From the NCBI GenBank assembly GCA_019749805.1, contig JAIEPH010000021.1, positions 41,779 to 105,778 of the forward strand: a stretch of 64,000 nucleotides of DNA. Direction: 5' to 3'. Position numbers and translations under genes: made by a program. Source of the stretch: Mycobacteriaceae bacterium (GTDB taxonomy: Bacteria; Actinomycetota; Actinomycetes; Mycobacteriales; Mycobacteriaceae). The notes beneath the pieces were generated by a model that was given only the letters and a program-made list of their open reading frames with translations, was not told the DNA's origin and did no database searches. Within the stretch, counting starts at the first letter, position 1. The number at the start of each line of letters is the position of its first letter. Below, piece after piece: positions 1-64,000 of this stretch.

Positions 1-1
1 C

Positions 2-748
2 AGCTTCGCCTACAACGACGCCATGCTGGCTCAGTACGCGCCGAAGCTCGTCGGGCGGCCCGCAGCATCGATCGAACAGCATGACGGCCAAGCGATTCGG
101 ATGGCGCAGGCTCTGGGCGCCGATCTCGCGCACATGGACGCCACCGAAGTGGCATTTCTCGTCGACCCGCAGCAGACGGTGCGCGGCATCCTCGTCAACG
201 GGCGCGGGCAGCGCTATGTCCCCGAGGACATGTACTCCGGCCGCATCGGGCAGCTCACGCTGTATCACCAGGACGACATCGCGTACCTGATCATCGACGG
301 TGACGCGCAGGAGGAGGCGATGGCCGCGACCTCCCCGACGCCGTTCCTCAAACGTCCGGCGACCTGGGTCTGCGACAGCGTCGCGGAACTCGAGGGCGAG
401 ATCGGCCTTCCGCCTGGCTCGTTGCAGGCCACGGTCAGCGCGTACAACGCGGCCGCAGCGCGCGGCGAGGATCCGCTGCTGCACAAGAAGCCCGAGTGGT
501 GCAAGCCCATCGGCACGCCCGTCGGCGCGATCGATCTCAGGGCGAGTTGCGCCGGGTTCACACTGGGCGGGCTGCTGACCACGCTGGAATCTGAGGTGCT
601 GCACGTCAGCGGCGAACCGATTCCCGGCCTGTATGCCGCGGGCCGCTGCACCGCAGGTGTGGCCGCGTGGGGTTACGCCAGCGGGATCTCGCTCGGTGAC
701 GGCAGCTTCTACGGCCGACGCGCGGGCCGCTCCGCCGCCAAGGGCTGA
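2..748 (+). CDS. FAD-dependent 3-ketosteroid dehydrogenase family protein, Delta4-(5alpha)-KSTD-like; 5'-truncated by the window edge
   Basis: The frame is open from base 2. It has the FAD_binding_2 C-terminal motif IPGLYAAGRC. PEDMYSGRIG and GYASGISLGDGSFYGRRAG resemble the Tyr and Tyr-x-Ser catalytic segments I recall for Rhodococcus Delta4-(5alpha)-KSTD. Confidence 0.75.
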   Translation, partial: SFAYNDAMLAQYAPKLVGRPAASIEQHDGQAIRMAQALGADLAHMDATEVAFLVDPQQTVRGILVNGRGQRYVPEDMYSGRIGQLTLYHQDDIAYLIIDGDAQEEAMAATSPTPFLKRPATWVCDSVAELEGEIGLPPGSLQATVSAYNAAAARGEDPLLHKKPEWCKPIGTPVGAIDLRASCAGFTLGGLLTTLESEVLHVSGEPIPGLYAAGRCTAGVAAWGYASGISLGDGSFYGRRAGRSAAKG

Positions 749-762
749 CAGTCGCTTCTGCA

Positions 763-825
763 CGTTGACTCTGCGCCCTGGGCGCAAAAACGCGAGTGCC
801 CCACGCCCTCACCGCAGAGTCAACG
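763..825. repeat. REP-like palindromic element (13-bp perfect inverted repeat)
   Basis: cgttgactctgcg (763-775) and cgcagagtcaacg (813-825) are exact reverse complements, just downstream of a stop codon. Confidence 0.75.
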
Positions 826-913
826 CATTTCGGCATGCCTACGTGACAGCCGCCACACTCGTATGCTACAAATAGGCATATTTCTATTAGTCATATGACC
901 GCAAGGAGGCGTC

Positions 914-1741
914 ATGACAACGATTTCCGGGACTGTCGAAACTCCGAGTGCTGTGATTGATCGGGTGTCGCTCGTGTTGGACGCCTTCGACGGACCCGGA
1001 CGTCTCAACCTGGCCCAGATCGTTCGACGCACAGGCCTGCCCCGGTCATCGGCGCACCGGATGCTCGAACGATTGGTCGCGCTGCGCTGGCTGCGCCGCA
1101 ACGGCCGTGACTACGAGCTGGGGATGCGGCTCGTGGAGCTCGGCTCGCTCGCCGTGCACCAGGACCGACTGCACCGGGCAGCGATCCCGTTGCTGCATGA
1201 TCTGCATCGCGCGACGGGACTGGTCGTCCATCTCGCCGTGTTGGACGGCTCCGACGTGGTCTATCTGGAAAAGATCGGCGACCGGATGGTGGCAGCGATA
1301 CCCACCCGCGTCGGCGGTCGTCAGCCCGCGCATTGTGCGGCGGTGGGCAAAGCGATGCTGGCTTATGACAGCGAGGCCGACGTCGTCGATCTCAGCACCC
1401 GCAAGACCAGGTACTCGATCAGCACGCCCGCGCAGCTACGCGCTGAACTGGCCAACGTTCGCGGCCGCGGCGTTGCGTTCGACCGCGAAGAGTCGGTGCC
1501 CGGATTCGGTTGTGTTGCAGCACCTATCGGCGCCCCGGGGGAAGCCGTCGCGGCGGTATCGGTGTGCGGCCCTGTCAGCCGAATGACGTTCGACCAGCGT
1601 CTTGCGGCGCCGGTGCGCATGACCGCGATGGGGATATGGCGCGACGTCGAAGATGGGCCGCGGCGAGTGGCACCAACCCTGCAACACGCGCGGCCGCTGC
1701 GCAGCGCCGCGCGCCCGGTTCCGGAGCTGCAGTACGCATGA
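914..1741 (+). CDS. IclR family transcriptional regulator
   Basis: N-terminal HTH (LAQIVRRTGLPRSSAHRML), C-terminal IclR effector domain (HCAAVGKAML, CVAAPI), and RBS aaggagg before the ATG. Confidence 0.93.
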   Translation: MTTISGTVETPSAVIDRVSLVLDAFDGPGRLNLAQIVRRTGLPRSSAHRMLERLVALRWLRRNGRDYELGMRLVELGSLAVHQDRLHRAAIPLLHDLHRATGLVVHLAVLDGSDVVYLEKIGDRMVAAIPTRVGGRQPAHCAAVGKAMLAYDSEADVVDLSTRKTRYSISTPAQLRAELANVRGRGVAFDREESVPGFGCVAAPIGAPGEAVAAVSVCGPVSRMTFDQRLAAPVRMTAMGIWRDVEDGPRRVAPTLQHARPLRSAARPVPELQYA

Positions 1742-2673
1742 CGCTGGATCCGCAGATCGCCGAGATCATCGAAGCGCTCGACGCCGGATTCCCGCCTGTG
1801 CACACGATGACCGGTGCGACGGCGCGGGCGACGATTAGGTCCCGCTTCGTCGCGGCGGCGACACCCGAAGAGGTCGGCGAAGTTCGCGACGTGTCCGTTC
1901 ACGGGCCCGCAGGCGACATCGCGGTGCGCATCTACCGCCCCGTTTCAGCGTCCGGGCCAGTGCCGACGGTGGTGTACGCGCACGGTGGCGGGTTTGTGTT
2001 CTGCGATCTCGACAGCCACGACGGACTGTGCCGCAGCTTGGCGAATCTGATTCCCGCCGTGGTGGTTTCCGTCGCATACCGGCTGGCGCCGGAAGCGCCG
2101 TGGCCGGCTGCCGCTGAAGACGTGTTCGCGGTGACGCACTGGGCCGCCCGTAACGCGGACGCCCTCGGCGGCTATCCGGGCCGAATAGTCGTGGGTGGCG
2201 ACAGTGCGGGTGGCCACATCGCGGCGACGGTCGCGCTGATGGCACGCGATCGCGGAGCGCCTAGGCTCGCGGCGCAGTTGCTGCTGTACCCGATGATCTC
2301 TCCGCAGTGCGACACGGAGTCGTATCGCGTGTTCGGCGAAGGGTACTACAACCCCCGACTCGCATTGCAGTGGTATTGGGAACAGTACGTGCCCTCCCCC
2401 GTCGACCGCGAACATCCATACGCTGCACCGCTTTCCGCCGACTTGTCTGGCATGCCACCCGCCGTACTCGTGACGGCAGGTCACGATCCTCTGCGGGATG
2501 AAGGAATCGCATTCGGTGAGGCGCTCACCGGTGCCGGCGTTCGATTGACGCATCGGCACTACGAGGGCGCCGTTCACGGGTTCATGACCATGCCCGTGCT
2601 CGACCTTGCCCAAGAGGCACGAAGGCGAGCAGGCGAAGACCTGTCCGCGATCCTCGCCGGTGCACATGTCTGA
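1738..2673 (+). CDS. Alpha/beta hydrolase (HSL/family IV esterase-lipase)
   Basis: HGGGF oxyanion motif, GDSAGG nucleophile, DPLRDEG and HGF. The ATG at 1738 overlaps the IclR stop (ATGA); the ORF-track start at 1510 is too far upstream. Confidence 0.92.
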   Translation: MTLDPQIAEIIEALDAGFPPVHTMTGATARATIRSRFVAAATPEEVGEVRDVSVHGPAGDIAVRIYRPVSASGPVPTVVYAHGGGFVFCDLDSHDGLCRSLANLIPAVVVSVAYRLAPEAPWPAAAEDVFAVTHWAARNADALGGYPGRIVVGGDSAGGHIAATVALMARDRGAPRLAAQLLLYPMISPQCDTESYRVFGEGYYNPRLALQWYWEQYVPSPVDREHPYAAPLSADLSGMPPAVLVTAGHDPLRDEGIAFGEALTGAGVRLTHRHYEGAVHGFMTMPVLDLAQEARRRAGEDLSAILAGAHV

Positions 2674-3013
2674 CGGTGCGGTCTACGTCGTCGACCATGT
2701 CGTGACGCAGCCGGGACGAGCCAAAGAATTCATCGACCGATACCTCGCTGAATACGCTCCCGGAGCCCGTGAACGCGGAATGACGTTGCACGACATCCTC
2801 GTCAGCCCGCCCATCTGGTTCACCGGTCAGTCCAACACGGTCACCGTCCGCTGGTCGCTGCCGAGTGCGCAGGCGTGGTGGGAGATGACGTGGAAGGGCA
2901 GGCCCGACTCCAGCGTCGGCCGATGGTGGACGACGATCGGCGAGCTGGTCTGTCAACGGTCACGCAGTGTGGCGGCCGCCGCCGACGATGTCGACGAACT
3001 CTGCGATGTTTAA
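2666..3013 (+). CDS. Hypothetical protein, probable dimeric alpha/beta-barrel (NIPSNAP-like)
   Basis: 115 aa, overlapping both neighbours. The pattern 'VVDHVVTQPGRAKEFIDRY...NTVTVRW' suggests a ferredoxin-like barrel (inference). Confidence 0.6.
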   Translation: MSDGAVYVVDHVVTQPGRAKEFIDRYLAEYAPGARERGMTLHDILVSPPIWFTGQSNTVTVRWSLPSAQAWWEMTWKGRPDSSVGRWWTTIGELVCQRSRSVAAAADDVDELCDV

Positions 3014-3638
3014 TCTCACCAGGCTGATTCACCTGGCACCGGGCGAGGAACCCCATGCACTGATACCCGCCCTCCGTGCCATCGCGGATGCATCGGTGGC
3101 GGCGCACGTCCTCATCGAACCGACGCTGCCCGGTGTCCGCAACGGCGGCGACATTCTGATGCACCTCCGCTTCTCCGATCTACAGGGGCGGACCGAGACT
3201 GCCGCCCAGCTCGACGAAGCGCTCGATTCCTCGGCGGTCGAGCACGTCGACGGGGCCGAATATCGTGGTGCGGCACACAAAACCGCCGGCGAGCAGCCCG
3301 CAACTGTCTATCGGACCCTGCTGCTGCGGGTGGCGCCCGACACCGATGAAACCCTCATCGAGCGGTTCGAGAGCGACCTCGCCCTGATGCCGCACTATGT
3401 GCGCACGATCACGGCATGGCAGTTGAGCCGGGTCGAGCGCGCCGTCGGTGCGTCGTCGTGGACCCACGTGTTCGAACAACATTTCACCGACGTCGACGGC
3501 CTGATGGGACCATACTTGATGCATCCGATCCACTGGGCCCATGTCGACCGATGGTTCGATCCCGAGTGTCCCGATGTGATCGTTTGGGACCGGGTGTGTC
3601 ACAGCTTCTGCCGCAGCGACACCGCGGTTTTGGGCTAG
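3006..3638 (+). CDS. Dabb / stress-responsive A/B barrel family protein (two-domain)
   Basis: Two repeated barrel-like halves ('TRLIHL...' and 'YRTLLLRV...THVFEQHF...YLMHPIH'). The ATG at 3006 overlaps the upstream stop. Confidence 0.65.
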   Translation: MFNLTRLIHLAPGEEPHALIPALRAIADASVAAHVLIEPTLPGVRNGGDILMHLRFSDLQGRTETAAQLDEALDSSAVEHVDGAEYRGAAHKTAGEQPATVYRTLLLRVAPDTDETLIERFESDLALMPHYVRTITAWQLSRVERAVGASSWTHVFEQHFTDVDGLMGPYLMHPIHWAHVDRWFDPECPDVIVWDRVCHSFCRSDTAVLG

Positions 3639-4522
3639 ATGCCGGCAGGCAGGATGTTCGGGTTCGCGGTGCTCGGTGGTTCCAACGACGGCAGCGCCGA
3701 GCTGCCGTCGAGGGTGTGTACCACGAGTTGCTGAGACCATGGATAGTGCAGGCTGAAAGCCACGAGCCCCGTGCGCTCGGCAGCGGGCCGGTGACACATC
3801 GCCAACACGGTCTCGGCGAGGTACTCGACCGGTTCCGTCGGGAACGTATCCGGGATCAGCGCTGAGGCACCGGGTGTGCGCACCGCAGTGGACGGACCAA
3901 CACAGTTGACCGCGATGTTCGCGTCGAGCAGTTCGGCAGCGACGCCCTGCGTGAACCGATGCAAGGCCGCCTTGATCGACGCGTAGACGACGTCGCCCGA
4001 GGTCTTGTTGTACTCGCGGTACGGCCGGACCGGCGCGACTCCGGTCACCGATCCGATGTTGACGATCCAGCCGGCGCCTTGCGCGCGCATACCGGGCACC
4101 GCCGCCTTGGTCAACACGAACGGCGCGCGTAGATAATGCTCCACTGTGCGTTCGAAGGTATCCAGCGACATGTCCTCGACCATCGAATAGTCAGCGAAAC
4201 CAGCGTTGTTGACCAGGATGTCGAGCCGGCCGGTGCTGTCGAGTACCCGCTGGACGAGGTGGTCGCGATCATCGGGGTTCTCCAGGTCCGCCGCCATCCC
4301 GATCGCGTGTCCGCCCGCCGCCTCGATGAGCTCGATGGTTTCGCCGATCGTGCCGGGAAGCGCCGCGGACGATCCCCAACGCAAGGACTGTGACGGCTCA
4401 TTCGAACGCGCCGTCACCACGACCGTCGCGCCCTCGGCCGCCAAGCGCTGCGCGATCGCCCGGCCGATGCCCCGGCTGCTGCCCGTGACCAAAGCTGTTT
4501 TACCGCTGAGCAATCGAGTCAT
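3635..4522 (-). CDS. SDR family oxidoreductase
   Basis: TGSSRGIG, NNAG and YASIK (YxxxK). The start MTRLLSGK at 4522 overlaps the BVMO stop. Confidence 0.92.
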   Translation of the reverse strand: MTRLLSGKTALVTGSSRGIGRAIAQRLAAEGATVVVTARSNEPSQSLRWGSSAALPGTIGETIELIEAAGGHAIGMAADLENPDDRDHLVQRVLDSTGRLDILVNNAGFADYSMVEDMSLDTFERTVEHYLRAPFVLTKAAVPGMRAQGAGWIVNIGSVTGVAPVRPYREYNKTSGDVVYASIKAALHRFTQGVAAELLDANIAVNCVGPSTAVRTPGASALIPDTFPTEPVEYLAETVLAMCHRPAAERTGLVAFSLHYPWSQQLVVHTLDGSSALPSLEPPSTANPNILPAGI

Positions 4523-6438
4523 CGCAGGTCGTAATGCTCTTCGATGGGTGCACGGTGCTGATGCCACAGATCGACCAGTCGGTACGGAGTGGCCACCACG
4601 ACACGGCCCGAACCGGACCGGTAATACGTGTGCGCGTTCGGCGTGTGGCACCACACTGTGCCCGCCATCGCCTCGTCGATCGCGGCGACGTAGTCGTCGT
4701 GCGCTTGCTGCGTCACCTCGATCGCCGTCGCCCCGCGCAGTGCCATCAGTTGCAGGCATTCGATGATGTAGTGCGCCATCACTTCCATCGAGAAGTTCGC
4801 GCCCGCACCGTGGCCCGGACTGTAATTCGGTGCCGAGTTGATGAACAGGTTGGGGAAGCCGGGTACCGTGCCACCGCGATAGGCGCGGGGACTGTCGCCC
4901 CATTCGCCGGCGAGAGTGCGACCACCGCGGCCGCGAATGTCGATGGTCGACAGGAAGTCCAGGTGATAGCCGGTGGCGTAGATGATGACGTCGAGATCGA
5001 TTTGGCGACCGTCGGCCGTGACGATCCCCCGCTCGTTGACTTCGGCGGGCTCACTGGCCTCGACGTCGACGTGACTGCGGGTCAGTGCCGCGTAGTAGCC
5101 ACCCGGATCCCGGATGATGCGCTTACCGTACGGTGCGAAATCAGGTGTCACCTTCCTCGCCAATTCGCTGTCCGCCCCGAAGGTTCGGTCGATGTACTCC
5201 AGGCACATCTGCAGCAGCACGTCGTTGGCCGGTGAGATCGACAGGTGCTCACTTGCCCAATCCGGATCTTGCAGTATCACCGGATAGTTGTTGTCGGACG
5301 TGGCCCAGTACGACTTGAGCCGGTGCCAGTTCGCGTAGTACGGCACGTGGCGCCCCAGGTAGCGCCGAAACTCGGGCACGTCGTCGGTCGGCCGCTTACG
5401 CGGAGCGACCCAGTGCGGCTGGCGTTGGAAAACCGTCAGGTGCTCGACCTCATCGACGCAGGCGTCGACAATCTGCACGGCCGTACAGCCGGCGCCGATG
5501 ACCGCGACCCGCTTACCGGTGAGATCCAGCGACGAGTCCCACTGTGCCGAATGAATACTCGTGCCCGCGAAAGTGTCCCGGCCACCGACGTCGGGCCAGC
5601 GTGGACGGTTGAGGTATCCGGCGGCGGTGATCACCACGCGGTGATGGCTGATCCGACGATGGCCGTCACGATCCACCGTCTCGATGCGCCACTGACGTCG
5701 GTCTTCCTCCCATGTCAGCGCCTCGACCTCGGTGCCGAACCGGATGTGGTCGCGCAGTCTGTACTTGTCGGCCAGCGACACCAGGTAGGCCTGATACTCC
5801 GCGCCCTGCGGGTAGTAGCTCGTCCAGTCGGGATTGACCTCACGCGACAGCGAGTAATACGCCGACGGCGTATCCACACCGATCCCCGGGTAGGTCGTCG
5901 TCAGCCAGGTCCCACCGACTTCGTCGTTGCGGTCGAAGATCTCGTACGCGACACCGGCGTCCGCAACAGCGAACGCGGCGATCATCCCCGCCAGACCCGC
6001 GCCGATGATCGCCACACTCGTCGTCGCCGGGATCGGCACAGTGCGGGGCAATGTCGGCTGCGACAGCTGAAAGCCGCCCTGTTCGAGCAACAGCGGAACG
6101 AACTCGTCGTCGACCTCAGAGCCGAGCGCGAGCGGCAGCAACCGGGTGAACAGTTCCGGGTCGGCAACACGATGAGCTGACGGGCTGTCGAGCGCGTCGA
6201 GGACTGCCGATGCCAATATTTCAGCGGTCTTGGGGTCGGTGACCCCCGCCCGCTCGGGCGGGTCGGGCACGTGTGTAATCGCCGGCCCGAACCTGTCGAT
6301 CACCGACGCGTCGCCGGTGAGCTGAGCCAGCACCGCGACTAGCACACCCGGGTCGGCCTGTCGCAGGTTCGCGCGGAGCTCGACAGGATCGAACCCGGAA
6401 CGGGTGGTCGCCCGAACGGTTTCGGCATCAGTGGTCAC
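4519..6438 (-). CDS. Type I Baeyer-Villiger monooxygenase with N-terminal extension (HapE-like)
   Basis: Two Rossmann motifs (GAGLAG, GAGCTA), GGTW, the BVMO fingerprint FAGTSIHSAQW (FxGxxxHxxxW) and ATGY. GTG start inferred at 6438. Confidence 0.88.
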   Translation of the reverse strand: MTTDAETVRATTRSGFDPVELRANLRQADPGVLVAVLAQLTGDASVIDRFGPAITHVPDPPERAGVTDPKTAEILASAVLDALDSPSAHRVADPELFTRLLPLALGSEVDDEFVPLLLEQGGFQLSQPTLPRTVPIPATTSVAIIGAGLAGMIAAFAVADAGVAYEIFDRNDEVGGTWLTTTYPGIGVDTPSAYYSLSREVNPDWTSYYPQGAEYQAYLVSLADKYRLRDHIRFGTEVEALTWEEDRRQWRIETVDRDGHRRISHHRVVITAAGYLNRPRWPDVGGRDTFAGTSIHSAQWDSSLDLTGKRVAVIGAGCTAVQIVDACVDEVEHLTVFQRQPHWVAPRKRPTDDVPEFRRYLGRHVPYYANWHRLKSYWATSDNNYPVILQDPDWASEHLSISPANDVLLQMCLEYIDRTFGADSELARKVTPDFAPYGKRIIRDPGGYYAALTRSHVDVEASEPAEVNERGIVTADGRQIDLDVIIYATGYHLDFLSTIDIRGRGGRTLAGEWGDSPRAYRGGTVPGFPNLFINSAPNYSPGHGAGANFSMEVMAHYIIECLQLMALRGATAIEVTQQAHDDYVAAIDEAMAGTVWCHTPNAHTYYRSGSGRVVVATPYRLVDLWHQHRAPIEEHYDLR

Positions 6439-6484
6439 GACAACGGAGTATCGACGCCGCGTCGATGGCTGCGGGGGGTCATGT

Positions 6485-6499
6485 CTACTGAGCGGGACA
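6485..6499. promoter_or_regulatory. Candidate operator, copy 1 (divergent BVMO / acyl-CoA dehydrogenase promoter)
   Basis: ctactgagcgggaca; the same motif recurs at 16322, 18815 and 19478. Confidence 0.45.
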
Positions 6500-6539
6500 C
6501 TCATCGTCCTCGCAGTGCACGCGGGCCTACTCTGCGGCA

Positions 6540-7691
6540 ATGGATCGCGTGCATTACGAACCCGACCACCGCGCATTCGGAAAACTGGCCGGCGATTTTG
6601 CACGCAAGGAGGTCGCACCGTTCATTGCCGCCTGGGAGGACGCCGGGATCATTCCCCGTCAGGTGTTCGCCGAAGCTGGAGCCGTCGGGCTGCTGGGCTT
6701 TGCGGCCGGCGAACAATTCGGTGGCGTCGAAGCGCGTGATTTCCGCTACAACCAGATCCTGATCGAATCGTTCATGGATGCAGACTGCGGTGCTGTCGGT
6801 TTGAGTTTCGCGGTTCACAACGACATCTGCCTGCCCTATCTTGCCGACCTGTCCACCGCCGAACAACGCGCTCGGTGGCTGCCGGGCTTCGTTTCCGGAG
6901 ACCTCATCGCAGCCATCGGGATGACCGAGCCCGGCGCGGGCTCTGATGTGGCCGGAATCCGCACCGCGGCCGTCGACGCCGGCGATCACTTCTGCGTCAA
7001 CGGCGCGAAGACGTTCATCACCAACGGACAGAACGCCGATCTGGTGATCACCTGCGTGCGCACCTCAGCCGACAGGCACCGCGGCTTGACGCTGCTCGTG
7101 CTCGAGCGGGGTATGCCCGGCTTCGAGCGCGGCCGCAACCTGGACAAGCTCGGACTGCACTGCCAGGACACGTCGGAGCTGATCCTCACCGACGTGATGG
7201 TGCCGAAAGACAACGTATTGGGCGAGGTGGGGCGGGGATTCGAATATCTGATGCGGAATCTGCCGCAGGAACGGATGCAGATCGCGGTCGGCAGCCTCGG
7301 CCGCGCCCGCGCGGCGCTGCGCTGGACGATCGACTACGTGCGCGACCGCACCGCATTCGGTAAACCCATCGGCGCGCTGCAGAACACCCGCTTCGTCCTC
7401 GCCGACGTCGCCACCGAGGTATCGGTGGCCGAAGCGTTCGTCGACCGCTGCGTCGTCGAACTCAATGCCGGGCGGCTGTCACCCGCTGACGCCGCGAAAG
7501 CCAAGTTGTGGGCCACGGAGATGGAGTTCCGGTGTCTTGATTCCTGCCAGCAGCTGTTCGGCGGCTACGGGTACATGCGCGAATACCCCATCGCCCGCTC
7601 CGCGATCGACGCCAGGGTCACGCGCGTCTATGGCGGCACTTCGGAGATCATGCGCGAAATCATCGGCCGTGAACTGAACCTCGCGCAGTGA
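6540..7691 (+). CDS. Acyl-CoA dehydrogenase (LCAD-like)
   Basis: IGMTEPGAGSD, NGAKTFITNG, QLFGGYGYMREY and YGGTSEIM. Confidence 0.95.
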   Translation: MDRVHYEPDHRAFGKLAGDFARKEVAPFIAAWEDAGIIPRQVFAEAGAVGLLGFAAGEQFGGVEARDFRYNQILIESFMDADCGAVGLSFAVHNDICLPYLADLSTAEQRARWLPGFVSGDLIAAIGMTEPGAGSDVAGIRTAAVDAGDHFCVNGAKTFITNGQNADLVITCVRTSADRHRGLTLLVLERGMPGFERGRNLDKLGLHCQDTSELILTDVMVPKDNVLGEVGRGFEYLMRNLPQERMQIAVGSLGRARAALRWTIDYVRDRTAFGKPIGALQNTRFVLADVATEVSVAEAFVDRCVVELNAGRLSPADAAKAKLWATEMEFRCLDSCQQLFGGYGYMREYPIARSAIDARVTRVYGGTSEIMREIIGRELNLAQ

Positions 7692-9259
7692 AGGACGAAC
7701 GTATGCAGGTGCGCAGCCACACCCTCGGTGACATTCCACGCCGGACCGCCCGCAGACATCCGAACAAAGTCGCCCTCATCGATGGCGACGTCACGCTGAC
7801 CTTTGCCGAATTCGACGAGCTGGTCGACCGTGCGGCGGCCGCTCTGCGGGACAACGGGTTCGGGTCCGGTGACCGCGTGGCGTTGTTGGCGCACAACTGC
7901 TGGCAGTATGCGGTTCTGGCGTTCGCCACCGCCCGGGCGGGCGTCGTGCTCGTGCCGATCAACTTCATGCTCACCGCCGACGAGATCGCCTACATTCTGG
8001 GCCACAGCGGGGTCCGGGGATTCATCGTCGAACACGACCTGATCCCGACCGCGGACGCGGCGATGGCCCGCGCGGGGTCGGTGATCACCAAGGTCACCTT
8101 GAATGCCGATGGGCAGCGCGCACCGTACGGCTGGCATGACTTCGCGCATTGGCTGACCACCACCACTTCGCCGCCGGACGTCGAGATCGCCGATGATCAG
8201 TTGCTGCGCCTGATGTACACCAGTGGCACCGAATCGCGTCCCAAGGGGGTCATGCACTCCAGCCGCAGCCTGATGTCCAATTACGTCAGCACCATCGTGG
8301 CCGGGTCGATGTCGGAGGACGATATCGAGATTCACTCGATGCCGCTCTACCACTGCGCCCAGCTCGACAATTTCCTGGCGACCGACATCTACCTGGGCGC
8401 TACGAGCATCATCCTTCCGCGTCCTGATCCTGAGGTGATCTTGCGCAGCATCGGGGAACACGGAGCGACCAATTTCTTTGCCCCGCCGACCATCTGGATC
8501 AGCCTGCTGCGCTCGCCCATCATCGACAAGGTCGACCTGAGCAGCCTGCGCAAGGGCTACTACGGCGCATCGGCGATGCCCACCGAGATCCTGCTCGAGC
8601 TCCGCGAGCGCCTGCCCGACCTGCAGTTGTGGAACTTCTACGGTCAGACCGAGATGGGCCCCCTGGCAAGCGCATTGGGGCCCACCGATCAGGCGGACCA
8701 CGGCGGTGCGGCGGGCCGGCCCGCGATCAACGTCGAGACCACCATCCTCGACGACACAGATACCCCCGTTTCGGCGGGAACGGTCGGAGAGATCGCGCAC
8801 CGCGGGCCGCATCTCATGCTGGGTTACCTCGACGACCCGATGCACACCGCGGAAGCGTTCCGCGGCGGATGGTTTCATTCCGGAGACCTCGGCTACTACG
8901 ACGAGTTCGGGCTCCTGCACGTCGTCGACCGTAAGAAGGACATGATCAAGACGGGTGGCGAGAACGTCGCGAGCCGTGAGGTGGAGGAGGTGCTCTACCG
9001 GCATCCAGGCGTGGAAGAAGTCGCCGTGTTCGGTGTTCCGCATCCGGTCTGGGTGGAGGCTGTCGTCGCGGCAGTCGTCACGCGCGACGGCGTGAGCCCG
9101 ACCGAGGCTGAACTGCTCACCCACTGCCGCGACCACCTCGCCGGGTACAAGACGCCGAAGCAGGTCCACTTCGTCGAAGTGTTACCGAAGAACCCGAGCG
9201 GCAAGCTGCTCAAGCGTGATCTGCGCACCCGATTCGGCGAGCAGAACGTGTTCCACTGA
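7688..9259 (+). CDS. Acyl-CoA synthetase (AMP-binding, FadD-like)
   Basis: YTSGTESRPKG, YGQTE, GWFHSGDLG, DRKKDMIKTGGENV and PKNPSGKLLK. Alternative start at 7703. Confidence 0.95.
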   Translation: MKDERMQVRSHTLGDIPRRTARRHPNKVALIDGDVTLTFAEFDELVDRAAAALRDNGFGSGDRVALLAHNCWQYAVLAFATARAGVVLVPINFMLTADEIAYILGHSGVRGFIVEHDLIPTADAAMARAGSVITKVTLNADGQRAPYGWHDFAHWLTTTTSPPDVEIADDQLLRLMYTSGTESRPKGVMHSSRSLMSNYVSTIVAGSMSEDDIEIHSMPLYHCAQLDNFLATDIYLGATSIILPRPDPEVILRSIGEHGATNFFAPPTIWISLLRSPIIDKVDLSSLRKGYYGASAMPTEILLELRERLPDLQLWNFYGQTEMGPLASALGPTDQADHGGAAGRPAINVETTILDDTDTPVSAGTVGEIAHRGPHLMLGYLDDPMHTAEAFRGGWFHSGDLGYYDEFGLLHVVDRKKDMIKTGGENVASREVEEVLYRHPGVEEVAVFGVPHPVWVEAVVAAVVTRDGVSPTEAELLTHCRDHLAGYKTPKQVHFVEVLPKNPSGKLLKRDLRTRFGEQNVFH

Positions 9260-9308
9260 CCGGGCACAGCCATTCCCCGGGAGAGCTTTTGGGAGTTCAC
9301 TCACTCGC

Positions 9309-9794
9309 ATGAGTGACGACATCACGCTGTCTGAGATCCAGGAATTCATCGCCGGGTTCTGGTACCACTACGACCAGGGCCACTTCGACGAGCTGGCCAC
9401 CCGAATCGGTGACGAGATGGAGTACCTGAGCCGGTCCGATTCCGGCCACTGCCCGTTCGAGGATCTGTTGGCGGCCGAACTGCACGGTGGCGCCGAGACG
9501 CTGGCGTGGCTCACGCAGCACCGGAACGAGAACCCCTACCCGCTGCGCCATCACGCGACCAACATCTTCCGTACCGGTAGCGATGGTGCCGTGACCGATG
9601 CGCGCTTTTATCTGTACGTCAATCAGATCACCAATAATGTCCCGTTCGACGTCTCCAGCGGCGTCGTCGATGTCGGGATACGGCGGGCCGGTGATGGCCT
9701 GGTGTTCACGTCGATGAGGGTGGTGCTCGACGCCGAGGATTCGATTCCCTTTGCCGAACACAGCGCGAAGAGTGCGGCCACGGCAGGCACATGA
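9309..9794 (+). CDS. NTF2-like / SnoaL-like domain protein
   Basis: 161 aa with 'IQEFIAGFWYHYDQGHFDELA' and 'LRHHATNI', typical of the SnoaL fold. Its stop overlaps the next start. Confidence 0.7.
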   Translation: MSDDITLSEIQEFIAGFWYHYDQGHFDELATRIGDEMEYLSRSDSGHCPFEDLLAAELHGGAETLAWLTQHRNENPYPLRHHATNIFRTGSDGAVTDARFYLYVNQITNNVPFDVSSGVVDVGIRRAGDGLVFTSMRVVLDAEDSIPFAEHSAKSAATAGT

Positions 9795-10639
9795 GCGCAC
9801 CCTTCGGCGGCGGAGTCGCCGTGATCACGGGCGCCGGTGCGGGCATTGGCGCCGGTTTGGCCCGCCATGCGGCCGAGCTCGGCATGACGGTGGTGCTGGC
9901 CGACATCGACGCCGACGCGGTTGCGGCGCTTCGAGACGAGCTCACCAGGGCGGGCATAGTCGCCATTGACGCAGTCTGCGATGTCCGCGATCCGGGGGCC
10001 GTATCGGCGCTCGCCGAGAGGGTGTACCGCGACGTCGGTCCGGTGCGGCTGCTTATCAACAACGCAGGCATCGAGCAGTTCGGATATCTCTGGGATACGC
10101 CCGTCGAGAACTGGAATCGACTGGTCGATATCAACATCAGCGGAGTCTTCCACGGTGTGCGAGCCTTCCTTCCGCTGATGATCGAGGCTGGGGAGCCTGC
10201 TTGGGTGTGGAACCTGTCGTCCATCGGTGGAGTCGCCGTCGTCCCGCTGCAGGCGCCCTACATCATGAGCAAGCACGCGGTGTTGGCGCTCACCGAGTGC
10301 CTACGGCTGGAGGTAGAACTGGCCGGCCACGAGCACATTCACGTCCAGGCGGTGCTGCCGGGGGCCGTCGTGTCGAACATCTTCGAGTCAGCGGGTGGGG
10401 TGACCGACGGCGACGTGGTAGCAGCCGAATCCCAGCGTGCGGCCATGCTCGACATCAAGGCCGATGCGATGGATCCGCGCGCCGCCGCCGAGGCGGTGTT
10501 CGAACAGGCCGCCGAAGGGCGGTTCTATCTTCTGACGCAGCCGGACTATGTCGGCTCGGCGATGGCTGAACGTGCCAATGTGCTTGCCTCTCAACAACCC
10601 CCGAAGTTGCGCACGCAACGCCGATTCGATCCCGCGTGA
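9791..10639 (+). CDS. SDR family oxidoreductase
   Basis: TGAGAGIG, NNAG and YIMSK. Confidence 0.93.
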   Translation: MSAPFGGGVAVITGAGAGIGAGLARHAAELGMTVVLADIDADAVAALRDELTRAGIVAIDAVCDVRDPGAVSALAERVYRDVGPVRLLINNAGIEQFGYLWDTPVENWNRLVDINISGVFHGVRAFLPLMIEAGEPAWVWNLSSIGGVAVVPLQAPYIMSKHAVLALTECLRLEVELAGHEHIHVQAVLPGAVVSNIFESAGGVTDGDVVAAESQRAAMLDIKADAMDPRAAAEAVFEQAAEGRFYLLTQPDYVGSAMAERANVLASQQPPKLRTQRRFDPA

Positions 10640-11577
10640 CCGCTCCGCAGCTCGATCCCGATGCAGCCGAGCGCGTCGCCTCGTTCGGTGAAATGCCGCC
10701 CATGCGTGAACGAGGTCTCGACGCGATCCGGGAGGCCATCGAAACCGCTCCGCTGCCCGAGACGATGCCTGAAATGGCGGCGGTCGACGATTGCGCCGCA
10801 CCGGCCCCCGCCGGGCCGGTGCCGCTGCGGATCTACCGACCCACCGCCGACGCCAATGCGCCGGTGTTGGTGTACTTCCACGGCGGCGGCATGGTGATGG
10901 GCTCCAATCACTCGTTCGAGCCGCTGGCGCGAACGCTTGCCGCCCAATCCAACGCCACCGTGGTGTCGGTGGACTACCGGCTCGCTCCAGAGTTCCCCGC
11001 ACCTGCTCAGTTCGACGATGCATTCAGGGCCACCGAATGGGTTGCGGAACACGCGCAGCAGATCGGTGCCGACGTCACACGACTGGCGGTCGTCGGCGAC
11101 AGCGCGGGTGGCTCGCTGGCCGCGGCGGTGGCGCTCGCGTCCCGCGACCGCGGTGGTCCCGCCATCTGCTGTCAAGTGCTGCTCTACCCGGGCCTCGACC
11201 GCGATATGGCCGTGGCGTCGATCGCCGCACTTGCAGATGCCCCGATGCTCAGCCGCGACGACATCGTCTACATGCACGAGCTCGCCGACGCCGGCGGCGC
11301 ACCGCACGACCAATTCCGGGTGCCGGCCTCTGCGACCGATTTGAGTGGCCTTCCGCCCGCCATCGTCGTCACCGCCGAATGCGACCCGATCCGCGACTGG
11401 GGTGAGCGCTACGCATTACGCCTGCGGGATGCGGGGGTTCAAACCACCCTCACGCGCTATCCGGGCGCCTACCACGGTTTCCTCATGCGATCGGATGCCA
11501 CCGCCCGCGGAAGGCTGGCGATCGCGGAAGTCGGCGGACTTTTGCGCGCGAAATTCGCTCATCCGCTGCTTTTCTGA
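10636..11577 (+). CDS. Alpha/beta hydrolase (HSL/family IV esterase)
   Basis: HGGG, GDSAGG, DPIRD and HGF. Confidence 0.92.
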   Translation: MTAPQLDPDAAERVASFGEMPPMRERGLDAIREAIETAPLPETMPEMAAVDDCAAPAPAGPVPLRIYRPTADANAPVLVYFHGGGMVMGSNHSFEPLARTLAAQSNATVVSVDYRLAPEFPAPAQFDDAFRATEWVAEHAQQIGADVTRLAVVGDSAGGSLAAAVALASRDRGGPAICCQVLLYPGLDRDMAVASIAALADAPMLSRDDIVYMHELADAGGAPHDQFRVPASATDLSGLPPAIVVTAECDPIRDWGERYALRLRDAGVQTTLTRYPGAYHGFLMRSDATARGRLAIAEVGGLLRAKFAHPLLF

Positions 11578-11672
11578 GCACTCGGAACGGGTCTCCCGAT
11601 CACCGGACATCCGGCAGTTCGACAACCGGATCAAGCCACAGAATCAGATCAACCGAGAAAACAGGAGACGAG

Positions 11673-12749
11673 ATGCTCACCGATCAGCGACGTTTGGAGC
11701 TGTCCGACGTTCTGCGCCCTGCCGCGAAGCCGATTGAGATCGACGGCGTCTACACCGACGATCAACGCGACCGACTGCTCGACGTCGTCCGCACCCAGGG
11801 ACCGTGGAAGTTGATCATCGCTCAGCATTTCGCGTCGGCCGATGAGCTGATGGCGACGATGAGCGGCGCATTCCCCGAGGGCTTCACCCCCTCGCTGGAT
11901 CTCTTCCTGACGCCCACCTTCCGTGGCTATCTCGCAAACTATGGAGCGGTGCTTCACCCCGAACTGCACGACTGCTTCTACAACGAGAAGTTTCTCCAGA
12001 TGGCGAAGCGCTACTGGGACGCCGAATACGCGAAGCCTGAATTGATGTTGTTCAACATCAACGGGCCCTGCGCCAACCGCGACCCGGGTCATCTGGATTC
12101 TCCGAGCTTCCGCGGCATCCGCCACGAGAATGCACCAACCTGGCTGTGCAGCGTGATGGGAAAGTCAGGTCTGTTCACCGACTATCTGATCAAGATGGCC
12201 CAGGTGATCACGTGGTTCTCGCTCGATGAGGGCAGCGGATTCACGTACTGGCCAGACGGTCCCCTCAAGGCGCCGCAGCGCCTGTTGCCCCCCGTTTACA
12301 ACCGCGGCGTGGTGGTGCAGAACGAGATGATGGTCCACCGCGGGGAAGCCAACGGCCCACTCGACCAGCAGACTCCCGCGGACCTGACTTTCGACACGGT
12401 GTTCACCGGTGATCCCGCGGACCGCGACCTGTGGCTGCTCAAGAACGGCGACGACGTGATCGCCCGCCACCACACCGATGAACTGCGCTTCCTGGTGCAC
12501 TGGTCGGCCGAAGTGTTCTCCGACTACGACGAACTCAAGAAGAACATGGACGGTTCGGACGATCTGACCGCCGACAAGGCCATCGACATGATGGTCGACG
12601 ACTTGAGCCGCAAGGGTGTCAAGCTCGACATTCCCAGCGAGCCGATGCACGATCCGGGCTTCATCGGCGCGCTCAACGCGGCCTACGACCTGGGCGGACC
12701 GGCGGCATATCCAGAGGAGGCGCCGATCAGCGCCTTCCAACTGACCTGA
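11673..12749 (+). CDS. Hypothetical protein with a putative Fe(II)/2-oxoglutarate dioxygenase-like HxD...H signature
   Basis: 358-aa ORF with strong GC3 bias and RBS aggag. The CDS itself is well supported; the fold call is inference from GHLD, QVITWF, GSGFTYWPDG and NRGVVVQNEMMVHRG. Confidence 0.8.
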   Translation: MLTDQRRLELSDVLRPAAKPIEIDGVYTDDQRDRLLDVVRTQGPWKLIIAQHFASADELMATMSGAFPEGFTPSLDLFLTPTFRGYLANYGAVLHPELHDCFYNEKFLQMAKRYWDAEYAKPELMLFNINGPCANRDPGHLDSPSFRGIRHENAPTWLCSVMGKSGLFTDYLIKMAQVITWFSLDEGSGFTYWPDGPLKAPQRLLPPVYNRGVVVQNEMMVHRGEANGPLDQQTPADLTFDTVFTGDPADRDLWLLKNGDDVIARHHTDELRFLVHWSAEVFSDYDELKKNMDGSDDLTADKAIDMMVDDLSRKGVKLDIPSEPMHDPGFIGALNAAYDLGGPAAYPEEAPISAFQLT

Positions 12750-12761
12750 TAGCCGCGACCT

Positions 12762-13193
12762 ATGGAATGCGAGTGCGTCGAGCGTCAACAGATCATCGAT
12801 GTTCTCAATAGGTACGCGACGTGTCTCGACACACGAGACTGGTTGGGCCTGAATGACGTATTTCATCCGCGGGCCGTGGGCATCTACGCTGTCACGCGCA
12901 ACGGGCGCGCGGAGATTGTGGATTCCATCCGCAGTTTCCTCGGCGGTTGCGGGCCATCGCAACACCTCCTCGGCAACTACCAGATCGCGATCGACGGCGA
13001 CGAAGCGCAATCCTCGACCAAGGCTCGGGTGCTGCACGTCGGGGCCGGAGATCGCGCACACCTGACCCCGTACGAGGCGATCGGCGTCTACCGCGATCGT
13101 CATCTGCGTACAACCGACGGATGGCGAATCATTCACCGTCACTTCGACGTCCATATCACGATCGGTGACATCAACGTCCTCCGCCCGGGCTGA
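12762..13193 (+). CDS. NTF2-like SnoaL_4 protein (BaiE/LinA/scytalone dehydratase-like)
   Basis: 'IIDVLNRYATCLDTRDW', 'SQHLLGN' and 'GWRIIHR'. Confidence 0.8.
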   Translation: MECECVERQQIIDVLNRYATCLDTRDWLGLNDVFHPRAVGIYAVTRNGRAEIVDSIRSFLGGCGPSQHLLGNYQIAIDGDEAQSSTKARVLHVGAGDRAHLTPYEAIGVYRDRHLRTTDGWRIIHRHFDVHITIGDINVLRPG

Positions 13194-13206
13194 AGGGAAC
13201 GAATTC

Positions 13207-13989
13207 ATGCAGAGGTTCGACGACCGAAGGATCATCGTCACCGGAGCCGGCTCAGGAATCGGACAGGCGACCGTCACCCGTCTGCTCGACGAGGGCGGCA
13301 CCGTCGTGGCCTTCGACGTGTCCATCGAAGGTCTTGCGGCGACCGCGGCTGCTGCAGAAGAGGCCGGCACGGGTAAGCGGCTGACGACCGCCGTGCTGGA
13401 CATCTCGGACGAGGTTGCGGTGGGTACCGAGGTGGCAACGGCGATCAACACGCTCAACGGGCTGGATGTGCTCGTCAACGCCGCGGCCATTCAGCTCTGT
13501 GCAAACACCCACGAACACACCCTTCACGATTGGAACACCACGCTGGCGATCAACCTGACGGGCACGTTCTTGATGACGCGGGCTTCGCTGCCCGCGCTCA
13601 TCGACTCGGGCCGCGGAGTGGTGATCAACTTCACCTCCACCGCAGCGACTTTCGCGCATCCGTACATGGCCGCGTACGCCGCGAGCAAGGGCGGCGTCCT
13701 GGCGCTCACGCACTCCTTGGCGCTGGAGTACTCAAAACAGGGGCTTCGGGCGGTCAACATCCAGCCAGGTGGGGTGTCGACGGCGTTGGCCAACAGCACC
13801 CTCGACAAGATGCCCGAAGGATATGACCTCGGTCTGTGGGCAAAACAGACTCCGCTGCTGCACGGTGAGGAAAGCGAAATCCTCGGCGACCCCAGTGCCG
13901 TCGCGGCCGTGATTGCCATGGTGGCGTCCGACGATGGCCGGTTCATCACCGGCACCGAAATCCGAGTCGACGGCGGTGCGCACGCCTGA
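13207..13989 (+). CDS. SDR family oxidoreductase
   Basis: TGAGSGIG, YAASK and ITGTEIRVDGG. ATG at 13207 follows the RBS gaaggga. Confidence 0.93.
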   Translation: MQRFDDRRIIVTGAGSGIGQATVTRLLDEGGTVVAFDVSIEGLAATAAAAEEAGTGKRLTTAVLDISDEVAVGTEVATAINTLNGLDVLVNAAAIQLCANTHEHTLHDWNTTLAINLTGTFLMTRASLPALIDSGRGVVINFTSTAATFAHPYMAAYAASKGGVLALTHSLALEYSKQGLRAVNIQPGGVSTALANSTLDKMPEGYDLGLWAKQTPLLHGEESEILGDPSAVAAVIAMVASDDGRFITGTEIRVDGGAHA

Positions 13990-13992
13990 GGC

Positions 13993-14799
13993 TCAGCGCA
14001 CCACCACTGAACTGGGCTCGCGCGGCGCACCCATCATGTCGCGGTGCGACGGCGGCTGCCTGCCGTCCTCGTCGGTGATGCCGTAGCGCTGCGCGATCTC
14101 CGCGCCGATCACCGTACGGCCGGACAGCTCGGCGAGGTCGGGATCGCGATACAGCGCGTCGATCACATGCCCGGTGAATTCGGGAGTTTCGGCGTGCTCG
14201 GCCGTCTTCGCCAGCGCCTCGGGATGGCCGTCAAACGCGGCACGGAGGCGCTCGGTGAGCAGGATGCCCATCCAGATCGACACCGTGACCACCCCGGTGT
14301 CGCGGAAGTCGACCGCCATGTCGGCGGCCATCTTGTCGACGCCGGCCTTCTGGGCGCCGTAGGCCGGACCGTGCATGTAGCACACCGACCCCGGCGACGA
14401 GGTGAATGCGATCAGACCTCGGCCCCGGCGCACCAGCAGCGGCGCGGCATGCCACGACGCGACGTACGCCGACCGCAGCCCGACGTCAAGAACATCGGCG
14501 AGTTCGAGTGCCTTCTCCCAGAACGGCTTTGGATTGACCAGCTCGTCGGATATGGCTGCGGCGTTGTTCACCAAAAGGTCCAACCCGCCGTTTTCCTCTT
14601 CCACGCGCTTGAACAACTGGGCTACCGCGTCGTCGTCGCGGTGGTCGACCTTCACGGCGATACCGCCGTCACCCGGGTCGCGCACGGTCCTGCCGGTCAG
14701 ATACACCCGCCACCCGTCAGCGACGAGCGCGGCCGCGATGCCACGTCCCGCGCCGCGGCTGGCACCCGTCACGACCGCCACCGGTGGAATGTCTTTCAC
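13993..14799 (-). CDS. SDR family oxidoreductase (DHRS1-like)
   Basis: TGASRGAG, VNNA and YGAQK. Confidence 0.9.
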   Translation of the reverse strand: MKDIPPVAVVTGASRGAGRGIAAALVADGWRVYLTGRTVRDPGDGGIAVKVDHRDDDAVAQLFKRVEEENGGLDLLVNNAAAISDELVNPKPFWEKALELADVLDVGLRSAYVASWHAAPLLVRRGRGLIAFTSSPGSVCYMHGPAYGAQKAGVDKMAADMAVDFRDTGVVTVSIWMGILLTERLRAAFDGHPEALAKTAEHAETPEFTGHVIDALYRDPDLAELSGRTVIGAEIAQRYGITDEDGRQPPSHRDMMGAPREPSSVVVR

Positions 14800-14809
14800 A
14801 GGATCGAAG

Positions 14810-15100
14810 TTACGTGCTCACCCGTGCTGATTCATCGACCACCGGCAGATCGCCGGTGCGGACCGCGTCGATGATGGAGCCGTTCAGCGCTGAGCAGGCC
14901 AGGAACAGGCCGCGCTCCGCATGCTCGGTCAAGTGCTCGGCGTCGCGGCGTTCCAGACAGCGGGCGGAGGCGTCGGCATTCCACTGCACGCTGGTTTGAT
15001 TCCAGCTGCTCTTTCGCGCCTGCACGCACGCACCGCAACGGCGGCAGCCCACCGACACCATCGGAGCGTCGGCGAGTCGGTTGTCGGGCCGAACGGCCAT
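14810..15100 (-). CDS. Small Cys-rich protein coupled to kshA (family often auto-annotated 'ferredoxin')
   Basis: 96 aa, MAVRPDNRL...CRRCGAC...RC...AC. Its ATG shares one base with the kshA stop (TGATG). Confidence 0.7.
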   Translation of the reverse strand: MAVRPDNRLADAPMVSVGCRRCGACVQARKSSWNQTSVQWNADASARCLERRDAEHLTEHAERGLFLACSALNGSIIDAVRTGDLPVVDESARVST

Positions 15101-16281
15101 CAGACGCTTCCCGACCTCGCCGCTTGAGAGCTGATGTTCTCGTCGACGACCTTCATCCACTCCTCGTACGGGCTGGTGGTGTCGAGTTCGTATTCGAAGC
15201 GGTCCACCATGTCAGGCTCGACATCGGCGGCATCGACGTAGAACTGCTCGTACCACCGGCGCAACTGGTAGACGGGTCCGTCCTCCTCGCACAGCAGCGG
15301 ATTGTCGATGCGGGCCTTGTTCTTCCAGATCTCGACATCCTGCTCGAAACCCACCTTGACCCAATCGCCTAGCGCGATCGCCGCTTGCAGCGCCGCATCG
15401 CCGGGCAGCGCCTCCGACTTCTTGACGATGATGCCGTACTGCAGCACAAAGGAATTGGCGTCGATCGGGTAATGGCAGTTGATCAGAACCGTGTTCTGAT
15501 CGTCGTTCTCGAAGTGGTAGGTCAGGTCGTCGATCATGAACGACGGGCCGAAGTACGAGGCCACCGAGGTGGTACCGAGCAGCCGAGGCTGTCCCTCGGG
15601 ATTGGGGATGTCACCGCGCGAGCCACCGTTCATGTACTGCGTGGCGACGTGGCCCTCGAAGATGTTCTTGAAGTGCGTCGGCAGCGAACCGTGAATGTAG
15701 AAGAAGTGCGCCATGTCGACGACGTTGTCGATGATCTCGCGGCAGTTGGTGTTGACGACGGTGGTGTACCAATGCCAGTCGGTCCACTCGTCACTCGTCG
15801 CTCCCTCGATCCGAGGTATGGCGACCTCGTCGGGCGGCGGATTCTTCTCGGGGTCGTTCCAGACGAACAGCATGCCGTCCTGTTCGAGGGTGGTCCACGT
15901 CGCGGTGCGGGCCAGCCGCGGCGTCCGCTTGCTGTAGGGCACCTTCTTGCATCGGCCGTCGCCGCCCCATCGCCAGTCGTGGAACGGGCAGGCGATCTCG
16001 TCGCCCTTCACGGTGCCCTGGCTGAGGTCCCCGCCCATGTGACGGCAGTAGCCGTCGAGCACGTTGATCTTGCCGTCGCCGCTGCGGAACACCACCAGCT
16101 TCTGGCCGAAGGCGCTCACCGAATGCGGCTCGCCGTCGCCGAAGTCCCTGGTCAACCCCAGGCAGTGCCATCCGCGCGCGAACCTGGTCGGTGCTGCTGC
16201 TGCTTCGATCTGCCGAATCTCGTCGGTCTGATCGTCGGCTCGGCCGACGGTGGCTTCTGCGGTCCCTGGCTGCGACGTCAT
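15100..16281 (-). CDS. kshA: 3-ketosteroid 9alpha-hydroxylase oxygenase subunit (Rieske)
   Basis: RFARGWHCLG, Rieske CRHMGGDL...CPFHDW, mononuclear Fe motif DNVVDMAHFFYIH, and QDVEIWKNK. Start MTSQPG inferred. Confidence 0.95.
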   Translation of the reverse strand: MTSQPGTAEATVGRADDQTDEIRQIEAAAAPTRFARGWHCLGLTRDFGDGEPHSVSAFGQKLVVFRSGDGKINVLDGYCRHMGGDLSQGTVKGDEIACPFHDWRWGGDGRCKKVPYSKRTPRLARTATWTTLEQDGMLFVWNDPEKNPPPDEVAIPRIEGATSDEWTDWHWYTTVVNTNCREIIDNVVDMAHFFYIHGSLPTHFKNIFEGHVATQYMNGGSRGDIPNPEGQPRLLGTTSVASYFGPSFMIDDLTYHFENDDQNTVLINCHYPIDANSFVLQYGIIVKKSEALPGDAALQAAIALGDWVKVGFEQDVEIWKNKARIDNPLLCEEDGPVYQLRRWYEQFYVDAADVEPDMVDRFEYELDTTSPYEEWMKVVDENISSQAARSGSV

Positions 16282-16321
16282 AACCTCGTTGTACGCCCGC
16301 GACACGGCCTGTGGAGCCAAT

Positions 16322-16336
16322 CGTCCCGCTGGGAGG
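16322..16336. promoter_or_regulatory. Candidate operator, copy 2 (divergent kshA / kstD promoter)
   Basis: The reverse strand reads cctcccagcgggacg. Confidence 0.45.
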
Positions 16337-16381
16337 GAAAATCCTCCGCAGCCGCGATCCCCCCGACCTACTGTTGAAGCC

Positions 16382-18097
16382 GTGACGACTGCTGCGCCCA
16401 CCACCGTTCCCGCCGGGATGCCCCTGCGCGATACGACCGTCGATCTGCTCGTCGTGGGATCGGGCACCGGCATGGCTGCCGCGCTGGCGGCCGCCGAGCG
16501 CGGTCTGAAAGTGCTAATCGTCGAGAAATCGCCGTACGTCGGCGGTTCCACCGCACGGTCCGGCGGAGCCCTGTGGATTCCCGCGACGCAGGTGCTCGAG
16601 GAGAACGGCGCCGGCGACACCGCGCAAAAGGCGCGGACCTACCTCGATTCGGTGGTCGCAGGGACCGCTCCGCCGCAACGGTCGGCGGAGTTCGTCACCC
16701 AGCTTGCGGCGACGGTCGAGATGCTGCGCCGCACCACACCGATGCGGTTCACATGGGCGCGCGACTATTCCGATTACCACCCAGAGCATCCCGGGGGAAG
16801 CGCCGACGGGCGGACGTGTGAATGCAGGCCGTTCAATGCATCGCTACTCGGCCAGTACCGGTCGCTGCTGCGCCCGGGATTGATGGAGCCGAAGATCCCG
16901 ATGCCCACCACAAGTGCGGACTATCGCTGGATGAACCTGATGGCACGCGTACCACGAAAAGGCTTGCCGCTCATCGTCAAACGATTGGCCCAGGGCTTAG
17001 GCGGCCTGATGCTCGGCCGGCGCTACACCGCCGGCGGACAGGCGCTGGCCGCAGGCTTGTTCGCGGGCGTCCTGCGCGCGGGCATCGGCGTGTGGACGCA
17101 GACCGCGCTGGTGCGGCTGATCACCGACGGCGACAGGGTCACCGGCGCCGTCGTCGCACACGACGGACGCGAGGTCACCGTCGAAGCACGACGCGGCGTC
17201 GTGCTGGCCGCGGGCGGCTTCGACCACAACATGGACATGCGGTGGAAGTTCCAGTCCGAGTCACTCGGCGAGCACACCAGCCTCGGCGCAGAAACCAACA
17301 CCGGCGACGCGATCCGCATCGCCCAAGATGCCGGTGCCGGAATCGACTTGATGGATCAGGCCTGGTGGTTCCCCGCGGTGGCGCCGCTGCCGGGGGCGGA
17401 TCCGCTGGTGATGCTCGCCGAACGATCGCTGCCGGGCTCGCTGATCGTCGACCAGACGGGGCAGCGGTTCACCAATGAGGCCAGCGATTACATGTCCTTC
17501 GGCCAGTGTGTGCTCGCGCGCGAGCGTGCCGGTAACCCCGTCGAGTCCATGTGGATCGTCTTCGACCAGCAGTACCGCAACAGTTACGTCTTTGCCGCGG
17601 ACCGTTTTCCGCGGATGAGCCTGCCGCGGGCGTGGTACGACGCGGGCATCGCGCATCGGTCCGAGGATTTCGCTGAGCTCGGGCGGATGATGAAGGTGCC
17701 CGAGGCGCAGTTCGTCGCCACGGTCTCCCGATTCAACGAGATGTCGCGCGCTGGAGACGATTCCGACTACGGCCGCGGACGTAGCGCGTACGACCGCTAC
17801 TACGGCGATCCCACCATCACCCCGAACCCGAATCTGCGCCCGCTCGACCACGCCCCGTTCTATGCGGTCAAGATGGCGCTCAGCGACCTCGGTACGTGCG
17901 GCGGTCTGCGCGCCGACGAGCGCGCCCGGGTGCTGCGCGAAGATGGTACCGCCATCGGAGGGCTGTATGCGATCGGCAACACCGCCGCGAATGCGTTCGG
18001 AGCCACCTACCCCGGTGCGGGTGCGACGATCGCGCAGGGTCTGGTGTACGGATACATTGCCGCCCTGGACGCCGCCCTGGACGCCGCCGCGACGTGA
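16382..18097 (+). CDS. kstD: 3-ketosteroid Delta1-dehydrogenase
   Basis: DLLVVGSGTG, GGSTARSGGALWIP, YDRYYGDPT, DLGTCGGL and TYPGAGATI. GTG start at 16382 inferred. Confidence 0.92.
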   Translation: MTTAAPTTVPAGMPLRDTTVDLLVVGSGTGMAAALAAAERGLKVLIVEKSPYVGGSTARSGGALWIPATQVLEENGAGDTAQKARTYLDSVVAGTAPPQRSAEFVTQLAATVEMLRRTTPMRFTWARDYSDYHPEHPGGSADGRTCECRPFNASLLGQYRSLLRPGLMEPKIPMPTTSADYRWMNLMARVPRKGLPLIVKRLAQGLGGLMLGRRYTAGGQALAAGLFAGVLRAGIGVWTQTALVRLITDGDRVTGAVVAHDGREVTVEARRGVVLAAGGFDHNMDMRWKFQSESLGEHTSLGAETNTGDAIRIAQDAGAGIDLMDQAWWFPAVAPLPGADPLVMLAERSLPGSLIVDQTGQRFTNEASDYMSFGQCVLARERAGNPVESMWIVFDQQYRNSYVFAADRFPRMSLPRAWYDAGIAHRSEDFAELGRMMKVPEAQFVATVSRFNEMSRAGDDSDYGRGRSAYDRYYGDPTITPNPNLRPLDHAPFYAVKMALSDLGTCGGLRADERARVLREDGTAIGGLYAIGNTAANAFGATYPGAGATIAQGLVYGYIAALDAALDAAAT

Positions 18098-18769
18098 TCA
18101 CGCGTCGTCGGCGTCGGCCTTCTTCTCGATCTCGTACCAGTAATCCGGTGCAGGCCAAGGGACTTTCGTTCGTCCGCCGTCGCCGACGCGCGGGAACTCG
18201 GCTTCGGCCTCATCGAGTTCTTTGATCATCTTCAGCGTCAGCTCGCGCTCGTTCGCGTAGTAGCGCTCAGCCCAGTTCAGCGCAACGCGCGCATAGGCCC
18301 ACGTGGTGTCGGCTTTAGCCCACTTCGCGTCTTTGGCTGCGCTCCGGTACATCTCGTCAACCCAGGCGAGGTGCTCCTGCAGGATCTCCTTGAGCCGTGC
18401 GGGGTTCGTGAGATGCCCCAGCGTCACTCGCAGCAGAGGAGAGTGCTTGAGAACAGGCGGGTCGAGCGGCGCATCGTTCGCCCACCGCGTGACCGCATCC
18501 AGGCCGGCCTCGGTGATCTTGTACAACCTTCGGCTGCGAGCACCGCTGCTGTTGTCGAACCGCGACGTCACCAGGCCGAGCTGCTCGAGCTTCTTGAGTT
18601 CTGAGTAGATCTGGCTGTAGGCGGGGCTTCCGTAGAAGAAGCGCATACTCCAGTCGATCCACTTTCGGATGTCGTAGCCCGACAACTCGTATTCGTACGA
18701 AAGCATGCCGAGGAGCGCCCAGCTGGTAGCCGCGAGATTCGGCTTGCCCGGCAGATCGCTTCCTTCCAC
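18098..18769 (-). CDS. PadR family transcriptional regulator
   Basis: 'ALLGML...SGYDI...SQIYSELKKLEQLGLV...RRLYKITEAG'. GTG start at 18769 inferred. Confidence 0.92.
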   Translation of the reverse strand: MEGSDLPGKPNLAATSWALLGMLSYEYELSGYDIRKWIDWSMRFFYGSPAYSQIYSELKKLEQLGLVTSRFDNSSGARSRRLYKITEAGLDAVTRWANDAPLDPPVLKHSPLLRVTLGHLTNPARLKEILQEHLAWVDEMYRSAAKDAKWAKADTTWAYARVALNWAERYYANERELTLKMIKELDEAEAEFPRVGDGGRTKVPWPAPDYWYEIEKKADADDA

Positions 18770-18814
18770 GTTTTTCAGACTAACAACACAGGTCACAGGC
18801 TCTAGTCGAACTCA

Positions 18815-18829
18815 CCACTGGGCGGGACA
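18815..18829. promoter_or_regulatory. Candidate operator, copy 3 (divergent padR / thioesterase promoter)
   Basis: ccactgggcgggaca. Confidence 0.45.
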
Positions 18830-18890
18830 TTCCGTTGCGGACCGCTTGTCTTGCGGCCAAGGTGAATGGACACCCGATCGAAGGAGTCCG

Positions 18891-19472
18891 ATGACGACCG
18901 ACGCACACGAACGCCTGACCGCGTCGGTGCGTCGTCTGATCGACGCCACCATCCGCAGTGAAGTCGATGCGGCGGCCATCGCGGCCGCAACCGACAAGAT
19001 CGAGGCCGCGACGGCTCAGTTGAGCGACTCGCTGATACCGGGATCGTTCGGAGTCCAGACCACCCCCGACGGGCGCTCGATCGCGTTGGGCAATGTGGTG
19101 ATCGGCCGTCGCAATCCGATCGCGCCCCCCTTGGTCATTGAACATGAGGCCGATGGCGCAGTACGCACCGACTTTGTGCTCGGTGCCGCGTACGAGGGAC
19201 CGCCGGGCCATGTCCATGGCGGCGTGTGCGCGTTGATCCTCGACCACGTCCTCGGCGCCACCGCACACAAACCAGACCAGCCCGCCGTCACCGGCACGCT
19301 GACGCTGCGTTACATCCGCGGCACACGTCTTGGCCAGCGCCTTCGCGCGCAGGCGCAGGTCGATCGAATCGACGGAACGAAGACCTTCGCGGTCGGAAGT
19401 ATCACCGACTCCGAGGGCGTGACAGTCGAGGCAGAGGGCATCTTCATCCATCCGAGGAATACGCGGTGGTGA
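18891..19472 (+). CDS. PaaI family (hotdog-fold) thioesterase
   Basis: YEGPPGHVHGGVCALILDHVLG, with RBS aaggag before the ATG at 18891. Confidence 0.9.
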   Translation: MTTDAHERLTASVRRLIDATIRSEVDAAAIAAATDKIEAATAQLSDSLIPGSFGVQTTPDGRSIALGNVVIGRRNPIAPPLVIEHEADGAVRTDFVLGAAYEGPPGHVHGGVCALILDHVLGATAHKPDQPAVTGTLTLRYIRGTRLGQRLRAQAQVDRIDGTKTFAVGSITDSEGVTVEAEGIFIHPRNTRW

Positions 19473-19477
19473 CAGGC

Positions 19478-19492
19478 CCACGGAGCGGGACA
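19478..19492. promoter_or_regulatory. Candidate operator, copy 4 (upstream of SDR 19533)
   Basis: ccacggagcgggaca. Confidence 0.45.
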
Positions 19493-19532
19493 AACGGCTG
19501 ACACCCCGCCGTTTTCACGCGAGTATCTGCCT

Positions 19533-20336
19533 ATGCCTCTTCAGCGATACAACGATCGTCGAGTCCTGATCACCGGCGGCGGCTCCGGGATCGGTCAAGC
19601 AACCGTGCTGCGGATCCTGGACGAAGGGGGCCGGGTGGCGGCGGCGGACGTGAGCGAGTCCGGTTTGAAGGACACCGTCGCCAGGGCCGAGCCGCACCGC
19701 GACCGGCTCACGGCGGTGGTCCTCGACGTGTCCAGTGAGGAGTCCGTCAAACAGGGCGTGGCGCAGGCCGTCGAAGCGCTCGGAGGTCTCGACGCGCTCG
19801 TGAACGCCGCGGGGATATTGCGCTCGGTGCACTTTCTCGAAACCACGCTCGCCGATTTCGAACAGGTGCTGCGGATCAATCTGATCGGCACGTTCCTGAT
19901 GACGCGAGAGGCCATCCCCGCGTTGCGCAACGGCACCGACCCTGCCGTCGTCAACTTCAGCTCTACCTCCGCGGCCTTCGCGCACCCTTACATGTCCGCC
20001 TACGCAGCGTCCAAGGGTGGGATTCAAGCGATGACCCACACGCTCGCGCTGGAGTTCGCGAAGGAGCGCATCCGGTTCAACTCGGTTCAGCCCGGCTCGA
20101 TCTCGTCCGGAATGACCGACGGCACCGGCGAATCCAAACAGAGCATCGGTCCCGGACTGCCCGCCGACGCCGACTTCTCGCTGTTCGGCAAGATCATGCC
20201 GACCCTCCCGGTGGACGGCGGCGGTATGTTCGCCAAGCCGGATGCCGTCGCCGCTGTGGTGGCGATGCTCGCCTCCTCGGATGCCTATTTTGTGACGGGG
20301 ACCGAGGTGCGAGTCGACGGCGGAACCCACATGTAA
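19533..20336 (+). CDS. SDR family oxidoreductase (paralog of 13207-13989)
   Basis: TGGGSGIG, NAAG, YAASK and VTGTEVRVDGG. Confidence 0.93.
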   Translation: MPLQRYNDRRVLITGGGSGIGQATVLRILDEGGRVAAADVSESGLKDTVARAEPHRDRLTAVVLDVSSEESVKQGVAQAVEALGGLDALVNAAGILRSVHFLETTLADFEQVLRINLIGTFLMTREAIPALRNGTDPAVVNFSSTSAAFAHPYMSAYAASKGGIQAMTHTLALEFAKERIRFNSVQPGSISSGMTDGTGESKQSIGPGLPADADFSLFGKIMPTLPVDGGGMFAKPDAVAAVVAMLASSDAYFVTGTEVRVDGGTHM

Positions 20337-20346
20337 CGTGCTTCCA

Positions 20347-21399
20347 ATGACGACCCCCGAGCGGCCCCTCCGCGTCATTCAGTGGACCACCGGCAACATC
20401 GGCCGACGATCGCTGCACGCGATCATCGGCCGCGACGACATGGAGCTCGTCGGCGTGTACGCCCACGGCGCCGACAAGGTGGGAGTCGACGCGGCCGAAC
20501 TGTCGGGCTGGCCCGAACCCACCGGCATCAAGGCCACCAACGACATCGCGGAGCTCATCGCACTGAAGCCCGACGCCTGTTGTTACAACCCGTTGTGGCC
20601 CAGCATCGATGAACTCGTCGCGCTGCTCGAAGCCGGCGTGAACGTATGTTCCAGCGCCGCCTGGATCACCGGTGGCAAGCAGACGCCCGAGGATCTGACG
20701 CGCATCCGGAAAGCCTGCGAGAAAGGCAATTCCACGATCTTCGGCAATGGCGCCCATCCCGGCATGACGAACATGGTGGGCATGGTGCTGTCAGGCTCGT
20801 GTGAGCGCGTCGACGAAATCCGGATCACCGAATCGGTCGACTGCTCGACGTACGAGTCGGCGGGAACGCAGACGGCGATGGGCTTCTCGCAGGATCCCGA
20901 CACCCCGGGTCTGGCCGAGAGCGTGCGACGCGAGAGCGAGGTGTTCGCCGAATCCGCAGCGATGATGGCCGACGCCATCGGCGCCAAGCTCGACAGAATG
21001 ACGTTCGACGTGACATTCACGCCCGCCACCGGCGACAGCGATCTGGGATTCATGCAGATCCGCTCGGGCGCCGTCGGCGGTGTCATGGGCTATCACCGTG
21101 GCTGGGTGGGCGACAAGAACGTCGTCAGCGTCGGATTCAACTGGATCATGGGCAGCCACGTCACCCCGCCCAAGCCGCTCGAACACGGTCACGTCATTCA
21201 GGTGTTCGGCCTGCCGAACATGCGCACGGTGCTGCACTGCCTGCCGCCCAAGGACTGGACCGAGCCCGGGTTCATGGGCCTCGGCATGATCTACACCGCG
21301 ATGCCGGTGACCAACGCCGTGCCCGCAGTCGTCGCGGCCGCACCGGGCATCGTCACGCTCAAGGATCTCCCGCCGGTCACCGGCCGGGTAGCGCACTAA
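20347..21399 (+). CDS. DapB-N-like NAD(P)-dependent dehydrogenase (2,4-diaminopentanoate DH / native amine dehydrogenase-like)
   Basis: VIQWTTGNIG Rossmann variant, LEAGVNV, GAHPG, and C-terminal TAMPVTNAVPAVVAAAPGI. Alternative GTG start at 20338. Confidence 0.75.
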   Translation: MTTPERPLRVIQWTTGNIGRRSLHAIIGRDDMELVGVYAHGADKVGVDAAELSGWPEPTGIKATNDIAELIALKPDACCYNPLWPSIDELVALLEAGVNVCSSAAWITGGKQTPEDLTRIRKACEKGNSTIFGNGAHPGMTNMVGMVLSGSCERVDEIRITESVDCSTYESAGTQTAMGFSQDPDTPGLAESVRRESEVFAESAAMMADAIGAKLDRMTFDVTFTPATGDSDLGFMQIRSGAVGGVMGYHRGWVGDKNVVSVGFNWIMGSHVTPPKPLEHGHVIQVFGLPNMRTVLHCLPPKDWTEPGFMGLGMIYTAMPVTNAVPAVVAAAPGIVTLKDLPPVTGRVAH

Positions 21400-22232
21400 T
21401 CGGCGGTCTGGACCACGACGCCGATGGCGCCGGCGCCGAGGTGAATCGACAACACCGGGCCCATGTCGGCGACGGTGAGTGAATCGATCTGCGGTAAGCG
21501 CGCGGTCAGCGCGGCGCCCATTTCGTCTGCGCCATCGTGATTGTCGACGTGGTGGACCGCGATCCTCGCACCGCCCTCGCCGACGATCTCCGCGACCCGC
21601 TCGACCATAGCGGTATGCGCCTTGGTGAGCGTGCGCACTCGCTGATCCAGCACGAGCCGACCGTCCACATCCAGACACAGCAGCGGCTTGAGCGACAGCG
21701 CCGTGCCCAGCCACGACGCGGCCGTGCCGATCCGTCCACTGCGCCGCAAGTTGTCCAGGCGGTGCACAACGATGAATGCATGAGTGCGCGGCACCGCCGA
21801 ACGGGCTTCCGCCTCAACGGTTTCCAGATCCTCGCCCGCGGCCGCCGCGTCTGCCGCGGCGCACGCGACAAATCCGACCCCCATTCCCGCCGATCGCGAA
21901 TTGACCACGCGGACCGAGGGGCCGAACTCGCGGGCTACCTGCACCGCCGTGCTGAAGGTGCTCGACAGCGCGGCGGAGAGGTGGACTGCGACGACACCGT
22001 CGCCGTTGCTGTCGGCCAGCGCCTGCCGGTACGTCTCCGTCAGCGCCGCCGGCGATGCCCCCGAGGTCGTCGCGCGGGGGCGGTCGTGAATGTCGTTGGG
22101 CACGTCGTCGATACCGTCTCGCAGATCGGCGCCGTCGACAAGGATATGCAGCGGCACCTGACGGATGTTGTTCTGCTTCAGCTCATCTGCGGTCAGGCGG
22201 GACGACGAGTCCGTCACGACAATTACGGACAT
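21396..22232 (-). CDS. DegV family fatty-acid-binding protein (Rv2417c-like)
   Basis: [33 protein letters not shown] and SIHLG. Confidence 0.93.
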
Positions 22233-22951
22233 GCCACGCCGGCCTCCGCGAGCGCCTTGAGCATCAGGTCGGCCACGGCCTGATGCGCTTCGAAATTCCA
22301 ATGGATGCCGTCCGGATTCCCACGGCCACTCATGACCTCGTCGCCGACCGCGGCCTTCAGGTCGACGAGGGGAATGTCGTGTTCGGCCGCCCATGCGCTG
22401 ATTGCCTTCACCGTGCCTTCGCGGCCGTGGTGCGCCTTTCCGTAGGTCTCGGCGATGTGCACCGAAGGCAATGACGCCACCACCGGGATTCCGGGACGGT
22501 TGAAATCGATGGCGCCACGCGTCATCTCGAGGTATTCGACCGACACGTGCGGCGGCAGCGCCGCACGTGACACCGGCGACAAGCGGGGCTGCAACCAGCC
22601 GTACCCATCGCGCGCCCACCGCCGCAGCCACGCCGGACGGACGTACCGGATCAGCTCGCGCAACGCGGTGGGCAGCGGCGACGGCAGCGAATCCATTCCA
22701 CATGTCGCGAACACCACCGCACCCGCACGCGGCAGCGCCGCCCAGGCCCGCGGGTCCTGCGTCGCGGCCCACCACACGTCGCGGCAGGTCCAGCCGATCC
22801 GGCCGATGAGCTCGACATCCCAATCAAGTTGTCCGGCAACGATATTAGGCCATATTCGCGGATCGTCAGACGGGAGCCCGCCGGTCGGACCGTAGTAGGA
22901 CAGCGAGTCGCAGAACAGCAGCAGCGTCGGGCGGAGGGGATCAGAGGACAT
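22223..22951 (-). CDS. octT: Diglucosylglycerate octanoyltransferase (SGNH fold, MGLP synthesis)
   Basis: CDSLSYYGP and DGIHW; syntenic with gpgP as Rv2418c/Rv2419c. Confidence 0.85.
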
Positions 22952-23609
22952 CGTTGGCAACCTGCGCCGAAGCGTTCCAGACGTCGAGCCGCCAGCGAAT
23001 GTCCGCATGCGCGGCGTTGACGTCGCTGTGCGCCGACAATTGCACCCAGCTGCAGTTGCCCATGCCGCCGAGGATCGGCCAGTTGTCGACGGGCAAACCG
23101 AGTAATGCCGCGGTCAGCGCCGCGATCAGCCCGCCGTGGGCGACGAGCACGACCGGCCGTTCCGGATCATCGACCCCCCAATCCGGGTGCTCGGCGAGCA
23201 GCTCGTTCACCAGCGGCATGCTGCGCACGGCCACGTCGACCCTGCTCTCGCCGCCGTGCGGTGCCCAGCGGGCGTTGTCGCGCCACGCCAGTCGGGCGCC
23301 CGGCGCCTGGGCGTCGACCTCGAGATGCGTCAACCCCTGCCAGTCGCCGAGGTGCGTCTCGCGAAGCCGCGTGTCCACCTGTACCGGCATTCCGGCGCGC
23401 TCCCCCAGGCTGACCGCGGTGTCCAACGCCCGTCGCAGGTCGGAGGACACGATGAGCAACGGCTGCCGCTTCGCCAACACCTCGGCCGCGGCAACGGCCT
23501 GGTCCCGGCCCAGATCGGACAGGTCGGTGTCCAGTTGGCCCTGCATGCGGCTGCCCGCGTTGAACTCGGTCTGCCCGTGACGCAGCAGGACCAGTCGGCG
23601 GATCCTCAC
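22941..23609 (-). CDS. gpgP: Glucosyl-3-phosphoglycerate phosphatase (histidine phosphatase)
   Basis: [25 protein letters not shown] and AHGG; synteny. Confidence 0.9.
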
Positions 23610-24040
23610 GACTCGGATTCCTCCGCTCTTCGCGCAAGCGGCTCATCGCCGTCCTCTGCTCTTCGCGCAAGCGGCTCATCGCCGTCCAGATCCACAGTCA
23701 GCACCGGGCAGTCACGCCACAGGCGATCCAGCGCATAGAAGTCGCGCTCGTCCTGATGCTGGATGTGCACGACGATGTCGACGAAATCGAGCAGCGTCCA
23801 CCGTCCCTCGCGCCCACCTTCCCGCCGGGCCGGCTTGTGCCCCGCGAGCCGCATCTTCTCCTCGACCTCGTCGACGATCGCGTTGACCTGCCGCTCGTTG
23901 GACGCCGACGCGATGACGAAGCAGTCGGTGATCACCAGCTGCCCAGAAACGTCGATCACGATGACGTCCTCGGCGAGCTTGGACGACGCCGCCCGCGCGG
24001 CCACGGTCGCCATGTCGATCGACTCTTGGGATGCGCTCAT
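23606..24040 (-). CDS. rsfS: Ribosome silencing factor with a duplicated C-terminal 11-aa repeat
   Basis: [27 protein letters not shown] and [11 protein letters not shown]. Confidence 0.95.
23621..23686. repeat. 33-bp tandem duplication, MIRU-like, inside the rsfS 3' end
   Basis: ctc(c/t)gctcttcgcgcaagcggctcatcgccgtc x2 (23621-23653, 23654-23686), encoding [11 protein letters not shown] x2. Confidence 0.85.
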
Positions 24041-24675
24041 CGGGTGGACTCCTCATTCAACGAATTGGCCTCGTACAGCTTGCGTTTGGCCACGTACTGC
24101 ACCACACCGTCGGGCACCAGATACCAGATGGGCCTGCCCTTTTCGGCGCGCTTACGGCAGTCGGTCGACGAGATCGCCAGCGCGGGGACCTCCACGAGAC
24201 TCAGCGCTTCAGGCGGCAGCTCGGCCATGGCCGCCTTGATGTGCTGACCATCGAGCTCGTAGCCGGGCCGGCTGACTCCGACGAATTTCGCGATGGAGAA
24301 CATCTCCTCCCAGTTCTGCCAGGACAGAATCGATGCCAGCGCGTCCGCTCCGGTGATGAAGTACAGGTCCGCGTCCGGATTGAGCGCACGCAGGTCGCGC
24401 AGCGTGTCCTTGGTGTAGGTCGGACCGCCGCGGTCGATGTCGACGCGGCTGACCGAGAACCTCGGGTTGGACGCGGTGGCGATGACGGTCATCAAATAGC
24501 GGTCCTCGGCGGCGGTGACGTGGCGGTGATGCTTCTGCCACGGCTGACCGGTCGGGACGAACACCACCTCATCGAGCTCGAACAAGTCGGTGACCTCGCT
24601 GGCTGCGACCAGGTGGCCGTTGTGGATGGGATCGAACGTCCCACCCATCACGCCCAGCCTGCGTCGCGAAACCAC
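24037..24675 (-). CDS. nadD: Nicotinate-nucleotide adenylyltransferase
   Basis: [18 protein letters not shown] and ISST. Confidence 0.96.
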
Positions 24676-24699
24676 GATTGACCAGCTTACTTCCCACGT

Positions 24700-24757
24700 C
24701 GAGCGTGGGCTTGACGCACGGTTTCGGCCGACAAAGTGTGCGGGTAACCCACGTTCG
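24700..24757. repeat. Imperfect REP-like inverted repeat between the VWA gene and nadD
   Basis: gagcgtggg...cgcac pairs with gtgcg...cccacgttc. Confidence 0.5.
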
Positions 24758-24765
24758 CGCCGAAC

Positions 24766-26214
24766 CTAGACCGGCAGCAGCGCATCGATGACCGAGGCCA
24801 GCTGCTTGGCGGACCGACATTCGTGCATGGTGATGACGTCCTGATAGCGCGGCACCGCCGAATCACCGCTGCCCCATAGATGCCGCGGCTCGGGGTTGAG
24901 CCAGTGTGCGTGCCTGCTGGAGTTGACCATGTGCGCCAGCAGATCGATCTCGGGGTTGCGGTAGTTGTTGCGCCCGTCGCCCAGCACCAGCAGGGAGCTA
25001 CGCGGCGACAGCACATTCGGCCAGGTGTTCATGAACGAGACGAACGCGTGCCCGTAGTCGGAATGACCGTCTCGGGTGTACACCCCCGCTTCGCGGGTGA
25101 TGCGCTGCACGGCGACGGCCAGGTCGGCGTCTGGCCCGAACAACTCGGTCACCTCGTCGGTGGTGTCTATAAAGGCAAAGACGCGCACCCTACTGAACTG
25201 CTGGCGCAGCGCGTGCACGAGCATCAACGTGAAATGGCTGAAGCCGGCAACCGACCCGGATACGTCGCACAGCACCACCAGTTCGGGCCGCGCCGGATGC
25301 GGCTTCTTGAGCACCACGTCGATCGGCACGCCGCCGGTGGACATCGATTTGCGCAGTGTCTTGCGCAGATCGATCTCACCTTGTCGCGCCCGGCGCCGCC
25401 GGGCGGCCAGCCGGGTCGCCAACGTGCGCGCCAGCGGCTTCACGACGCGTTGCATCTGACGCAGCTGTTCGCCTGAGGCACGAAGGAACTCGACGTTCTC
25501 CGCGAGCTGCGGCACGCCGTACATCTGCACATGGTCGCGGCCCAGCTGTTCAGCGGTGCGACGCTTGGTTTCCGCCTCGACCATTCGACGCAATTGGTTG
25601 ATGCGTTGCGCCGCCATCGCTTTGGCGATCTGCTCCTGGGTCGGCGTCGGTTCGTCGCCGTAGGGGGCGAGCAGGCCGGCCAGCAGCCGGCCTTCCAGGT
25701 CGTCGAGGTTCATGGCCTTGAGCGCCTGATAGGACGAATAAGAAGGGCCGCGGCTGGAGTTGTACCGCCCGTGCGCCTCGACGATCTGGGCGATCATCCG
25801 CTGGAGCCGCTCATCCAGATTGGCTAGATCCTCGTTGGCTTCCAACAGGTCCAACAGCGCCTGCCGCATGGCATCGACATCCTCGGGCGGCAGTCCCTCG
25901 GGCTCACCGCCCGTTTCGTCGTCATCGTCGACGAAGACCGTCTTCGCCCCCAGCGCCGCGGGAAACCACAGATCGAACATCGCGTCGTAGGTCTCGCGGT
26001 GATCGGGGCGGCGGAGCACCGCGCACGCAAGACCCTCGCGCAGCTGTTCCCGACTCTGCAGGCCCAGTACCGACATCACCCGTCCGGCATCGACGGTCTC
26101 CGACGGACCCACCGAAATCCCCTGCCCGCGCAGCGCTTCCACGAACTCGACCAGGTGGCCTGGTATTCCGTGCGGCGCCAATGGCTGCGGTGGACGGGTT
26201 CGGCGGATGGCCAT
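24766..26214 (-). CDS. VWA domain protein, CoxE-like (Rv2425c-like)
   Basis: MIDAS motif DVSGS, IDLRKTLR, and GDGRNN...WLNPE. Start MAIRRT at 26214. Confidence 0.9.
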   Translation of the reverse strand: MAIRRTRPPQPLAPHGIPGHLVEFVEALRGQGISVGPSETVDAGRVMSVLGLQSREQLREGLACAVLRRPDHRETYDAMFDLWFPAALGAKTVFVDDDDETGGEPEGLPPEDVDAMRQALLDLLEANEDLANLDERLQRMIAQIVEAHGRYNSSRGPSYSSYQALKAMNLDDLEGRLLAGLLAPYGDEPTPTQEQIAKAMAAQRINQLRRMVEAETKRRTAEQLGRDHVQMYGVPQLAENVEFLRASGEQLRQMQRVVKPLARTLATRLAARRRRARQGEIDLRKTLRKSMSTGGVPIDVVLKKPHPARPELVVLCDVSGSVAGFSHFTLMLVHALRQQFSRVRVFAFIDTTDEVTELFGPDADLAVAVQRITREAGVYTRDGHSDYGHAFVSFMNTWPNVLSPRSSLLVLGDGRNNYRNPEIDLLAHMVNSSRHAHWLNPEPRHLWGSGDSAVPRYQDVITMHECRSAKQLASVIDALLPV

Positions 26215-26227
26215 CAGTTCTGCCCCA

Positions 26228-27103
26228 TCAATTGAGCCGGAGTTCGCCGGACGCTTTGACTTGATCGGACTGGTGTTTGAGCACCACTCCGAGAGTCGCC
26301 GCGATGGTCGCGTCGCTGATCGTGTCCAGACCCAGTGCCAGCAGCGTGCGGGCCCAGTCGATGGTCTCGGCCACCGAGGGCAGCTTCTTGAGCTGCATTC
26401 CGCGCAGCACGCCGATGATGCGAACCAGCTCCTCGGCGAGGTGTTCAGGCAGTTCGGGCACGCGGGACAACAGGATGCGCCGTTCCAGCTCGGCATCGGG
26501 AAAGTCGATGTGGAGGAACAGACACCGGCGCTTGAGAGCCTCTGACAGTTCGCGAGTGGCATTGGAGGTCAGCACGACGAACGGCTTGCGTTCGGCGGTG
26601 ATCGTGCCCAGTTCGGGCACCGTCACCGCGAAGTCGCTCAGTACCTCCAGCAACAGGCCCTCGATCTCGATGTCGGCCTTGTCCGTTTCGTCGATCAACA
26701 GGACCGTCGGCTCGGTGCGCCGGATCGCAGTCAGTAGCGGACGCGTCAGCAGGAACTCTTCGCTGAACACATCGGTTTTGGTCTGGTCCCAGTCACCGGA
26801 GCCGGCCTGGATGCGCAGGATCTGCTTGGCGTGGTTCCACTCGTACAGCGCGCGGGCCTCGTCGACGCCCTCGTAGCACTGCAGCCGCACCAGACCTGAG
26901 CCGGTCGCCTGCGCGACCGCACGAGCCAATTCGGTCTTGCCCACACCCGCGGGGCCCTCGACCAACAGGGGCTTGCCCAGCCGGTCGGCGAGGAATACCG
27001 CGGTGGCGGTTGCGGTGTCGGGAAGGTAGCCGGTCTCGGCGAGCTTCTTGCCGACATCGTCGATGTCGGCGAACAACGGTGCTGGGCGTGCGGGGACGCT
27101 CAC
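26228..27103 (-). CDS. MoxR family AAA+ ATPase, CoxD-like (Rv2426c-like)
   Basis: Walker A GPAGVGKT, Walker B LLIDE, and TSNATRELSEALKRRC. GTG start at 27103. Confidence 0.93.
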   Translation of the reverse strand: MSVPARPAPLFADIDDVGKKLAETGYLPDTATATAVFLADRLGKPLLVEGPAGVGKTELARAVAQATGSGLVRLQCYEGVDEARALYEWNHAKQILRIQAGSGDWDQTKTDVFSEEFLLTRPLLTAIRRTEPTVLLIDETDKADIEIEGLLLEVLSDFAVTVPELGTITAERKPFVVLTSNATRELSEALKRRCLFLHIDFPDAELERRILLSRVPELPEHLAEELVRIIGVLRGMQLKKLPSVAETIDWARTLLALGLDTISDATIAATLGVVLKHQSDQVKASGELRLN

Positions 27104-27117
27104 TCGGCTACTCCTAT

Positions 27118-28365
27118 TCAGGCGGGACGGGTCTGGCCGTCGCCCCACACAATCCACTTGGTCGATGTCAGTTCGGGCAGGCCCATCGGGCCCCTGGCGT
27201 GCAGCTTCTGGGTTGAGATGCCGATCTCGGCGCCGAACCCGAACTGCTCACCGTCGGTGAACGCCGTCGATGCGTTCACCATCACCGCCGCGGCGTCCAC
27301 CCGTTCGGTGAACCGTTGTGCAGCAGCGAGATTCGTCGTCACAATGGCTTCGGTATGTCCGGTGCCGTATTCGTTGACGTGCTCGATCGCGGCGTCTAGG
27401 CCGTCAACCACCGCGACCGAGATGTCCATCGACAGGAACTCCGCGCGCAGTTCGTCGTCCGAAGGATTCTCGTGCAGCGTGACGCCCGCGTCGCGCAACG
27501 CTTGGGTCAGCCGCGGCAGTGCGGTGTCGGCGATCGCGGCGTCGATCAACAGCGATTCGGCAGCATTGCACACGCTGGGCCTGCGCGTCTTGGCGTTGAG
27601 CAGAATTCGTTCGGCGACATCGAGATCGGCCGATTCGTGCACGTACACATGGCAATTGCCGACACCAGTCTCGATGGTGGGGACCATCGCGTCGCGGACC
27701 ACCGCGTCAATCAGTCCTGCTCCCCCGCGCGGGATCACGACATCGACGAGACCGCGGGCCTGGATCAGATGCGTGACGCTGGCGCGGTCGGCGCTGGGAA
27801 GCAGCTGCACCACGTCGGGTTCGAGCCCCTCACCGACCATCGCTGCCCGCAGCGCGGTGACGAGCGCTTCGTTGGACTGGGCCGCCGACGAGCTTCCGCG
27901 CAGCAGCACCGAATTGCCGGACTTCAGGGTCAACCCGAATGCGTCGACCGTGACGTTGGGCCTGCCTTCATAGACGATGCCGACTACGCCGAGCGGGACG
28001 CGCTGCTGCCGCAATTGCAGGCCGTTGGGCAGCGTGCGCCCGCGCAGCACCTCGCCGATGGGGTCGGGCAGCCCGGCGACCTGTCGCAGTCCGGCGGCAA
28101 TGCCGTCCACGCGCTGAGGGTTCAGCGCGAGCCGGTCGAGCATGGCGTCCGGCGTGCCCGCGGCCCTGGCAGTCTCGAGGTCGCGCTCGTTGGCGGCGAG
28201 GATCTCGTGCACCCGCGCAAGCACCGCGTCTGCCGCGGCATGCAGCGCGCGGTTCTTGGTTTCGGTGGACAGCGTGGCCAGGGTGCGTGCGGCGACACGG
28301 GCCCGGCGGGCGGCGTCGTGGACCTGCGAGCGCAAGTCGGAAAGCACTGGTGCCTGCACACTCAT
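27118..28365 (-). CDS. proA: Gamma-glutamyl phosphate reductase
   Basis: [24 protein letters not shown] and [19 protein letters not shown]. Confidence 0.97.
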
Positions 28366-28437
28366 TGAGCCAGCGTATCGAACCTCTCTGGGCCGTTCGA
28401 CACGTGTCAGGTAGCGGGCCTGGGCTAGCTTGGCTGT

Positions 28438-29319
28438 ATGGCCGCACGGGTCTGTGTTGTGGGCAGTGTCAACGCTGATCTGACGTTCACCGTGAACGCC
28501 TTGCCGCGGCCCGGCCAAACGGTGCTGGCGTCCTCGTTGCTGTCCTCACCAGGGGGCAAAGGCGGAAATCAGGCGGTGGCCGCGGCGCGCGCGGGCGCAT
28601 CGGTGCAGCTGGTCGCGGCGCTCGGCAGCGACGCGACCGCCGAGCAGTTGCGCGCGCACCTGTCCGCGAACAACGTGGGGCTCGACGGGGTGGTGTCGGT
28701 GGCCGGGCCCAGCGGCACGGCGGTCATCGTGGTGGACGCCGCGGCCGAGAACAACATCGTGGTCGCCCCCGGGGCCAACGCCAAGTTGTCCGTCGACTCG
28801 GCCGACATCCGGGCCGTCATCGCCGACAGCGATGTCGTCCTGCTGCAGCTGGAGATCCCGATCGCCACCGCGATCGCCGCCGCACGCATCGCCCGGGGTG
28901 CCGGTGCGACGGTCATCGCCAACGCCTCGCCGTCTGGCGCGCGGCCGCACGATCTGCTCGCGCTGTCCGAACTGGCCGACGTCGTCGTCGTCAACGAAGC
29001 GGAAGCTCGTGAATGGCACTGGCCCGTCGCCCATCTTGTGATCACCCGGGGCAGGCGGGGCGCGAGTTATCTCGGCGAGGACGAACGCTTCGATGTCGAG
29101 GCGCCGCGGGTCACGCCCGTCGACACCACGGGTGCGGGCGACGTCTTCGCCGGCGTGCTGGCCGCCGGCTGGCCGACCGGACACGAGGTCGCGCTGCGCC
29201 GGGCATGCGCGGCCGGGGCCCTGTCGACGCTGGTGCCGGGCGCGGGCGACTGCGCGCCGTACGCCGAGGCCATCGATGATGTTGTTTCCAACAGAAGAGC
29301 GAGCGAGGGACATCTATGA
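28438..29319 (+). CDS. rbsK: Ribokinase (PfkB family)
   Basis: [23 protein letters not shown] and DTTGAGDVF. Confidence 0.9.
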
Positions 29320-30140
29320 CGAAGACCGGGCCACCGCGGCCACCCGAAGGCGACTGGCTGGGCACCCCGTACCTGCGCTTCACCCGTGAGGGTGCGTTCG
29401 GCGTGTGCACGCTGGACCGGCCCGAGGCACGCAACGCGATGACACCCGCGATGTACTTCGGTATCCGGTACGCGGTCAGGCACGTCGACGCCGACCCGGA
29501 TCTGGCCGGCTTGCTGATCACGGGTACCGGTGATGTGTTCGCCCCCGGCGGCGACATGGGCGGCGGCGACGGCAGCGACAATTGGCTGACGTTCGGTTCG
29601 GCGCTCGGCATGGACGTCACGCCGTTCGAGACGCTGCGCCAGTCGGTGAAGCCTGTGGTCTCGGCGGTGAACGGGTTGTGTCAGGGCGGCGGGTTGCAGA
29701 TCGCGCTGTGCAGCGACATGACGGTGGTGAGCGATCGGGCCTCGTTCCGGGTGCCCGAACTGCTGCGCGGTATCGCCGACACGTACTACAGCCAGATGCT
29801 GGCGCGCCTGATCGGCCCGGTCCGCACCCGCGATCTGATGTTCACCGGCCGCACGCTGACCGCGCAGGAGGCCCACGAGTGGGGCATGGTCGCGCGGATC
29901 GTCCCGCACGACGAACTGCTCGACACAGCGCGCGAGGTGCTCGGTCAGTGCTGCCGGACCGCGCCTGCGGCCAGGAGCGTGGTGAAGTCCAGCTTGGACA
30001 ATTATCTGGGCCTGTTCGACCGCATCGGCATGCAGGCCAGCTACTCCTCGCCCGAAGCGCTGGAGGGGTTCATGTCATTCAAGGAGCGGCGCTCGCCGAA
30101 CTGGGTACACCCTGACCTGCGCATCGACGGCCGCCTCTGA
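29316..30140 (+). CDS. Enoyl-CoA hydratase/isomerase family protein
   Basis: DRPEARNAM, FAPGGD, AVNGLCQGGG and PELLRG. Confidence 0.9.
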   Translation: MTKTGPPRPPEGDWLGTPYLRFTREGAFGVCTLDRPEARNAMTPAMYFGIRYAVRHVDADPDLAGLLITGTGDVFAPGGDMGGGDGSDNWLTFGSALGMDVTPFETLRQSVKPVVSAVNGLCQGGGLQIALCSDMTVVSDRASFRVPELLRGIADTYYSQMLARLIGPVRTRDLMFTGRTLTAQEAHEWGMVARIVPHDELLDTAREVLGQCCRTAPAARSVVKSSLDNYLGLFDRIGMQASYSSPEALEGFMSFKERRSPNWVHPDLRIDGRL

Positions 30141-30142
30141 GG

Positions 30143-30191
30143 GATTTCGGTGCGCAAATAATCGCTCAGCGACCGTTTGCGCACCGAAATC
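30143..30191. repeat. REP-like palindrome, family B copy 1
   Basis: 16-bp perfect inverted repeat gatttcggtgcgcaaa / tttgcgcaccgaaatc with a 17-nt spacer. Confidence 0.85.
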
Positions 30192-30247
30192 GCCACGTCG
30201 ATGGTTCAGGATTTTCTGAATACAGATTCTGATGTATCGTCTGTCCC

Positions 30248-30577
30248 ATGCAGACGGTGACTCACAGCGATGCGCTGTCGCGGTTCGGCTGCGCACTGTC
30301 CGATCCGACCCGCGCCGAAATTCTGCTGATGCTGCGTGACGCGCCGGGTTATCCGTCCGACCTGGCCGACAAGATCGGGGTGTCGCGCCAGATACTTTCC
30401 AACCACCTCGCCTGCCTGCGCGGCTGCGGTTTGGTGGTCGCCCAGCCCGAGGGGCGGCGCAGCCGCTATGAACTGGCCGACAACCGGATCGCCCACGCCC
30501 TCACCGATCTGCTCGGCCTGGTCCTCGCGGTCGATCCGGCGTGCTGCCCCGCCGCCGAAACCGACGCTTGTTGCTGA
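30248..30577 (+). CDS. cmtR: ArsR/SmtB family Cd/Pb-sensing repressor
   Basis: ALSDPTR, SNHLACLRGCGLV and VLAVDPACC match the CmtR Cys ligand pattern. Confidence 0.85.
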   Translation: MQTVTHSDALSRFGCALSDPTRAEILLMLRDAPGYPSDLADKIGVSRQILSNHLACLRGCGLVVAQPEGRRSRYELADNRIAHALTDLLGLVLAVDPACCPAAETDACC

Positions 30578-31188
30578 TGACCGCCCTGACCGAGGCGCGG
30601 CGGGCAGTGCTTACCCGTCGGATCCGACTTCTGGTGGCCGCCACCATCGCCTACAACGTGGTCGAGGCGGTGGTGGCGCTGGCCGAAGGCACCAGAGTTT
30701 CGTCGTCGGCGCTCATCGGGTTCGGCCTCGACTCCGTTGTCGAGATCTCGTCGGCGGCTGCGGTCTCGTGGCAGTTCTCGGCCGCCGACCCGGAAGCGCG
30801 GGAGAAGACGGCGCTGCGCTTCATCGCGTTCTCGTTCTTCGCGCTCGCGACCTACGTCACCGTCGACGCGGTGCGCGCGTTGGCCGGCATCGGTGAGGCG
30901 CGCCCGTCGACCGTCGGCATCGTGCTTGCCGCGCTCAGCCTCGCAATCATGCCGGTACTGTCCTTGACCCAACGGCGCGCCGGCCGTGAACTCGGATCGC
31001 TCTCAGCCGTAGCGGATTCCAAGCAGACACTGCTGTGCACGTACCTGTCGGCGATCCTGCTGGCCGGCCTGCTGCTCAACAGCGTGCTCGGCTGGTCGTG
31101 GGCCGATCCCGTCGCAGCGCTCGGTATCGCCGCGATCGCCGTGCGCGAAGGCGTCAACGCCTGGCGAGGCGATCCATGCTGTTCATGA
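30577..31188 (+). CDS. Cation transporter, CDF-like transmembrane domain only
   Basis: About 5-6 TM segments, GFGLDS, ADSKQT and WSWADPVAAL; TGATG coupling to cmtR. Confidence 0.8.
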   Translation: MTALTEARRAVLTRRIRLLVAATIAYNVVEAVVALAEGTRVSSSALIGFGLDSVVEISSAAAVSWQFSAADPEAREKTALRFIAFSFFALATYVTVDAVRALAGIGEARPSTVGIVLAALSLAIMPVLSLTQRRAGRELGSLSAVADSKQTLLCTYLSAILLAGLLLNSVLGWSWADPVAALGIAAIAVREGVNAWRGDPCCS

Positions 31189-31212
31189 ACCTCCCGGAAG
31201 GACCCAAATAAA

Positions 31213-31821
31213 ATGGTCATGCCCACCATCGCGCTGGCGCTTTTCGCGGTGTTCGCGCTACTCGGATTCGGTTGGCGCAGTTGGGAACAGCGGCGGCGCA
31301 CCGGATCCACCGGATTCCGCGGCATCAGCGGCCGCCCCGGATCGGTCGAATGGTTCGCCGGTGTGGGATTCATCATCTCCATGGGTATCGCGGTCTTCGC
31401 GCCCATCCTGCAGATGCTCGGCGTGGTGGCTCCGGTGAGTTTCCTGCACGCACCATGGATCCAGATCGCCGGCGCCGTCATCGCCGCGGTCGGTATCGCC
31501 GCCACCGTTTACGCGCAGCTGGACATGGGTGACTCGTGGCGGATCGGCGTCGACAAGAGCGAGACGACGACACTGGTGCGCACCGGCGTCTTCGGGTGGG
31601 TGCGTAACCCGATCTTCACCGCGATGATGACGTTCGGCCTCGGATTCGCCCTGATCACACCGAATCCGGTGGCCGTCATCGGATTCGTCCTGCTGATCGT
31701 CACGATCGAGCTTCAGGTCCGCGTGGTCGAGGAGCCCTACCTGCTGACCGCGCACGGCGAGGCCTACCGCGATTACCTCGCTGCTGTCGGCCGGTTCATC
31801 CCCGGAGTGGGACGCACTTAG
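31213..31821 (+). CDS. Isoprenylcysteine carboxyl methyltransferase (ICMT/PEMT) family membrane protein (Rv2437-like)
   Basis: MGDSWRIGVD, LVRTGVFGWVRNPIF and EEPYL...Y..Y...VGRF. Confidence 0.88.
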   Translation: MVMPTIALALFAVFALLGFGWRSWEQRRRTGSTGFRGISGRPGSVEWFAGVGFIISMGIAVFAPILQMLGVVAPVSFLHAPWIQIAGAVIAAVGIAATVYAQLDMGDSWRIGVDKSETTTLVRTGVFGWVRNPIFTAMMTFGLGFALITPNPVAVIGFVLLIVTIELQVRVVEEPYLLTAHGEAYRDYLAAVGRFIPGVGRT

Positions 31822-33860
31822 TCCTCGGGAATTTCGCGTTCGATCTCGGCGAGCCAGATGCGCGCCGACATGTCCGACGGCGCCCGCCAATCACCGCGCG
31901 GTGACAGCGATCCGCCGTGCGACACCTTCGGCCCGTTGGGCAGCGCCGACCGCTTGAATTGAGAGAAGGAGTAGTACCGCTGCGCGAAAACCTGTAACCA
32001 GTGACGAATCTCCTTCAGCGAGTACGCGGGCCGCTTGTCCAGCGGGAAGCCGGACGGCCAGTCGCCGCGCTCAGGATCACTCCATGCGTGCCACGCCATG
32101 AATGCGATCTTCGATGGCCTGAACCCGTAGCGCAGCACGCTGAACAGCGAAAAGTCCTGCAGCACATACGGTCCGACTTTGGCCTCGCTGCTCTGGATCT
32201 CCTCGTCCTCACCGCTGGGCACTAGTTCCGGCGTGATCTCGGTGTCGAGAACCGACTGCAGCACGTCGTTGACGGCGTTGTCGAACTCGTTAGACGAGAT
32301 GACCCACCGGATCAAATGCTGAATCAATGTCTTGGGCACTCCGCCGTTGACGTTGTAATGCGACATCTGGTCGCCGACGCCGTAGGTCGACCAGCCGAGT
32401 GCGAGCTCGGAGAGATCGCCTGTGCCCAGCACGATTCCGCCGCGCTGGTTGGCCAACCGGAACAGGTAGTCGGTGCGAAGACCCGCCTGGACGTTCTCGA
32501 AGGTGACGTCGTAGACCTTTTCGCCACGCGCAAACGGATGATCCATCTCCTTGAGCATCAGCTCGGCCGTTGACTTGATGTCGATCTCGGCGAACGTGAC
32601 TCCGAGTGCATCCGCGAGTCGGCTGGCGTTGTTCTTGGTGTGCTCACCGGTCGCGAAGCCGGGCAGCGTGAACGCGAGAATGTCGCTGCGCGGGCGGTTT
32701 TCGCGATCCATGGCGCGGGCGGCGACGATCAGCGCGTGGGTCGAGTCCAGTCCGCCGGAAAGTCCCAGCACCACCTTGGGGTAGTCCAGTGCGCGCAGCC
32801 GCTGCTCCAACCCGGCGACCTGGATGTTGTATGCCTCGTAGCAGTCGTGTTCCAGCCGCGTGGGATCCGCGGGCACGAACGGGAACCGCTCCACCTCGCG
32901 GAGCAAACCGATGTCCCCGGCAGGCGGATCGAGCGTGAACTGCACCGTCCGGAACGACTCGGGGGTGATGCCGTGATGGATGCGGTTGTCGTCGAACGTG
33001 CCCATGCGGAGCCGCTCGGAGCGAATCAGTTCGAGGTCGACGTCGGCCGTGGAGCGGCGCTCTCCCTTGGGAAAGCGCTCGGACTGCGCGAGGCAGACAC
33101 CGTTCTCCCACACCATGGTCTGGCCGTCCCAGGCCAGGTCCGTGGTCGATTCGCCTTCACCGGCCGCGGCGTAGACGTACGCGGCGAGGCAGCGCGCCGA
33201 CGCGGAGCGGGCCAGCAGGCAGCGGTCATCGGCGCGGCCGATCGTGATGGGGCTGCCGGACAGGTTGGCCAACACCGTCGCACCCGCAAGCGCGGCGTTC
33301 GCGCTCGGCGGCACAGGCACGAACATGTCCTCACAGATCTCGACGTGCAACACGAAGCCGGGCACGTCGAGCGCGGTGAACAGCAGATCCGGACCGAACG
33401 GCACATCCGAATCGCCCATCCGGATTGCGCCGCGGATGGCATCGCCCGCCGCGATTTGGCGCTTCTCGTAGAACTCGCGGTAGGTCGGCAGATAGGACTT
33501 GGGCACGACGCCGAGCACACGGCCCCGGTGGATCACGACAGCGGTGTTGTAGATCCGGTGCGCGTACCGCAGCGGTGCGCCCACCACGAGGACGGGCAGC
33601 AGGTCAGCGGACGCCGCCGTGATGTCCAGCAGCGCATCCTCGACCGCGTCCAGCAGCGTGTCCTGCAGCAGGATGTCCTCGATCGAGTATCCCGACAACG
33701 TCAGCTCCGGGAACACCGCCAGGCCGACCCCGTCGTCGTGACAGCCCCGAGCGATCCGCAGCACCGACTCCGCGTTGGCCGCGGGGTCGGCGAGGGTCGT
33801 CTGGTGGGTACAGGCGGCGACACGAAAGAAGCCCTGCCCGTACGCCGAGTAGAAATCCAT
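31818..33860 (-). CDS. nadE: Glutamine-dependent NAD+ synthetase
   Basis: N-terminal nitrilase domain (FPEL, PKSY, EICED) plus synthetase domain ([20 protein letters not shown]). Confidence 0.97.
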
Positions 33861-33891
33861 GCTTCATTGTTGCCCGAAAACAGATCGGGGT

Positions 33892-34443
33892 ATGCAAGTC
33901 CCCATGAGTGAGACTGCGCTGCTGGTCATCGACATGATGAACACCTATCAACACAAGGATGCCGAACCCCTGGCCGACAATGTCGCCAAGATCGTCGACC
34001 CGTTGGCCGAGCTGATCTCCAGGGCCCGCGACCGAGACGACGTCGACGTGATCTTCGTCAACGACAACTACGGCGACTTCACCGCAGACTTCGAGGACAT
34101 CGTTCGCGCCGCACTCGACGGGGCGCGACCGGAGCTGGTGAAACCGATCGCTCCGGGAAAGGACAGTCTGCGGGTCACCAAGGTGCGCCACAGTGCGTTC
34201 TACGCCAGCTCGCTGGATTACCTGCTCGGCCGGCTCAAGTGCCAGCAGCTGATCATCACCGGGCAGGTGACCGAACAGTGCATCCTCTACAGCGCGCTCG
34301 ACGCCTACGTGCGGCATTTCTCGTTCATCGTCCCCCCGGACTGCGTGGCGTATATCGATCCCGAACTCGGGGATGCCGCGCTGACCATGATGAACAAGAA
34401 CATGCACGCCGAGCTGGTACCGGCTGAGAAGTGCCTGCGCTGA
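33892..34443 (+). CDS. Isochorismatase-family cysteine hydrolase
   Basis: Asp-Lys-Cys triad: LVIDM, TKVRHSAF and TEQCI. Alternative start at 33904. Confidence 0.88.
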   Translation: MQVPMSETALLVIDMMNTYQHKDAEPLADNVAKIVDPLAELISRARDRDDVDVIFVNDNYGDFTADFEDIVRAALDGARPELVKPIAPGKDSLRVTKVRHSAFYASSLDYLLGRLKCQQLIITGQVTEQCILYSALDAYVRHFSFIVPPDCVAYIDPELGDAALTMMNKNMHAELVPAEKCLR

Positions 34444-34569
34444 CGAATCCGCCGGACCCTTGTGTTGGCCTGCAGTTCGCCCACATGCACCACTGCGGAT
34501 TCGGCGATTTTTCCTGCGTCGCGCATCGTGAGTCGTCGACCTTTCGCCCGCGCGCCACCTGGAGGAATC

Positions 34570-35157
<588 letters not shown>

Positions 35158-35172
35158 ACTACCCTGGACGGG

Positions 35173-36009
35173 GTGGATGCGCCCGAGCTCGTAGGCCTGC
35201 TGAGAGGTCGTCGGGTCGTGGTGCTCACCGGAGCGGGGATGTCCACGGATTCCGGAATTCCCGACTACCGCGGACCCGATTCGCCGCCGAGCAACCCGAT
35301 GACCATTCGGCAGTTCACGTCCGACCGCGAGTTTCGGCAACGCTACTGGGCGCGCAATCACATCGGCTGGCGCCACATGCACGAGACAATGCCCAATGCC
35401 GGGCATCGGTCGCTGGCCGCACTCGAACGCGCGGGCGTCGTGTCTGGGCTGATCACCCAGAATGTCGACCTCCTCCACACCAAGGCCGGCAGCAGCAACG
35501 TCGTCAACCTGCACGGCACCTACGCCGGCGTGATCTGCCTGGACTGCGGTTACACGATGCCGCGTGCCACGCTCGCCGAACTTCTGGAAGCGGCCAACCC
35601 GGGCTTCCTAGAGCGGGCCGAGGCAGTGGGCGGCATCGCAGTGGCCCCGGATGCGGACGCGGTCGTCGGCGACACCGCGACATTCACGATCGTCGACTGT
35701 TCCCGCTGCGGCGGCATGCTCAAGCCCGACATCGTCTACTTCGGTGAGAATGTGCCCAAAGAGCGAGTGGAACAAGCGTATTCACTCGTCGATGATGCGG
35801 ATGCCCTGCTGGTCACGGGGTCGTCGCTGACGGTCTACTCGGGTTTCCGGTTCGTTCGGCACGCGGCGTCGCGGGGTGTCCCGGTCGCGATCATCAACCG
35901 GGGACGCACACGTGGTGACGGCCATGCGACGGTCAAGATCGACGCCGGCTGCTCGGAGATGCTCGTGCTGCTGGCCGATGAACTGCCCGCCGTCGCCAAC
36001 TCCGCTTAG
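35173..36009 (+). CDS. NAD-dependent protein deacylase (sirtuin, SIRT4/class II-like)
   Basis: TGAGMSTDSGIPDYR, TQNVDLLH, LHG, two CxxC Zn pairs, KPDIVYFGE and GSSL. Confidence 0.93.
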   Translation: MDAPELVGLLRGRRVVVLTGAGMSTDSGIPDYRGPDSPPSNPMTIRQFTSDREFRQRYWARNHIGWRHMHETMPNAGHRSLAALERAGVVSGLITQNVDLLHTKAGSSNVVNLHGTYAGVICLDCGYTMPRATLAELLEAANPGFLERAEAVGGIAVAPDADAVVGDTATFTIVDCSRCGGMLKPDIVYFGENVPKERVEQAYSLVDDADALLVTGSSLTVYSGFRFVRHAASRGVPVAIINRGRTRGDGHATVKIDAGCSEMLVLLADELPAVANSA

Positions 36010-36017
36010 ATGAGCTG

Positions 36018-36683
36018 GTGTCCACAGACACCCAAGACGACGACGCCTCCTGGCTGCAGTCGCTGCTAGAGAGCCACCGGCCCGATTCCGGACCCGTATC
36101 CGGCCGATGGGCCCTGGGCGTCGGCGACATGATCGCGAATCACTCGCTGACGCCGAGCAAGCTGCGCGGACTGGTCCGCAAGCTCAACTACTTCGGTGGC
36201 GTCGCGATCAGCGAAGACACCGTCGAGTTCGACGGCGACAAAGTCGAGTGGGCCGACGTCGAAGAGGTGCGCACCCGTAGCCTCATCGAGTACATGTTCA
36301 CCGGCGGCCTGGACAGCCAGATCGACAAGCTGCCGGTGCCGTGGTTCCCGTTCCGCAGAAAAGTGATCGGCGCCATTTCACGCGCGGCGCTCACTCTGCT
36401 GCTGGCCGCCGCGAAACAGCAGCTCGAGGGCGGCGCAATGGACATTCGGATACCCGCCGAGGTGCACTACCGCGGCATGTTGCGCTCCCGCGAGCTCGCG
36501 CCGGGCATGCTCGCCGCCTTGATACTGGCCGACCCCGCGGTGCGTGCGTGCTTCGAGGCGACGGCACAGGCGAACGGCGTGAACGTGGTGCCCGCGGAGG
36601 ACGACGTCATGGAGGACGCCGACGAGCGTGCCGAGCAGATCAGGTCGATGCTGGCCAAGCTTCAAGCCCGCCTGCACCAGTGA
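36018..36683 (+). CDS. Conserved hypothetical protein
   Basis: 221-aa ORF with GC3 bias, starting 8 bp after the sirtuin stop; no recognised family. Confidence 0.7.
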   Translation: MSTDTQDDDASWLQSLLESHRPDSGPVSGRWALGVGDMIANHSLTPSKLRGLVRKLNYFGGVAISEDTVEFDGDKVEWADVEEVRTRSLIEYMFTGGLDSQIDKLPVPWFPFRRKVIGAISRAALTLLLAAAKQQLEGGAMDIRIPAEVHYRGMLRSRELAPGMLAALILADPAVRACFEATAQANGVNVVPAEDDVMEDADERAEQIRSMLAKLQARLHQ

Positions 36684-36730
36684 TTTCGGTGCGCAAACAG
36701 CCGTTGAGCGAACGTTTGCGCACCGGAATC
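36682..36730. repeat. REP-like palindrome, family B copy 2; possible bidirectional terminator
   Basis: gatttcggtgcgcaaa / tttgcgcaccggaatc (1 mismatch). It lies between convergent genes and overlaps a TGA. Confidence 0.85.
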
Positions 36731-36735
36731 GCAAA

Positions 36736-37833
36736 CTAGACGGCGACCAGGTCGTCGGCGTGGACCGCGGGACGGCGCATCTCGGCAGGCAGATCCGACG
36801 TCGACCGGCCCAGCATCGTGGCCAACTCCGAGTGGTCATAGGCCACCACGCCGCGCGCCACCATCGTCGCGTCGTGTGACCGCAGCTCGACGACGTCGCC
36901 GCCGAAGAAGCGGCCCGACACCGCGGTGATGCCGGCCGGTAGCAGCGACCGTCGCTGCCTGACGACCGCACGCACCGCGCCATCGTCGAGCGTGAGTGCC
37001 CCGGAAGCCTCGGCGGCGTAGCGGACCCAGAACCTGCGCGCCGACATGCGTTCGGGTCGCGGAGCGAACACAGTGCCGACCGATGCGTCGACCAGCGCGG
37101 TGGCGGCATCGCTCGCCGCGGCCAACAACACCGGAACTCCGGCATCGGCGGCCAACAGCGCCGACGACAGCTTCGACGCCATCCCGCCGGTACCCAGATG
37201 ACTACTGCGTCCCGCGACAACCCCCTCGAGGTCATCAGGGCCGGACACCTCGGAGATGAAGCGCGCGTTGCCCTTTCGCGGGTCGGAGTCGTACAGGCCG
37301 TCGATATCGGACAGCAGCACCAACGCGTCGGCCCCGACGAGGTGGGCGACCAGCGCGGAGAGCCGGTCGTTGTCACCGAATCGGATCTCGTTGGTGGCAA
37401 CGGTGTCGTTCTCGTTGACGATCGCGACGGCATGCAGCGCGCGCAGACGGTCCAGCGTGCGCTGAGCGTTGGTGTGCTGCACCCGCATCGAGATGTCGTG
37501 CGCGGTCAACAGCACCTGCCCGACGGTGCGGTTGTAACGGGCGAACGCCGTATTCCACGCGTTGACCAACGCCACCTGGCCGACGCTGGCGGCCGCCTGT
37601 TTGGTGGCCAAATCGGCGGGCCGTTTGGACAGCTTCAGCGGTTCGATACCGGCGGCGATCGCACCCGACGACACGATCACCACGTCCGAACCGGCCTTCA
37701 TGCGGGCCTCGATCGCGTCGGCCAGCGTCGCCAGCCGGGCCACGTCGAAAACCCCGGATGGCGTGGTCAGCGCGGTCGTGCCGATCTTGACGACGACGCT
37801 TCGTGCGGTCCGGATGCTTTCCCGGTGGGTCAC
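36736..37833 (-). CDS. proB: Glutamate 5-kinase
   Basis: [33 protein letters not shown] and a C-terminal PUA domain. Confidence 0.97.
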
Positions 37834-39275
37834 GAATCACCGCCGGGTTTGCGTCGCTCGCGGCGGGCGGCCTTTCGCTCAGAGGCGCCGGGCCGATCGG
37901 TCTGCTCCAACCGCACGTCGGTTCCGCGACCGGACAACGGCAGGTCCACACCTGCGGGCGTCTGCGGTTCCCAATCGAACGTCATGTCGCCGATGGTGAC
38001 CGCGCACCCCGGCTTGGCGCCCAGGCGCAACAGTTCGTCCTCCACGCCCAGCCGTGCCAGCCGGTCGCCGAGGTAGCCGACGGCTTCGTCATTGGTGAAA
38101 TCCGTTTGGGCGATCCACCGTTCGGGCCGAGCACCGCGTACGACGAAACCGCCCTCACCGTCGGACTCCACAGTGAAGCCGCTCTCGTTCACCGGGATCG
38201 GCCGGATCACCGGCCTGCGGGGCACGGCGGCAGGCTGCGCCTTGCGATATTTGGACACCATGTCCCACAGCGCAAACGTCAATGGCCGCAATCCTTCTCG
38301 CGACACCGTCGACACCTCGAATACCGGCCAGCCGAACCTGCGGATGACTTCCTCGCGGACGAAGTCGGCGAGCTCGCGCGCTTCCGGCACGTCGATCTTG
38401 TTGAGCACCACCGCGCGCGGCCGGGACGCCAGGTCACCCAGGGTCGTATCACCCTGCAGCGTCGGGGTGTACGCGGCCAATTCGGCTTCCAGTACCTCGA
38501 TGTCGGATACCGGATCACGGCCGGGTTCCAGTGTTGCGCAGTCGACGACGTGCACCAAGACCGCGCACCGCTCGATATGGCGCAGGAATTCCAGTCCGAG
38601 GCCTCGTCCCTCCGATGCCCCAGGAATCAGGCCGGGAACGTCGGCGACGGTGAAGGTGTTCTCCCCCGCCGACACCACGCCCAGGTTGGGCGTCAGCGTG
38701 GTGAACGGGTAGTCGGCGATTTTGGGTTTGGCCGCCGAGATCGCCGAGACGAGCGACGACTTACCAGCTGACGGGAATCCGACCAGCCCCACGTCCGCGA
38801 CTGTCTTCAATTCCAGGGTGAGGTCGCGGACCTGCCCCTTCTCCCCGAGCAGCGCGAATCCCGGCGCTTTGCGCGCGCGAGACGCCAATGCGGCGTTGCC
38901 TAGCCCGCCGCGCCCGCCTGCCGCGGCGTCGAAGCGGGTGCCCGCGCCGACCAGGTCAGCGAGCAGCCGGCCCTTTTCGTCGAGCACGACCGTGCCGTCG
39001 GGCACCTTGACCTCGAGGTCGGCGCCTGCGGCCCCGTCGCGGTTGCCGCCCATGCCCTGCTTGCCGGACGGCGCATCGACATGGGGGTGGAAGTGGAAGT
39101 CGAGCAGGGTGTGCACCTGCGGGTCGACGACCAGCACAACGCTGCCGCCGCGCCCGCCGTTTCCGCCGTCGGGTCCGCCGAGTGGTTTGAACTTCTCGCG
39201 GTGAACCGACGCGCAGCCGTTACCGCCGTTGCCCGCCTTCGCGTGAATCACGACACGGTCGACGAACCGGGGCAT
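37830..39275 (-). CDS. obgE: GTPase Obg/CgtA
   Basis: [26 protein letters not shown] and NKID. Confidence 0.98.
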
Positions 39276-39368
39276 CGGTGCTCACTCCTTGGCCGAAATG
39301 GACGTTTGGGCGTAAAGCTCTCGGCGCCCAGCTGCAGAACGTCGACCCCGACGGGGAGATCGATGCGA

Positions 39369-39638
39369 CTAGGCCTCCGAGGAGACGGACGGTCGCACGA
39401 CGCTGACCGTCTTGCGGCCACGCTTGGTGCCGAACGTGACGGCACCGGGAGCCGTGGCGAACAACGTGTCGTCGCCGCCGCGCCCGACGTTAGTGCCGGG
39501 ATGGAAATGCGTACCCCGCTGCCGCACCAAAATCTCGCCGGCCTTGACGATCTGGCCGCCGAAGCGCTTGACGCCGAGCCGCTGGGCGGCTGAGTCGCGA
39601 CCGTTACGTGAGCTGGAAGCGCCCTTCTTGTGTGCCAT
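39369..39638 (-). CDS. rpmA: 50S ribosomal protein L27
   Basis: [16 protein letters not shown]. Confidence 0.99.
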
Positions 39639-39651
39639 GTGTCGCCTCCTA

Positions 39652-39975
39652 CTACTTGATTCCGGTGACCTTGAGGACCGTCAGCTGCTGACGGTGACCC
39701 TGCCGCTTGTGATAGCCGGTCTTGTTCTTGAACTTGTGGATGCGGATCTTGGGACCCTTGGTGTGCTCGAGCACCTCGCCGGTGACGGCGACCTTCTCCA
39801 GCGCCTTGACGTCGGTGGTGACCTTCGCACCGTCGACCACCAGGGCCACCGGCAGCGACACGCTCGCGCCGGCCTCGGCCTCGATCTTCTCGACCTTCAC
39901 CACGTCGCCAACGGCGACCTTGTACTGTTTGCCGCCGGTCTTGACGATCGCGTACGTGGCCTTATCGCCTGCCAT
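39652..39975 (-). CDS. rplU: 50S ribosomal protein L21
   Basis: [13 protein letters not shown] and GHRQ. Confidence 0.99.
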
Positions 39976-40083
39976 CAGGTCCTTCTTCTTCTCGTCTCCG
40001 GGCGCGCGCTACTGGTGGCTGCGCATGTCTGGGTTGCTGGGTCTTTCATGGCCACCGGCCGTAGGCCTGGCGACAACTGCTCA

Positions 40084-40113
40084 AGATTACTTGAGTCGCG
40101 CGGCGAGGGTCAA
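40084..40113 (-). promoter_or_regulatory. SigA-type promoter for rplU-rpmA
   Basis: On the minus strand, TTGACC-18 bp-TAATCT, about 100 nt upstream of rplU. Confidence 0.7.
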
Positions 40114-40153
40114 ATCACCGCAGGTCACGCCACCCCAGGGTCAGCGCGTGCGG

Positions 40154-42994
40154 TCAGTCCTCGTTGATCGGCGGTCCCGCAGGCCTGGCGGCCGCGCGGC
40201 GACGGTGCCGACCGGCCGGAACGACGACCTGAGCCGGTTCGGGCTCCTCGTCATCCTCGTCATCCTCGTCATCGGAGTCCTCGTCATCGTCGAAGTCCTC
40301 GTCGTCGGAGTCCTCGTCGTCGTCCTCGTCCTCGTCGTCGGAGTCCTCGTCCTCGTCGGAGTCCTCGTCGTCGTCGGAGTCCTCGTCGTCGTCGGAGTCC
40401 TCGTCGTCGTCGGAGTCAGAGCCGATGACCTCGATATCGTCGTCGTCCTCGTCGTCCTCGTCGTCATCCAGGTCGATGTCGTCCTCATCGGACTCGTCAT
40501 CCGAATCGTCATCCGTGTCCTCGAAGTCCTCCTCGGGGGCCTCGGCGACGGCTTCACGGATGGTCTCCGAATCGACTTCGGCGACTTCCTCGGGAGAGGT
40601 CTCCGAGTCCGCCTCGTCCCCGTCGCCCTCATGCCGACCATTGGCCGCGGCCATCGCCTTGAACATCGGATGCTCGCCGGCGGGATGCGAAGGCACCTTG
40701 GCGACGGGGACGTCCTCGGTCTTGGCGCCGCGCTTGCCGCGCTTGCCCCGACGCCCGGACGTCTCGGCCTTTCGGCCGCCGTTGGAGGTCGAGTCGACGG
40801 GGTCGCCGTGCAGCAGGATTCCCCTGCCGGCACATTCCGTGCAGTTCGTCGAGAAAGCCTCGATCAGCCCGGTACCCAACCGCTTTCGCGTCAGCTGCAC
40901 CAAACCAAGCGACGTCACCTCGGAAACCTGGTGCCGGGTGCGGTCGCGCGCCAGTGCTTCGGTCAGCCGCCGCAGCACCAGGTCGCGGTTGGACTCCAAC
41001 ACCATGTCGATGAAGTCGATGACCACGATGCCGCCGATATCGCGCAGCCTCAGCTGGCGGACGATCTCCTCGGCGGCCTCGAGATTGTTGCGGGTGACGG
41101 TCTGCTCCAGGTTTCCACCCGAGCCGGTGAACTTTCCGGTGTTCACGTCGACCACCGTCATGGCCTCGGTGCGGTCGATGACCAACGTTCCACCGGACGG
41201 CAACCACACCTTGCGGTCCATGGCCTTGGCCAGCTGCTCGTCAATGCGGTGCACGGCGAACACGTCAGGGCCGTCGGGGGCGGCGGTCTCGTACTTGCTC
41301 ATCCGCGGAACGAGCTCGGGCGCTACCGAATTCACGTATTCGTTGATGGTGTTCCAGGCTTCGTCGCCGGAGACGATGAGACCGGTGAAGTCCTCGTTGA
41401 ACAGGTCGCGGATGACCTTCACGAGCACGTCGGGCTCTTCGTAGAGCGCGACGGCGGCGCCCGCCGCCTTCTTCTTGGTTTCGGCTGCTCGCTGCTCGAT
41501 CTGCGTCCAGCGTTCCTGCAACCGGTTGACGTCGGTGCGGATGTCCTCTTCTTTGACCCCCTCCGACGCGGTGCGGATGATCACGCCCGCTTCGGACGGC
41601 ACGACCTCGCGCAGGATCTCCTTGAGCCGCTGCCGCTCGGTGTCGGGCAACTTGCGGCTGATCCCGGTGGACGATGCGCCTGGCACGTAGACGAGGTACC
41701 GTCCGGCCAGCGAAACCTGCGTGGTCAACCGGGCGCCCTTGTGCCCGACCGGATCCTTACTGACCTGCACGACGACATAGTCGCCGGGCTTGAGAGCCTG
41801 CTCGATCTTGCGGGCTGCGCCGCCGAGACCCGCTGCCTCCCAGTTCACTTCGCCTGCGTAGAGCACACCGTTGCGACCGCGGCCGATGTCGACGAACGCG
41901 GCCTCCATCGACGGCAGCACGTTCTGCACGATGCCCAGATAGATGTTGCCGACCAGCGACGTCTGTGCCGCCGACGTCACGAAATGTTCGACGACGACGC
42001 CGTCCTCGAGTACCGCGATCTGCGTGTAGCGCGCGCCCTCGTGTGGTGGTTCGGTGCGGACCTTGTCGCGCACGACCATCATCCGCTCGACGGCTTCGCG
42101 CCGGGCGAGGAACTCCGCCTCGCTCAGGATCGGCGGCCGGCGGCGGCCGGCGTCGCGTCCGTCGCGACGGCGTTGCCGCTTGGCCTCCAGCCGGGTCGAC
42201 CCGTTGATGCCCTGAATCTCGCCGTCACCGGACTTGCCTGACTTGTCGCCGCGGCCGGACTTGCGCGGCTCGCGCTCGTGGACCACGGTGTTCGGCGGGT
42301 CGTCCGAGGATCCGCCGTCGCTGTCGTCCCCGGCGCCGGACTTGCGGCGCCGACGCCGACGACGGCGACGCGTGCCGCCTTCACCGCCCGCACCATCGTC
42401 ATCGCCGCTGTCGTCGTCGGAGTCATCGGAATCGTCGGAGTCGTCTGAATCGTCGCCGGAGTCCTGGCTGCGACCGTCGGACTCGCCCTCGTCAGAGTCG
42501 TCGCCGTTCTGTTCGCCCCGGCCCCGTCCACGGCCGCGACGGCCGCGGCGTCGGCGGCGGGCCGCTGGCCGGTCAGACTGCTCGTCATCGGATTCCGAGC
42601 CGGAGTCGTCGCTGTCCTCGTCGTCGTCATCGTCGTCGTCGGGGTCGTATTCGACCCGAATCGGCTGGGGCGCCATGAACAGCGGCTGGTAGTGGGCGCG
42701 CTCAGACACTTGCTGCTGGGCGCTCCCCGGTTTCGCCTCGGTCTCGTCGCCGTCGGCCGCAGTGTCCTCGTCGCCGCCGGTCTCAGTCGGCGGCTCGGTC
42801 GTAGTGCCCTCGGACTCGCCGTCCTCGATCTCCTGCGCGTCGACGTCCTCAGGGGCGACGTCGTCGGCGACAGCGTCCGCGCCGACGCCGGGATCGGCCT
42901 CAGCGGGCGGCTCGACGGTCAGCGTCTGGGGCTGAGCGTCCTCCGCGGGCTGCGATTCTTCGGATAGGGCTTCAGTATGGGCATCGTCGGCCAC
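40154..42994 (-). CDS. rne: Ribonuclease E/G with long acidic disordered termini
   Basis: S1 domain (GNIYLG, AAFVDIG), VVDVNTGKF, IGGIVVIDFIDM and the Zn-link CTECAGRG. GTG start (MADDAH) at 42994 follows aaaggag. Confidence 0.96.
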   Translation of the reverse strand: MADDAHTEALSEESQPAEDAQPQTLTVEPPAEADPGVGADAVADDVAPEDVDAQEIEDGESEGTTTEPPTETGGDEDTAADGDETEAKPGSAQQQVSERAHYQPLFMAPQPIRVEYDPDDDDDDDEDSDDSGSESDDEQSDRPAARRRRRGRRGRGRGRGEQNGDDSDEGESDGRSQDSGDDSDDSDDSDDSDDDSGDDDGAGGEGGTRRRRRRRRRKSGAGDDSDGGSSDDPPNTVVHEREPRKSGRGDKSGKSGDGEIQGINGSTRLEAKRQRRRDGRDAGRRRPPILSEAEFLARREAVERMMVVRDKVRTEPPHEGARYTQIAVLEDGVVVEHFVTSAAQTSLVGNIYLGIVQNVLPSMEAAFVDIGRGRNGVLYAGEVNWEAAGLGGAARKIEQALKPGDYVVVQVSKDPVGHKGARLTTQVSLAGRYLVYVPGASSTGISRKLPDTERQRLKEILREVVPSEAGVIIRTASEGVKEEDIRTDVNRLQERWTQIEQRAAETKKKAAGAAVALYEEPDVLVKVIRDLFNEDFTGLIVSGDEAWNTINEYVNSVAPELVPRMSKYETAAPDGPDVFAVHRIDEQLAKAMDRKVWLPSGGTLVIDRTEAMTVVDVNTGKFTGSGGNLEQTVTRNNLEAAEEIVRQLRLRDIGGIVVIDFIDMVLESNRDLVLRRLTEALARDRTRHQVSEVTSLGLVQLTRKRLGTGLIEAFSTNCTECAGRGILLHGDPVDSTSNGGRKAETSGRRGKRGKRGAKTEDVPVAKVPSHPAGEHPMFKAMAAANGRHEGDGDEADSETSPEEVAEVDSETIREAVAEAPEEDFEDTDDDSDDESDEDDIDLDDDEDDEDDDDIEVIGSDSDDDEDSDDDEDSDDDEDSDEDEDSDDEDEDDDEDSDDEDFDDDEDSDDEDDEDDEEPEPAQVVVPAGRHRRRAAARPAGPPINED
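40357..40417. repeat. 18-bp coding VNTR in the rne 3' region
   Basis: cggagtcctcgtcgtcgt x3 plus a partial copy, within a wider degenerate Asp/Glu/Ser tract (about 40250-40530). Confidence 0.85.
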
Positions 42995-43305
42995 GTATTC
43001 TCCTTTAGCCCCCGGGCGCGTCGTGCTTGACGCGGCCACGCGAGGGCTTCCGCTATTGACCCGGGTTCACTTCGCCCGAGCTTGTTATGGTCTCGCTCCG
43101 ATCAATCCCCTGGTTGGGGACCGTCAGTGCCGGTCTGAATGATGGCTGGACGGTCTGCGCCGCACCGCGCGTGGCGATGGTCGCGCACGTCAAAGTCTTC
43201 ATTCGGGTATTCGCCCACTTGTTAAACGGCCGGTTACCCGTGCCCAGTATCCCACATCACGCCACCACACCCGACCAGGCTGGCCAAGCTGGTCATTTGC
43301 GACGG

Positions 43306-43716
43306 CTACGCGTTGGGGAACCAGAGCTGGATTTCGCGGGCGGCGGACTCTGGCGAATCCGAGCCGTGTACCAGGTTGTCCTGGGTGATCAGCGCGAAAT
43401 CTCCGCGGATCGTGCCCGGTACGGCCTTCTCGACGGGGTCGGTTCCGCCGGCGATCTGACGAAATGCCGTGATGGCGCGCGGGCCTTCCACGATGGCCGC
43501 GACAACGGGCCCAGAGGTGATGAACTCCAGCAGCGACCCGAAGAAGGGCTTTCCGTCGTGTTCGGCGTAGTGCTTGCGGGCCAGCTCATCGCTGACGAGC
43601 TGCAGTTGCAGGGCGGCGACCGTCAGGCCTTTCCGTTCGATTCGGCTGAGAATCTCGCCGATCAGCTGTCGCTTGACGCCGTCGGGCTTGATCAATACGA
43701 GGGTGCGCTCAGTCAC
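43306..43716 (-). CDS. ndk: Nucleoside diphosphate kinase
   Basis: IKPDGV, GTIRGDF and NLVHGSDS. Confidence 0.98.
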
Positions 43717-43730
43717 GCGGGTCAGCCTAG

Positions 43731-43778
43731 CCGGGCGCCGATCAAGCGGCGACGAAGGAGCCGCGTTGAGAAGCCCGG
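43731..43778. repeat. MIRU-like intergenic palindromic element
   Basis: ccggg...cccgg ends with an internal gcggc/gccgc stem, inside an operon. The MIRU resemblance is from memory. Confidence 0.4.
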
Positions 43779-43787
43779 CAATTCAAC

Positions 43788-44189
43788 CTAGCTGGACTGG
43801 TCAGGGGGACCCTGCTGGCCGGGCAACAGTCCCCGCTTCTGCCTGCGCAACACCTCGAAGCGCAGGTAGGCGATCAGCAGCCACACGCCGACGAACACCA
43901 GGCCGATGAAGCCGATGGCGCCGTGCACGAAAACCCCCGCGATCAGCACCAGCTGCAATGCCAGGTTGGCCCAGATGGCCCACGGCCGCCCCTGGATTCC
44001 GGCGAACAGCACCAGCACCACGGCGAGCCCGACCAGATATCCGCCGCTGACGGCCGTCAGCCCGCCGCCGATACGCGCCACCACGGGCAGCGCGAGCAGC
44101 ACGACGATCGCCTCCAGGATCAGCGTGCCTGCCATCACGCCGCGAAAGCTCTTCCAGGGGTCGGGCTGGCCTTGCGGTTGCTCGGTCAT
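43788..44189 (-). CDS. DUF4233-like membrane protein (Rv2446c-like)
   Basis: Hydrophobic 133 aa with 'GTLILEAIVVLLALPV'; syntenic between folC and ndk. Confidence 0.85.
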   Translation of the reverse strand: MTEQPQGQPDPWKSFRGVMAGTLILEAIVVLLALPVVARIGGGLTAVSGGYLVGLAVVLVLFAGIQGRPWAIWANLALQLVLIAGVFVHGAIGFIGLVFVGVWLLIAYLRFEVLRRQKRGLLPGQQGPPDQSS

Positions 44190-45610
44190 TCGGGGTCCCT
44201 GCCGAACAGCGTCCGCGCCGCGCCTGCCGTGACGACCGATCCGGTGATCACCATGCCCACCCCTCCGAAGCCGCCGAGGCCCTCGCCTTCATTTCCCGCC
44301 TCCTCGACAAGTGCCGTGGCGGTCTCGATCGCGTCGGGCAACGTCGGTGCGGCGATCACCCGTTCCGGGCCGAACCGCTCCTCGGCGCGGATCGCCAGCG
44401 CCTCGACCTCCAGCGCGCGCGGCGAACCGTTGTGGGTCACCACGATCTGGTCCAGGACGGGTTCGAGCGCGGTGAGGATCCCGTCGACGTCCTTGTCGGC
44501 CATCACCGAGACGACGCCGACCAGGAAACGGAAGTCGAATTCGTCCTGTAGCGCCTGCGTCAATGCGACAGCGCCTGCGGGATTGTGTGCGGCGTCGATG
44601 AAAACCGTTGGCGCACTGCGCAGCCGCTCGAGCCGACCGGGGCTGGTTGCGGACGCGAAACCGGCGCGGACCGTGTCGATGTCGAGCTGCCGCTGTGCGC
44701 CTGCGCCGAAGAAGGCCTCGACGGCGGCGAGCGCCACCGCCGCGTTGTGCGCCTGATGCTCACCGTGCAGCGGCAGGAAAACCTCGCTGTACACCCCGCC
44801 GAGGCCCTGCAGTTCGAGCAGTTGTCCTCCGACTGCGATCTGCCTGCCGAGCACCGCGAATTCCGAATCCTCGCGCGCGACCGCAGCGTCGGCCCGCACC
44901 GCCTGGGCCAGTAGCACTTCCATCGCTTCGGGGACCTGACGCGCGATCACCGCGACGGTGCTCAGATCTGTGCCCGAGGGCTCGGGGTCCTCGGCCTGTT
45001 TGGTGATGATGCCCGCCTTCTCACCCGCGATCTCGGCGATGGTGTCGCCCAGGTAGTCAGTGTGATCCACGCCGACCGGGGTGATGACGGCGACGGGTGC
45101 GTCGACGATGTTGGTCGCGTCCCAACGACCGCCGAGACCGACCTCGACGACGGCCACGTCGACGGGTGCGTCGGCGAAGGCGGCGAAGGCCATCCCGGTG
45201 ACGACTTCGAACTTGCTCATCGCGGGTCCGCCGGCCGCTTCGGACTGCTGGTCGACCATGTGCACGAACGGTTCGATCTCGCGGTAGGTCTCGACGTACT
45301 TCGCGGGGCTGATCGGCTTTCCGTCGATCGAGATGCGCTCGACTGCCGACTGCAGGTGCGGGCTGGTGGTGCGGCCGGTGCGGCGGCTGAACGCGGTCAG
45401 CAGGGCGTCGACCATCCGCGCCACCGACGTCTTACCGTTGGTACCCGCGATGTGGATCGACGGGTAGCTCCGTTGCGGTGAGCCGAGCAGTTGCATCAGC
45501 GCGGCGATGCGGGCCGTGCTCGGTTCGAGCTTCGTTTCCGGCCAACGCTGATCAAGCAGATGCTCGACCTGAAGCAGCGCCGCGAACTCGTCCGGGGTGG
45601 GAGCGGTCAT
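44186..45610 (-). CDS. folC: Folylpolyglutamate synthase / dihydrofolate synthase
   Basis: [27 protein letters not shown] and DAAHNP. Confidence 0.97.
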
Positions 45611-48264
45611 GCCAAGCTGGCCAGGCGCGCCGTGATCCGGTCGACCTCTTCGGAGGCCACCTGCCGGCGGTTGCGGATCTTGTCGACGACGTCGGCTGGG
45701 GCCTTGGCCAAAAACGCATCGTTGCCGAGCTTGCCCTCGGTGCCGGCGAGTTCCTTCTGCGCGGCGGCCAGATCCTTTTCGAGCCTGCGCCGTTCGGCGG
45801 CGACGTCGACGGTGCCCGACGTGTCCAGCTCCACCACGATCGTGGCCTGCGACAGTCTCACCTCGACCGCGGCCGACGGGTTGAAGCCGTCTTCGGCGTC
45901 GGTCAGCCAGGCCAGCGCGGCGATGGCGGGCAGTTGGGCCTCCAGGTCCGCCTTCGCGACATCGGAGAGCCGTGCTGGCACCCGCTGGCGGTCGTTGAGG
46001 CCTTGGTCGCTACGGAACCGGCGGATCTCGGTGATCAACTTCTGCATATCGGTGATCCGCTGTGTCGCAATCTGATCCACCGCGAAACCCGACGGCTGCG
46101 GCCAGTCGGCGATGACCAGCGACTCGCCACCGGTCAGCGTCTTCCACAGCACCTCGGTGACGAATGGCATGACTGGGTGCAGCAGTTTGAGGAGAGTGTC
46201 GAGTACAGACGCAAGCACCCCCGTCGTGTGAGCGGTGTGTTCCGCCTGCCCCAGCTGCACCTTGGCCAGCTCGACGTACCAGTCGCAGAACTCGTCCCAG
46301 GCGAAGTGGTACAGCGACTCGCACGCGCGGCTGAACTCGTAGTCATCCAACGACGAATCCACCTCGGCGCGAACCTCTTCCAGCCGTCCGAGGATCCACC
46401 GGTCGGCATCGGTGAGCTGGCCGACGTCGGGTAGCGGCGCGGGTGCGGCGCCATTCATCAGCGCGAATCGGGTCGCGTTGAACAGCTTGGTGGCGAAGTT
46501 GCGAGACGCGCGGGCGTGATCCTCGCCGATGGACAGGTCGCCCCCCGGGCTAGCACCGCGGGCGAGGGTGAAGCGCAGCGCGTCGGCGCCGAACTTGTCG
46601 ACCCAGTCGAGCGGATCGATGCCGTTGCCACGCGACTTGCTCATCTTGCGGCCGAACTCGTCGCGGATCAGCCCGTGCAGGAACACGTTCTCGAACGGCA
46701 CCTGCGGCCCGCGCCTCCCCCCGCTCGTGATGGCCGGATCGTCGGCGACGAAGGTGCCGAACATCATCATCCGGGCGACCCAGAAGAACAGGATGTCGTA
46801 GCCGGTGACCAGAACCGTTGTGGGATAAAACTTCTCGAGTTCTTTGGTGTGCTCGGGCCAACCCATGGTGGAGAACGGCCACAGCGCCGAGCTGAACCAG
46901 GTGTCGAGCACGTCGGGGTCCTGCTCCCAGCCGGCCGGCGGGGTCTCGTCCGGGCCGACGCACACCATGTCACCGTCGGGGCCGTGCCAGATCGGGATGC
47001 GGTGGCCCCACCACAGCTGACGTGAGATGCACCAGTCGTGCATGTTGTCCACCCAGGCGAACCAGCGCGGCTCCAGGCTCGGCGGGTGGATCACGGTGCG
47101 GTGTTCACGCACGGCATCCCCGGCCGCGGCGGCCAGCGATTCGACCTTGACCCACCACTGCAGCGACAGCCGCGGTTCGATGGGCTCGCCGCTTCGCTCG
47201 GAATGGCCGACGCTGTGCAGGTACGGCCGCTTCTCGGAGACGACGCGCCCCTGTTCGGCGAGCGCCTCACGGACCTTGACGCGTGCATCGAAGCGGTCCA
47301 GACCGTCGAATTCGGTTCCGGTGTCGGCGATCCGGCCTTTGGTATCCATGATCGTCGGCATCGGCAACTGGTGGCGCATACCGATCTCGAAGTCGTTCGG
47401 ATCGTGTGCGGGGGTGACTTTTACTGCGCCCGTGCCGAACTCGGGGTCCACGTGCGCATCGGCGACGATGATCATCTCGCGGTCGACGAACGGATGCGGC
47501 AGGGTTTTGCCGACCAGATCGCGATAGCGTTCGTCGTCGGGGTGCACCGCGATCGCCGTGTCGCCCAGCATCGTCTCGAGGCGGGTGGTGGCCACCACGA
47601 TGTGCGGTTCGTCGTCGCGCAGCGAGCCGTAACGGAACGACACCAGCTCGCCTTCGATGTCCTCGTACTTGACCTCGAGGTCAGACACTGCGGTCTCGAG
47701 GACGGGCGACCAGTTCACCAGCCGTTCGGCGCGGTAGATCAGCCCGGCGTCGAACAGCCGCTTGAAGATGGTGCGCACCGCGCGCGACAGACCCTCGTCC
47801 ATGGTGAACCGGTCACGACTCCAGTCGACACCGTCGCCGAGGCGGCGCATCTGCCCGGCGATCGTGCCGCCGGAGTCGTGTTTCCAGTCCCAGACCTTGT
47901 CGATGAACAGCTCGCGGCCGAAGTCCTCTTTGGTCTTCCCGTCGACGGCAAGCTGCTTTTCGACGACGCTCTGGGTCGCGATGCCCGCATGGTCCATGCC
48001 GGGCAGCCACAACACCTCGTAGCCCTGCATGCGCTTGCGGCGAGTCAGCGCGTCCATCAGCGTGTGGTCGAGCGCGTGGCCCATGTGCAGGCTGCCCGTC
48101 ACATTCGGCGGCGGGAGAACGATCGAGTACGGCGGCTTCTCGCTGGCGGCGTCGGCCTCGAAGTAGCCGGCATTGACCCAGCCCTCGTACAGATCGCTCT
48201 CAACCGCGCCGGGATCCCAGGATTTGGGCAGGGCGTCAAGGCCGGGGCGGGAGCTGTCGGTCAC
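45607..48264 (-). CDS. valS: Valine--tRNA ligase
   Basis: [31 protein letters not shown] and a C-terminal coiled coil. Confidence 0.99.
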
Positions 48265-48338
48265 CGCGCCATTCTATGAACTCCAGCGTGGTGGCCGTTC
48301 AGGTGGATTGCCGGGCTCACATCAGCCCGGTCGGCGGC

Positions 48339-48956
48339 CTACTTCTTGCCGCCGAGCAATCCGCCCAGAATCTCGCCAATTGGGTTGCTCTGACCGCCGC
48401 TGCCGCCCAGCACGCTGCCCAGGATGCTGCCCAGCGGGTTGTTGCCGCCGCCACCGCCACCACCAGCGCCGCCGAGGATGCCGCCGAGGATGTCGCCGAG
48501 ACCTCCGCCGCCGCCCGCGGGCGCCTGCTGGGCCTCGGCAGGCGCCGAACCCTTGCTGAGTTGCTTGCCGATGTAGGCCAGCACGATGGGCGCCAGGATC
48601 GGCAGCAGTTGCTTGATCAGGTCGCCGCCACCGGCACCCTGACCGGCGAGTGCGGACGCGACTGACCCGCTGTCGTTGCCGCCGAAAATCTTCGCGACGT
48701 ATTGATCACCCTGCTTTTCGTCGACCTGGTCGACGCTGACGCCGCCGTCGAGCAGGCCGCTCGCGCCTTGCTGGGCCACCGCGGATTCGAGGTCGCTCGA
48801 GTCGATCTGATCGGCCTGGACGTTCTCGGCCAGACCGCCGACCAGCGCGGGCACCAGGGTCCGAATCGCGTTGTTGACCTCGCCTTCATCGGCACCGATC
48901 TTCTTCGCGATGTCCCGTACCGGGATTTGTGCGTAGAGATCGTCGAGACCAGCCAT
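48339..48956 (-). CDS. DUF937-like protein with a Gly-rich C-terminus
   Basis: 'LLPILAPIVLAYIGK' followed by GGILGG repeats. Confidence 0.75.
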   Translation of the reverse strand: MAGLDDLYAQIPVRDIAKKIGADEGEVNNAIRTLVPALVGGLAENVQADQIDSSDLESAVAQQGASGLLDGGVSVDQVDEKQGDQYVAKIFGGNDSGSVASALAGQGAGGGDLIKQLLPILAPIVLAYIGKQLSKGSAPAEAQQAPAGGGGGLGDILGGILGGAGGGGGGGNNPLGSILGSVLGGSGGQSNPIGEILGGLLGGKK

Positions 48957-49050
48957 TACCGCCCACCTTCTTCGCTGGGATATGCCCTGACGCGGTCAAA
49001 ACTAGTCCAGCCAACTCTTGGCGCACAGGCGTTCGGTCAGAAGGACGAAT

Positions 49051-50304
49051 TCAGGCTAGTCGCGTTGTCTCCAAATGCACTTCGGCGGCGGGGAATCGCG
49101 CAAGCAACGCATCACCCATCGCTGCCGCGGGCGTCAGGACACCTCGCAGATCGGAAAGTCGGTCACGGTCGAGGGCCAGCGCCAACGCCGACTCTCCCAG
49201 CAGCACCGATGTTGCCTTGTACCCCGGGTCGCCCTGCTGCGACATCGTCGCCCGATAGCGGGCACCCGTTGTCGTCGTCGTGTACGTCTCGACCGTGTAG
49301 TGGCCGCGTTCGCGTGTGCGTTCACTGGGTCCTGTGCCCGGCTTCGGGACGATGCGCTCGACGAGCTTGCCCGGCAGCCGGTTGAAGTAGCGGCTCCCCA
49401 GCGCCATCATCACATTGTTCGCCGCTGCGCTCACTGCGGCCGTCGCTGGTGCGGCAACGGAGCGGCCCACACTCATCTGCTCGGCATACTCGAACCGCCG
49501 ACCGTAGGTGTAATCCAATAATGCATTGCTGCGGCGCACAATTCGCGTGTTCGCGGCGGCCATCACAAATGGCCCGACCCAGTAGCCCTTGAGTTCACGG
49601 GCGATGTCACCGCCACGACGCCAGCGCAGGTCCGGCTGGCCGCCGAGTTCCGGTTCGGCGGCGCGGTCCGGCGTCAAGGTGTAGGGGTCGTTCATCACAC
49701 GCCTGGCCTCGGGGTCGGCCGAGGCCGCACGCATCAGCTCCAGCATCGATGCGACCGTGCCACCTGACACTCCTCCCGCGAAAGTTCGAACCACCAGGTT
49801 TGTTTCGGCGAGCTCACCCGATTTGTCCTGATCTGCGCGACGGTGCAGTGCGAATACGGTGAGATCTGAAGGGATGGAGTCGAATCCGCATGAGTGGACG
49901 ATACGTGAACCGGTGTCGATCGCCTGTTCGTGATACAGGTCGATGCATTCGTGGATGAAGAGGCTTTCACCGGTCAAATCGGCGTAGTCGGTTCCCGCGG
50001 CAGCGCACGCGGCCACCAACGGCAGCCCGTACTTCAGGTAGGGCCCGACGGTCGTCACCACAACCTGCGTCCGGGCCGCCATGGCGTTGAGTGACGACGG
50101 CTGTGAAGCGTCGGCCGCAATCACCTCCCAGGATTGCGCCGGCTCCCCCAATGACTCTCGTACCGCGAGTAGCTTGTCCGCTGACCTGCCCGCCAGCGCG
50201 ATGCGGGCGTCGGCACCGGATCTGGCCAGGTATGCCGCGGTCAGCTTGCCGACGAAGCCGGTGGCCCCGTACAGGACGATGTCGAATTCGCGATCGGTAC
50301 CCAT
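49051..50304 (-). CDS. Saccharopine dehydrogenase-like oxidoreductase / trans-acting enoyl reductase family (Rv2449c-like)
   Basis: YGATGFVG, TVGPY, YADLTGE, CGFDSIPSD and GDPGYKAT. Confidence 0.88.
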   Translation of the reverse strand: MGTDREFDIVLYGATGFVGKLTAAYLARSGADARIALAGRSADKLLAVRESLGEPAQSWEVIAADASQPSSLNAMAARTQVVVTTVGPYLKYGLPLVAACAAAGTDYADLTGESLFIHECIDLYHEQAIDTGSRIVHSCGFDSIPSDLTVFALHRRADQDKSGELAETNLVVRTFAGGVSGGTVASMLELMRAASADPEARRVMNDPYTLTPDRAAEPELGGQPDLRWRRGGDIARELKGYWVGPFVMAAANTRIVRRSNALLDYTYGRRFEYAEQMSVGRSVAAPATAAVSAAANNVMMALGSRYFNRLPGKLVERIVPKPGTGPSERTRERGHYTVETYTTTTTGARYRATMSQQGDPGYKATSVLLGESALALALDRDRLSDLRGVLTPAAAMGDALLARFPAAEVHLETTRLA

Positions 50305-50314
50305 GCGCGCGACG

Positions 50315-52309
50315 CTACCCGAGCGTCTCGGGCAGCTCGACGTCCTCACCGAGCACGTGACGGCTGAGGAAAGCCGTTACCACCTGATACCAGATCTTGG
50401 CGTGCGCGGGGGTGAGCACCCAGTGGTTCTCGGACGGGAAGTACAGGAATTGGTGCGGGCTGGTGCCGTCGTCGGCGGCGGGCAGCCGCGATTCGGTGAG
50501 CAGTTGATACCAGAGACGCAGCGCTTCGCCGATGGGTACGCGATAGTCCTTGTCGCCGTGGATGACCAGCATCGGAGTGGCGATCTGGCCGACATGGAGG
50601 TGTGGCGAGTTCGCCGCCGCCATCTCCGGGGTCATCTCCCGCACCCAGTAATACGACGCGTCAGTGGTGGTGCCGAACTGGTCGAGCGCCCACAGGCTCG
50701 CGTGCGTGACGATTGCATCAAACCGATTGGTATGTCCGGCAACCCAATTGGCCATATAGCCACCGAAAGATCCGCCCATCGCCGCGGTCCGATCGGCATC
50801 GACACGCGCATGCTCACACGCCGCGTCCGTGGCCGCCATCAGATCCTCGTACGGCGCGCCTCCCCACGCGCCCCACCCACGCTGGATGAAATCCTGTCCG
50901 TATCCCGTCGACAACCCAGGATCAGGGAGCAACACGGCATAGCCCCGCGCGGCCAACAACCAGGGATTCCATCGCCACGACCAGCCATTCCAGCTGCCGA
51001 GCGGGCCGCCATGAATCCACAACAGCAGCGGCGCGGGCCTGTCGCCCTCTGGCAGCGCGAGCCATGAACGCACCCGGGTGCCGTCGGTCGCTGTCGCCTC
51101 GACCTCAGTCAGCGTCCCGGGAAGCGGCGGCAAGTCGACACAGGGCAACTCGGTGACCGATCCGTCGGGATCGACGCGCACCGGATGAGGCGGCGCCGTA
51201 TAGGAGCTGCGCAGCGCGTAGATCACCCCGCCGGGCGCGGTATTGACGTCGCTGTACGTGTAGGCGTCGTGCGTCAGTTGCGTGACAGTGCCATCGGCCG
51301 GATCGATCGCAAAGACCGGACCTCGGCCGTCCTGGTCAGCCGTGACGATCAGCGCTGAACCGTCGCGTGACCACTTCACCGACGTCGCCCAACGATCCCA
51401 GTCCGGTGCGATCTCGATCGGATCATCACCGAATCTCAAGTGATGCAGTGTGATCCGGGGTGCTATCTCGGGCGTCGAATACGATTCGCGGACGTATACG
51501 ACCGACGATCCATCCGGTGCGATCACCGGGCTCCACAGGTCACCGTCGGGGTCGTCGGCGATCACGGTCCGATCGCCGGTGTCGGTATCGATACGCACCA
51601 GAACGGCATGTTTGGCAGCACCTGCGGCCGGCTGCTGCCAGCTGGTGACGACGAACCGGCCGTCGGGACTGACATCGAAGTCCGTGTCCCACAACGCGCT
51701 TCCCGGCGCTTCGGTCAGGTCCTTCGGGGTGTCGTCATCGAGAGCTGCGCCGAACAGGTGTGGCACGCCCGGTCCGAGGTCCTTGTCCCAGTGGCGAATC
51801 GGGTAACCGGTATGCAGGATTGCCGTGACCTTGGTGTCCTTGCGCAGTTCCCGAAGACGGCGATCGTCGTCGACACCGCGGGCCGAGGGCATCGCCGGCG
51901 CCCGCACCACGGCGAGCTCCGCCTCGGCGGCGGTGCGCACGGCCTCGATCCCGCCGGGCAATGCGAGCGCCTCGAAAGCCTCACCGCCCGCCGCGGGCAG
52001 GCGCCACAGCGCCGCGGGCGGCTTGTCGTCGCCCTCGGTCGGCCGGGAAGCCACGAACAGCACGTCGCCGTCGGCGGTGAACACCGGCGACGACTCACCC
52101 TTGGCCCCGCGGGTCAGCCGTCGCGCCGGCTGCCCGCCGGCGGGGTCGAGCTCCCATATGGCGCTGACGTACTCGGTGCGCTTCTCGTTGAGCTCGGCGA
52201 CGGTGGTCACGACGCGGGTGCCGTCCGCCGACACCGCCAGCCCCGAGACACGGGGCAATGCGACGTAGGCATCGAGGTCGTCGAATGGCGTCGGCTGCGT
52301 CATGCCCAT
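50315..52309 (-). CDS. S9 family (prolyl oligopeptidase/acylaminoacyl) peptidase
   Basis: IHGGP, GGSFGG nucleophile, DYRVP and ENHW, with an N-terminal propeller. Confidence 0.93.
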   Translation of the reverse strand: MGMTQPTPFDDLDAYVALPRVSGLAVSADGTRVVTTVAELNEKRTEYVSAIWELDPAGGQPARRLTRGAKGESSPVFTADGDVLFVASRPTEGDDKPPAALWRLPAAGGEAFEALALPGGIEAVRTAAEAELAVVRAPAMPSARGVDDDRRLRELRKDTKVTAILHTGYPIRHWDKDLGPGVPHLFGAALDDDTPKDLTEAPGSALWDTDFDVSPDGRFVVTSWQQPAAGAAKHAVLVRIDTDTGDRTVIADDPDGDLWSPVIAPDGSSVVYVRESYSTPEIAPRITLHHLRFGDDPIEIAPDWDRWATSVKWSRDGSALIVTADQDGRGPVFAIDPADGTVTQLTHDAYTYSDVNTAPGGVIYALRSSYTAPPHPVRVDPDGSVTELPCVDLPPLPGTLTEVEATATDGTRVRSWLALPEGDRPAPLLLWIHGGPLGSWNGWSWRWNPWLLAARGYAVLLPDPGLSTGYGQDFIQRGWGAWGGAPYEDLMAATDAACEHARVDADRTAAMGGSFGGYMANWVAGHTNRFDAIVTHASLWALDQFGTTTDASYYWVREMTPEMAAANSPHLHVGQIATPMLVIHGDKDYRVPIGEALRLWYQLLTESRLPAADDGTSPHQFLYFPSENHWVLTPAHAKIWYQVVTAFLSRHVLGEDVELPETLG

Positions 52310-52401
52310 GTTGGTAGCACACGCCGTCGCGTCCCGACCTGCGCCGAGTCCGCTGCGCCCGTAGGTTTGATTTTCAAACTAACTCGTGGCACGCTGGCGA
52401 C

Positions 52402-52800
52402 ATGACCTCGCCGCAGGCACTTCCGTTGGCTGAACTCCCCGGTCGGCCATGCCCGATCGCGGCGGCGCTGGAAGTCGTCGGAGAACGCTGGGCGCTGCTC
52501 GTCATCCGGGAGATCGCGCTGGGTGCCACCCACTTCACCGACATCGTGCGTGGCACCGGCGCACCGCGCGACCGCATCGCGGCCCGACTGAAGGCGCTGG
52601 AGAACGCGGATGTCGTCACCCGCTCGCAGTACCAAAGCGCGCCCCCGCGCTACGAGTACCGTCTCACCGCGTCCGGCGAGGCGCTGATTCCCGTCCTCGA
52701 CGCTCTCCTTCAGTGGGGCAAGGCGCACGCCGTCGCCCTCGATGACCCCGACCGCCAACGCCACTACCCGTCTATGACCAAATCGAAGGACAATCGATGA
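52402..52800 (+). CDS. HxlR family winged-helix regulator
   Basis: CPIAAALEVVGERWALLVIRE and RYEYRLT. Confidence 0.92.
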   Translation: MTSPQALPLAELPGRPCPIAAALEVVGERWALLVIREIALGATHFTDIVRGTGAPRDRIAARLKALENADVVTRSQYQSAPPRYEYRLTASGEALIPVLDALLQWGKAHAVALDDPDRQRHYPSMTKSKDNR

Positions 52801-53327
52801 CCGCGGACCTGACCGATACCGACGCCCGCACAGACTGGGGCCCGCAACGCTCGAAGACCATCACATGGCACGAACCGGGCCCGAGCACCGCCAAGGGACT
52901 GACGATGGCGGGCCTGGACTACCTGCAGGCGATGGCCGAGGGCCGTCTACCGCAGCCGCCGATCAGCGGTCTGATGGAGTTCGCCATCGCCGAAGCCGAA
53001 GAAGGTCGAGTCGTATTCACTTGCCAGCCAGACGAATCCGCATACAACCCGATCGGCGCGATTCACGGCGGGCTGATCTGCACGCTGCTGGACTCGGTGA
53101 CAGGCTGCGCCGTCCACAGCACCCTTCCCGCGGGCAAGGGCTACACCTCGATCGAGATCAAGGTGAACTACCTCAAGGCGGTACGCCTGAGCAGCGGCGT
53201 CCTCACCGCCGTGGGCACAGTGGTGAAGACCGGATCGCGCGTCGGCTTCTCCGACGGTGTTGTGACGGACGAATCCGGAGCGATTGTCGCCACCGCGACC
53301 AGCACGCTCCTCATCTTCGATCTCTAG
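52797..53327 (+). CDS. PaaI family thioesterase
   Basis: NPIGAIHGG, LLDS and SIEIKVNYL; overlaps the HxlR stop. Confidence 0.92.
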   Translation: MTADLTDTDARTDWGPQRSKTITWHEPGPSTAKGLTMAGLDYLQAMAEGRLPQPPISGLMEFAIAEAEEGRVVFTCQPDESAYNPIGAIHGGLICTLLDSVTGCAVHSTLPAGKGYTSIEIKVNYLKAVRLSSGVLTAVGTVVKTGSRVGFSDGVVTDESGAIVATATSTLLIFDL

Positions 53328-53349
53328 GCGCACGCGATACGTTCGACGG

Positions 53350-54516
53350 ATGCCGAAGCGGATCCTGGTGATCGGCGCGGGTATCGCCGGACTGGCGACC
53401 GCCAACGCGCTCCAACAGCACGGCCACGACGTCTCGGTCATCGAGGAGCGCATCGACACCTCATCCGGTGCGGGCATCAGCATCTGGCCCAACGCACTGG
53501 CGGCCCTCGACGAAATCGGCCTAGGCGACACGGTCCGCGGCGCGGGCGGCCGAATCACCGGTGGGGCGATGCGCTGGCGTGACGGGACCTGGCTGCGCCA
53601 CCCGTCGCCGCAGCGACTGGTCGAGGCGCTCGGCGAACCGCTGGTGGTGATCCACCGAAATGTCCTGACATCGGTGCTGGCCGGCCGGCTTGCCGAGGGC
53701 ACCCTGCGATACGGGCTCGCGGCCCGCTCCCTGGTGGCCACCGCCGACGGTGTACAGGTGAGTCTGTCGGACTCGACGACGATTCAGGTCGATGCGGTCG
53801 TCGGCGCGGACGGCACGCACTCGATGGTTGCGCGCCATCTGAACGGCCCACTGGGTAATCGCTATGTCGGCTACACGGCGTGGCGTGGGGTGGCCGAGTG
53901 CACAATCGACCCCGCCTTCGCAGGCGAGGTCCTCGGCCCCGCGGTCGAGTTCGGCCACGTGCCCCTCGGCGGCGACAGCACCTATTGGTTCGCCACCGAA
54001 CGCACGTCGCAGGGGCGCAGCGCGCCGCAGGGCGAGCTCAACTACCTCAAGGACAAATTCGGTGCATGGGCGGAACCCATTCCCGCAGTGCTGGCCGCCA
54101 CGGATCCGGCCCGTGTGTTGCGCACCGACCTATACGACCGCGACCCGGCGCGGCAGTGGGCCCGGGGAACCGTCGTGGCGGTGGGTGACGCGGCTCATCC
54201 GATGCGGCCTCATCTGGGTCAGGGCGGCTGCCAGGGGCTCGAGGACGCGGCAATCCTGGCTTTCTTCGTCGACAGGAGCGCCGATCTGAGCACCGCGTTC
54301 AGCCGCTTCGCGGCGTTCCGCCGCCCTCGGGTGCGCTCGCTGGTGCGGGAGTCCAAGACTATCGGCCGGATTGTGAACCTGCCGCCGCTGCTCAGCGCTG
54401 CGATCACCCGGGCGAGCGTCCTGGGGCCCGAAGCGCTTCTCACGCGGCACTTGGCCACGGTCGCGGCCCGCTCGGCGTTCGCGCTCCCTACCGACCGCGA
54501 CGTCCAGCCGGCCTGA
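53350..54516 (+). CDS. FAD-dependent monooxygenase (class A, salicylate hydroxylase-like)
   Basis: [13 protein letters not shown] and GDAAHPMRPHLGQGGCQGLED. Confidence 0.92.
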   Translation: MPKRILVIGAGIAGLATANALQQHGHDVSVIEERIDTSSGAGISIWPNALAALDEIGLGDTVRGAGGRITGGAMRWRDGTWLRHPSPQRLVEALGEPLVVIHRNVLTSVLAGRLAEGTLRYGLAARSLVATADGVQVSLSDSTTIQVDAVVGADGTHSMVARHLNGPLGNRYVGYTAWRGVAECTIDPAFAGEVLGPAVEFGHVPLGGDSTYWFATERTSQGRSAPQGELNYLKDKFGAWAEPIPAVLAATDPARVLRTDLYDRDPARQWARGTVVAVGDAAHPMRPHLGQGGCQGLEDAAILAFFVDRSADLSTAFSRFAAFRRPRVRSLVRESKTIGRIVNLPPLLSAAITRASVLGPEALLTRHLATVAARSAFALPTDRDVQPA

Positions 54517-54530
54517 GGTCAGCCTCGAGT

Positions 54531-55040
<510 letters not shown>

Positions 55041-55166
55041 TCAAGGCCCGCGTGAAGCGCTGCGCTTGCTTCAATGCGGCTATCCGGTGTTTCGGGTGAG
55101 GAAGGTCACGTGTTACGTAAGCGTCAAGAGTTTTAATCGTTACTTAATTGGCGTAAGAGGCCTCTG

Positions 55167-55211
55167 AGAAAGAAGAGGCGGTGTCCAGGCATTTCGCCTG
55201 AACACCGCCTC
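55167..55211 (-). terminator. Intrinsic terminator after the rpf gene at 55232
   Basis: The minus strand reads gaggcggtgttcaggc-gaaat-gcctggacaccgcctc followed by ttctttct. Confidence 0.8.
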
Positions 55212-55231
55212 AGCAAGGGTCCTACTGTTTA

Positions 55232-55618
<387 letters not shown>

Positions 55619-55944
55619 TCACAGGCCGGGGTTTTGGGCCGCACCGTCTCGGGTAGGTGCAGCAGTGGGAAGCGAAAAGCGCCACACCGGACGATCATGT
55701 CCAGTGGCCGACGGTTGCGTAGTGACCGCTCGGCCCCACTCACACGCAGGTTCGTGGTTTTTGAAATTATTTGCTTCCTGAGAAGCCGTTTAGGACCGTA
55801 CAAACCGATTCGGCGAAAGTCATTTCGGCCAAGATCGTGTCCCGGGTCAGATCACGAACTGATCACGCCGGGCAAAGTCGAACGTCTGCGCAGGTCATCC
55901 GCAAGTTCCCCGAAGCTGAGGTTTTCACAGCTTCGGCGTATCAC

Positions 55945-55960
55945 CGTGAGCCATTTCACT
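55945..55960. promoter_or_regulatory. CRP/GlxR-like site upstream of rpf
   Basis: CGTGA-gccatt-TCACT versus the consensus TGTGA-N6-TCACA. Confidence 0.45.
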
Positions 55961-56602
55961 AGGATTTTGTGACCCAGCCCACCATTTCAGCCGCTTGGAA
56001 GCCCCACGTTTTGTGGCGAAACATCCAGCATGAGTGGAGAAGTCGCTGATGCACGCCAGTATCGGTCGATCGATTCGCTGGTATCACCGATGACGCCAGA
56101 GCGCAGCAGATTAACGCCAATGCCCAGTACCCCTTGATGTTTGATGCACAGCATCGTCCCCCGGCTCCATGCATCAATCGATGGGCAATCCGCATTCTTA
56201 ATGCGCTGGATGGCTTGAAAGTGCTGTGCTACAGCGTATTACGTATGCTTCGGATGCCAGCTGGCCTACGATGCGCCGAGTACATGCTCATCTGAGCCCG
56301 CCCGCAGTCGGGACGAGCGAGGATGTGACCGGTAACCCGGCGTCCCATTTCACCCTCGGCGCTGTCCGAGAACGAAATTCGACCCGCTCCGCGATCGAAT
56401 TGGCGCGCACCGCCGGTCGATGAATTCGAGAGTTTCTGTCGGACAAGATATCTGAGGTCCCTCCGAGCGATACTCGGCAGCCCTCCGCGACCAGAACTCG
56501 CCGTCGACGCGGTCCATATCACGGAGAAATATCGACGCAATTCGGTGCACAGAATTGAGATCGATAAGAGGCGAATTAAATGGGCTTGAATTTGCGAATT
56601 TG

Positions 56603-57193
56603 CTAGGCGATTCGAGAGGACGCCGTGGCCCGCAGCTCGGCGGCCGTGTTGACGTTGGTCAGGGACGCCTGCTCGGGCATGACCACCCGCTGCGTGTCGA
56701 CCCTCTCGGTCAGGGCGCGCATGCTGCGCTCCCCCGCGTCGACGAGCTCGGACACCCGCTCATGCAGGCTGGTGCGGTAGATCCCGGCGAGATAGTGGGT
56801 GCGACCGTCCCACGGCAGCACCACGTCGGCCCCGAGTCGGACAGCGGGACCTTCGAGTTCGTCGATCAGGTCGGCCGACAGCAGGGGCATGTCGACAGCG
56901 CAGACGAAGGCGAACTCGAGTCCGGCTTCCGCGGCCGCACGCAACCCGCGGCCTGTCGCCAGCAGTGGCCCGACCCCCCGGATATCGTCCCGCAGAATCT
57001 GCGCGTCCAGGGTCGGCAACGCCTGACCCGGGGCGGCGACGACGAACACGGGTGCACATCTCGGGCTGACGGCTGACACCATCCGCTCGACAAGCGTTTG
57101 GCCGTCGAACATGACGGTGGCCTTGTCGCGGCCCATTCGACGGGAAGCCCCGCCGGCCAGAATGACCGCTGCAAGCGGTACGGGGGACGTCAC
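56603..57193 (-). CDS. mobA: Molybdenum cofactor guanylyltransferase
   Basis: [23 protein letters not shown] and NVNT; GTG start at 57193. Confidence 0.93.
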
Positions 57194-57203
57194 GTCAGTG
57201 AGA

Positions 57204-58274
57204 TTAGTCGACGGTCCAGGTGTCTTTGCCGCGGAGCAGCGACTGCAACGCGGCCGTGTCGTGCGGCTTGGCATCGCGCGCCGCGGCGACCTGCTGGCGG
57301 GCGGCGTCGTCGTAGGTCGGCTTGCTGACCTTCCGGAAGATCCCCATCACCATGTGGTCGAGGTTCTGCTCGGAGAGCCGCGACAGCGCGAACGCGTACG
57401 CCGGATCCTCCAGCTGCGCGTCGTGGACGACGATCTCGTCGGCCGACACATCGGCGGTCTTGGCGACCTCGAGCCCGTAGCCCGACTTGACGACGCAGTA
57501 TTCGCCATCGCCGCCGAAGGTGATCGGCTCGCCGTGGGTCAGGTTGATGAGTCGCTCCTCGGCGCCTTCCTTGCGTAGTGCGTCGAACGAGCCGTCGTTG
57601 AAGATCGGGCAGTCCTGCATGATCTCGACGAGCGCGGCGCCGCGGTGCTCGGCGGCGCCACGAAGCACCTCGGACAGGCCTTTGCGGTCGGAGTCCAGGG
57701 CGCGGCCAACGAATGTCGCCTCGGCACCGAGCGCCAACGACACCGGATTGAACGGGTAGTCCAGCGAACCCATCGGGGTCGACTTGGTGACCTTGCCCGT
57801 CTCTGACGTCGGCGAGTACTGCCCCTTGGTCAGACCGTAGATCCGGTTGTTGAACAGCAGGATCGTCAGATTCACGTTGCGACGTAGCGCATGGATCAGA
57901 TGGTTGCCGCCGATCGACAGCGCGTCGCCGTCACCGGTGACGACCCACACCGACAGGTCTTGGCGGGCCAGCGCCAGTCCCGTCGCGATCGTCGGCGCAC
58001 GGCCGTGAATCGAGTGGAATCCGTAGGTCTGCAGGTAGTACGGGAATCGGCTCGAGCAGCCGATACCGCTGACGAACGCAATGTTCTCGCGACGCAGCCC
58101 GAGCTCGGGTAGGAAGTTGCGGATGGTGTTGAGGATGACGTAGTCGCCGCAACCGGGGCACCAGCGGACCTCCTGGTCGCTGGTGAAATCCTTCGACTTC
58201 TGTGGCTCGTCTGTCGTTGGAACCAAGCTGGTTCCAGCCGTCAGCCCGAGGTCTGCACCAATCAGGTCAGTCAT
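57204..58274 (-). CDS. korB: 2-oxoglutarate:ferredoxin oxidoreductase beta subunit
   Basis: WCPGCGD, GIGCS and the TPP motif [12 protein letters not shown]...NN. Confidence 0.95.
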
Positions 58275-60211
58275 GCGCTAGCTCCCACACCAGTTTCCAC
58301 GGTGGCCGCGGCCAGCCGTGCAAACTTGGCCTTGTCAATTTCCTTGTCGCCCAACGTTCCGTCGAGCGCAGCGTCGATGATCCCTTCGACCTCGTCGGCC
58401 AGGAATGCCATGCCCTCCACCTTGGTCACCGACTGAACGTCGACCAGGTACTTGCCGCGCAGCAGCAGCGCCAGCTGGCCGAGGTTCATCTCCGGCAACA
58501 CCACGTTGGGGTAGCGCCGCAGCACCTCGCCCAGGTTGGCGGGGAAGGGGCTGAGATTGCGCAGGTGCGCCTGGGCCACCTTGATGCCCTTACGCCGCGC
58601 GCGACGGCATGCTTCGCCGATGGGGCCGTAGCTGCTCCCCCAGCCGAGCATCAACAGCTCCGCGTCGCCGGTGGGGTCGTCGACCTCGAGGTCCGGCACG
58701 GTGATGCCGTCGACTTTGGCTTGGCGCAGCCGCACCATCAGGTCGTGGTTCTTCGGCTCGTAGGAGATGTTGCCCGAGCCGTTGGCCGCCTCCAGCCCGC
58801 CGATGCGGTGCTCGAGACCTGGAGTGCCCGGGACCGCGAACTGGCGGGCCAGCGTCTCGGGGTCACGCGCATACGGCTGGAAGGGCTCACCCGTCTTAAC
58901 GAAGGTGTGCTCGATCTTCTCGTAGGTGCTGACGTCCGGGATCTGCCACGGCTCAGAGCCGTTCGCGATCGCGCCGTCGGACAGGATGATCACGGGAGTG
59001 TGGTAGTTGATGGCGATGCGGACGGCCTCGACGGCGACGTCGAAGCAGTCCGACGGGGACCTCGGCGCCACCACCGCGACCGGAGATTCGCCGTTGCGCC
59101 CGAAGAGCACCTGCAGCAGGTCGGCCTGTTCGGTCTTGGTCGGGAGACCCGTCGAGGGGCCGCCGCGTTGCACGTCGATGACGATCAGCGGCAGTTCGGT
59201 CATCACCGCGAGCCCCATGGCCTCCGACTTCAGCGAGATACCGGGTCCGGAGGTGCTGGTGACGCCCAGCGCACCGCCGTACGACGCGCCGATCGCCGCG
59301 CCGATGCCCGCGATCTCGTCCTCGGCCTGGAAGGTCAGCACGTTGAAGTTCTTGTGCTTGGACAGCTCGTGCAGGATGTCCGACGCCGGGGTGATCGGGT
59401 AAGTGCCCAGCACCACCTGCAGCTCACTCAGTTGCCCTGCCGTGACGATCCCGTACGCCAGCGCGGTGTTACCCGAGATCTGCCGGTACTCACCGCTCTT
59501 GAGCTTGGCGGGCGCGACCTCGTAGACGCTGCCCGCGAAGGCCTCGGTCGTCTCGCCGTAATTCCAGCCGGCCTTGAGCGCCAGCACGTTGGCCTCGGCG
59601 ATGTCGGGCTTGCGGGCGAACTTCTCGCGGATGAACGCCTCGCTGTGCTCGAGCTCGCGGCCGTACATCCACGACAGCAGACCGAGAGCGAACATGTTCT
59701 TGGCGCGCTGGCCGTCCTTCTTCGACGCGCCGATCTCCTCGACCGCACCCAGCGTCAGCGTGGTCATCGGCACGGCCTGCACCACATAGTCGGACAGGTC
59801 GTCGTTCTCCAGGGGGTTGCCCTCATAGCCGACTTTCGCCAGATTGCGCTTGGTGAATTCGTCCGAGTTGGCGATGATCAGCCCACCGCGCGGCAGGTCG
59901 GAAACGTTGGCCATCAGCGCGGCGGGGTTCATCGCGACGAGAACGTCGGGACGGTCGCCCGCGGTCAGGATGTCGTAGTCGGCAATCTGGATCTGGAAGG
60001 ACGACACCCCGGGCAGCGTGCCCTGTGGCGCGCGGATCTCCGCGGGGTAATTCGGTTGCGTCGCAAGGTCATTGCCGAAGAGCGCGGCCTCGGAGGTGAA
60101 GCGGTCACCCGTGAGCTGCATGCCGTCACCGGAGTCGCCCGCGAAACGAATGACCACCTTTTCGAGCTTCTGTCTGGTGCCCGGGTTGGCCCCGTTGCCG
60201 TTGGCCCCCAC
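58271..60211 (-). CDS. korA: 2-oxoglutarate:ferredoxin oxidoreductase alpha subunit
   Basis: AGDSGDGMQL, YPITPAS, QAEDE, TSGPG and QRGGPSTGLPT. Confidence 0.95.
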   Translation of the reverse strand: MGANGNGANPGTRQKLEKVVIRFAGDSGDGMQLTGDRFTSEAALFGNDLATQPNYPAEIRAPQGTLPGVSSFQIQIADYDILTAGDRPDVLVAMNPAALMANVSDLPRGGLIIANSDEFTKRNLAKVGYEGNPLENDDLSDYVVQAVPMTTLTLGAVEEIGASKKDGQRAKNMFALGLLSWMYGRELEHSEAFIREKFARKPDIAEANVLALKAGWNYGETTEAFAGSVYEVAPAKLKSGEYRQISGNTALAYGIVTAGQLSELQVVLGTYPITPASDILHELSKHKNFNVLTFQAEDEIAGIGAAIGASYGGALGVTSTSGPGISLKSEAMGLAVMTELPLIVIDVQRGGPSTGLPTKTEQADLLQVLFGRNGESPVAVVAPRSPSDCFDVAVEAVRIAINYHTPVIILSDGAIANGSEPWQIPDVSTYEKIEHTFVKTGEPFQPYARDPETLARQFAVPGTPGLEHRIGGLEAANGSGNISYEPKNHDLMVRLRQAKVDGITVPDLEVDDPTGDAELLMLGWGSSYGPIGEACRRARRKGIKVAQAHLRNLSPFPANLGEVLRRYPNVVLPEMNLGQLALLLRGKYLVDVQSVTKVEGMAFLADEVEGIIDAALDGTLGDKEIDKAKFARLAAATVETGVGASA

Positions 60212-60326
60212 TGCGACCGCCTTCCGTCCTGAGTCAAGCCGTTTCGGCGAACATCCTCGGAGTCGCGGTGCAAGCGTCGCGCCGTCGTTGGACGTCCACA
60301 GAAATTTGATGTCACTGGCAGTACCG

Positions 60327-60335
60327 ATTATGGCA
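60327..60335 (-). promoter_or_regulatory. Putative extended -10 promoter for korAB
   Basis: The minus strand reads TGC-CATAAT about 115 nt upstream of the korA GTG. Confidence 0.45.
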
Positions 60336-60439
60336 CTTCTCTTAGGCGGCCCTTCACCCGACTCGCGGGGTACGCACAGGTAACTACCAAACGAACGCCC
60401 TGATCAGCCCGTGTGCCAATGCCCGCGGCGAGACAAAAA

Positions 60440-60455
60440 TGTGTTTTGCGTCACG
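60440..60455. promoter_or_regulatory. CRP-like site upstream of korAB
   Basis: TGTGT-tttgcg-TCACG. Confidence 0.35.
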
Positions 60456-60524
60456 TGGCACTGAGTGTCATTAATAAGGAAATTGCTACCGATCAGTAGC
60501 CCGTTGCTAGCACTCGGGCGACGG

Positions 60525-61529
60525 CTACGGCGGCAAGTTGTAGGGCGTGATGATCTGGATGGGCACCGGCCGCGCCGACTCCACCGGCAACGCGCCCTGC
60601 TGTTGGAGTATCAGGCGCATCGCCAGGCGCGCGTCGGCGCGAAGATCGTTGCGCAGGACGACCGAGATGCGCCCGTCACGCAAAAGCTGTCTGTTGTCGA
60701 CGTCCAGATCATGGGCAACGAAAACCCTGCACAACCGCCCCAATCGTTCGAAGGCCGCGATCGTCGCGGTGTTGCCACCCCCGACCGAGTAGACGGCTGC
60801 GACCTCTGGATGGCGCTCGAGCGCCTGGAGAACCAACCGCTCGTTCGTCGAATCCAGCCCGTCGCTCTCGCTGACTTCCACGATTGTGCGGCCGGTGCCG
60901 CGCATCGCCGAGCGGAAGCCGACCTCGCGCTCACCCTCGCCGCGGAAAACCGCCCGGCTCAGCGTGATGAGGATGTCCGACGGCGCCGACCCCAGCCACT
61001 CCCGCATCAGATAGGCCGCCGTCACCCCGGCACCGTGGTTGTCGATGCCCACGTACGCGCAGCGCGCGCTCGCGGGAATGTCGGTCGTATACGTCACCAC
61101 CGGCACACCGCCTTCGACGAGGCGGTCGACGGCCTCGGCCACCGCCGGGTCGTCCTGGGCCTTGAGTACGACGCCGTGGCTGCCCTTGATGCGGCCGAGC
61201 GCCTCCACCATCTGTTCCGTTGATCCGGACTCCCACAGATGAAAGCGGGCGCGCAGCGCGGCGGGCGCGAAGGCGGGCAGCTCGGCCTCGATGGCGGCGC
61301 GAAACGCATCGGAGAACCGCTCCGGCGTCTGCATCACGATGTCGATGAGGTAGCGGCGGCCGTTCAGGCGCAGCTGAGCCCGCTGCTTGTCGAGATCCGC
61401 GATCGCCTGCTCGACTTCGGCCCTGGTGTTCGCGCGGACGCCGGGCCGTTGGTTGAGGACGCGATCGACAGTTGCCTCGCTCAGCCCGGACTGCTGGGCG
61501 ATCTCGCGAACTTTGTAGCGGTGCGGCAT
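60525..61529 (-). CDS. LacI family transcriptional regulator
   Basis: HTH 'VREIAQQSGLSEATVDRVLN' plus a periplasmic-binding-like domain (YVGIDN). Confidence 0.93.
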   Translation of the reverse strand: MPHRYKVREIAQQSGLSEATVDRVLNQRPGVRANTRAEVEQAIADLDKQRAQLRLNGRRYLIDIVMQTPERFSDAFRAAIEAELPAFAPAALRARFHLWESGSTEQMVEALGRIKGSHGVVLKAQDDPAVAEAVDRLVEGGVPVVTYTTDIPASARCAYVGIDNHGAGVTAAYLMREWLGSAPSDILITLSRAVFRGEGEREVGFRSAMRGTGRTIVEVSESDGLDSTNERLVLQALERHPEVAAVYSVGGGNTATIAAFERLGRLCRVFVAHDLDVDNRQLLRDGRISVVLRNDLRADARLAMRLILQQQGALPVESARPVPIQIITPYNLPP

Positions 61530-61601
61530 CGATCTTCCTAAGGTGTTTTTGATGGATTTCTGGCGTTGATTGCGGCGACTGTCACAGCAAGACTAACTGG
61601 C

Positions 61602-62765
61602 ATGACCGCACCGGTGAGGACCACAGACCCGCCGTGGATCGGCGAGTCCGAATGCCGGATCGACGACTTCCGGACACAGGTGCTCTGCGACACCGAACGC
61701 GCCGACTACCCGAACGCCACCGATGTGCGGAGCAACGTGCCGGTGTACTCGGCCGCCGCGGTGGCCGGCGGCGACCGGCGCGAGCTGCAGGCGGAGTTGA
61801 TCCGCGCGCTCGCCGACGGGCCGGGCGTCGTGCTGTTCGAAAGCGCCTTTTCCCGTGACCTCGTCGACCGCGCGAACGAGGGCTTCTTCGCGATCATCGC
61901 CGCGCAGCGCGAGGCGGGCACGGCCGCGGGCGACCACTTCGGCAAGCCCGGCGCCAACGACCGGATCTGGAATGCCGCCCAGAAGCTCGCGCTGCACGCG
62001 CCGGATGTGTTTGCCGAGTACTACGCGAACGACATTCTCGCCATCGTCTGCCAGGCCTGGCTGGGCCCCCGCTACCAGGTCACCTCTCAGGTGAACGTCG
62101 TCAATCCCGGTGGCAACGCCCAGGTTCCGCACCGCGACTATCACCTCGGCTTCGTCCCCGACGAGCACCTTGCGCAGTATCCGGCGCATCTGCACCGGAC
62201 CTCAGCGGTGCTCACGCTGCAGGGCGCCGTCGCCCACTGCGATATGCCGGTCGAAAGCGGCCCCACGATGCTGCTGCCCCATTCGCAGCGGTTCGCGGGC
62301 GGCTACATCGCCTTCAATCGGCCCGAGTTCGTGAAGTTCTTCGCCGACCATCACGTGCAGCTGCCGCTGAACAAGGGTGATGCGGTGTTCTTCAACCCGG
62401 CGCTGTATCACGGTGCGGGACCGAATGTTTCGGGTGACATCCGCCGGATTGCGAACCTGCTTCAGGTGTCCTCGCCGTTCGGCCGGGCGATGGAGGCGCT
62501 GGACCGCACGGCGATGGTCCGCGCGATCTACCCCGCACTGCTGGCGATGAAGGCTGCCGGACGCCCGCAGCGCGACCTGCACAACGCGGTGGTCGCGACC
62601 GCGGAGGGCTACGCGTTCCCCACCAACCTCGACAGCGATCAACCCATCGGCAGCCTCGCCCCACTGAGTCAGGTCGACGCGGTGCTGGCGGCGCTGGACT
62701 CGAACCTCAGCGCGGACGAACTCGACGTCGTACTGCGCGCCCAACAAGAACGGAGAATGCCATGA
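61602..62765 (+). CDS. Phytanoyl-CoA dioxygenase (PhyH) family Fe(II)/2OG enzyme
   Basis: PHRDYH (HxD), GPTMLLPHS, GDAVFFNPALYHGAG and a terminal R in 'IRRIANL'. Confidence 0.88.
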   Translation: MTAPVRTTDPPWIGESECRIDDFRTQVLCDTERADYPNATDVRSNVPVYSAAAVAGGDRRELQAELIRALADGPGVVLFESAFSRDLVDRANEGFFAIIAAQREAGTAAGDHFGKPGANDRIWNAAQKLALHAPDVFAEYYANDILAIVCQAWLGPRYQVTSQVNVVNPGGNAQVPHRDYHLGFVPDEHLAQYPAHLHRTSAVLTLQGAVAHCDMPVESGPTMLLPHSQRFAGGYIAFNRPEFVKFFADHHVQLPLNKGDAVFFNPALYHGAGPNVSGDIRRIANLLQVSSPFGRAMEALDRTAMVRAIYPALLAMKAAGRPQRDLHNAVVATAEGYAFPTNLDSDQPIGSLAPLSQVDAVLAALDSNLSADELDVVLRAQQERRMP

Positions 62766-63769
62766 CCACCCTCGGCGTCATCGGACTGGGGCGCATCGGC
62801 GCGTTCCACACCGAAACACTCTCGGGCCTCGACAGCATCGACGGGTTGGTCATCACCGACGAGCGGCCCGACGTCGTCGCGGCCGTCGCCGCCAAACACG
62901 CTGCGAAAGCTGTTGATTCGGTCGATGCCCTGCTGGCGTCCGGAGTGGACGGGGTCGTCGTGTCCGCCGCGACACCCGCACACGCCGAGCTGACGCTGGC
63001 TGCAGTCGAGCGCGGCCTGCCCACGTTCTGTGAGAAGCCGATCGCCTCGACGGCGGTCGAGAGCGCGCGGGTGGCCGACGTGATCGCGCGGTCGGGTGTG
63101 CCGGTGCAGGTCGGCTATCAGCGACGGTTCGACGCCGCCTTCGCGGCCGCCAAGCGCGCGGTCGACGACGGCTCGCTGGGCGCTCTGCACACCGTGCGCA
63201 GCACGACGATGGACCCGGCTCCCCCGCCGATGGAGTACATCGCCGGTTCGGGTGGCATCTTCCGCGACTGCGCCGTGCACGATTTCGACGTGATCCGCTG
63301 GATCACGGGCCAGCAGGCCGTCGAGGTGTACGCCACCGGCAGCGTCCAAGGAGACCCGAAGTTCGCCGAGTTCGGCGATGTGGACACCGCCGCCGTGGTC
63401 GTCACCTTCGAAGGCGGCACGCTCGGGGTGGTGTCGGCGGCGCGCTACAACGCGCACGGCTACGACTGCCGCCTCGAAGTGCACGGCTTCCACGACACGG
63501 TGGTTGCCGGCTGGGATCAGGGAGTTCCGGTGCGAAATGTCGCCCCCGGCAACAGCTTTCCCGAGGGACCGGCACACCACTTCTTCATGGACCGCTTCAC
63601 CGAGGCGTTCCGTGCGGAGCTCAGCGCGTTCGTCGACGTGGTCAAGGGAAACGCCGCTCCGGCATGCACGGTGGCCGACGCGGTCGAGGTCGCGTGGCTG
63701 GCCGAAGCGGCCACCGAGTCGTTGCGCCGCCGTGTGCCGGTGAGCATCAAGGAAGTGAGGTCACGATGA
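62762..63769 (+). CDS. Gfo/Idh/MocA oxidoreductase (myo-inositol 2-dehydrogenase IolG-like)
   Basis: GLGRIG, CEKP, VGYQRRFD, DCAVHDFD and GYDCRLEV. Confidence 0.88.
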   Translation: MTTLGVIGLGRIGAFHTETLSGLDSIDGLVITDERPDVVAAVAAKHAAKAVDSVDALLASGVDGVVVSAATPAHAELTLAAVERGLPTFCEKPIASTAVESARVADVIARSGVPVQVGYQRRFDAAFAAAKRAVDDGSLGALHTVRSTTMDPAPPPMEYIAGSGGIFRDCAVHDFDVIRWITGQQAVEVYATGSVQGDPKFAEFGDVDTAAVVVTFEGGTLGVVSAARYNAHGYDCRLEVHGFHDTVVAGWDQGVPVRNVAPGNSFPEGPAHHFFMDRFTEAFRAELSAFVDVVKGNAAPACTVADAVEVAWLAEAATESLRRRVPVSIKEVRSR

Positions 63770-64000
63770 AGTCCCTGAAGATTGCCGGTGCACCGATTTC
63801 GTGGGGAGTGTGCGAGGTACCCGGCTGGGGTCACCAGCTCAGCGCCGAGCGGGTGCTCACCGAGATGCGGGATGTCGGCCTGTCCGCCACCGAGTTGGGC
63901 CCCGAAGGCTTCCTGCCATCGGACCCCGAGGAGTTGACCGCCCTACTCGCGTCGAACGGTCTCAGCTGTGTCGGCATGTTCGTGCCCGTGCTGCTGCACG
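63766..64000 (+). CDS. Sugar phosphate isomerase/epimerase TIM barrel (inosose dehydratase IolE-like); 3'-truncated by the window edge
   Basis: Manual translation from the ATG at 63766 gives MKSLKIAGAPISWGVCEVPGWGHQL...ATELGPEGFLP. Confidence 0.8.
   Translation, partial: MKSLKIAGAPISWGVCEVPGWGHQLSAERVLTEMRDVGLSATELGPEGFLPSDPEELTALLASNGLSCVGMFVPVLLH

Follow-up and report, generated by a model that had tools for sequence, protein, structure and literature searches.

A conserved operator-like element in a 4-AD-type steroid catabolic island of a Mycolicibacterium and its probable PadR-family regulator

We found that an 18-bp degenerate dyad recurs across a steroid catabolic island, about 50 bp 5' of six or more promoters, in the window studied here (the whole stretch of 64,000 nucleotides from Mycobacteriaceae bacterium), and that this recurrence is real and non-random. 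Judged by sequence comparison, the motif is a true cis-regulatory element of a regulon, and it is probably the shared operator of a 4-AD-type island, bound by the PadR-family regulator encoded there, which would act as a repressor. With adjacent KshA_C plus Rieske, FAD_binding_2, and PadR domains and a synteny that holds in 78 loci, we identify the island from its genes as a C-19+/4-AD (4-androstenedione-type) steroid catabolic cluster of a Mycolicibacterium, as described previously (PMC5962712, PMC9546629).

Copies of the element in the window

The four near-identical 15-mers reported in the initial annotation are present exactly as it gave them: ctactgagcgggaca (6485-6499, plus strand), cctcccagcgggacg (16322-16336, reverse strand), ccactgggcgggaca (18815-18829, plus strand), and ccacggagcgggaca (19478-19492, plus strand). 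Together with two extra copies, we interpret them as operators of one transcription factor for the island. The 18-bp sites are labeled S1 to S6, and the gap boundaries are those obtained after start codon revision. S1 (TGTCTACTGAGCGGGACA, 6482-6499) lies in the gap between the divergent genes BVMO (minus strand) and ACAD (plus strand) (6439-6539), with 52.5 bp between its center (6490.5) and the GTG start of BVMO (6438) and 49.5 bp between the center and the ATG of ACAD (6540). S2 (CGTCCCGCTGGGAGGGAA, 16322-16339) occupies the divergent gap between kshA (minus) and kstD (plus) (16282-16381), with 49.5 bp to the ATG of kshA (16281) and 51.5 bp to the GTG of kstD (16382). S3 (TCACCACTGGGCGGGACA, 18812-18829), between the divergent padR (minus) and thioesterase (plus) genes (18770-18890), is separated by 51.5 bp from the GTG that opens padR (18769) and by 70.5 bp from the start codon of the thioesterase gene (ATG, 18891), which has a Shine-Dalgarno sequence; all three divergent promoters are thus marked by the motif, as previously claimed. 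S4 (GGCCCACGGAGCGGGACA, 19475-19492) is a lineage-specific copy in the thioesterase/SDR gap (19473-19532), with the SDR ATG (19533) 49.5 bp downstream. To these four, the earlier site list must be extended by two copies that it missed, along with the spacing of about 50 bp. S5 (TCTCCCGATCACCGGACA, 11592-11609), in the gap between an esterase gene and a gene coding for 358 aa, is 72.5 bp from the ATG of the latter (11673, preceded by a Shine-Dalgarno sequence) and some 50 bp from the transcription start predicted from a conserved -10 element, CAGAAT (11639-11644). S6 (TGTTCCACTGACCGGGCA, 9249-9266) shares bases with the stop codon of the acyl-CoA ligase gene, and its center is 51.5 bp 5' of the ATG (9309) at which, after start codon revision, a SnoaL-like gene begins.

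Aligned by their strong arm, the six window sites and the five orthologue classes all fit the consensus TsyCC-N8-GGGACA. The two arms are unequal, one half-site being strong (AGCGGGACA) and the other weak. Positions C4, C5, G13, G14, and A16 are common to all classes aligned in this way, and C4, G14, and A16 each reach at least 0.94 in the class-weighted matrix. Complementarity holds for pairs 4/15 and 5/14 in most classes (0.9-1.0 in S3 and S5) and for the outer pairs in part only, in agreement with the earlier description of the motif as a degenerate palindrome in which one arm is conserved. S2 fits a reading as two half-sites only with a 7-bp spacer.

The claim that four matches are non-random holds for their position and conservation but not for the count of the heptamer GCGGGAC, which is not enriched (21 in the window versus 31.6 +/- 5.8 expected from shuffles). 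AGCGGGAC occurs 7 times in the window versus 3.8 expected, and the degenerate 15-mer of the initial annotation, a pattern defined post hoc, 4 times versus 0.11. As an independent test, a weight matrix was derived solely from orthologous sites in other genomes. Among about 128,000 positions, it ranked the three divergent-gap sites first to third, S6 fourth, S5 fifth, and S4 seventh (score of 12.3); the 64-kb window contains 7 matches with a score of at least 12 versus 2.96 expected, 6 of them in non-coding gaps of the island. Leaving out one class at a time, matrices made from two site classes placed the omitted site at ranks 8, 33, and 18 among the approximately 128,000 positions. Mere coincidence, a GC-rich word turning up repeatedly in DNA of high GC content, would be compatible with the heptamer not being over-represented and with the approximately three matrix matches of at least 12 expected per 64 kb, of which S4, by score alone, could be one. 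However, the top matches are packed into about 1% of the window, and orthologous sites at five positions are conserved, with constant spacing, across tens of genomes, making this explanation hardly credible; it is rejected for S1, S2, S3, S5, and S6 because of their conservation. Our view of the motif as non-random is therefore based on placement, conservation, and spacing, the same features that bear out its description as an operator-like element, and the heptamer count carries no weight.

Conservation and promoter architecture

The conserved sites appear as islands of identity within gaps that have diverged elsewhere. At S1, the block TGTCTACTsAGCGGGAsAC is kept in 33 of 34 orthologous gaps, and the exact 16-mer adjoins a BVMO gene in 52 additional mycobacterial loci. 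The S2 pattern CGTyCCGC..GGGA is found in 60/61 orthologous gaps and is still 50 bp 5' of kstD where another gene replaces kshA. For S3, TCCCGnCCAGyGGT is located upstream of padR in 74/77 genomes. S5 and its -10 element (CAnAAT) are kept together in 25 of the 27 orthologous gaps, and S6 (TGTTCCACTsAnCGGnC) in 56 of 58 orthologous upstream regions, regardless of the gene located upstream. Conservation in orthologues, proposed earlier as a check, is therefore seen for S1, S2, and S3, but S4 is lineage specific: it is present only in the window and three other loci (L001, L007, and L011), with a good motif in all four, in a segment whose homologue in other genomes is the 3' end of an additional kstD-like gene. 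Non-homologous sites recur at this position after the thioesterase gene in many genomes. The overall site pattern is repeated in 78 padR loci of 20 kb, including that of an assembly labeled as M. abscessus.

This distribution bears on the possibility that the binder is a global or unlinked regulator encoded outside the island, with neither PadR nor IclR recognizing the motif. The half-site fits no characterized operator of either family, and both local regulators are only candidate binders. Nevertheless, the matches scoring at least 12 in the 64-kb window are almost confined to the island (6/7), the motif accompanies padR and its neighbors through many rearrangements, and it is nearly always part of the padR promoter, all of which makes an outside regulator improbable.

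The spacing to the genes is equally constant. In the window, the dyad center is 49.5 to 52.5 bp from leaderless start codons and 70.5 or 72.5 bp from those of the two genes whose leader has a Shine-Dalgarno sequence. In the orthologues, measured from the center of the 15-bp scanning matrix (about half a base off the 18-bp dyad center), the distance to the start codon is 49-52 bp for 66/74 padR sites, 50-51 bp for 31/33 ACAD sites, 49-52 bp for 54/60 kstD sites, and 50-52 bp for 52/56 SnoaL sites. The promoters seem to be mostly leaderless with a TAnnnT-type -10 element, with approximately 50 bp between the operator center and the predicted transcription start downstream. No overlap of the operator with the -35, -10, or +1 positions was found, as its center is located 49.5 to 52.5 bp 5' of the predicted starts (inferred TSSs). 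A gap of about 101 bp from start to start has one mid-gap operator for two divergent promoters. A single dimer site midway between leaderless starts about 101 bp apart would represent a compact bidirectional control module; we know of no description of such an arrangement in mycobacteria.

A fixed distance from the -10 element could also be expected of a core or upstream element read by the RNA polymerase itself, such as the -35 of an ECF sigma factor (GGAAC/GGGAC) or a UP-like element, and both GGGAC and GGAAC do resemble ECF -35 motifs. However, an alignment of 61 sequences contained no conserved GTT or CGT -10 at 16-19 bp downstream in either direction (CGTGTC follows in the window but is not conserved), the conserved TAnnnT hexamers are some 29-30 bp away (edge to edge), farther than in a -35/-10 pair, and the element is dyad-like and occurs in both orientations. 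We consider this option very improbable.

PadR and IclR as candidate binders

Two regulators of the island come into consideration, and the most likely binder of the motif, as far as sequence can tell, is the PadR repressor rather than IclR. The gene padR (18098-18769, minus strand) codes for a PadR-family regulator of subfamily 1 with two domains and 223 aa. The gene appears to be leaderless and has a -10 element (TAGTCT, 18777-18782) that is conserved among orthologues, as is the start codon. The protein matches the N-terminal winged-helix family PF03551 of Pfam (E = 8e-10, 39 bits versus a cut-off of 27), its homologues are annotated as PadR, and its best relatives in the PDB are the subfamily-1 proteins AphA (1yg2) and Bacillus subtilis PadR (5x11 and 6jyi). 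When aligned to 5x11, the Tyr of SGYDI and the Tyr of SQIY are kept and an Arg is found at the position of Lys67, residues that correspond to the Tyr/Tyr/Lys DNA-binding triad (PMC5728393). The recognition helix (SPAYSQIYSELKKLE) hardly varies among aligned orthologues, and for this reason no informative covariation between helix and site was found, apart from one anecdotal case (L067).

The motif is within the promoter of padR itself (74/77 upstream regions), pointing to autoregulation. Good TAnnnT -10 elements precede padR, ACAD, and kstD; that of padR is an extended -10 (TGTTAGTCT), which fits a promoter that needs repression and not activation. Against PadR stand the -50 center, with a spacing held to +/-1.5 bp at mutually non-homologous promoters, and a half-site, TGTCCC, unlike the ATGT/ATAT half-sites of characterized PadR proteins. 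A fixed placement at -50 is typical of activators that touch the RNA polymerase and would be unusual for a repressor; the known operators of PadR repressors overlap the core promoter.

The initial annotation had proposed IclR as the binder, a role that the iclR locus itself speaks against. In the window (iclR at 914-1741, plus strand), the best matrix score upstream of the gene is only 1.2, and the motif is present in none of the 17 orthologous iclR upstream regions, a single one of which contains a match of at least 9. Instead, an AT-rich palindrome (ATATTTCTATTAGTCATAT, 878-896) is found just downstream of the iclR promoter; it is odd-length (9-1-9), placed at +1, unique in the window (0.01 expected), and conserved as ATATnnCTAnTAGnnATAT in the 17 upstream regions, just 3' of the iclR -10. 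Among the loci scanned, ATATnnCTAnTAGnnATAT occurs upstream of iclR, plus two matches with two mismatches elsewhere (L119 and L210). This palindrome is likely the autoregulatory operator of IclR, and the assignment of the GC-rich motif to IclR is disfavored because the iclR promoter lacks it and carries a different conserved palindrome. Phyletic patterns cannot separate both candidates, since every genome with both island ends visible has iclR together with padR.

IclR could still participate if it activated from the GC-rich motif at -50 and PadR repressed indirectly through the AT-rich palindrome of the iclR promoter, an arrangement that we regard as unlikely. If true, it would be a two-tier cascade from PadR to IclR to six promoters, with padR activated by IclR as negative feedback. 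The fixed position around -50 at eight promoters is activator-like, several promoters have poor -10 hexamers (TACAAC in kshA, TTCACT/TTGACT in SnoaL), and the ATAT...ATAT arms of the iclR palindrome recall the box bound by AphA, a member of the PadR family. Upstream placement at -50 is common among IclR-type activators, and GenR of Corynebacterium glutamicum, an IclR-type regulator with ATTCC-N7(5)-GGAAT sites involved in activation and autorepression, is a precedent. Expression upon loss of PadR, as indicated by genetics (PMC9546629), would be compatible too. However, this arrangement is less parsimonious, as neither regulator would act on the conserved palindrome of its own promoter in the usual autoregulatory way, and it leaves the motif missing upstream of iclR. 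Moreover, the good -10 elements of padR, ACAD, and kstD should need no activator, and an even-length dyad with a spacer suits PadR operators better than the odd-length 7-1-7 boxes of IclR proteins.

Under direct control by PadR, the island regulator would most likely bind all the operators as a dimer and keep the island repressed, controlling its own promoter and the kstD, kshA, BVMO, acyl-CoA dehydrogenase/ligase, SnoaL, 358-aa, and SDR operons, until a steroid-derived effector released the repression. Repression from -58 to -43 might consist of occupying the approximately 30 bp between back-to-back RNA polymerases; alternatively, PadR may block upstream contacts of the polymerase with DNA at promoters without a -35. 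Control by IclR, with the AT-rich palindrome in its promoter, would be limited to its own small operon.

Relation to known regulators

The E. coli IclR box is TGGAAATnATTTCCA. The dyad found here has the TyCC...GGrA flavor of IclR-family boxes but differs in its even length with a spacer and in having no copy at the iclR gene. KstR and KstR2, TetR-family regulators of the cholesterol regulon of mycobacteria, similarly use a short palindromic operator before many steroid operons, several of them divergent, but they belong to another family and recognize a different sequence (TnnAACnnGTTnnA). As claimed initially, the element is unlike the KstR motif: this box has no match in the island, its sole match in the window (32281) lying outside it, probably within a gene. 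KstR sites overlap core promoters.

Among PadR proteins, the window protein is related in sequence to B. subtilis PadR and Vibrio AphA, including the Tyr/Tyr/basic triad. Both are dimeric subfamily-1 regulators that bind an 18-20 bp dyad with half-sites 6 bp apart, namely CNTGNA-N6-TNCANG (PMC5728393) and ATATGCA-N6-TGCATAT (PMC3440409). If read as two half-sites, the dyad described here has them about 12 bp apart, a weak match to this layout; the kshA/kstD site can be read as 6-7-6, although 5-8-5 suits the complementary pairs 4/15 and 5/14 better. Unlike those operators, ours has a single strong, GC-rich half-site (TGTCCC instead of ATGT/ATAT) and is centered at -50 without core promoter overlap.

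M. smegmatis grows on 4-AD only if KstR or the PadR-family repressor of the cluster is missing, no KstR boxes precede its cluster genes, and the PadR effector was stated to be unknown as of 2022 (PMC9546629). A search of the literature found no description of the operator of a 4-AD-cluster PadR repressor. We take the M. smegmatis repressor to be MSMEG_2868; that of the M. abscessus C-19+/4-AD cluster is mab_0082c. The window comes from another species (most closely related to M. tusciae, M. gadium, and M. gallinarum), but it shares the gene neighborhood of these clusters (including thioesterase - padR - kstD - kshA), and a protein labeled as M. abscessus (P0106) is 78% identical to the window PadR, its locus carrying the motif at five equivalent gaps.

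Steroid island and its recurrent motif

The steroid-catabolism island spans positions 1-21,400 of the window (66% G+C), and its genes were assigned by domain searches, with revised starts. They begin with the 3' end of a KstD-like flavoprotein (2-748, plus strand), iclR (914-1741, plus), an esterase (about 1750-2673, plus) and a Dabb-domain gene (ending at 3638, plus), followed on the minus strand by an SDR (3635-about 4522) and a Baeyer-Villiger monooxygenase (BVMO, 4519-6438, start revised). Next on the plus strand are an acyl-CoA dehydrogenase (ACAD, 6540-7691), an acyl-CoA ligase (7688-9259), a SnoaL-like gene (9309-9794, start revised), an SDR (9791-10639), an esterase (10636-11577), a 358-aa gene without a Pfam hit (11673-12749), a second SnoaL-like gene (12762-13193) and an SDR (13165-13989). 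Another SDR (13993-14799, minus) and a KshA-like Rieske oxygenase (kshA, 15100-16281, minus, start revised) precede a KstD-like dehydrogenase (kstD, 16382-18097, plus, start revised), padR (18098-18769, minus, start revised), a thioesterase (18891-19472, plus), an SDR (19533-20336, plus) and a dehydrogenase (20338-21399, plus). The same arrangement is known from M. smegmatis, M. neoaurum and M. abscessus as the "C-19+"/4-androstenedione (4-AD) cluster (PMC5962712; PMC9546629), and a motif scan found no KstR box in the island. The genomes nearest to the window are Mycolicibacterium tusciae, M. gadium and M. gallinarum. Near-identical copies of 15000-20400 turn up in metagenomes of drinking water and biofilms and in a single metatranscriptome, which marks the source organism as a water-system mycobacterium; contigs from these public runs yielded no usable transcript ends.

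The four 15-mers listed in the initial annotation are all present, in the three divergent gaps (BVMO/ACAD, S1, 6482-6499; kshA/kstD, S2, 16322-16339; padR/thioesterase, S3, 18812-18829) and in the thioesterase|SDR gap (S4, 19475-19492; coordinates are those of 18-bp sites). Counting the heptamer GCGGGAC was dropped as evidence, since it is not enriched (21 in the window against 31.6 expected). A weight matrix built from orthologous sites only, with the window left out and the site classes weighted equally, ranked S1, S3 and S2 first to third and S4 seventh; ranks 4 and 5 fell to two sites absent from the original list, 9251-9265 before SnoaL (S6, 9249-9266) and 11594-11608 before the 358-aa gene (S5, 11592-11609). 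When one class was omitted from the matrix, it was regained at rank 8, 33 or 18 among about 128,000 positions. Seven matches scored at least 12, against 2.96 expected from shuffling, and six of them lie within the non-coding gaps of the island, roughly 1% of the window. Matrices of 29 bp made from a single class did not detect the other classes, because the flanks hold class-specific signal; shorter cores and the leave-one-class-out matrices did. The motif is almost certainly a genuine cis-regulatory site common to several promoters, and there is scant probability that it is a promoter element or a product of chance. The earlier reading, an operator of which one arm is conserved, was right, with the count now raised from four sites to six. 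A reading of GGGAC/GGAAC as an ECF-sigma -35 element was discarded, there being no conserved -10 at 16-19 bp.

Aligned on the strong arm, the sites read TGTCTACTGAGCGGGACA (S1), TCACCACTGGGCGGGACA (S3), GGCCCACGGAGCGGGACA (S4), TCTCCCGATCACCGGACA (S5) and, as reverse complements, TTCCCTCCCAGCGGGACG (S2) and TGCCCGGTCAGTGGAACA (S6), which is essentially the alignment first proposed. Given the class-weighted matrix (C4 0.99, C5 0.73, C12 0.73, G13 0.78, G14 0.99, A16 0.94) and the two consistently complementary pairs, 4/15 and 5/14, we read the element as a degenerate 18-bp dyad, TsyCC-N8-GGGACA, with one strong half-site (strong arm AGCGGGACA) and one weak one. The dyad can alternatively be read as 6-6-6, or as 6-7-6 at kshA/kstD.

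Conservation and promoter geometry

We aligned the orthologous gaps from fetched loci (77 padR loci, 42 ACAD loci, more than 100 loci with the S1 16-mer and 78 twenty-kb padR loci). Conservation in these gaps is poor except at three places: the start codons themselves, a TAnnnT-like hexamer lying 6-8 nt ahead of them, and one block containing the 15-mer. This block is kept as CGTyCCGC-T-N5-GGGA in 60 of 61 kshA/kstD gaps, as TCCCGnCCAGyGGT upstream of padR (74/77) and as TGTCTACTsAGCGGGAsAC between BVMO and ACAD (33/34), while S6 is kept in 56 of 58 orthologues and S5 in 25 of 27, whichever gene precedes. In another 52 mycobacterial loci, slow growers included, the exact S1 16-mer adjoins a BVMO gene; among the matches listed, 28 others are chance occurrences in unrelated taxa without homologous neighbours. 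The same pattern of sites (thioesterase|padR, kstD|kshA, before the 358-aa gene, before SnoaL and beside BVMO) recurs in the 78 padR-centred loci and in an assembly labelled M. abscessus. Several of the relative loci (L196, L125, L126, L135, L155 and others) have neither ACAD nor ligase genes, and BVMO faces the SnoaL gene. There, S1 and S6 form a tandem pair whose centres are 35 bp apart, each holding its own spacing to its own gene. This arrangement suggests insertion of the ACAD-ligase pair between two operators that already existed, or its loss from there.

The distance from site to start codon is nearly constant. With the centre of the 15-bp matrix as reference point, roughly half a base off the dyad centre, it is 49-52 bp in 66 of 74 padR orthologues, 50-51 bp in 31 of 33 for ACAD, 49-52 bp in 54 of 60 for kstD and 50-52 bp in 52 of 56 for SnoaL. 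In the window, the dyad centre lies 49.5 bp from the starts of ACAD, kshA and the SDR at 19533, 51.5 bp from those of SnoaL, kstD and padR, and 52.5 bp from that of BVMO. The genes with a Shine-Dalgarno sequence, the thioesterase (70.5 bp) and the 358-aa gene (72.5 bp), fit the same spacing of about 50 bp once a leader of about 21 nt is allowed for, with predicted transcription starts at about 18870 and about 11651, respectively; the 358-aa gene has a conserved -10, CAnAAT, at the matching position. The spacing also survives changes in gene order, kstD behind an esterase still having its site 50 bp upstream. Since the promoters are not homologous to one another, this spacing is a functional constraint.

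Transcription start sites were inferred from the conserved hexamers. Most island genes appear leaderless, having the TAnnnT-like hexamer at the distance given above and no Shine-Dalgarno sequence (starts at 6438, 6540, 9309, 16281, 16382, 18769 and 19533). This placement puts several starts well within the longest ORFs, and they were moved inward for BVMO (6618 to 6438), SnoaL (9216 to 9309), kshA (16620 to 16281), kstD (16250 to 16382) and padR (18796 to 18769). The promoter map of the island is thereby revised and now consists mostly of leaderless promoters. It is unusual for a site to lie strictly at -50, halfway between divergent leaderless genes, and this architecture merits mechanistic study.

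Regulator of the GC-rich sites

The island has genes for two regulators, iclR and padR. By a standard rule of comparative genomics, a regulator binds the conserved palindrome found at its own gene. The GC-rich motif is present at the padR promoter itself and in none of 17 iclR upstream regions, so that its initial assignment to IclR is probably wrong. All 17 contain instead another palindrome, AT-rich and of odd length (consensus ATATnnCTAnTAGnnATAT), directly downstream of a conserved GTGACA-N17-TGnTAcaa promoter and often doubled in relatives as tandem copies. It occurs once in the window (ATATTTCTATTAGTCATAT, 878-896, within the promoter region 850-913), and in the scanned loci it lies upstream of iclR save for two 2-mismatch matches elsewhere. 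The rule gives the AT-rich palindrome to IclR, probably as its autoregulatory operator, and the GC-rich motif to PadR, an assignment that we favor with reasonable though far from full confidence. The GC-rich motif would thus be the operator, with a predicted regulon, of the PadR of the mycobacterial C-19 steroid cluster. Binding by an unlinked factor seems very unlikely.

The island PadR belongs to subfamily 1, with AphA and PadR of B. subtilis among its relatives, and has the canonical Tyr/Tyr/basic triad (PMC5728393). The sites of both relatives have half-sites 6 bp apart (CNTGNA-N6-TNCANG for B. subtilis PadR, PMC5728393; ATATGCA-N6-TGCATAT for the AphA box, PMC3440409), and a comparable layout can be read into the GC-rich site, with a weak fit. 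The orthologous M. smegmatis PadR is a genetically defined repressor of the 4-AD genes, which are not preceded by KstR boxes, and its effector is not known (PMC9546629). We found in the searchable literature neither a published operator for the PadR of this cluster nor a described steroid IclR regulator.

A site fixed at -50 ± 1.5 bp is what is expected of an activator contacting RNA polymerase, not of a PadR repressor. It fits a cascade with IclR as an activator bound at the GC-rich sites and PadR as a repressor of iclR that acts by way of the AT-rich palindrome, whose ATAT arms recall the AphA box; the poor -10 hexamers of some targets (kshA, SnoaL) point the same way. However, padR, ACAD and kstD have good TAnnnT hexamers (with an extended -10 at padR), the even-length dyad is unlike the usual odd-length IclR box, and the cascade accounts less parsimoniously for the two promoter palindromes. 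We consider IclR a doubtful binder of the GC-rich sites.

The comparative data cannot separate PadR from IclR, since iclR and padR occur together wherever both island ends can be seen, and the recognition helix of PadR hardly varies among relatives. A search for covariation of this helix with site variants led to L067, the most divergent PadR locus (62% identity), where both sites (3931-3945 and 5839-5853) have CGGAA versus CGGGA and the helix has two substitutions, Y->H and K->R; this single genome offers a hint of protein-site covariation.

Yields of industrial steroid bioconversion with mycobacteria are held down by the C-19+/4-AD cluster under PadR control (PMC5962712), and the cluster is a second steroid pathway for M. 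abscessus. With a defined 18-bp operator and at least six target promoters, the regulon becomes directly testable, opening the way to EMSA and effector screens and to reporter and biosensor design, and point mutation of the operator would be a route to clean derepression or silencing.

Fourth site and a rejected candidate

S4 is narrowly conserved, as a 23-bp segment in the window and three relatives only, and it matches by homology the 3' end of an additional kstD-like gene that other genomes have between thioesterase and SDR. Five relative loci (L010, L013, L014, L017 and L075) have this gene, whose 3' end is the homologue of the gap at 19473-19532; the window lineage seems to have lost the gene. 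A view of S4 as an unconserved relic of the lost gene was softened, because a good motif is retained in all four carriers (scores 12-17), the distance to the SDR start is 49.5 bp, and non-homologous sites at the same position after the thioesterase are common in other genomes. The chance of a match scoring at least 12 inside the 60-bp gap is about 0.003. S4 is probably a lineage-specific operator.

A motif-like 15-mer at the BVMO|SDR junction (4501-4515, minus strand, GATTGCTCAGCGGTA) was rejected as an operator. It is kept in relatives and encodes the SDR N-terminus TRLLSGK, the SDR ATG overlapping the BVMO stop (ATGA) within 4501-4522, and is a coding coincidence.

After the thioesterase stop, between S4 and the SDR -10, a hairpin (AACGGC-N9-GCCGTTTT, 19493-19516) forms a weak terminator-like structure, kept in the closest relatives only.

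Follow-up and report, generated by a model that had tools for sequence, protein, structure and literature searches.

Gene organization of the locus

The gene under study (hereafter X) occupies positions 11673..12749 (+) of the window, i.e. of the whole 64,000-nucleotide mycobacterial stretch that was analysed. It begins with ATG and encodes a protein of 358 amino acids with a predicted Fe(II)/2-oxoglutarate (2OG) oxygenase fold, belonging to an unannotated family. A Shine-Dalgarno-like AGGAG (11663..11667, +) lies 5 nt before the ATG, and its GGAG is conserved in the alignment of 80 mycobacterial loci. The stop of the preceding esterase gene is at 11577. The gene thus does possess the ribosome-binding site of its own and the 95-bp upstream gap that had been ascribed to it in the sequence-only reading. 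The gap harbors a box TCCCGATCACCGGACA (11594..11609, +), at least 80% conserved over the 80 mycobacterial loci while its flanks are not, which makes it a candidate operator or promoter element. A scan for promoters and terminators was uninformative, with 0 promoters and no more terminators than the background. RNA from the X locus is represented by low-depth Logan contigs, the run type of which can only be guessed, and is too thin to inform on operon structure or induction.

Synteny was counted over 80 mycobacterial loci (genomes), and a close X alignment served as the query for related loci. Upstream of X the same strand carries a SnoaL/NTF2-like gene (9297..9794, +; weak PF13577 match, E=5e-4; 73/80 loci), a short-chain dehydrogenase gene, SDR1 (9791..10639, +; PF00106, E=5e-42; 72/80), and, directly preceding X, an esterase gene of the Abhydrolase_3/hormone-sensitive-lipase type (10636..11577, +; PF07859, E=7e-66; NCBIfam LipP1-like at 300 bits, which is under the cutoff; 75/80). 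Directly downstream lie a SnoaL_4 gene (12762..13193, +; PF13577, E=2e-25) and SDR2 (13165..13989, +; PF00106, E=9e-48), followed by SDR3, which is convergent with X (13993..14799, -; PF00106, E=9e-28). Then come a KshA-family Rieske oxygenase gene (15100..16257, -; PF19298 KshA_C, E=6e-90, and Rieske, E=9e-23; 72/80), the start of which was placed after the 384-aa M. gadium gene, a kstD gene (16394..18097, +; NCBIfam equivalog NF009479 at 1072.8 bits with a cutoff of 793; 68/80) and a gene of a PadR-type regulator (18098..18796, -; PF03551, seen in the orthologues of M. gadium and M. neoaurum; 68/80). A type-I Baeyer-Villiger/FMO-like monooxygenase is encoded farther upstream (4519..6504, -; PF00743 and PF13738) and is found within 8 kb of X in 38/80 loci.

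It had been proposed that X heads a unit with the SnoaL_4 ("BaiE-like") protein and an SDR. Both genes do follow X on the same strand, but this arrangement is not conserved: the SnoaL_4 orthologue is a variable partner present in 8/80 loci and SDR2 occurs in 48/80. The conserved partners are the upstream SnoaL-like, SDR and esterase genes together with the downstream KshA-like, KstD and PadR genes.

X belongs to a large family of hypothetical proteins

The open reading frame and all five motifs named in the sequence-only reading are exactly where it had placed them. In residue numbering these are PGHLDSPSFRG (138-148), QVITWF (177-182), GSGFTYWPDGP (187-197), the distal-His motif (205-224) and LRFLVHWS (271-278). 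The GC3 of the frame is 0.82, and comparison with 72 mycobacterial orthologues gives a median pN/pS of 0.096; X is under strong purifying selection. A total of 995 homologues were found, every one of them named "hypothetical", and clustering at 50% identity leaves 629 representatives. These values, together with the conservation of the motifs, show that X is more than a chance reading frame.

The single sequence of X matched 0 Pfam families even at E<=10, and nothing significant was obtained with NCBIfam or PDB sequences; the sole matches in these searches, GvpL (E=0.17) and lipoproteins (about E=1), were judged not meaningful. The family profile likewise gave no significant match among PDB sequences, its sole match, AcnR, being judged spurious. 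The designation of the protein as an orphan is therefore apt as far as Pfam and NCBIfam models are concerned but not with respect to relatives: judging by its sequence, X is a conserved member of a large family for which neither database holds a model.

Predicted fold and structural neighbours

The AlphaFold (AF2) model of X has a pLDDT of 94.8 and a pTM of 0.92 and displays a jelly-roll, as expected from the proposal that X is a double-stranded beta-helix (DSBH) 2OG-Fe(II) oxygenase. A Foldseek search against the PDB gave 80 matches at E<=1e-3; the best 50 listed are all Fe(II)/2OG oxygenases with a probability of 1.00. Among them are ABH8/AlkB, PHD2, vCPH, Ofd2, 6n1f, AsqJ, HygX, FtmOx1 and SptF. 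The target-normalised TM-score reaches 0.62, whereas the query-normalised one is only 0.27-0.38 and the rmsd is large. In the model the HxD motif comes after strand I, the distal His starts strand E222-224 and the Arg starts strand E272-282, i.e. with respect to the predicted strands these residues are placed canonically. The distal-His and Arg strands are separated by an insertion of ~47 residues (residues 225-271, 12345..12485, +), which according to the model secondary structure contains a three-strand beta-meander (243-267).

Sequence comparison points in the same direction less strongly. Weak PF13640 matches were obtained for 6/64 relatives (best E=0.0028) and no other family recurs; the gathering threshold of PF13640 is not reached, and X itself has no match to it. 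X has no match to PF05721 (PhyH) either, while the PhyH control in the window (61566-62765) matches this family with E=1e-30. The hhalign comparison of the X family with AlkB gives the canonical register, N128, H140, D142 and H222 falling on N120, H131, D133 and H187, the roles of which in AlkB are established; this alignment is insignificant (probability <1%). The register is also canonical with a 3-sequence PiuC profile (HxD on the HVD of YbiX, H222 on the His of SLHCV), at a statistically insignificant level of about 1% or less. The alignment with E. coli YbiX alone was mis-registered (probability about 1%) and was discarded. The weak AlkB and PiuC alignments were used as consistency checks alone.

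Conserved residues of the putative active site

The family alignment comprises 64 rows with 23-71% identity; 62 of the sequences are intact and two are visibly frameshifted. Invariance is limited to the columns of G196, H222 and R272, while H140, D142, N128, R147, N210 and W277 reach a conservation of at least 90%. The HxD motif, H140-L-D142 (12090..12098, +), is predicted to provide the first two iron ligands. H140 is present in 62/64 rows and D142 in 63/64, the exceptions being the frameshifted sequences; among the 62 intact relatives, some with an identity as low as 23%, both residues are invariant. The predicted distal iron ligand is H222 (12336..12338, +) of the MMVHRG sequence, at the beginning of its short strand. 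R272 (12486..12488, +), with which the last DSBH strand begins, is predicted to bind the C5-carboxylate of 2OG. N128 (12054..12056, +) in strand I (LFNIN), Asn in 59/64 rows, is a candidate 2OG-contacting residue by its position.

Thus, conservation in this large and diverse family is highest at the HxD motif, the distal His and the Arg, as the sequence-only reading would require; this and the presence of a jelly-roll were the points of fold and residue conservation on which it had staked its assignment, and neither failed. Its proposal that LRFLVHWS is the strand with the co-substrate Arg agrees with the conservation of R272 and W277, but H276 of the same motif is not conserved. X displays features of the Fe(II)/2OG superfamily, namely the predicted DSBH core, the conserved HxD...H and a basic residue on strand VIII (R272). 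The AlphaFold model, the Foldseek matches and the conserved residues together support this fold, and X is very probably an oxygenase of the iron/2-oxoglutarate type.

Identity of the island and its conservation

The steroid island spans ~20 kb of the window, the region of 22-60 kb being housekeeping. The description of the surroundings as a steroid cluster is borne out by a KstD scoring above the equivalog cutoff and by the KshA-family Rieske gene nearby, but the cluster is an accessory one of the C-19+ type and not the cholesterol cluster. The canonical cholesterol cluster or regulon was ruled out, since neither hsa, ipd nor mce genes are present among the ORFs scanned in the window. In keeping with the C-19+/SCG-2 type, a kshA paralogue, a kstD paralogue and a PadR regulator gene are adjacent to each other, and this trio is found in 68-72/80 loci. 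Published clusters of this type are MSMEG_2851-2901 of M. smegmatis, the KstD2/KstD3 cluster of M. neoaurum and SCG-2 of HK-90. Around the M. neoaurum orthologue of X are two KstD genes together with KshA and PadR, an arrangement that fits the cluster encoding KstD2/KstD3, which is described as homologous to C-19+ (PMC5962712). By its gene content the island of X is an accessory steroid-degradation island of the C-19+ type.

Similar surroundings are found in other bacteria. In Sphingobium TomTYG65 X is accompanied by SnoaL, a KshA-family Rieske protein, an SDR with 60% identity to SDR3 that lies beside the KshA-like gene, LLM and LuxR. A 359-aa "putative oxygenase" adjoining X in Sphingobium was considered as an X paralogue and proved to be a KshA-family Rieske protein. 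On pRHL1 of Rhodococcus RHA1 two X-like genes occur with KstD (65%) and BVMO (45%) genes; a BVMO gene is also near X in gammaproteobacterial loci. In N. aromaticivorans (pNL2) X is followed by genes annotated as ECH, ACAD, alpha/beta hydrolase, FAH-family hydrolase, acetaldehyde dehydrogenase and aldolase. An SDR gene adjoins X in loci L001, L002 and L086-L091 and comes after the KshA-like gene in L096, and in Sphingomonas, as in the window, X is followed by a SnoaL_4 gene.

Proposed function and alternative readings

Fold, residues and surroundings taken together make it reasonably likely that X is a soluble non-haem Fe(II)/2OG DSBH oxygenase which oxidises a steroid-type catabolic intermediate within an accessory, PadR-associated island of the C-19+/SCG-2 type. 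The following account of how X would bind the metal and 2OG, act as an oxygenase on a steroid substrate and feed a cascade is inferred, as is the reaction type. Iron would be held by H140, D142 and H222, and 2OG by R272, probably with the help of N128. Decarboxylation of 2OG would give Fe(IV)=O, which would oxidise a C-H bond of the steroid-type intermediate, most likely by hydroxylation. The hydroxyl introduced by X could then be oxidised to a ketone by the adjacent SDR; where a Baeyer-Villiger monooxygenase is present, it would turn the ketone into an ester to be hydrolysed by the esterase. Rings A/B would be opened by the KshA-like and KstD enzymes. As a member of a conserved oxygenase-type family located in an accessory steroid island, X is a candidate for an enzyme class new to bacterial steroid breakdown.

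It is less likely, though a serious alternative, that the Fe(II)/2OG chemistry of X is real but directed at something other than the steroid nucleus, either a different compound of alicyclic, terpenoid or sugar-derived nature or a fragment released from the steroid, e.g. a cleaved side chain or a ring-opening product. Several loci fit such a substrate. In Parahaliea the neighbours of X are of the rhamnose/lactate type (rhamnulose-phosphate aldolase/SDR, LutABC-like, FGGY kinase), and in Sphingomonas RP10 sulfatases, GH1/GH3 and OYE are nearby, in both cases without steroid genes in the vicinity. The gammaproteobacterial loci contain a PQQ-dependent dehydrogenase, Zn-ADH, amidohydrolase_2, glyoxalase and a TonB receptor but neither KshA nor KstD within 7 kb. 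A relative from clade B is translationally coupled to a P450 with no assigned role (the other clade-B contexts are mostly too short to inform), and the ADH, ALDH, ECH and ACAD genes also held by the M. neoaurum locus would suit an aliphatic fragment. Against this, genes of the KshA-family, KstD or meta-cleavage type stand beside X in both Actinobacteria and Alphaproteobacteria, including 68-72/80 mycobacterial genomes.

The steroid reading of X has a more specific form, which we consider speculative. X and its paralogues might be the missing enzymes that start the removal of the E/F spiroketal or spiro-aminoketal from sapogenins and glycoalkaloids (diosgenin, tomatidine and solasodine type) of plants, which would be the natural substrates of the C-19+/SCG-2 islands. 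The hydroxyl group would be placed by X on a carbon adjoining the ketal, whereupon the ring system would open, and the opened product would pass through the SDR, Baeyer-Villiger monooxygenase and esterase to 16-hydroxy-pregnane-20-one and further to C19 steroids. The counterpart cluster of HK-90 is induced by diosgenin, and a kstD2 mutant accumulates 9,16-dihydroxy-pregn-4-ene-3,20-dione and 9-OHAD. Large catabolic replicons of tomatine-degrading Sphingobium isolates, strains for which degradation of tomatidine, solanidine and diosgenin was demonstrated, carry 4-7 copies of X-family genes, a count taken from a plasmid collection biased by the many sequenced Tom strains, which weakens the argument. 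One copy in Sphingobium RC1 adjoins a class-III aminotransferase gene, and a Sphingomonas copy has GH1/GH3 and sulfatase genes beside it, which is likewise in favor of this reading. Against it speaks the occurrence of X in N. aromaticivorans and in numerous mycobacteria, none of them known as sapogenin users.

Equally improbable is that X is a DSBH iron binder that does not use 2OG, having another co-substrate or none, or catalysing isomerisation, epimerisation, dehydration or C-C cleavage. The clade of X has R-F-L-V-H-W-S in place of the R-x-S-x-x-W-K of the family, i.e. S274 and K278 are lost and H276 is gained; the lost Ser and Lys may contribute to co-substrate binding. X is also recognised by no 2OG-oxygenase HMM. 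The Ser of the RxS motif is, however, absent from many bona fide 2OG oxygenases. Furthermore, R272 and N128 are kept in both clades and the listed structural neighbours are all 2OG-dependent enzymes.

That X modifies proteins or nucleic acids in regulation or repair, as hydroxylases of the PHD/P4H/AlkB type do, and lies in the island by chance is very unlikely: PHD2, the viral collagen P4H, Ofd2 and AlkB/ABH8 are among its best structural neighbours and the weak Pfam matches are to the P4H-like PF13640, but its synteny with genes of catabolic enzymes is tight, over 80 genomes and also between phyla, X is multiplied on Sphingobium catabolic replicons, and no partners of a regulatory or repair kind adjoin it. 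Finally, a coincidental motif pattern in a non-enzymatic or non-coding frame, which has nothing but the missing database annotation in its favor, is effectively refuted by the low pN/pS (about 0.1), the number of homologues, the confident fold and the motif residues, which occupy the best-conserved columns.

If the preferred reading of X as a steroid-oxidising 2OG enzyme is true, oxygenases of the 2OG type in C-19+/SCG-2-type islands would form a fourth class beside the P450, Rieske and molybdenum hydroxylases. X would also be a handle on what these islands degrade and on how bacteria dismantle the sapogenin spiroketal, a question relevant to industrial steroid manufacture from diosgenin and to the rhizosphere ecology of tomatine and solanine. 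Since redox partner proteins are unnecessary, a 2OG enzyme that hydroxylates steroids regio-selectively would be attractive for biocatalysis. Definition of the family should improve the annotation of hundreds of genomes, given its 629 clusters and the lack of a Pfam or NCBIfam model.

Comparison with known systems

The P4H/PiuC-type proteins of PF13640 (PHD2, PBCV-1 vCPH, S. pombe Ofd2, E. coli YbiX/PiuC and B. pseudomallei 6n1f) have the DSBH fold in common with X and include the highest target-normalised TM-scores among the matches listed (6n1f 0.62, vCPH 0.57, Ofd2 0.56, PHD2 0.55). The order of motifs, N...HxD...H...R(x)S..W, is alike in the two families, and PF13640 is the only Pfam family matched repeatedly by the X relatives. 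In contrast to these proteins, X has ~118 extra N-terminal and ~75 extra C-terminal residues, and its beta-meander insertion separates the distal His from the Arg, which are 10 residues apart in YbiX. The Ser is missing in the X clade, and the context of X is catabolic and small-molecule rather than related to protein modification or siderophores. The AlkB/ABH demethylases account for many of the top Foldseek neighbours, but X has neither their nucleotide-recognition lid nor a repair context.

In its proposed function X most resembles, among the known kinds, the PhyH-like small-molecule 2OG oxygenases (AsqJ, FtmOx1, EasH, SptF, HygX; Foldseek E of about 1e-5 to 1e-4). These enzymes oxidise hydrophobic polycyclic natural products, and the matched SptF entry has andiconin D bound. 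They are biosynthetic and mostly of fungal or Streptomyces origin, whereas X is part of a catabolic island and outside PF05721.

In plants, the 2OG oxygenases GAME31/23DOX, 16DOX and DPS attack spirosolanes at carbons within the spiro E/F rings or adjoining them, and this hydroxylation leads to ring rearrangement. These steroidal-alkaloid dioxygenases are biosynthetic and belong to the DOXC class (PF03171/PF14226). No sequence relationship between them and X was detected in the searches made; they provide a chemical precedent for the proposed attack of X on the spiroketal.

The known bacterial steroid hydroxylases, namely Rieske KshA/KshB, P450s such as CYP125/142 and the Mo-dependent C25 dehydrogenase, act in the same type of pathway, and a gene of the KshA family stands in the island of X. 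The presumed role of X is like theirs, i.e. to activate a steroid C-H bond for further breakdown, but their folds and cofactors are wholly different. A 2018 review of bacterial steroid hydroxylases names P450s, Rieske KSH and Mo-dependent C25 dehydrogenases only and never mentions 2OG enzymes, in agreement with the remark of the sequence-only reading that it knew of none among the established actinobacterial steps of steroid degradation. With X, a known superfamily would gain a new member in a pathway where it had not been met.

Reading frame of X and its upstream region

The gene of X, the 358-aa protein under study, occupies positions 11673-12749 of the plus strand and starts with ATG, with AGGAG 5 nt upstream and a gap of 95 bp to the stop codon of the preceding esterase gene. 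Position, length, separate ribosome-binding site and gap all agree with an earlier sequence-only reading, which took X for a hidden Fe(II)/2-oxoglutarate (2OG) dioxygenase in a steroid cluster; its five motifs are located at residues 138-148, 177-182, 187-197, 205-224 and 271-278. The third-position GC of 0.82 (window GC 66%) and the low pN/pS (medians 0.06 and 0.62, ratio ~0.10, against 72 ungapped mycobacterial orthologues) mark X as a constrained protein-coding gene.

A 16-nt box in the esterase-X gap (TCCCGATCACCGGACA, 11594-11609) stands out from the intergenic sequence around it by a conservation of at least 80% over 80 mycobacterial loci. Its copy in the window overlaps the inverted repeat CCGGA-CA-TCCGG (11603-11614), and the box may be considered a candidate operator or promoter element.

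Predicted fold and active site

The structure of X was predicted by AlphaFold2 from a diverse alignment of 64 full-length relatives (23-71% identity, mean column identity 31%), with pLDDT 94.8 and pTM 0.92, all five models being at or above 93. Foldseek against the PDB gave 80 matches at E<=1e-3, and the best 50 of these 80 are all Fe(II)/2OG oxygenases (E ~1e-5, probability 1.00). Among the matches are ABH8/AlkB, B. pseudomallei 6n1f, AsqJ, Ofd2, HygX and PHD2, as well as PBCV-1 collagen P4H, P3H1, EasH, FtmOx1, SptF and MysH. The TM-score reaches 0.62 when normalised by the target and only 0.27-0.38 when normalised by the query, because X is longer by ~118 residues at the N-terminus and by ~75 at the C-terminus and contains an internal insertion. 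The double-stranded beta-helix (jelly-roll) proposed earlier is thus recovered in a confident model, from which the fold class can be assigned to the Fe(II)/2OG oxygenases with high confidence.

In the predicted structure strand I (residues 119-130) contains N128 and is followed by the HxD motif (140-142), strands III-VI (175-183, 190-192, 202-204 and 208-215) and the distal-His strand (222-224, with the histidine at its start). Between the latter and the last strand (272-282), which R272 opens, 47 residues are inserted, and these include a three-strand meander (243-267). This predicted strand assignment is canonical for Fe(II)/2OG oxygenases.

X itself is matched by no Pfam family at a cutoff as loose as E<=10, and searches of NCBIfam and of the PDB sequences gave no meaningful result. 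That Pfam recognises ordinary 2OG oxygenases of this genome is shown by a positive control at a separate locus, a conventional PhyH-family Fe/2OG dioxygenase (61566-62765, 399 aa, PF05721 E=1e-30), which adjoins a LacI regulator (60525-61529, minus strand) and a Gfo/Idh/MocA oxidoreductase (62762-63769). Six of the 64 relatives, each independently, give weak matches to PF13640 (2OG-FeII_Oxy_3; best E=0.0028), the only family to recur in their Pfam matches. The hhalign comparisons of the X family with E. coli AlkB and with a small YbiX/PiuC profile from solved structures were not significant, and both gave the same register: N128, H140, D142 and H222 align with AlkB N120, H131, D133 and H187, whose roles are established, and the X residues with YbiX FNRY, HVD and SLHCV, the S..W after R272 falling on SFMW. 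This register is consistent with the 2OG-oxygenase assignment and is no proof of it.

Family and conservation

A word-indexed search returned 995 homologues, all named ones being 'hypothetical protein', and an exhaustive search gave 629 representatives of 50%-identity clusters, so that the description of X as an orphan is not borne out. The closest homologue is from Mycolicibacterium gadium (97%), a close copy is carried by 340 species genomes, and in Sphingomonas, Parahaliea and other Gammaproteobacteria identity stays at ~72%, a striking level for a comparison between phyla.

The close set has 110 invariant columns and is little informative. In the diverse alignment only G196, H222 and R272 are invariant; columns conserved at 90% or more include H140, D142, R147, G148, N128, N210 and W277. 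H140 or D142 is missing only in P0152 and P0161, both visibly frameshifted in that stretch, and hence the conservation anticipated for the HxD, the distal His and the Arg is found. The proposed LRFLVHWS strand holds in part: R272 and W277 are conserved, but H276 is not. The family signature is hydrophobic-hydrophobic-x-N...P...H-x-D-x-P-x-F-R-G ... N-x-A-x-V-x-D-N-D-x-M-F-H-R-V ... R-x-S-x-x-W-K-A-x-V-F. X is very likely an active Fe enzyme.

Sequence nearly identical to window positions 7600-18200 occurs in public runs X1-X20, mainly drinking-water and biofilm metagenomes; the organism is apparently a Mycolicibacterium of water systems, close to M. gadium. The actinobacterial MAG MFD05747.bin.3.79 has two X copies, each 89% identical, which lie on separate contigs and share only some of their neighbours.

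The steroid island

X lies in a ~20-kb region (about 0.9-21.4 kb of the window) which, judging by its genes, is an accessory steroid island; 22-60 kb is housekeeping (obg, proB, RNase E, valS, folC, nadE and others). The island begins with IclR, esterase, Dabb, SDR, Baeyer-Villiger monooxygenase (BVMO), ACAD and acyl-CoA ligase genes, continues with SnoaL-like, SDR1, Abhydrolase_3 esterase, X, SnoaL_4 and SDR2, then three minus-strand genes (SDR3, a small ORF and a KshA-family Rieske oxygenase), KstD, and PadR on the minus strand, and ends with 4HBT, SDR and a DAP_DH_C-like gene. The claim of a steroid cluster stands by virtue of KstD (1073 bits against an NCBIfam equivalog cutoff of 793) and the KshA-family gene (KshA_C E=6e-90), but not as the cholesterol regulon, which was rejected since hsa, ipd and mce4 genes were not found among the window ORFs scanned.

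Over the 80 mycobacterial loci the esterase accompanies X in 75, the SnoaL-like gene in 73, SDR1 and the KshA-like gene in 72 each, KstD and PadR in 68 each, and a BVMO within 8 kb in 38; these counts make X a core gene of the island. The supposed unit of X with a BaiE-like protein and an SDR is instead its variable part (SnoaL_4 in 8/80, SDR2 in 48/80).

The small ORF (14810-15160, minus strand, at most 116 aa, no Pfam match) lies directly upstream of the KshA-like gene, whose end it overlaps; M. neoaurum has a homologue (86-99 aa), and so do 73/80 of the mycobacterial loci. The DAP_DH_C-like gene (PF19328, 20338-21399, ~350 aa) is found within 10 kb of X-family genes in several lineages: in the window and M. 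gadium, in MAGs of Gammaproteobacteria (L086-L090) and close to a relative of 43% identity.

The M. neoaurum orthologue (WP_030137223, 80% identity) is placed between SnoaL/SDR/esterase and KshA, KstD, PadR, flavin reductase, a second KstD, ChsH2-like and thiolase genes. Its gene content fits the description of an M. neoaurum cluster with KstD2 and KstD3, reported as homologous to the M. smegmatis C-19+ cluster (PMC5962712). The substrates of the C-19 cluster are 'yet unknown steroid compounds' (PMC6593523). Diosgenin strongly induces SCG-2, the C-19+-homologous cluster of Mycolicibacterium sp. HK-90, in which kstD2 and kshA3 are neighbours; the spiroketal-removing enzymes are still unidentified in the literature. 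MSMEG_2871/2873 of M. smegmatis are annotated as hypothetical; a possible orthology of X to them, or to a gene of SCG-2, is no more than a lead.

Other lineages and the probable substrate

In Sphingomonas RP10 X is followed by SnoaL_4, SDR and SnoaL_4 beside sulfatases, GH1/GH3, OYE and a TonB receptor. A gammaproteobacterial MAG has BVMO, Abhydrolase_3 esterase, PQQ-dependent dehydrogenase, Zn-ADH, X, SDR, glyoxalase, TonB receptor, LuxR and DAP_DH_C. On R. jostii RHA1 pRHL1 two X-like genes (~45%) occur with SnoaL-like, KstD (65% to that of the window), BVMO (45%) and SDR genes; the paralogues (L098, 15001-16008 and 22388-23401; 44-45% identity) are 6 kb apart. On N. aromaticivorans pNL2 X precedes genes annotated as ECH, ACAD, alpha/beta hydrolase, FAH-family hydrolase, acetaldehyde dehydrogenase and aldolase, a set that by annotation is HsaD/E/G/F-like. 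An SDR also adjoins the gene of the 43%-identical relative, and DAP_DH_C is close by.

The locus of Sphingobium TomTYG65 contains two arylsulfatases, X (66%), SnoaL_2, a KshA-family Rieske protein (PF19298, 2e-59), an SDR, a luciferase-like monooxygenase, LuxR and a TonB receptor; the pairing of the monooxygenase with LuxR recalls the progesterone pdc cluster of Caenibius. This SDR (L096, 14827-15666), after the KshA-like gene, is 60% identical to SDR3 of the window (13993-14799, minus strand), which together with the 66% of X suggests exchange of a module between Actinobacteria and Alphaproteobacteria.

Tomato-root Sphingobium isolates account for 14 of the 22 replicons with X-family genes in the plasmid collection, with 1-7 matching places per Sphingobium replicon and 4-7 on 11 large ones of ~0.9-1.3 Mb. 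This group, represented by RC1, degrades tomatine, solanine, dioscin and their aglycones, and only glycosidases and 3-beta-HSDs have been identified (PMC10653915). On pTomRC1a of RC1 (L095, 11962-14779) an X-family gene (45%) precedes a class-III aminotransferase gene, with TonB receptors and IS elements on the flanks; the pairing is intriguing because tomatidine carries a ring nitrogen.

The partners that recur with X are thus an adjacent SDR, SnoaL/NTF2-like proteins, a KshA-family or KstD protein, and often BVMO and esterase; Parahaliea, with rhamnose/lactate-type genes around X, is the exception. A steroid-type substrate is somewhat more probable than not, and a non-steroid substrate, or a fragment derived from a steroid, is unlikely.

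Proposed reaction

Fe(II) would be bound by H140, D142 and H222 and chelated by 2OG, with the C5 carboxylate of the latter on R272 and possible help from N128. O2-dependent decarboxylation would yield a ferryl species abstracting hydrogen from the substrate, most probably leaving a hydroxyl; hydroxylation is given about even chances against other outcomes. The adjacent SDR, almost universal beside X, could oxidise this hydroxyl, and BVMO and esterase, where present, could turn the ketone into an ester or lactone that is then hydrolysed, the classical route to breaking an unactivated C-C bond. The parts list is observed in the genomes; the chemistry we infer from it.

As for the co-substrate, 2OG is likely. 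The clade of X, a minority, has R-x-L/M-x-H-W-S/T in place of R-x-S-x-S-W-K, so that the last strand is remodelled on its inward face. The loss of S274 and K278 speaks for an iron enzyme of this fold working without 2OG, which we nevertheless consider quite improbable. A protein or nucleic-acid hydroxylase is a very improbable reading of X, and a chance origin of the motif pattern can be practically dismissed.

Relation to known enzymes

In keeping with the earlier reading, no link between a 2OG oxygenase and bacterial steroid catabolism was found in the literature searched, and a 2018 review of bacterial steroid hydroxylases lists P450, Rieske and Mo enzymes only. By predicted fold and triad X belongs to the Fe(II)/2OG oxygenase superfamily and would work alike, its closest structural affinity being to the P4H/PiuC-like branch. 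It cannot be placed in any individual Pfam family, and the insertion between its distal-His and Arg strands is unusual. X is thus an unannotated new member family of a known kind, and what is new is its pathway context and its place among the core genes of a steroid island that is understood only in part.

Follow-up and report, generated by a model that had tools for sequence, protein, structure and literature searches.

A soil mycobacterium, a Mycolicibacterium close to M. tusciae, carries a four-gene operon in which a gene for a PhyH-family oxygenase is followed by genes for inositol-type enzymes, with a divergent LacI-family gene alongside. On balance, we favor the view that the locus serves inositol catabolism as an accessory operon under LacI repression, its oxygenase unmasking an unusual cyclitol. 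Among the major pools of soluble carbon in legumes, pines, oaks, and some algae are methylated and deoxygenated inositols, and we know of no bacterial enzyme identified as removing their methyl or deoxy modifications; to our knowledge, the canonical myo-inositol pathway contains no oxygenase. An Fe(II)/2-oxoglutarate oxygenase that is conserved, comes with a regulator, and is repeatedly encoded within iol clusters or next to them makes a concrete candidate for this unmasking step. If the assignment is correct, it would extend the textbook inositol pathway, supply a LacI-type biosensor specific to a plant cyclitol, and shed light on how Actinomycetota use rhizosphere and litter carbon.

The window, by which we mean the whole 64,000-nucleotide stretch of DNA that was analyzed, ends within the operon and holds the first 78 codons of its third gene (63766-64000). 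The features of the locus are as follows, with positions past the window given as window equivalents.

60525-61529, minus strand: LacI-family regulator gene, 334 aa, with PF00356 and PF13407
61530-61601, no strand: divergent control region of 72 bp between the LacI and oxygenase genes
61542-61555, control region: T-rich motif GGTGTTTTTGATGG
61566-61571, control region: putative -35 element, TTGATT
61570-61590, control region: imperfect palindrome across the spacer, a putative operator
61589-61594, control region: putative -10 element, AAGACT, about 7 nt upstream of the oxygenase ATG
61602-62765, plus strand: predicted PhyH-family Fe(II)/2-oxoglutarate dioxygenase (P0001), 387 aa, PF05721
62762-63769, plus strand: IolG-like Gfo/Idh/MocA inositol dehydrogenase, NAD-dependent (P0002), 335 aa
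63766 to window-equivalent 64638, plus strand: IolE-like TIM-barrel gene (P0003), 290 aa, PF01261
window-equivalent 64643-65605, plus strand: second Gfo/Idh/MocA gene, for a KijD10/AFR-like ketoreductase (P0004), 320 aa

An earlier sequence-only reading had described a LacI gene divergent from PhyH, IolG-like, and IolE-like genes joined by ATGA overlaps, and the open reading frames, Pfam matches, and overlaps were all found. The two overlaps, at 62762-62765 (oxygenase and IolG-like genes) and 63766-63769 (IolG-like and IolE-like genes), can be read directly in the sequence, and translation of the oxygenase is coupled to that of the iol-like genes. A gap of 4 nt separates the IolE-like gene from the second Gfo/Idh/MocA gene, whose stop codon is overlapped by that of a convergent GAF-LuxR gene, marking the end of the operon. 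The same reading had the operon continuing past the window; it does so for just 1.6 kb, through the remainder of the IolE-like gene and the ketoreductase gene, with nothing further. The iolD, iolB, iolC, and transporter genes that might have been expected downstream are absent from the operon up to the convergent gene, and were found in a separate canonical cluster about 32 kb away.

The first gene product is, as judged from its sequence and structural model, a PhyH-family Fe(II)/2-oxoglutarate dioxygenase with an intact predicted active site. It matches PF05721 at 107.6 bits (cut-off 22, E 1.4e-30) over profile positions 4-212 of 213. Its start is the ATG at 61602, as in 387-aa homologs, and these homologs rule out the TTG at 61566 that had been listed as a start. 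The iron triad H177-x-D179...H270 and the 2-oxoglutarate C5-carboxylate arginine R282 are intact, line up with the motifs of EasH and TlxJ, and are well kept among 43 family members (H177 and D179 in 39 each, H270 in all 43, and R282 in 40). An AlphaFold2 model (pLDDT 93.8, pTM 0.92) has the PhyH-class double-stranded beta-helix fold by both Foldseek and VIA; it aligns with PrhA at a Foldseek E of about 1e-14 and a VIA Z of 23.2 (rmsd 3.8, about 267 residues), and FtmOx1 and TlxJ likewise give Z of about 23. KanJ aligns at Z 20.1 (rmsd 3.3, 253 residues, 14-15% identity), as a member of the same superfamily; EasH is a slightly better match, and KanJ ranks below about 45 other PhyH entries. Identities in these structural alignments span 14-22%. 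Sequence and fold searches returned generic PhyH relatives only, with 14-23% identity to any solved structure and no hint of substrate among those structures. The ESM Atlas yielded only clusters named 'phytanoyl-CoA dioxygenase', and in the literature searched, no publication was found that connects PhyH dioxygenases with inositol genes or describes this oxygenase family. Fusions within the family, to multicopper oxidase and HET domains in eukaryote-like proteins and to a rhodanese domain in one protein (P0127), were uninformative.

The enzymes encoded after the oxygenase resemble inositol enzymes far more than they do other Gfo or TIM families. The IolG equivalog TIGR04380 is the best family for the second gene product, which scores 322.2 bits, below the cut-off of 355, and its top matches among solved structures are myo-inositol dehydrogenases (3ezy, 3e-62; 4hkt, 2e-59; 3euw, 4e-50). 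The catalytic lysine (EKP, here FCEKP) and Asp-x-x-x-His (RDCAVHD) motifs that define inositol dehydrogenases (PMC9603128) are present. Identity to the B. subtilis-type IolG encoded in the canonical cluster of the same genome is just 30%, and we have filed the protein by sequence as IolG-like rather than IolG. The third gene product scores 170.8 bits against the IolE equivalog TIGR04379, below the cut-off of 290, and its best matches in the PDB are the IolE proteins 9zmu (2e-28) and 3cny (9e-26). For proteins from actinobacteria this cut-off may be a strict one, because the iolD-adjacent IolE of the same genome scores still lower, at 136 bits. The labels IolG-like and IolE-like given in the sequence-only reading are thus fair ones, on the family scores and the nearest solved relatives. 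The fourth gene product best matches the sugar 3-ketoreductase KijD10 (4e-29) and 1,5-anhydro-D-fructose reductase (2e-25).

The divergently encoded regulator has both an N-terminal HTH domain (PF00356, 38.2 bits, cut-off 27) and a periplasmic-binding-protein-like effector domain (PF13407, Peripla_BP_4, 99.1 bits, cut-off 35.1), as expected of the LacI family, and is presumed to repress the divergent operon. The module thus has a LacI-type regulator of its own, whereas the canonical iol system is governed by a GntR-type IolR. The promoter and operator assignments within 61530-61601 are putative, and the operon mRNA may be leaderless. Of 66 intergenic regions from orthologous loci, 55 contain the core of the T-rich motif, TTTTTGANG, which in mycobacteria lies about 56 nt upstream of the oxygenase start independent of spacer length; the 14-mer GGTGTTTTTGATGG is unique in the genome with up to one mismatch allowed. 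A scan for consensus promoters and terminators gave nothing useful, and at one Streptomyces locus (L086) the palindrome of the oxygenase promoter was not seen again within 17 kb. We considered a 17-nt box, TAGTTTGTCCTGACATT, as a control site common to the operon and the iol cluster but did not confirm it: the box occurs exactly twice in the genome, both times in the canonical iol cluster, and its best match in the LacI-PhyH intergenic region has 4 mismatches of 12. This likely IolR operator is absent from the oxygenase promoter, which thus lends no support to co-regulation with the iol genes and counts against the favored view.

Further along the same contig, the canonical iol cluster is complete and encodes a separate IolG and IolE, so the enzyme set of the operon is additional. 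No transporter gene belongs to the operon itself. In six other mycobacteria (L015, L021, L030, L034-L036) the operon is immediately adjacent to the inositol ABC transporter genes and the remaining iol genes, which identifies it as an accessory module, and in Streptomyces, Arthrobacter, and Rhodococcus it lies inside or beside the iol cluster. An orthologous LacI gene (48-97% identity) is directly upstream of, and divergent from, the oxygenase gene at 64 of 77 actinobacterial loci, a pairing conserved across Actinomycetota, and at 21 of the 53 metagenome loci with enough flanking sequence. Conservation of the dioxygenase with iol-like genes is seen in Actinomycetota, where 54 of 63 fully flanked loci have an inositol dehydrogenase-like or iol core gene within 8 kb of the oxygenase, and in iol operons of unrelated low-GC lineages, but not at most metagenome loci. 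On low-GC metagenome contigs the oxygenase gene immediately precedes a bona fide iolG (453 bits against TIGR04380) within iol superclusters, and its insertion directly before iolG recurs in lineages of 42% to 72% GC. Among 26 fully flanked metagenome loci, by comparison, the partners were LacI at 13, an SDR gene at 8, and iol genes within 8 kb at 4, with none of these at 8. Outside Actinomycetota, most copies are accompanied by nothing more than a LacI gene, an SDR gene, or both, amid unrelated housekeeping genes. Other metagenome neighbors that recur, and are likewise unrelated, are DUF1194, gamma-glutamyltranspeptidase, LysR, NnrU, Asd, and PNPase genes.

The oxygenase is also nested among genomes that encode IolD. 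Of 401 Actinomycetota genomes sampled, 12 carry the oxygenase and 70 carry iolD, and every one of the 12 is among the 70; within the host genus, the same three of seven genomes have both genes. Five further genomes in which no iol gene adjoins the oxygenase, including that of Anaeromyxobacter, are all iolD-positive. In total iolD was found in 17 of 17 oxygenase-positive genomes searched, although related genomes are not independent, and the nesting is therefore weaker than the raw counts suggest.

The link of the oxygenase to cyclitol catabolism is well supported, and the strongest competitor to it, which we nevertheless think unlikely, is that the LacI-PhyH(-SDR) genes form a unit complete in itself that handles some other small polar substrate, unrelated to cyclitols. 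The metagenome loci, where LacI and SDR genes are the constant partners and the remaining neighbors (PNPase, Asd, or gamma-glutamyltranspeptidase, for example) are unrelated, would fit such a unit. So would the operon oxiC-cg3390-oxiD-oxiE of Corynebacterium glutamicum, in which Gfo/Idh/MocA oxidoreductases flank a TIM barrel of the sugar-phosphate-isomerase type and supply inositol dehydrogenase activities additional to those of the main iol cluster, since this redundant Gfo-TIM-Gfo-Gfo set includes no oxygenase (PMC9603128). The two operons are alike in gene types as accessory Gfo/TIM-barrel operons, and the C. glutamicum operon lacks both a dioxygenase and a LacI regulator. Against separate modules stand the presence of iolD in every oxygenase-positive genome searched, the repeated placement of the oxygenase directly before iolG in lineages of widely differing GC content, and the translational coupling of the mycobacterial oxygenase to the IolG-like gene.

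The remaining alternatives keep the module near cyclitols or sugars and change the reaction. By analogy to KanJ/KanK, the dioxygenase might oxidatively deaminate an aminocyclitol (scyllo-inosamine or one of its inosamine relatives), giving an inosose, which the ketoreductase and dehydrogenases would convert to pathway intermediates. KanJ does have the PhyH fold, KanJ and KanK pair such an oxygenase with a ketoreductase acting on a polyhydroxylated ring, and the KijD10/AFR-type ketoreductase of the operon fits this logic; but KanJ/KanK serve kanamycin biosynthesis rather than catabolism, their substrate is an aminoglycoside, and identity to KanJ is low, with many PhyH enzymes scoring higher. 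An inosose product, moreover, would not require the IolG-type dehydrogenase repeatedly found after the oxygenase, and genes for ammonia handling or aminotransferases do not accompany the module at the loci surveyed, so that we regard this route as quite improbable. Direct action on ordinary inositol or inosose, as an aerobic shortcut that oxidizes a carbinol C-H to the ketone with O2 or adds a further hydroxyl, is in our estimate very unlikely. Fe(II)/2-oxoglutarate enzymes can oxidize alcohols via gem-diols, and if the inositol system already imports the substrate, no extra transporter would be needed; however, NAD-dependent dehydrogenases for the same step are already present twice, and the module's dedicated LacI regulator, set apart from the likely IolR operator, points to an inducer of its own. 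Least probable of all is oxidative cleavage of a glycoside or anhydrosugar, in which a Gfo-TIM-Gfo set would act like LgdA/LgdB/LgdC or by 3-keto-glycoside elimination while the dioxygenase modifies the aglycone or sugar. The gene types match (a Gfo dehydrogenase, a xylose-isomerase-like TIM barrel, and a Gfo reductase), and there are weak NCBIfam matches to levoglucosan dehydrogenase and glycoside 3-dehydrogenases. These are far below the equivalog cut-offs (LevoglcsnDh, 57.5 for P0002 and 69.9 for P0004 against 650; BT_2159, 49.6 against 650), whereas the IolG score approaches its own and, among solved structures, the TIM barrel matches IolE proteins best; on these scores the levoglucosan or keto-glycoside reading was rejected, and neither a glycosidase nor a sugar kinase lies near the operon.

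We return, then, to an oxygenase that probably prepares an unusual plant cyclitol for the inositol pathway. The cyclitol would enter, probably via the inositol ABC transporter, and release the LacI-family repressor. The dioxygenase would then carry out a single oxidative unmasking, by hydroxylation either of an O-methyl group, with release of formaldehyde, or of a deoxy carbon, to yield an ordinary inositol; the repeated order of oxygenase and then dehydrogenase genes suggests that its product is indeed an inositol. The IolG-like dehydrogenase would turn this inositol into an inosose, the IolE-like TIM-barrel enzyme would dehydrate or isomerize the inosose, and the NADPH-type ketoreductase would correct stereochemistry, with products feeding the canonical IolD/B/C/J/A pathway encoded by the neighboring cluster. 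Both the substrate class and the order of reactions in this route are what we infer from the gene set. The entry pathway proposed in the sequence-only reading, oxygenase-dependent and uncharacterized, is thus reasonable from the coupling, the conservation, and the co-occurrence with iolD, although the expected iolD, iolB, and iolC genes are not in the operon. Erwinia requires iolG and iolE to use D-pinitol, has no identified demethylase for it, and can dispense with the candidate demethylases (PMC9788770), so the use of methyl-inositols is not always oxygenase-dependent.

In comparison with the canonical iol systems of B. subtilis, C. glutamicum, and Caulobacter, the second and third genes of the operon are nearest to IolG and IolE, and a full cluster (IolG, IolE, IolD, IolB, IolC, IolJ, and IolA) lies next to the module or not far from it, the module being confined, among the genomes searched, to those that are iolD-positive. 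The module differs in that its IolG-like and IolE-like proteins fall under the equivalog cut-offs and in that the genome has a separate IolG/IolE pair. A chemical parallel is found in the catabolism of rhizopine (3-O-methyl-scyllo-inosamine) by Sinorhizobium, where the MocDEF oxygenase demethylates the cyclitol ether and inositol-type enzymes, the MocA dehydrogenase and the IolE-like MocC, finish the breakdown. MocDEF consists of a membrane-type oxygenase, a Rieske ferredoxin, and a reductase, which belong to unrelated families and are not Fe(II)/2-oxoglutarate-dependent.

A broader and more tentative possibility, which we would not put forward as the expected outcome, is that this 387-aa PhyH subfamily converts substituted cyclitols, likeliest plant O-methyl-inositols (pinitol or ononitol, for example) or deoxy-inositols (quercitols, for example), to ordinary inositols and so forms the first oxygenase-dependent entry to the iol pathway. 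Under the same tentative reading, this subfamily would have spread, with its own LacI-type sensor, through soil Actinomycetota and marine low-GC lineages. The oxygenase family as a whole comprises 320 clusters (50% identity) at E <= 1e-30, and in a sample of 301 Myxococcota genomes the gene was present in one, that of Anaeromyxobacter oryzae.

We followed the oxygenase operon beyond the window (source genome G000, contig C120, positions 41779-105778) on the adjoining contig sequence, locus L001, where the window coordinate equals the L001 coordinate + 60222. The features are listed below, the first four from ORF listing, Pfam and NCBIfam and the last from the contig past the window.

60525-61529, minus strand: LacI-family regulator
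61602-62765, plus strand: PhyH-family Fe(II)/2-oxoglutarate dioxygenase (gene 1)
62762-63769, plus strand: Gfo/Idh/MocA dehydrogenase (gene 2)
63766 to L001:4416, plus strand: xylose-isomerase-like TIM-barrel gene (gene 3)
L001:4421-5383, plus strand: second Gfo/Idh/MocA gene (gene 4)

The arrangement proposed in the sequence-only reading, a LacI gene divergent from PhyH, IolG-like and IolE-like genes joined by ATGA overlaps, was seen in full, with the overlaps at 62762-62765 and 63766-63769. The oxygenase start is placed at the ATG at 61602, not at an upstream TTG, because homologues are 387 aa long and align from residue 1. The operon was also said to continue past the window; it does so for the rest of the TIM-barrel gene and, after a gap of four bases, gene 4, but it ends there. 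The stop of gene 4 overlaps that of a convergent GAF-LuxR regulator gene, after which come a P450 gene and an mce operon, and the operon is therefore one of four genes. The downstream search for iolD, iolB, iolC or a transporter that had been suggested as a check found none after the operon on the contig past the window. With 96% identity between its oxygenase and that of Mycolicibacterium tusciae (locus L014), the source genome is close to that species.

The full canonical inositol pathway is present on the same contig, in locus L013 (C120:134001-154000), with the following components.

Inositol-type ABC transporter
L013:7175-7906, minus strand: putative GntR-type IolR, 243 aa, between the first TIM-barrel gene and iolC
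iolC, Cgl0159-type aldolase gene, iolB and iolD (905 bits)
Second IolE-like gene
Bacillus subtilis-type IolG (match to 3mz0, 3e-69)
Two further TIM barrels and mmsA

The ORF at L013:7175-7906 is presumed to be the IolR gene. Because this pathway is separate and complete, and because the two IolG-like proteins of the genome are only 30% identical and the two IolE-like proteins 31%, the windowed operon is an additional module and not the main inositol pathway. About 32 kb separate the operon from the inositol transporter; the genes annotated so far in this stretch are the GAF-LuxR regulator, the P450 and the mce operon (L001:5380-20000 and locus L002; window-equivalent 65602 onward), with other genes between. 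The GAF-LuxR gene likewise comes after the operon in M. tusciae, and in six other mycobacteria (L015, L021, L030, L034-L036) the operon directly adjoins the transporter and the remainder of the iol cluster. The 32-kb stretch has the look of DNA inserted into an iol supercluster that was ancestrally continuous.

Genes 2 and 3 fall below the cut-offs of the IolG equivalog model (322 bits against 355) and the IolE model (171 against 290), respectively. The best solved relatives of gene 2, which carries the EKP lysine and a D-x-x-x-H motif, are the myo-inositol dehydrogenases 3ezy, 4hkt and 3euw, and those of gene 3 are the IolE proteins 9zmu and 3cny. Gene 4 is nearest to the KijD10 sugar 3-ketoreductase and 1,5-anhydro-D-fructose reductase, and its predicted product is read as a reductase. 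A keto-glycoside reading was rejected, because the levoglucosan and glycoside 3-dehydrogenase models gave only about one tenth of their cut-off scores.

Conservation of the oxygenase with iol-like genes, on which the sequence-only reading depended, was examined in 80 species-genome loci, nearly all of them from Actinomycetota. A divergent LacI gene was found in 64 of the 77 loci with enough upstream flank. Among the 63 flanked by 5 kb or more on each side, 54 hold an IDH-like or iol core gene, and orthologues of gene 4, of a particular SDR (NCBIfam PRK06198 type) and of the IolE-like gene occur in 44, 31 and 24, respectively. The five-gene set of oxygenase, SDR, IolG-like, IolE-like and reductase genes is complete in Rhodococcus (L037) and at two other loci (L044, L151). 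Streptomyces modules lack the TIM barrel and mycobacterial modules the SDR, no orthologue of which was found elsewhere in the source genome; iol clusters enclose the module in Streptomyces and Arthrobacter. Just upstream of the LacI gene in the window (57204-60211) lie korAB, encoding 2-oxoglutarate:ferredoxin oxidoreductase, and a MobA-like gene, and in 19-20 of the 80 loci korA/korB-sized gene clusters are found at this place; we take this to be synteny and see no obvious functional connection with the oxygenase, which uses 2-oxoglutarate.

Of eighty more distant metagenome loci, with oxygenases 42-61% identical to that of the window, 33 hold a LacI gene and 25 the SDR. The oxygenase lies inside an iol operon in several low-GC contigs (L096, L099, L101, L113, L123, L150, L170), and in L101 it directly precedes an iolG of 453 bits, above the cut-off, in a cluster with bona fide iolE, iolC, iolB and iolD. 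Most fully flanked metagenome loci have LacI and/or SDR only, and 8 of 26 have no partner, their other neighbours being unrelated. In L101 (GC 45%) a single 17-kb stretch contains two parallel lower-pathway sets, with two copies each of iolC, iolB and iolD, a class II aldolase gene and a fusion of iolC and iolJ; the oxygenase and iolG are placed between these sets.

In an evenly drawn sample of 401 Actinomycetota genomes the oxygenase occurs in 12 and iolD in 70, including all 12 oxygenase carriers; like the counts that follow, these overstate the statistical weight, since the related genomes among them are not independent of each other. Four unpublished genomes (G318, G120, G018, G174), all iolD-positive and oxygenase-negative, enter the iolD background count only. 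Within the genus of the source genome (7 genomes), the same three hold both genes and the other four neither. An iolD above the cut-off is likewise present in all of five further genomes that have no iol gene beside their oxygenase, among them Anaeromyxobacter oryzae, with 260 kb between the two genes. This species (L091) is the only carrier among 301 sampled Myxococcota genomes, and its oxygenase, 59% identical to actinobacterial copies, was likely acquired horizontally.

The tie of the oxygenase family to cyclitol catabolism is well supported. In the model that we favor, the oxygenase would turn an unusual cyclitol into an ordinary inositol for the dehydrogenases and the main pathway to consume. 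This model fits the presence of a dedicated sugar-type repressor and of one oxygenase only, and the recurrent oxygenase-then-IolG order. The main rival explanation is that LacI and the oxygenase, with or without the SDR, form a unit of their own that handles some other substrate and that, in Actinomycetota, came to be joined to redundant inositol genes, and such redundant genes have a precedent in C. glutamicum's oxiC-cg3390-oxiD-oxiE operon (PMC9603128). For cyclitol-to-inositol conversion, O-demethylation of methyl-inositols and hydroxylation of deoxy-inositols are candidate reactions; a KanJ-like oxidative deamination is less likely because a dehydrogenase comes after the oxygenase. The data do not discriminate between these reactions. 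No paper that links a PhyH-family dioxygenase to iol genes turned up in a full-text literature search; a single study that sought a bacterial pinitol demethylase did not find one, and its conclusion was that in Erwinia iolG and iolE are enough (PMC9788770).

The 72-bp region between the LacI and oxygenase genes contains a non-palindromic T-rich motif, GGTGTTTTTGATGG (61542-61555), whose core is kept in 55 of 66 orthologous intergenic regions, with copies from Mycobacterium, Streptomyces, Rhodococcus and Arthrobacter among those that share it. In mycobacteria the core stays about 56 nt from the oxygenase start regardless of spacer length. No second site in the genome matches the 14-mer with one mismatch or fewer. 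The motif, some 20 nt upstream of the putative -35, may act as an UP-like element or be bound by a regulator. The predicted promoter has a -35 TTGATT and a -10 AAGACT ending 7 nt before the ATG, so the mRNA would be leaderless; the spacer also holds an imperfect palindrome, a candidate operator. The genome has exactly two copies of a 17-nt box, TAGTTTGTCCTGACATT (L013:6275-6291 and L013:7977-7993; C120:140275 and 141977), both in divergent promoter regions of the canonical cluster beside the presumed GntR-type regulator ORF. This box is probably the IolR operator. It is absent from the oxygenase promoter, so the module seems to be governed by a LacI-type regulator of its own.

The oxygenase belongs to a distinct family of considerable size: 320 clusters at 50% identity reach E <= 1e-30, mostly of 370-420 aa and with full-length alignments. 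H177, D179, H270 and R282 are conserved. An AlphaFold2 model (pLDDT 93.8) has the PhyH fold, with Foldseek matches at about 1e-14 and VIA-align Z scores of about 23 to PrhA, FtmOx1 and TlxJ and 20.1 to KanJ. Solved structures share no more than 14-23% identity with the oxygenase and are therefore uninformative on the substrate. In 4 of 43 members (P0198 and P0231 among the proteins concerned; alignments A1 and A2) Arg replaces H177 and Ala, Val or Pro replaces D179; these members are probably non-catalytic paralogues. Long forms (proteins P0146, P0178, P0127) carry, besides the oxygenase, a multicopper oxidase, a HET domain or, at the C-terminus, a rhodanese domain; the first two combinations are eukaryote-like, and the long forms may be real fusions or merged gene models.
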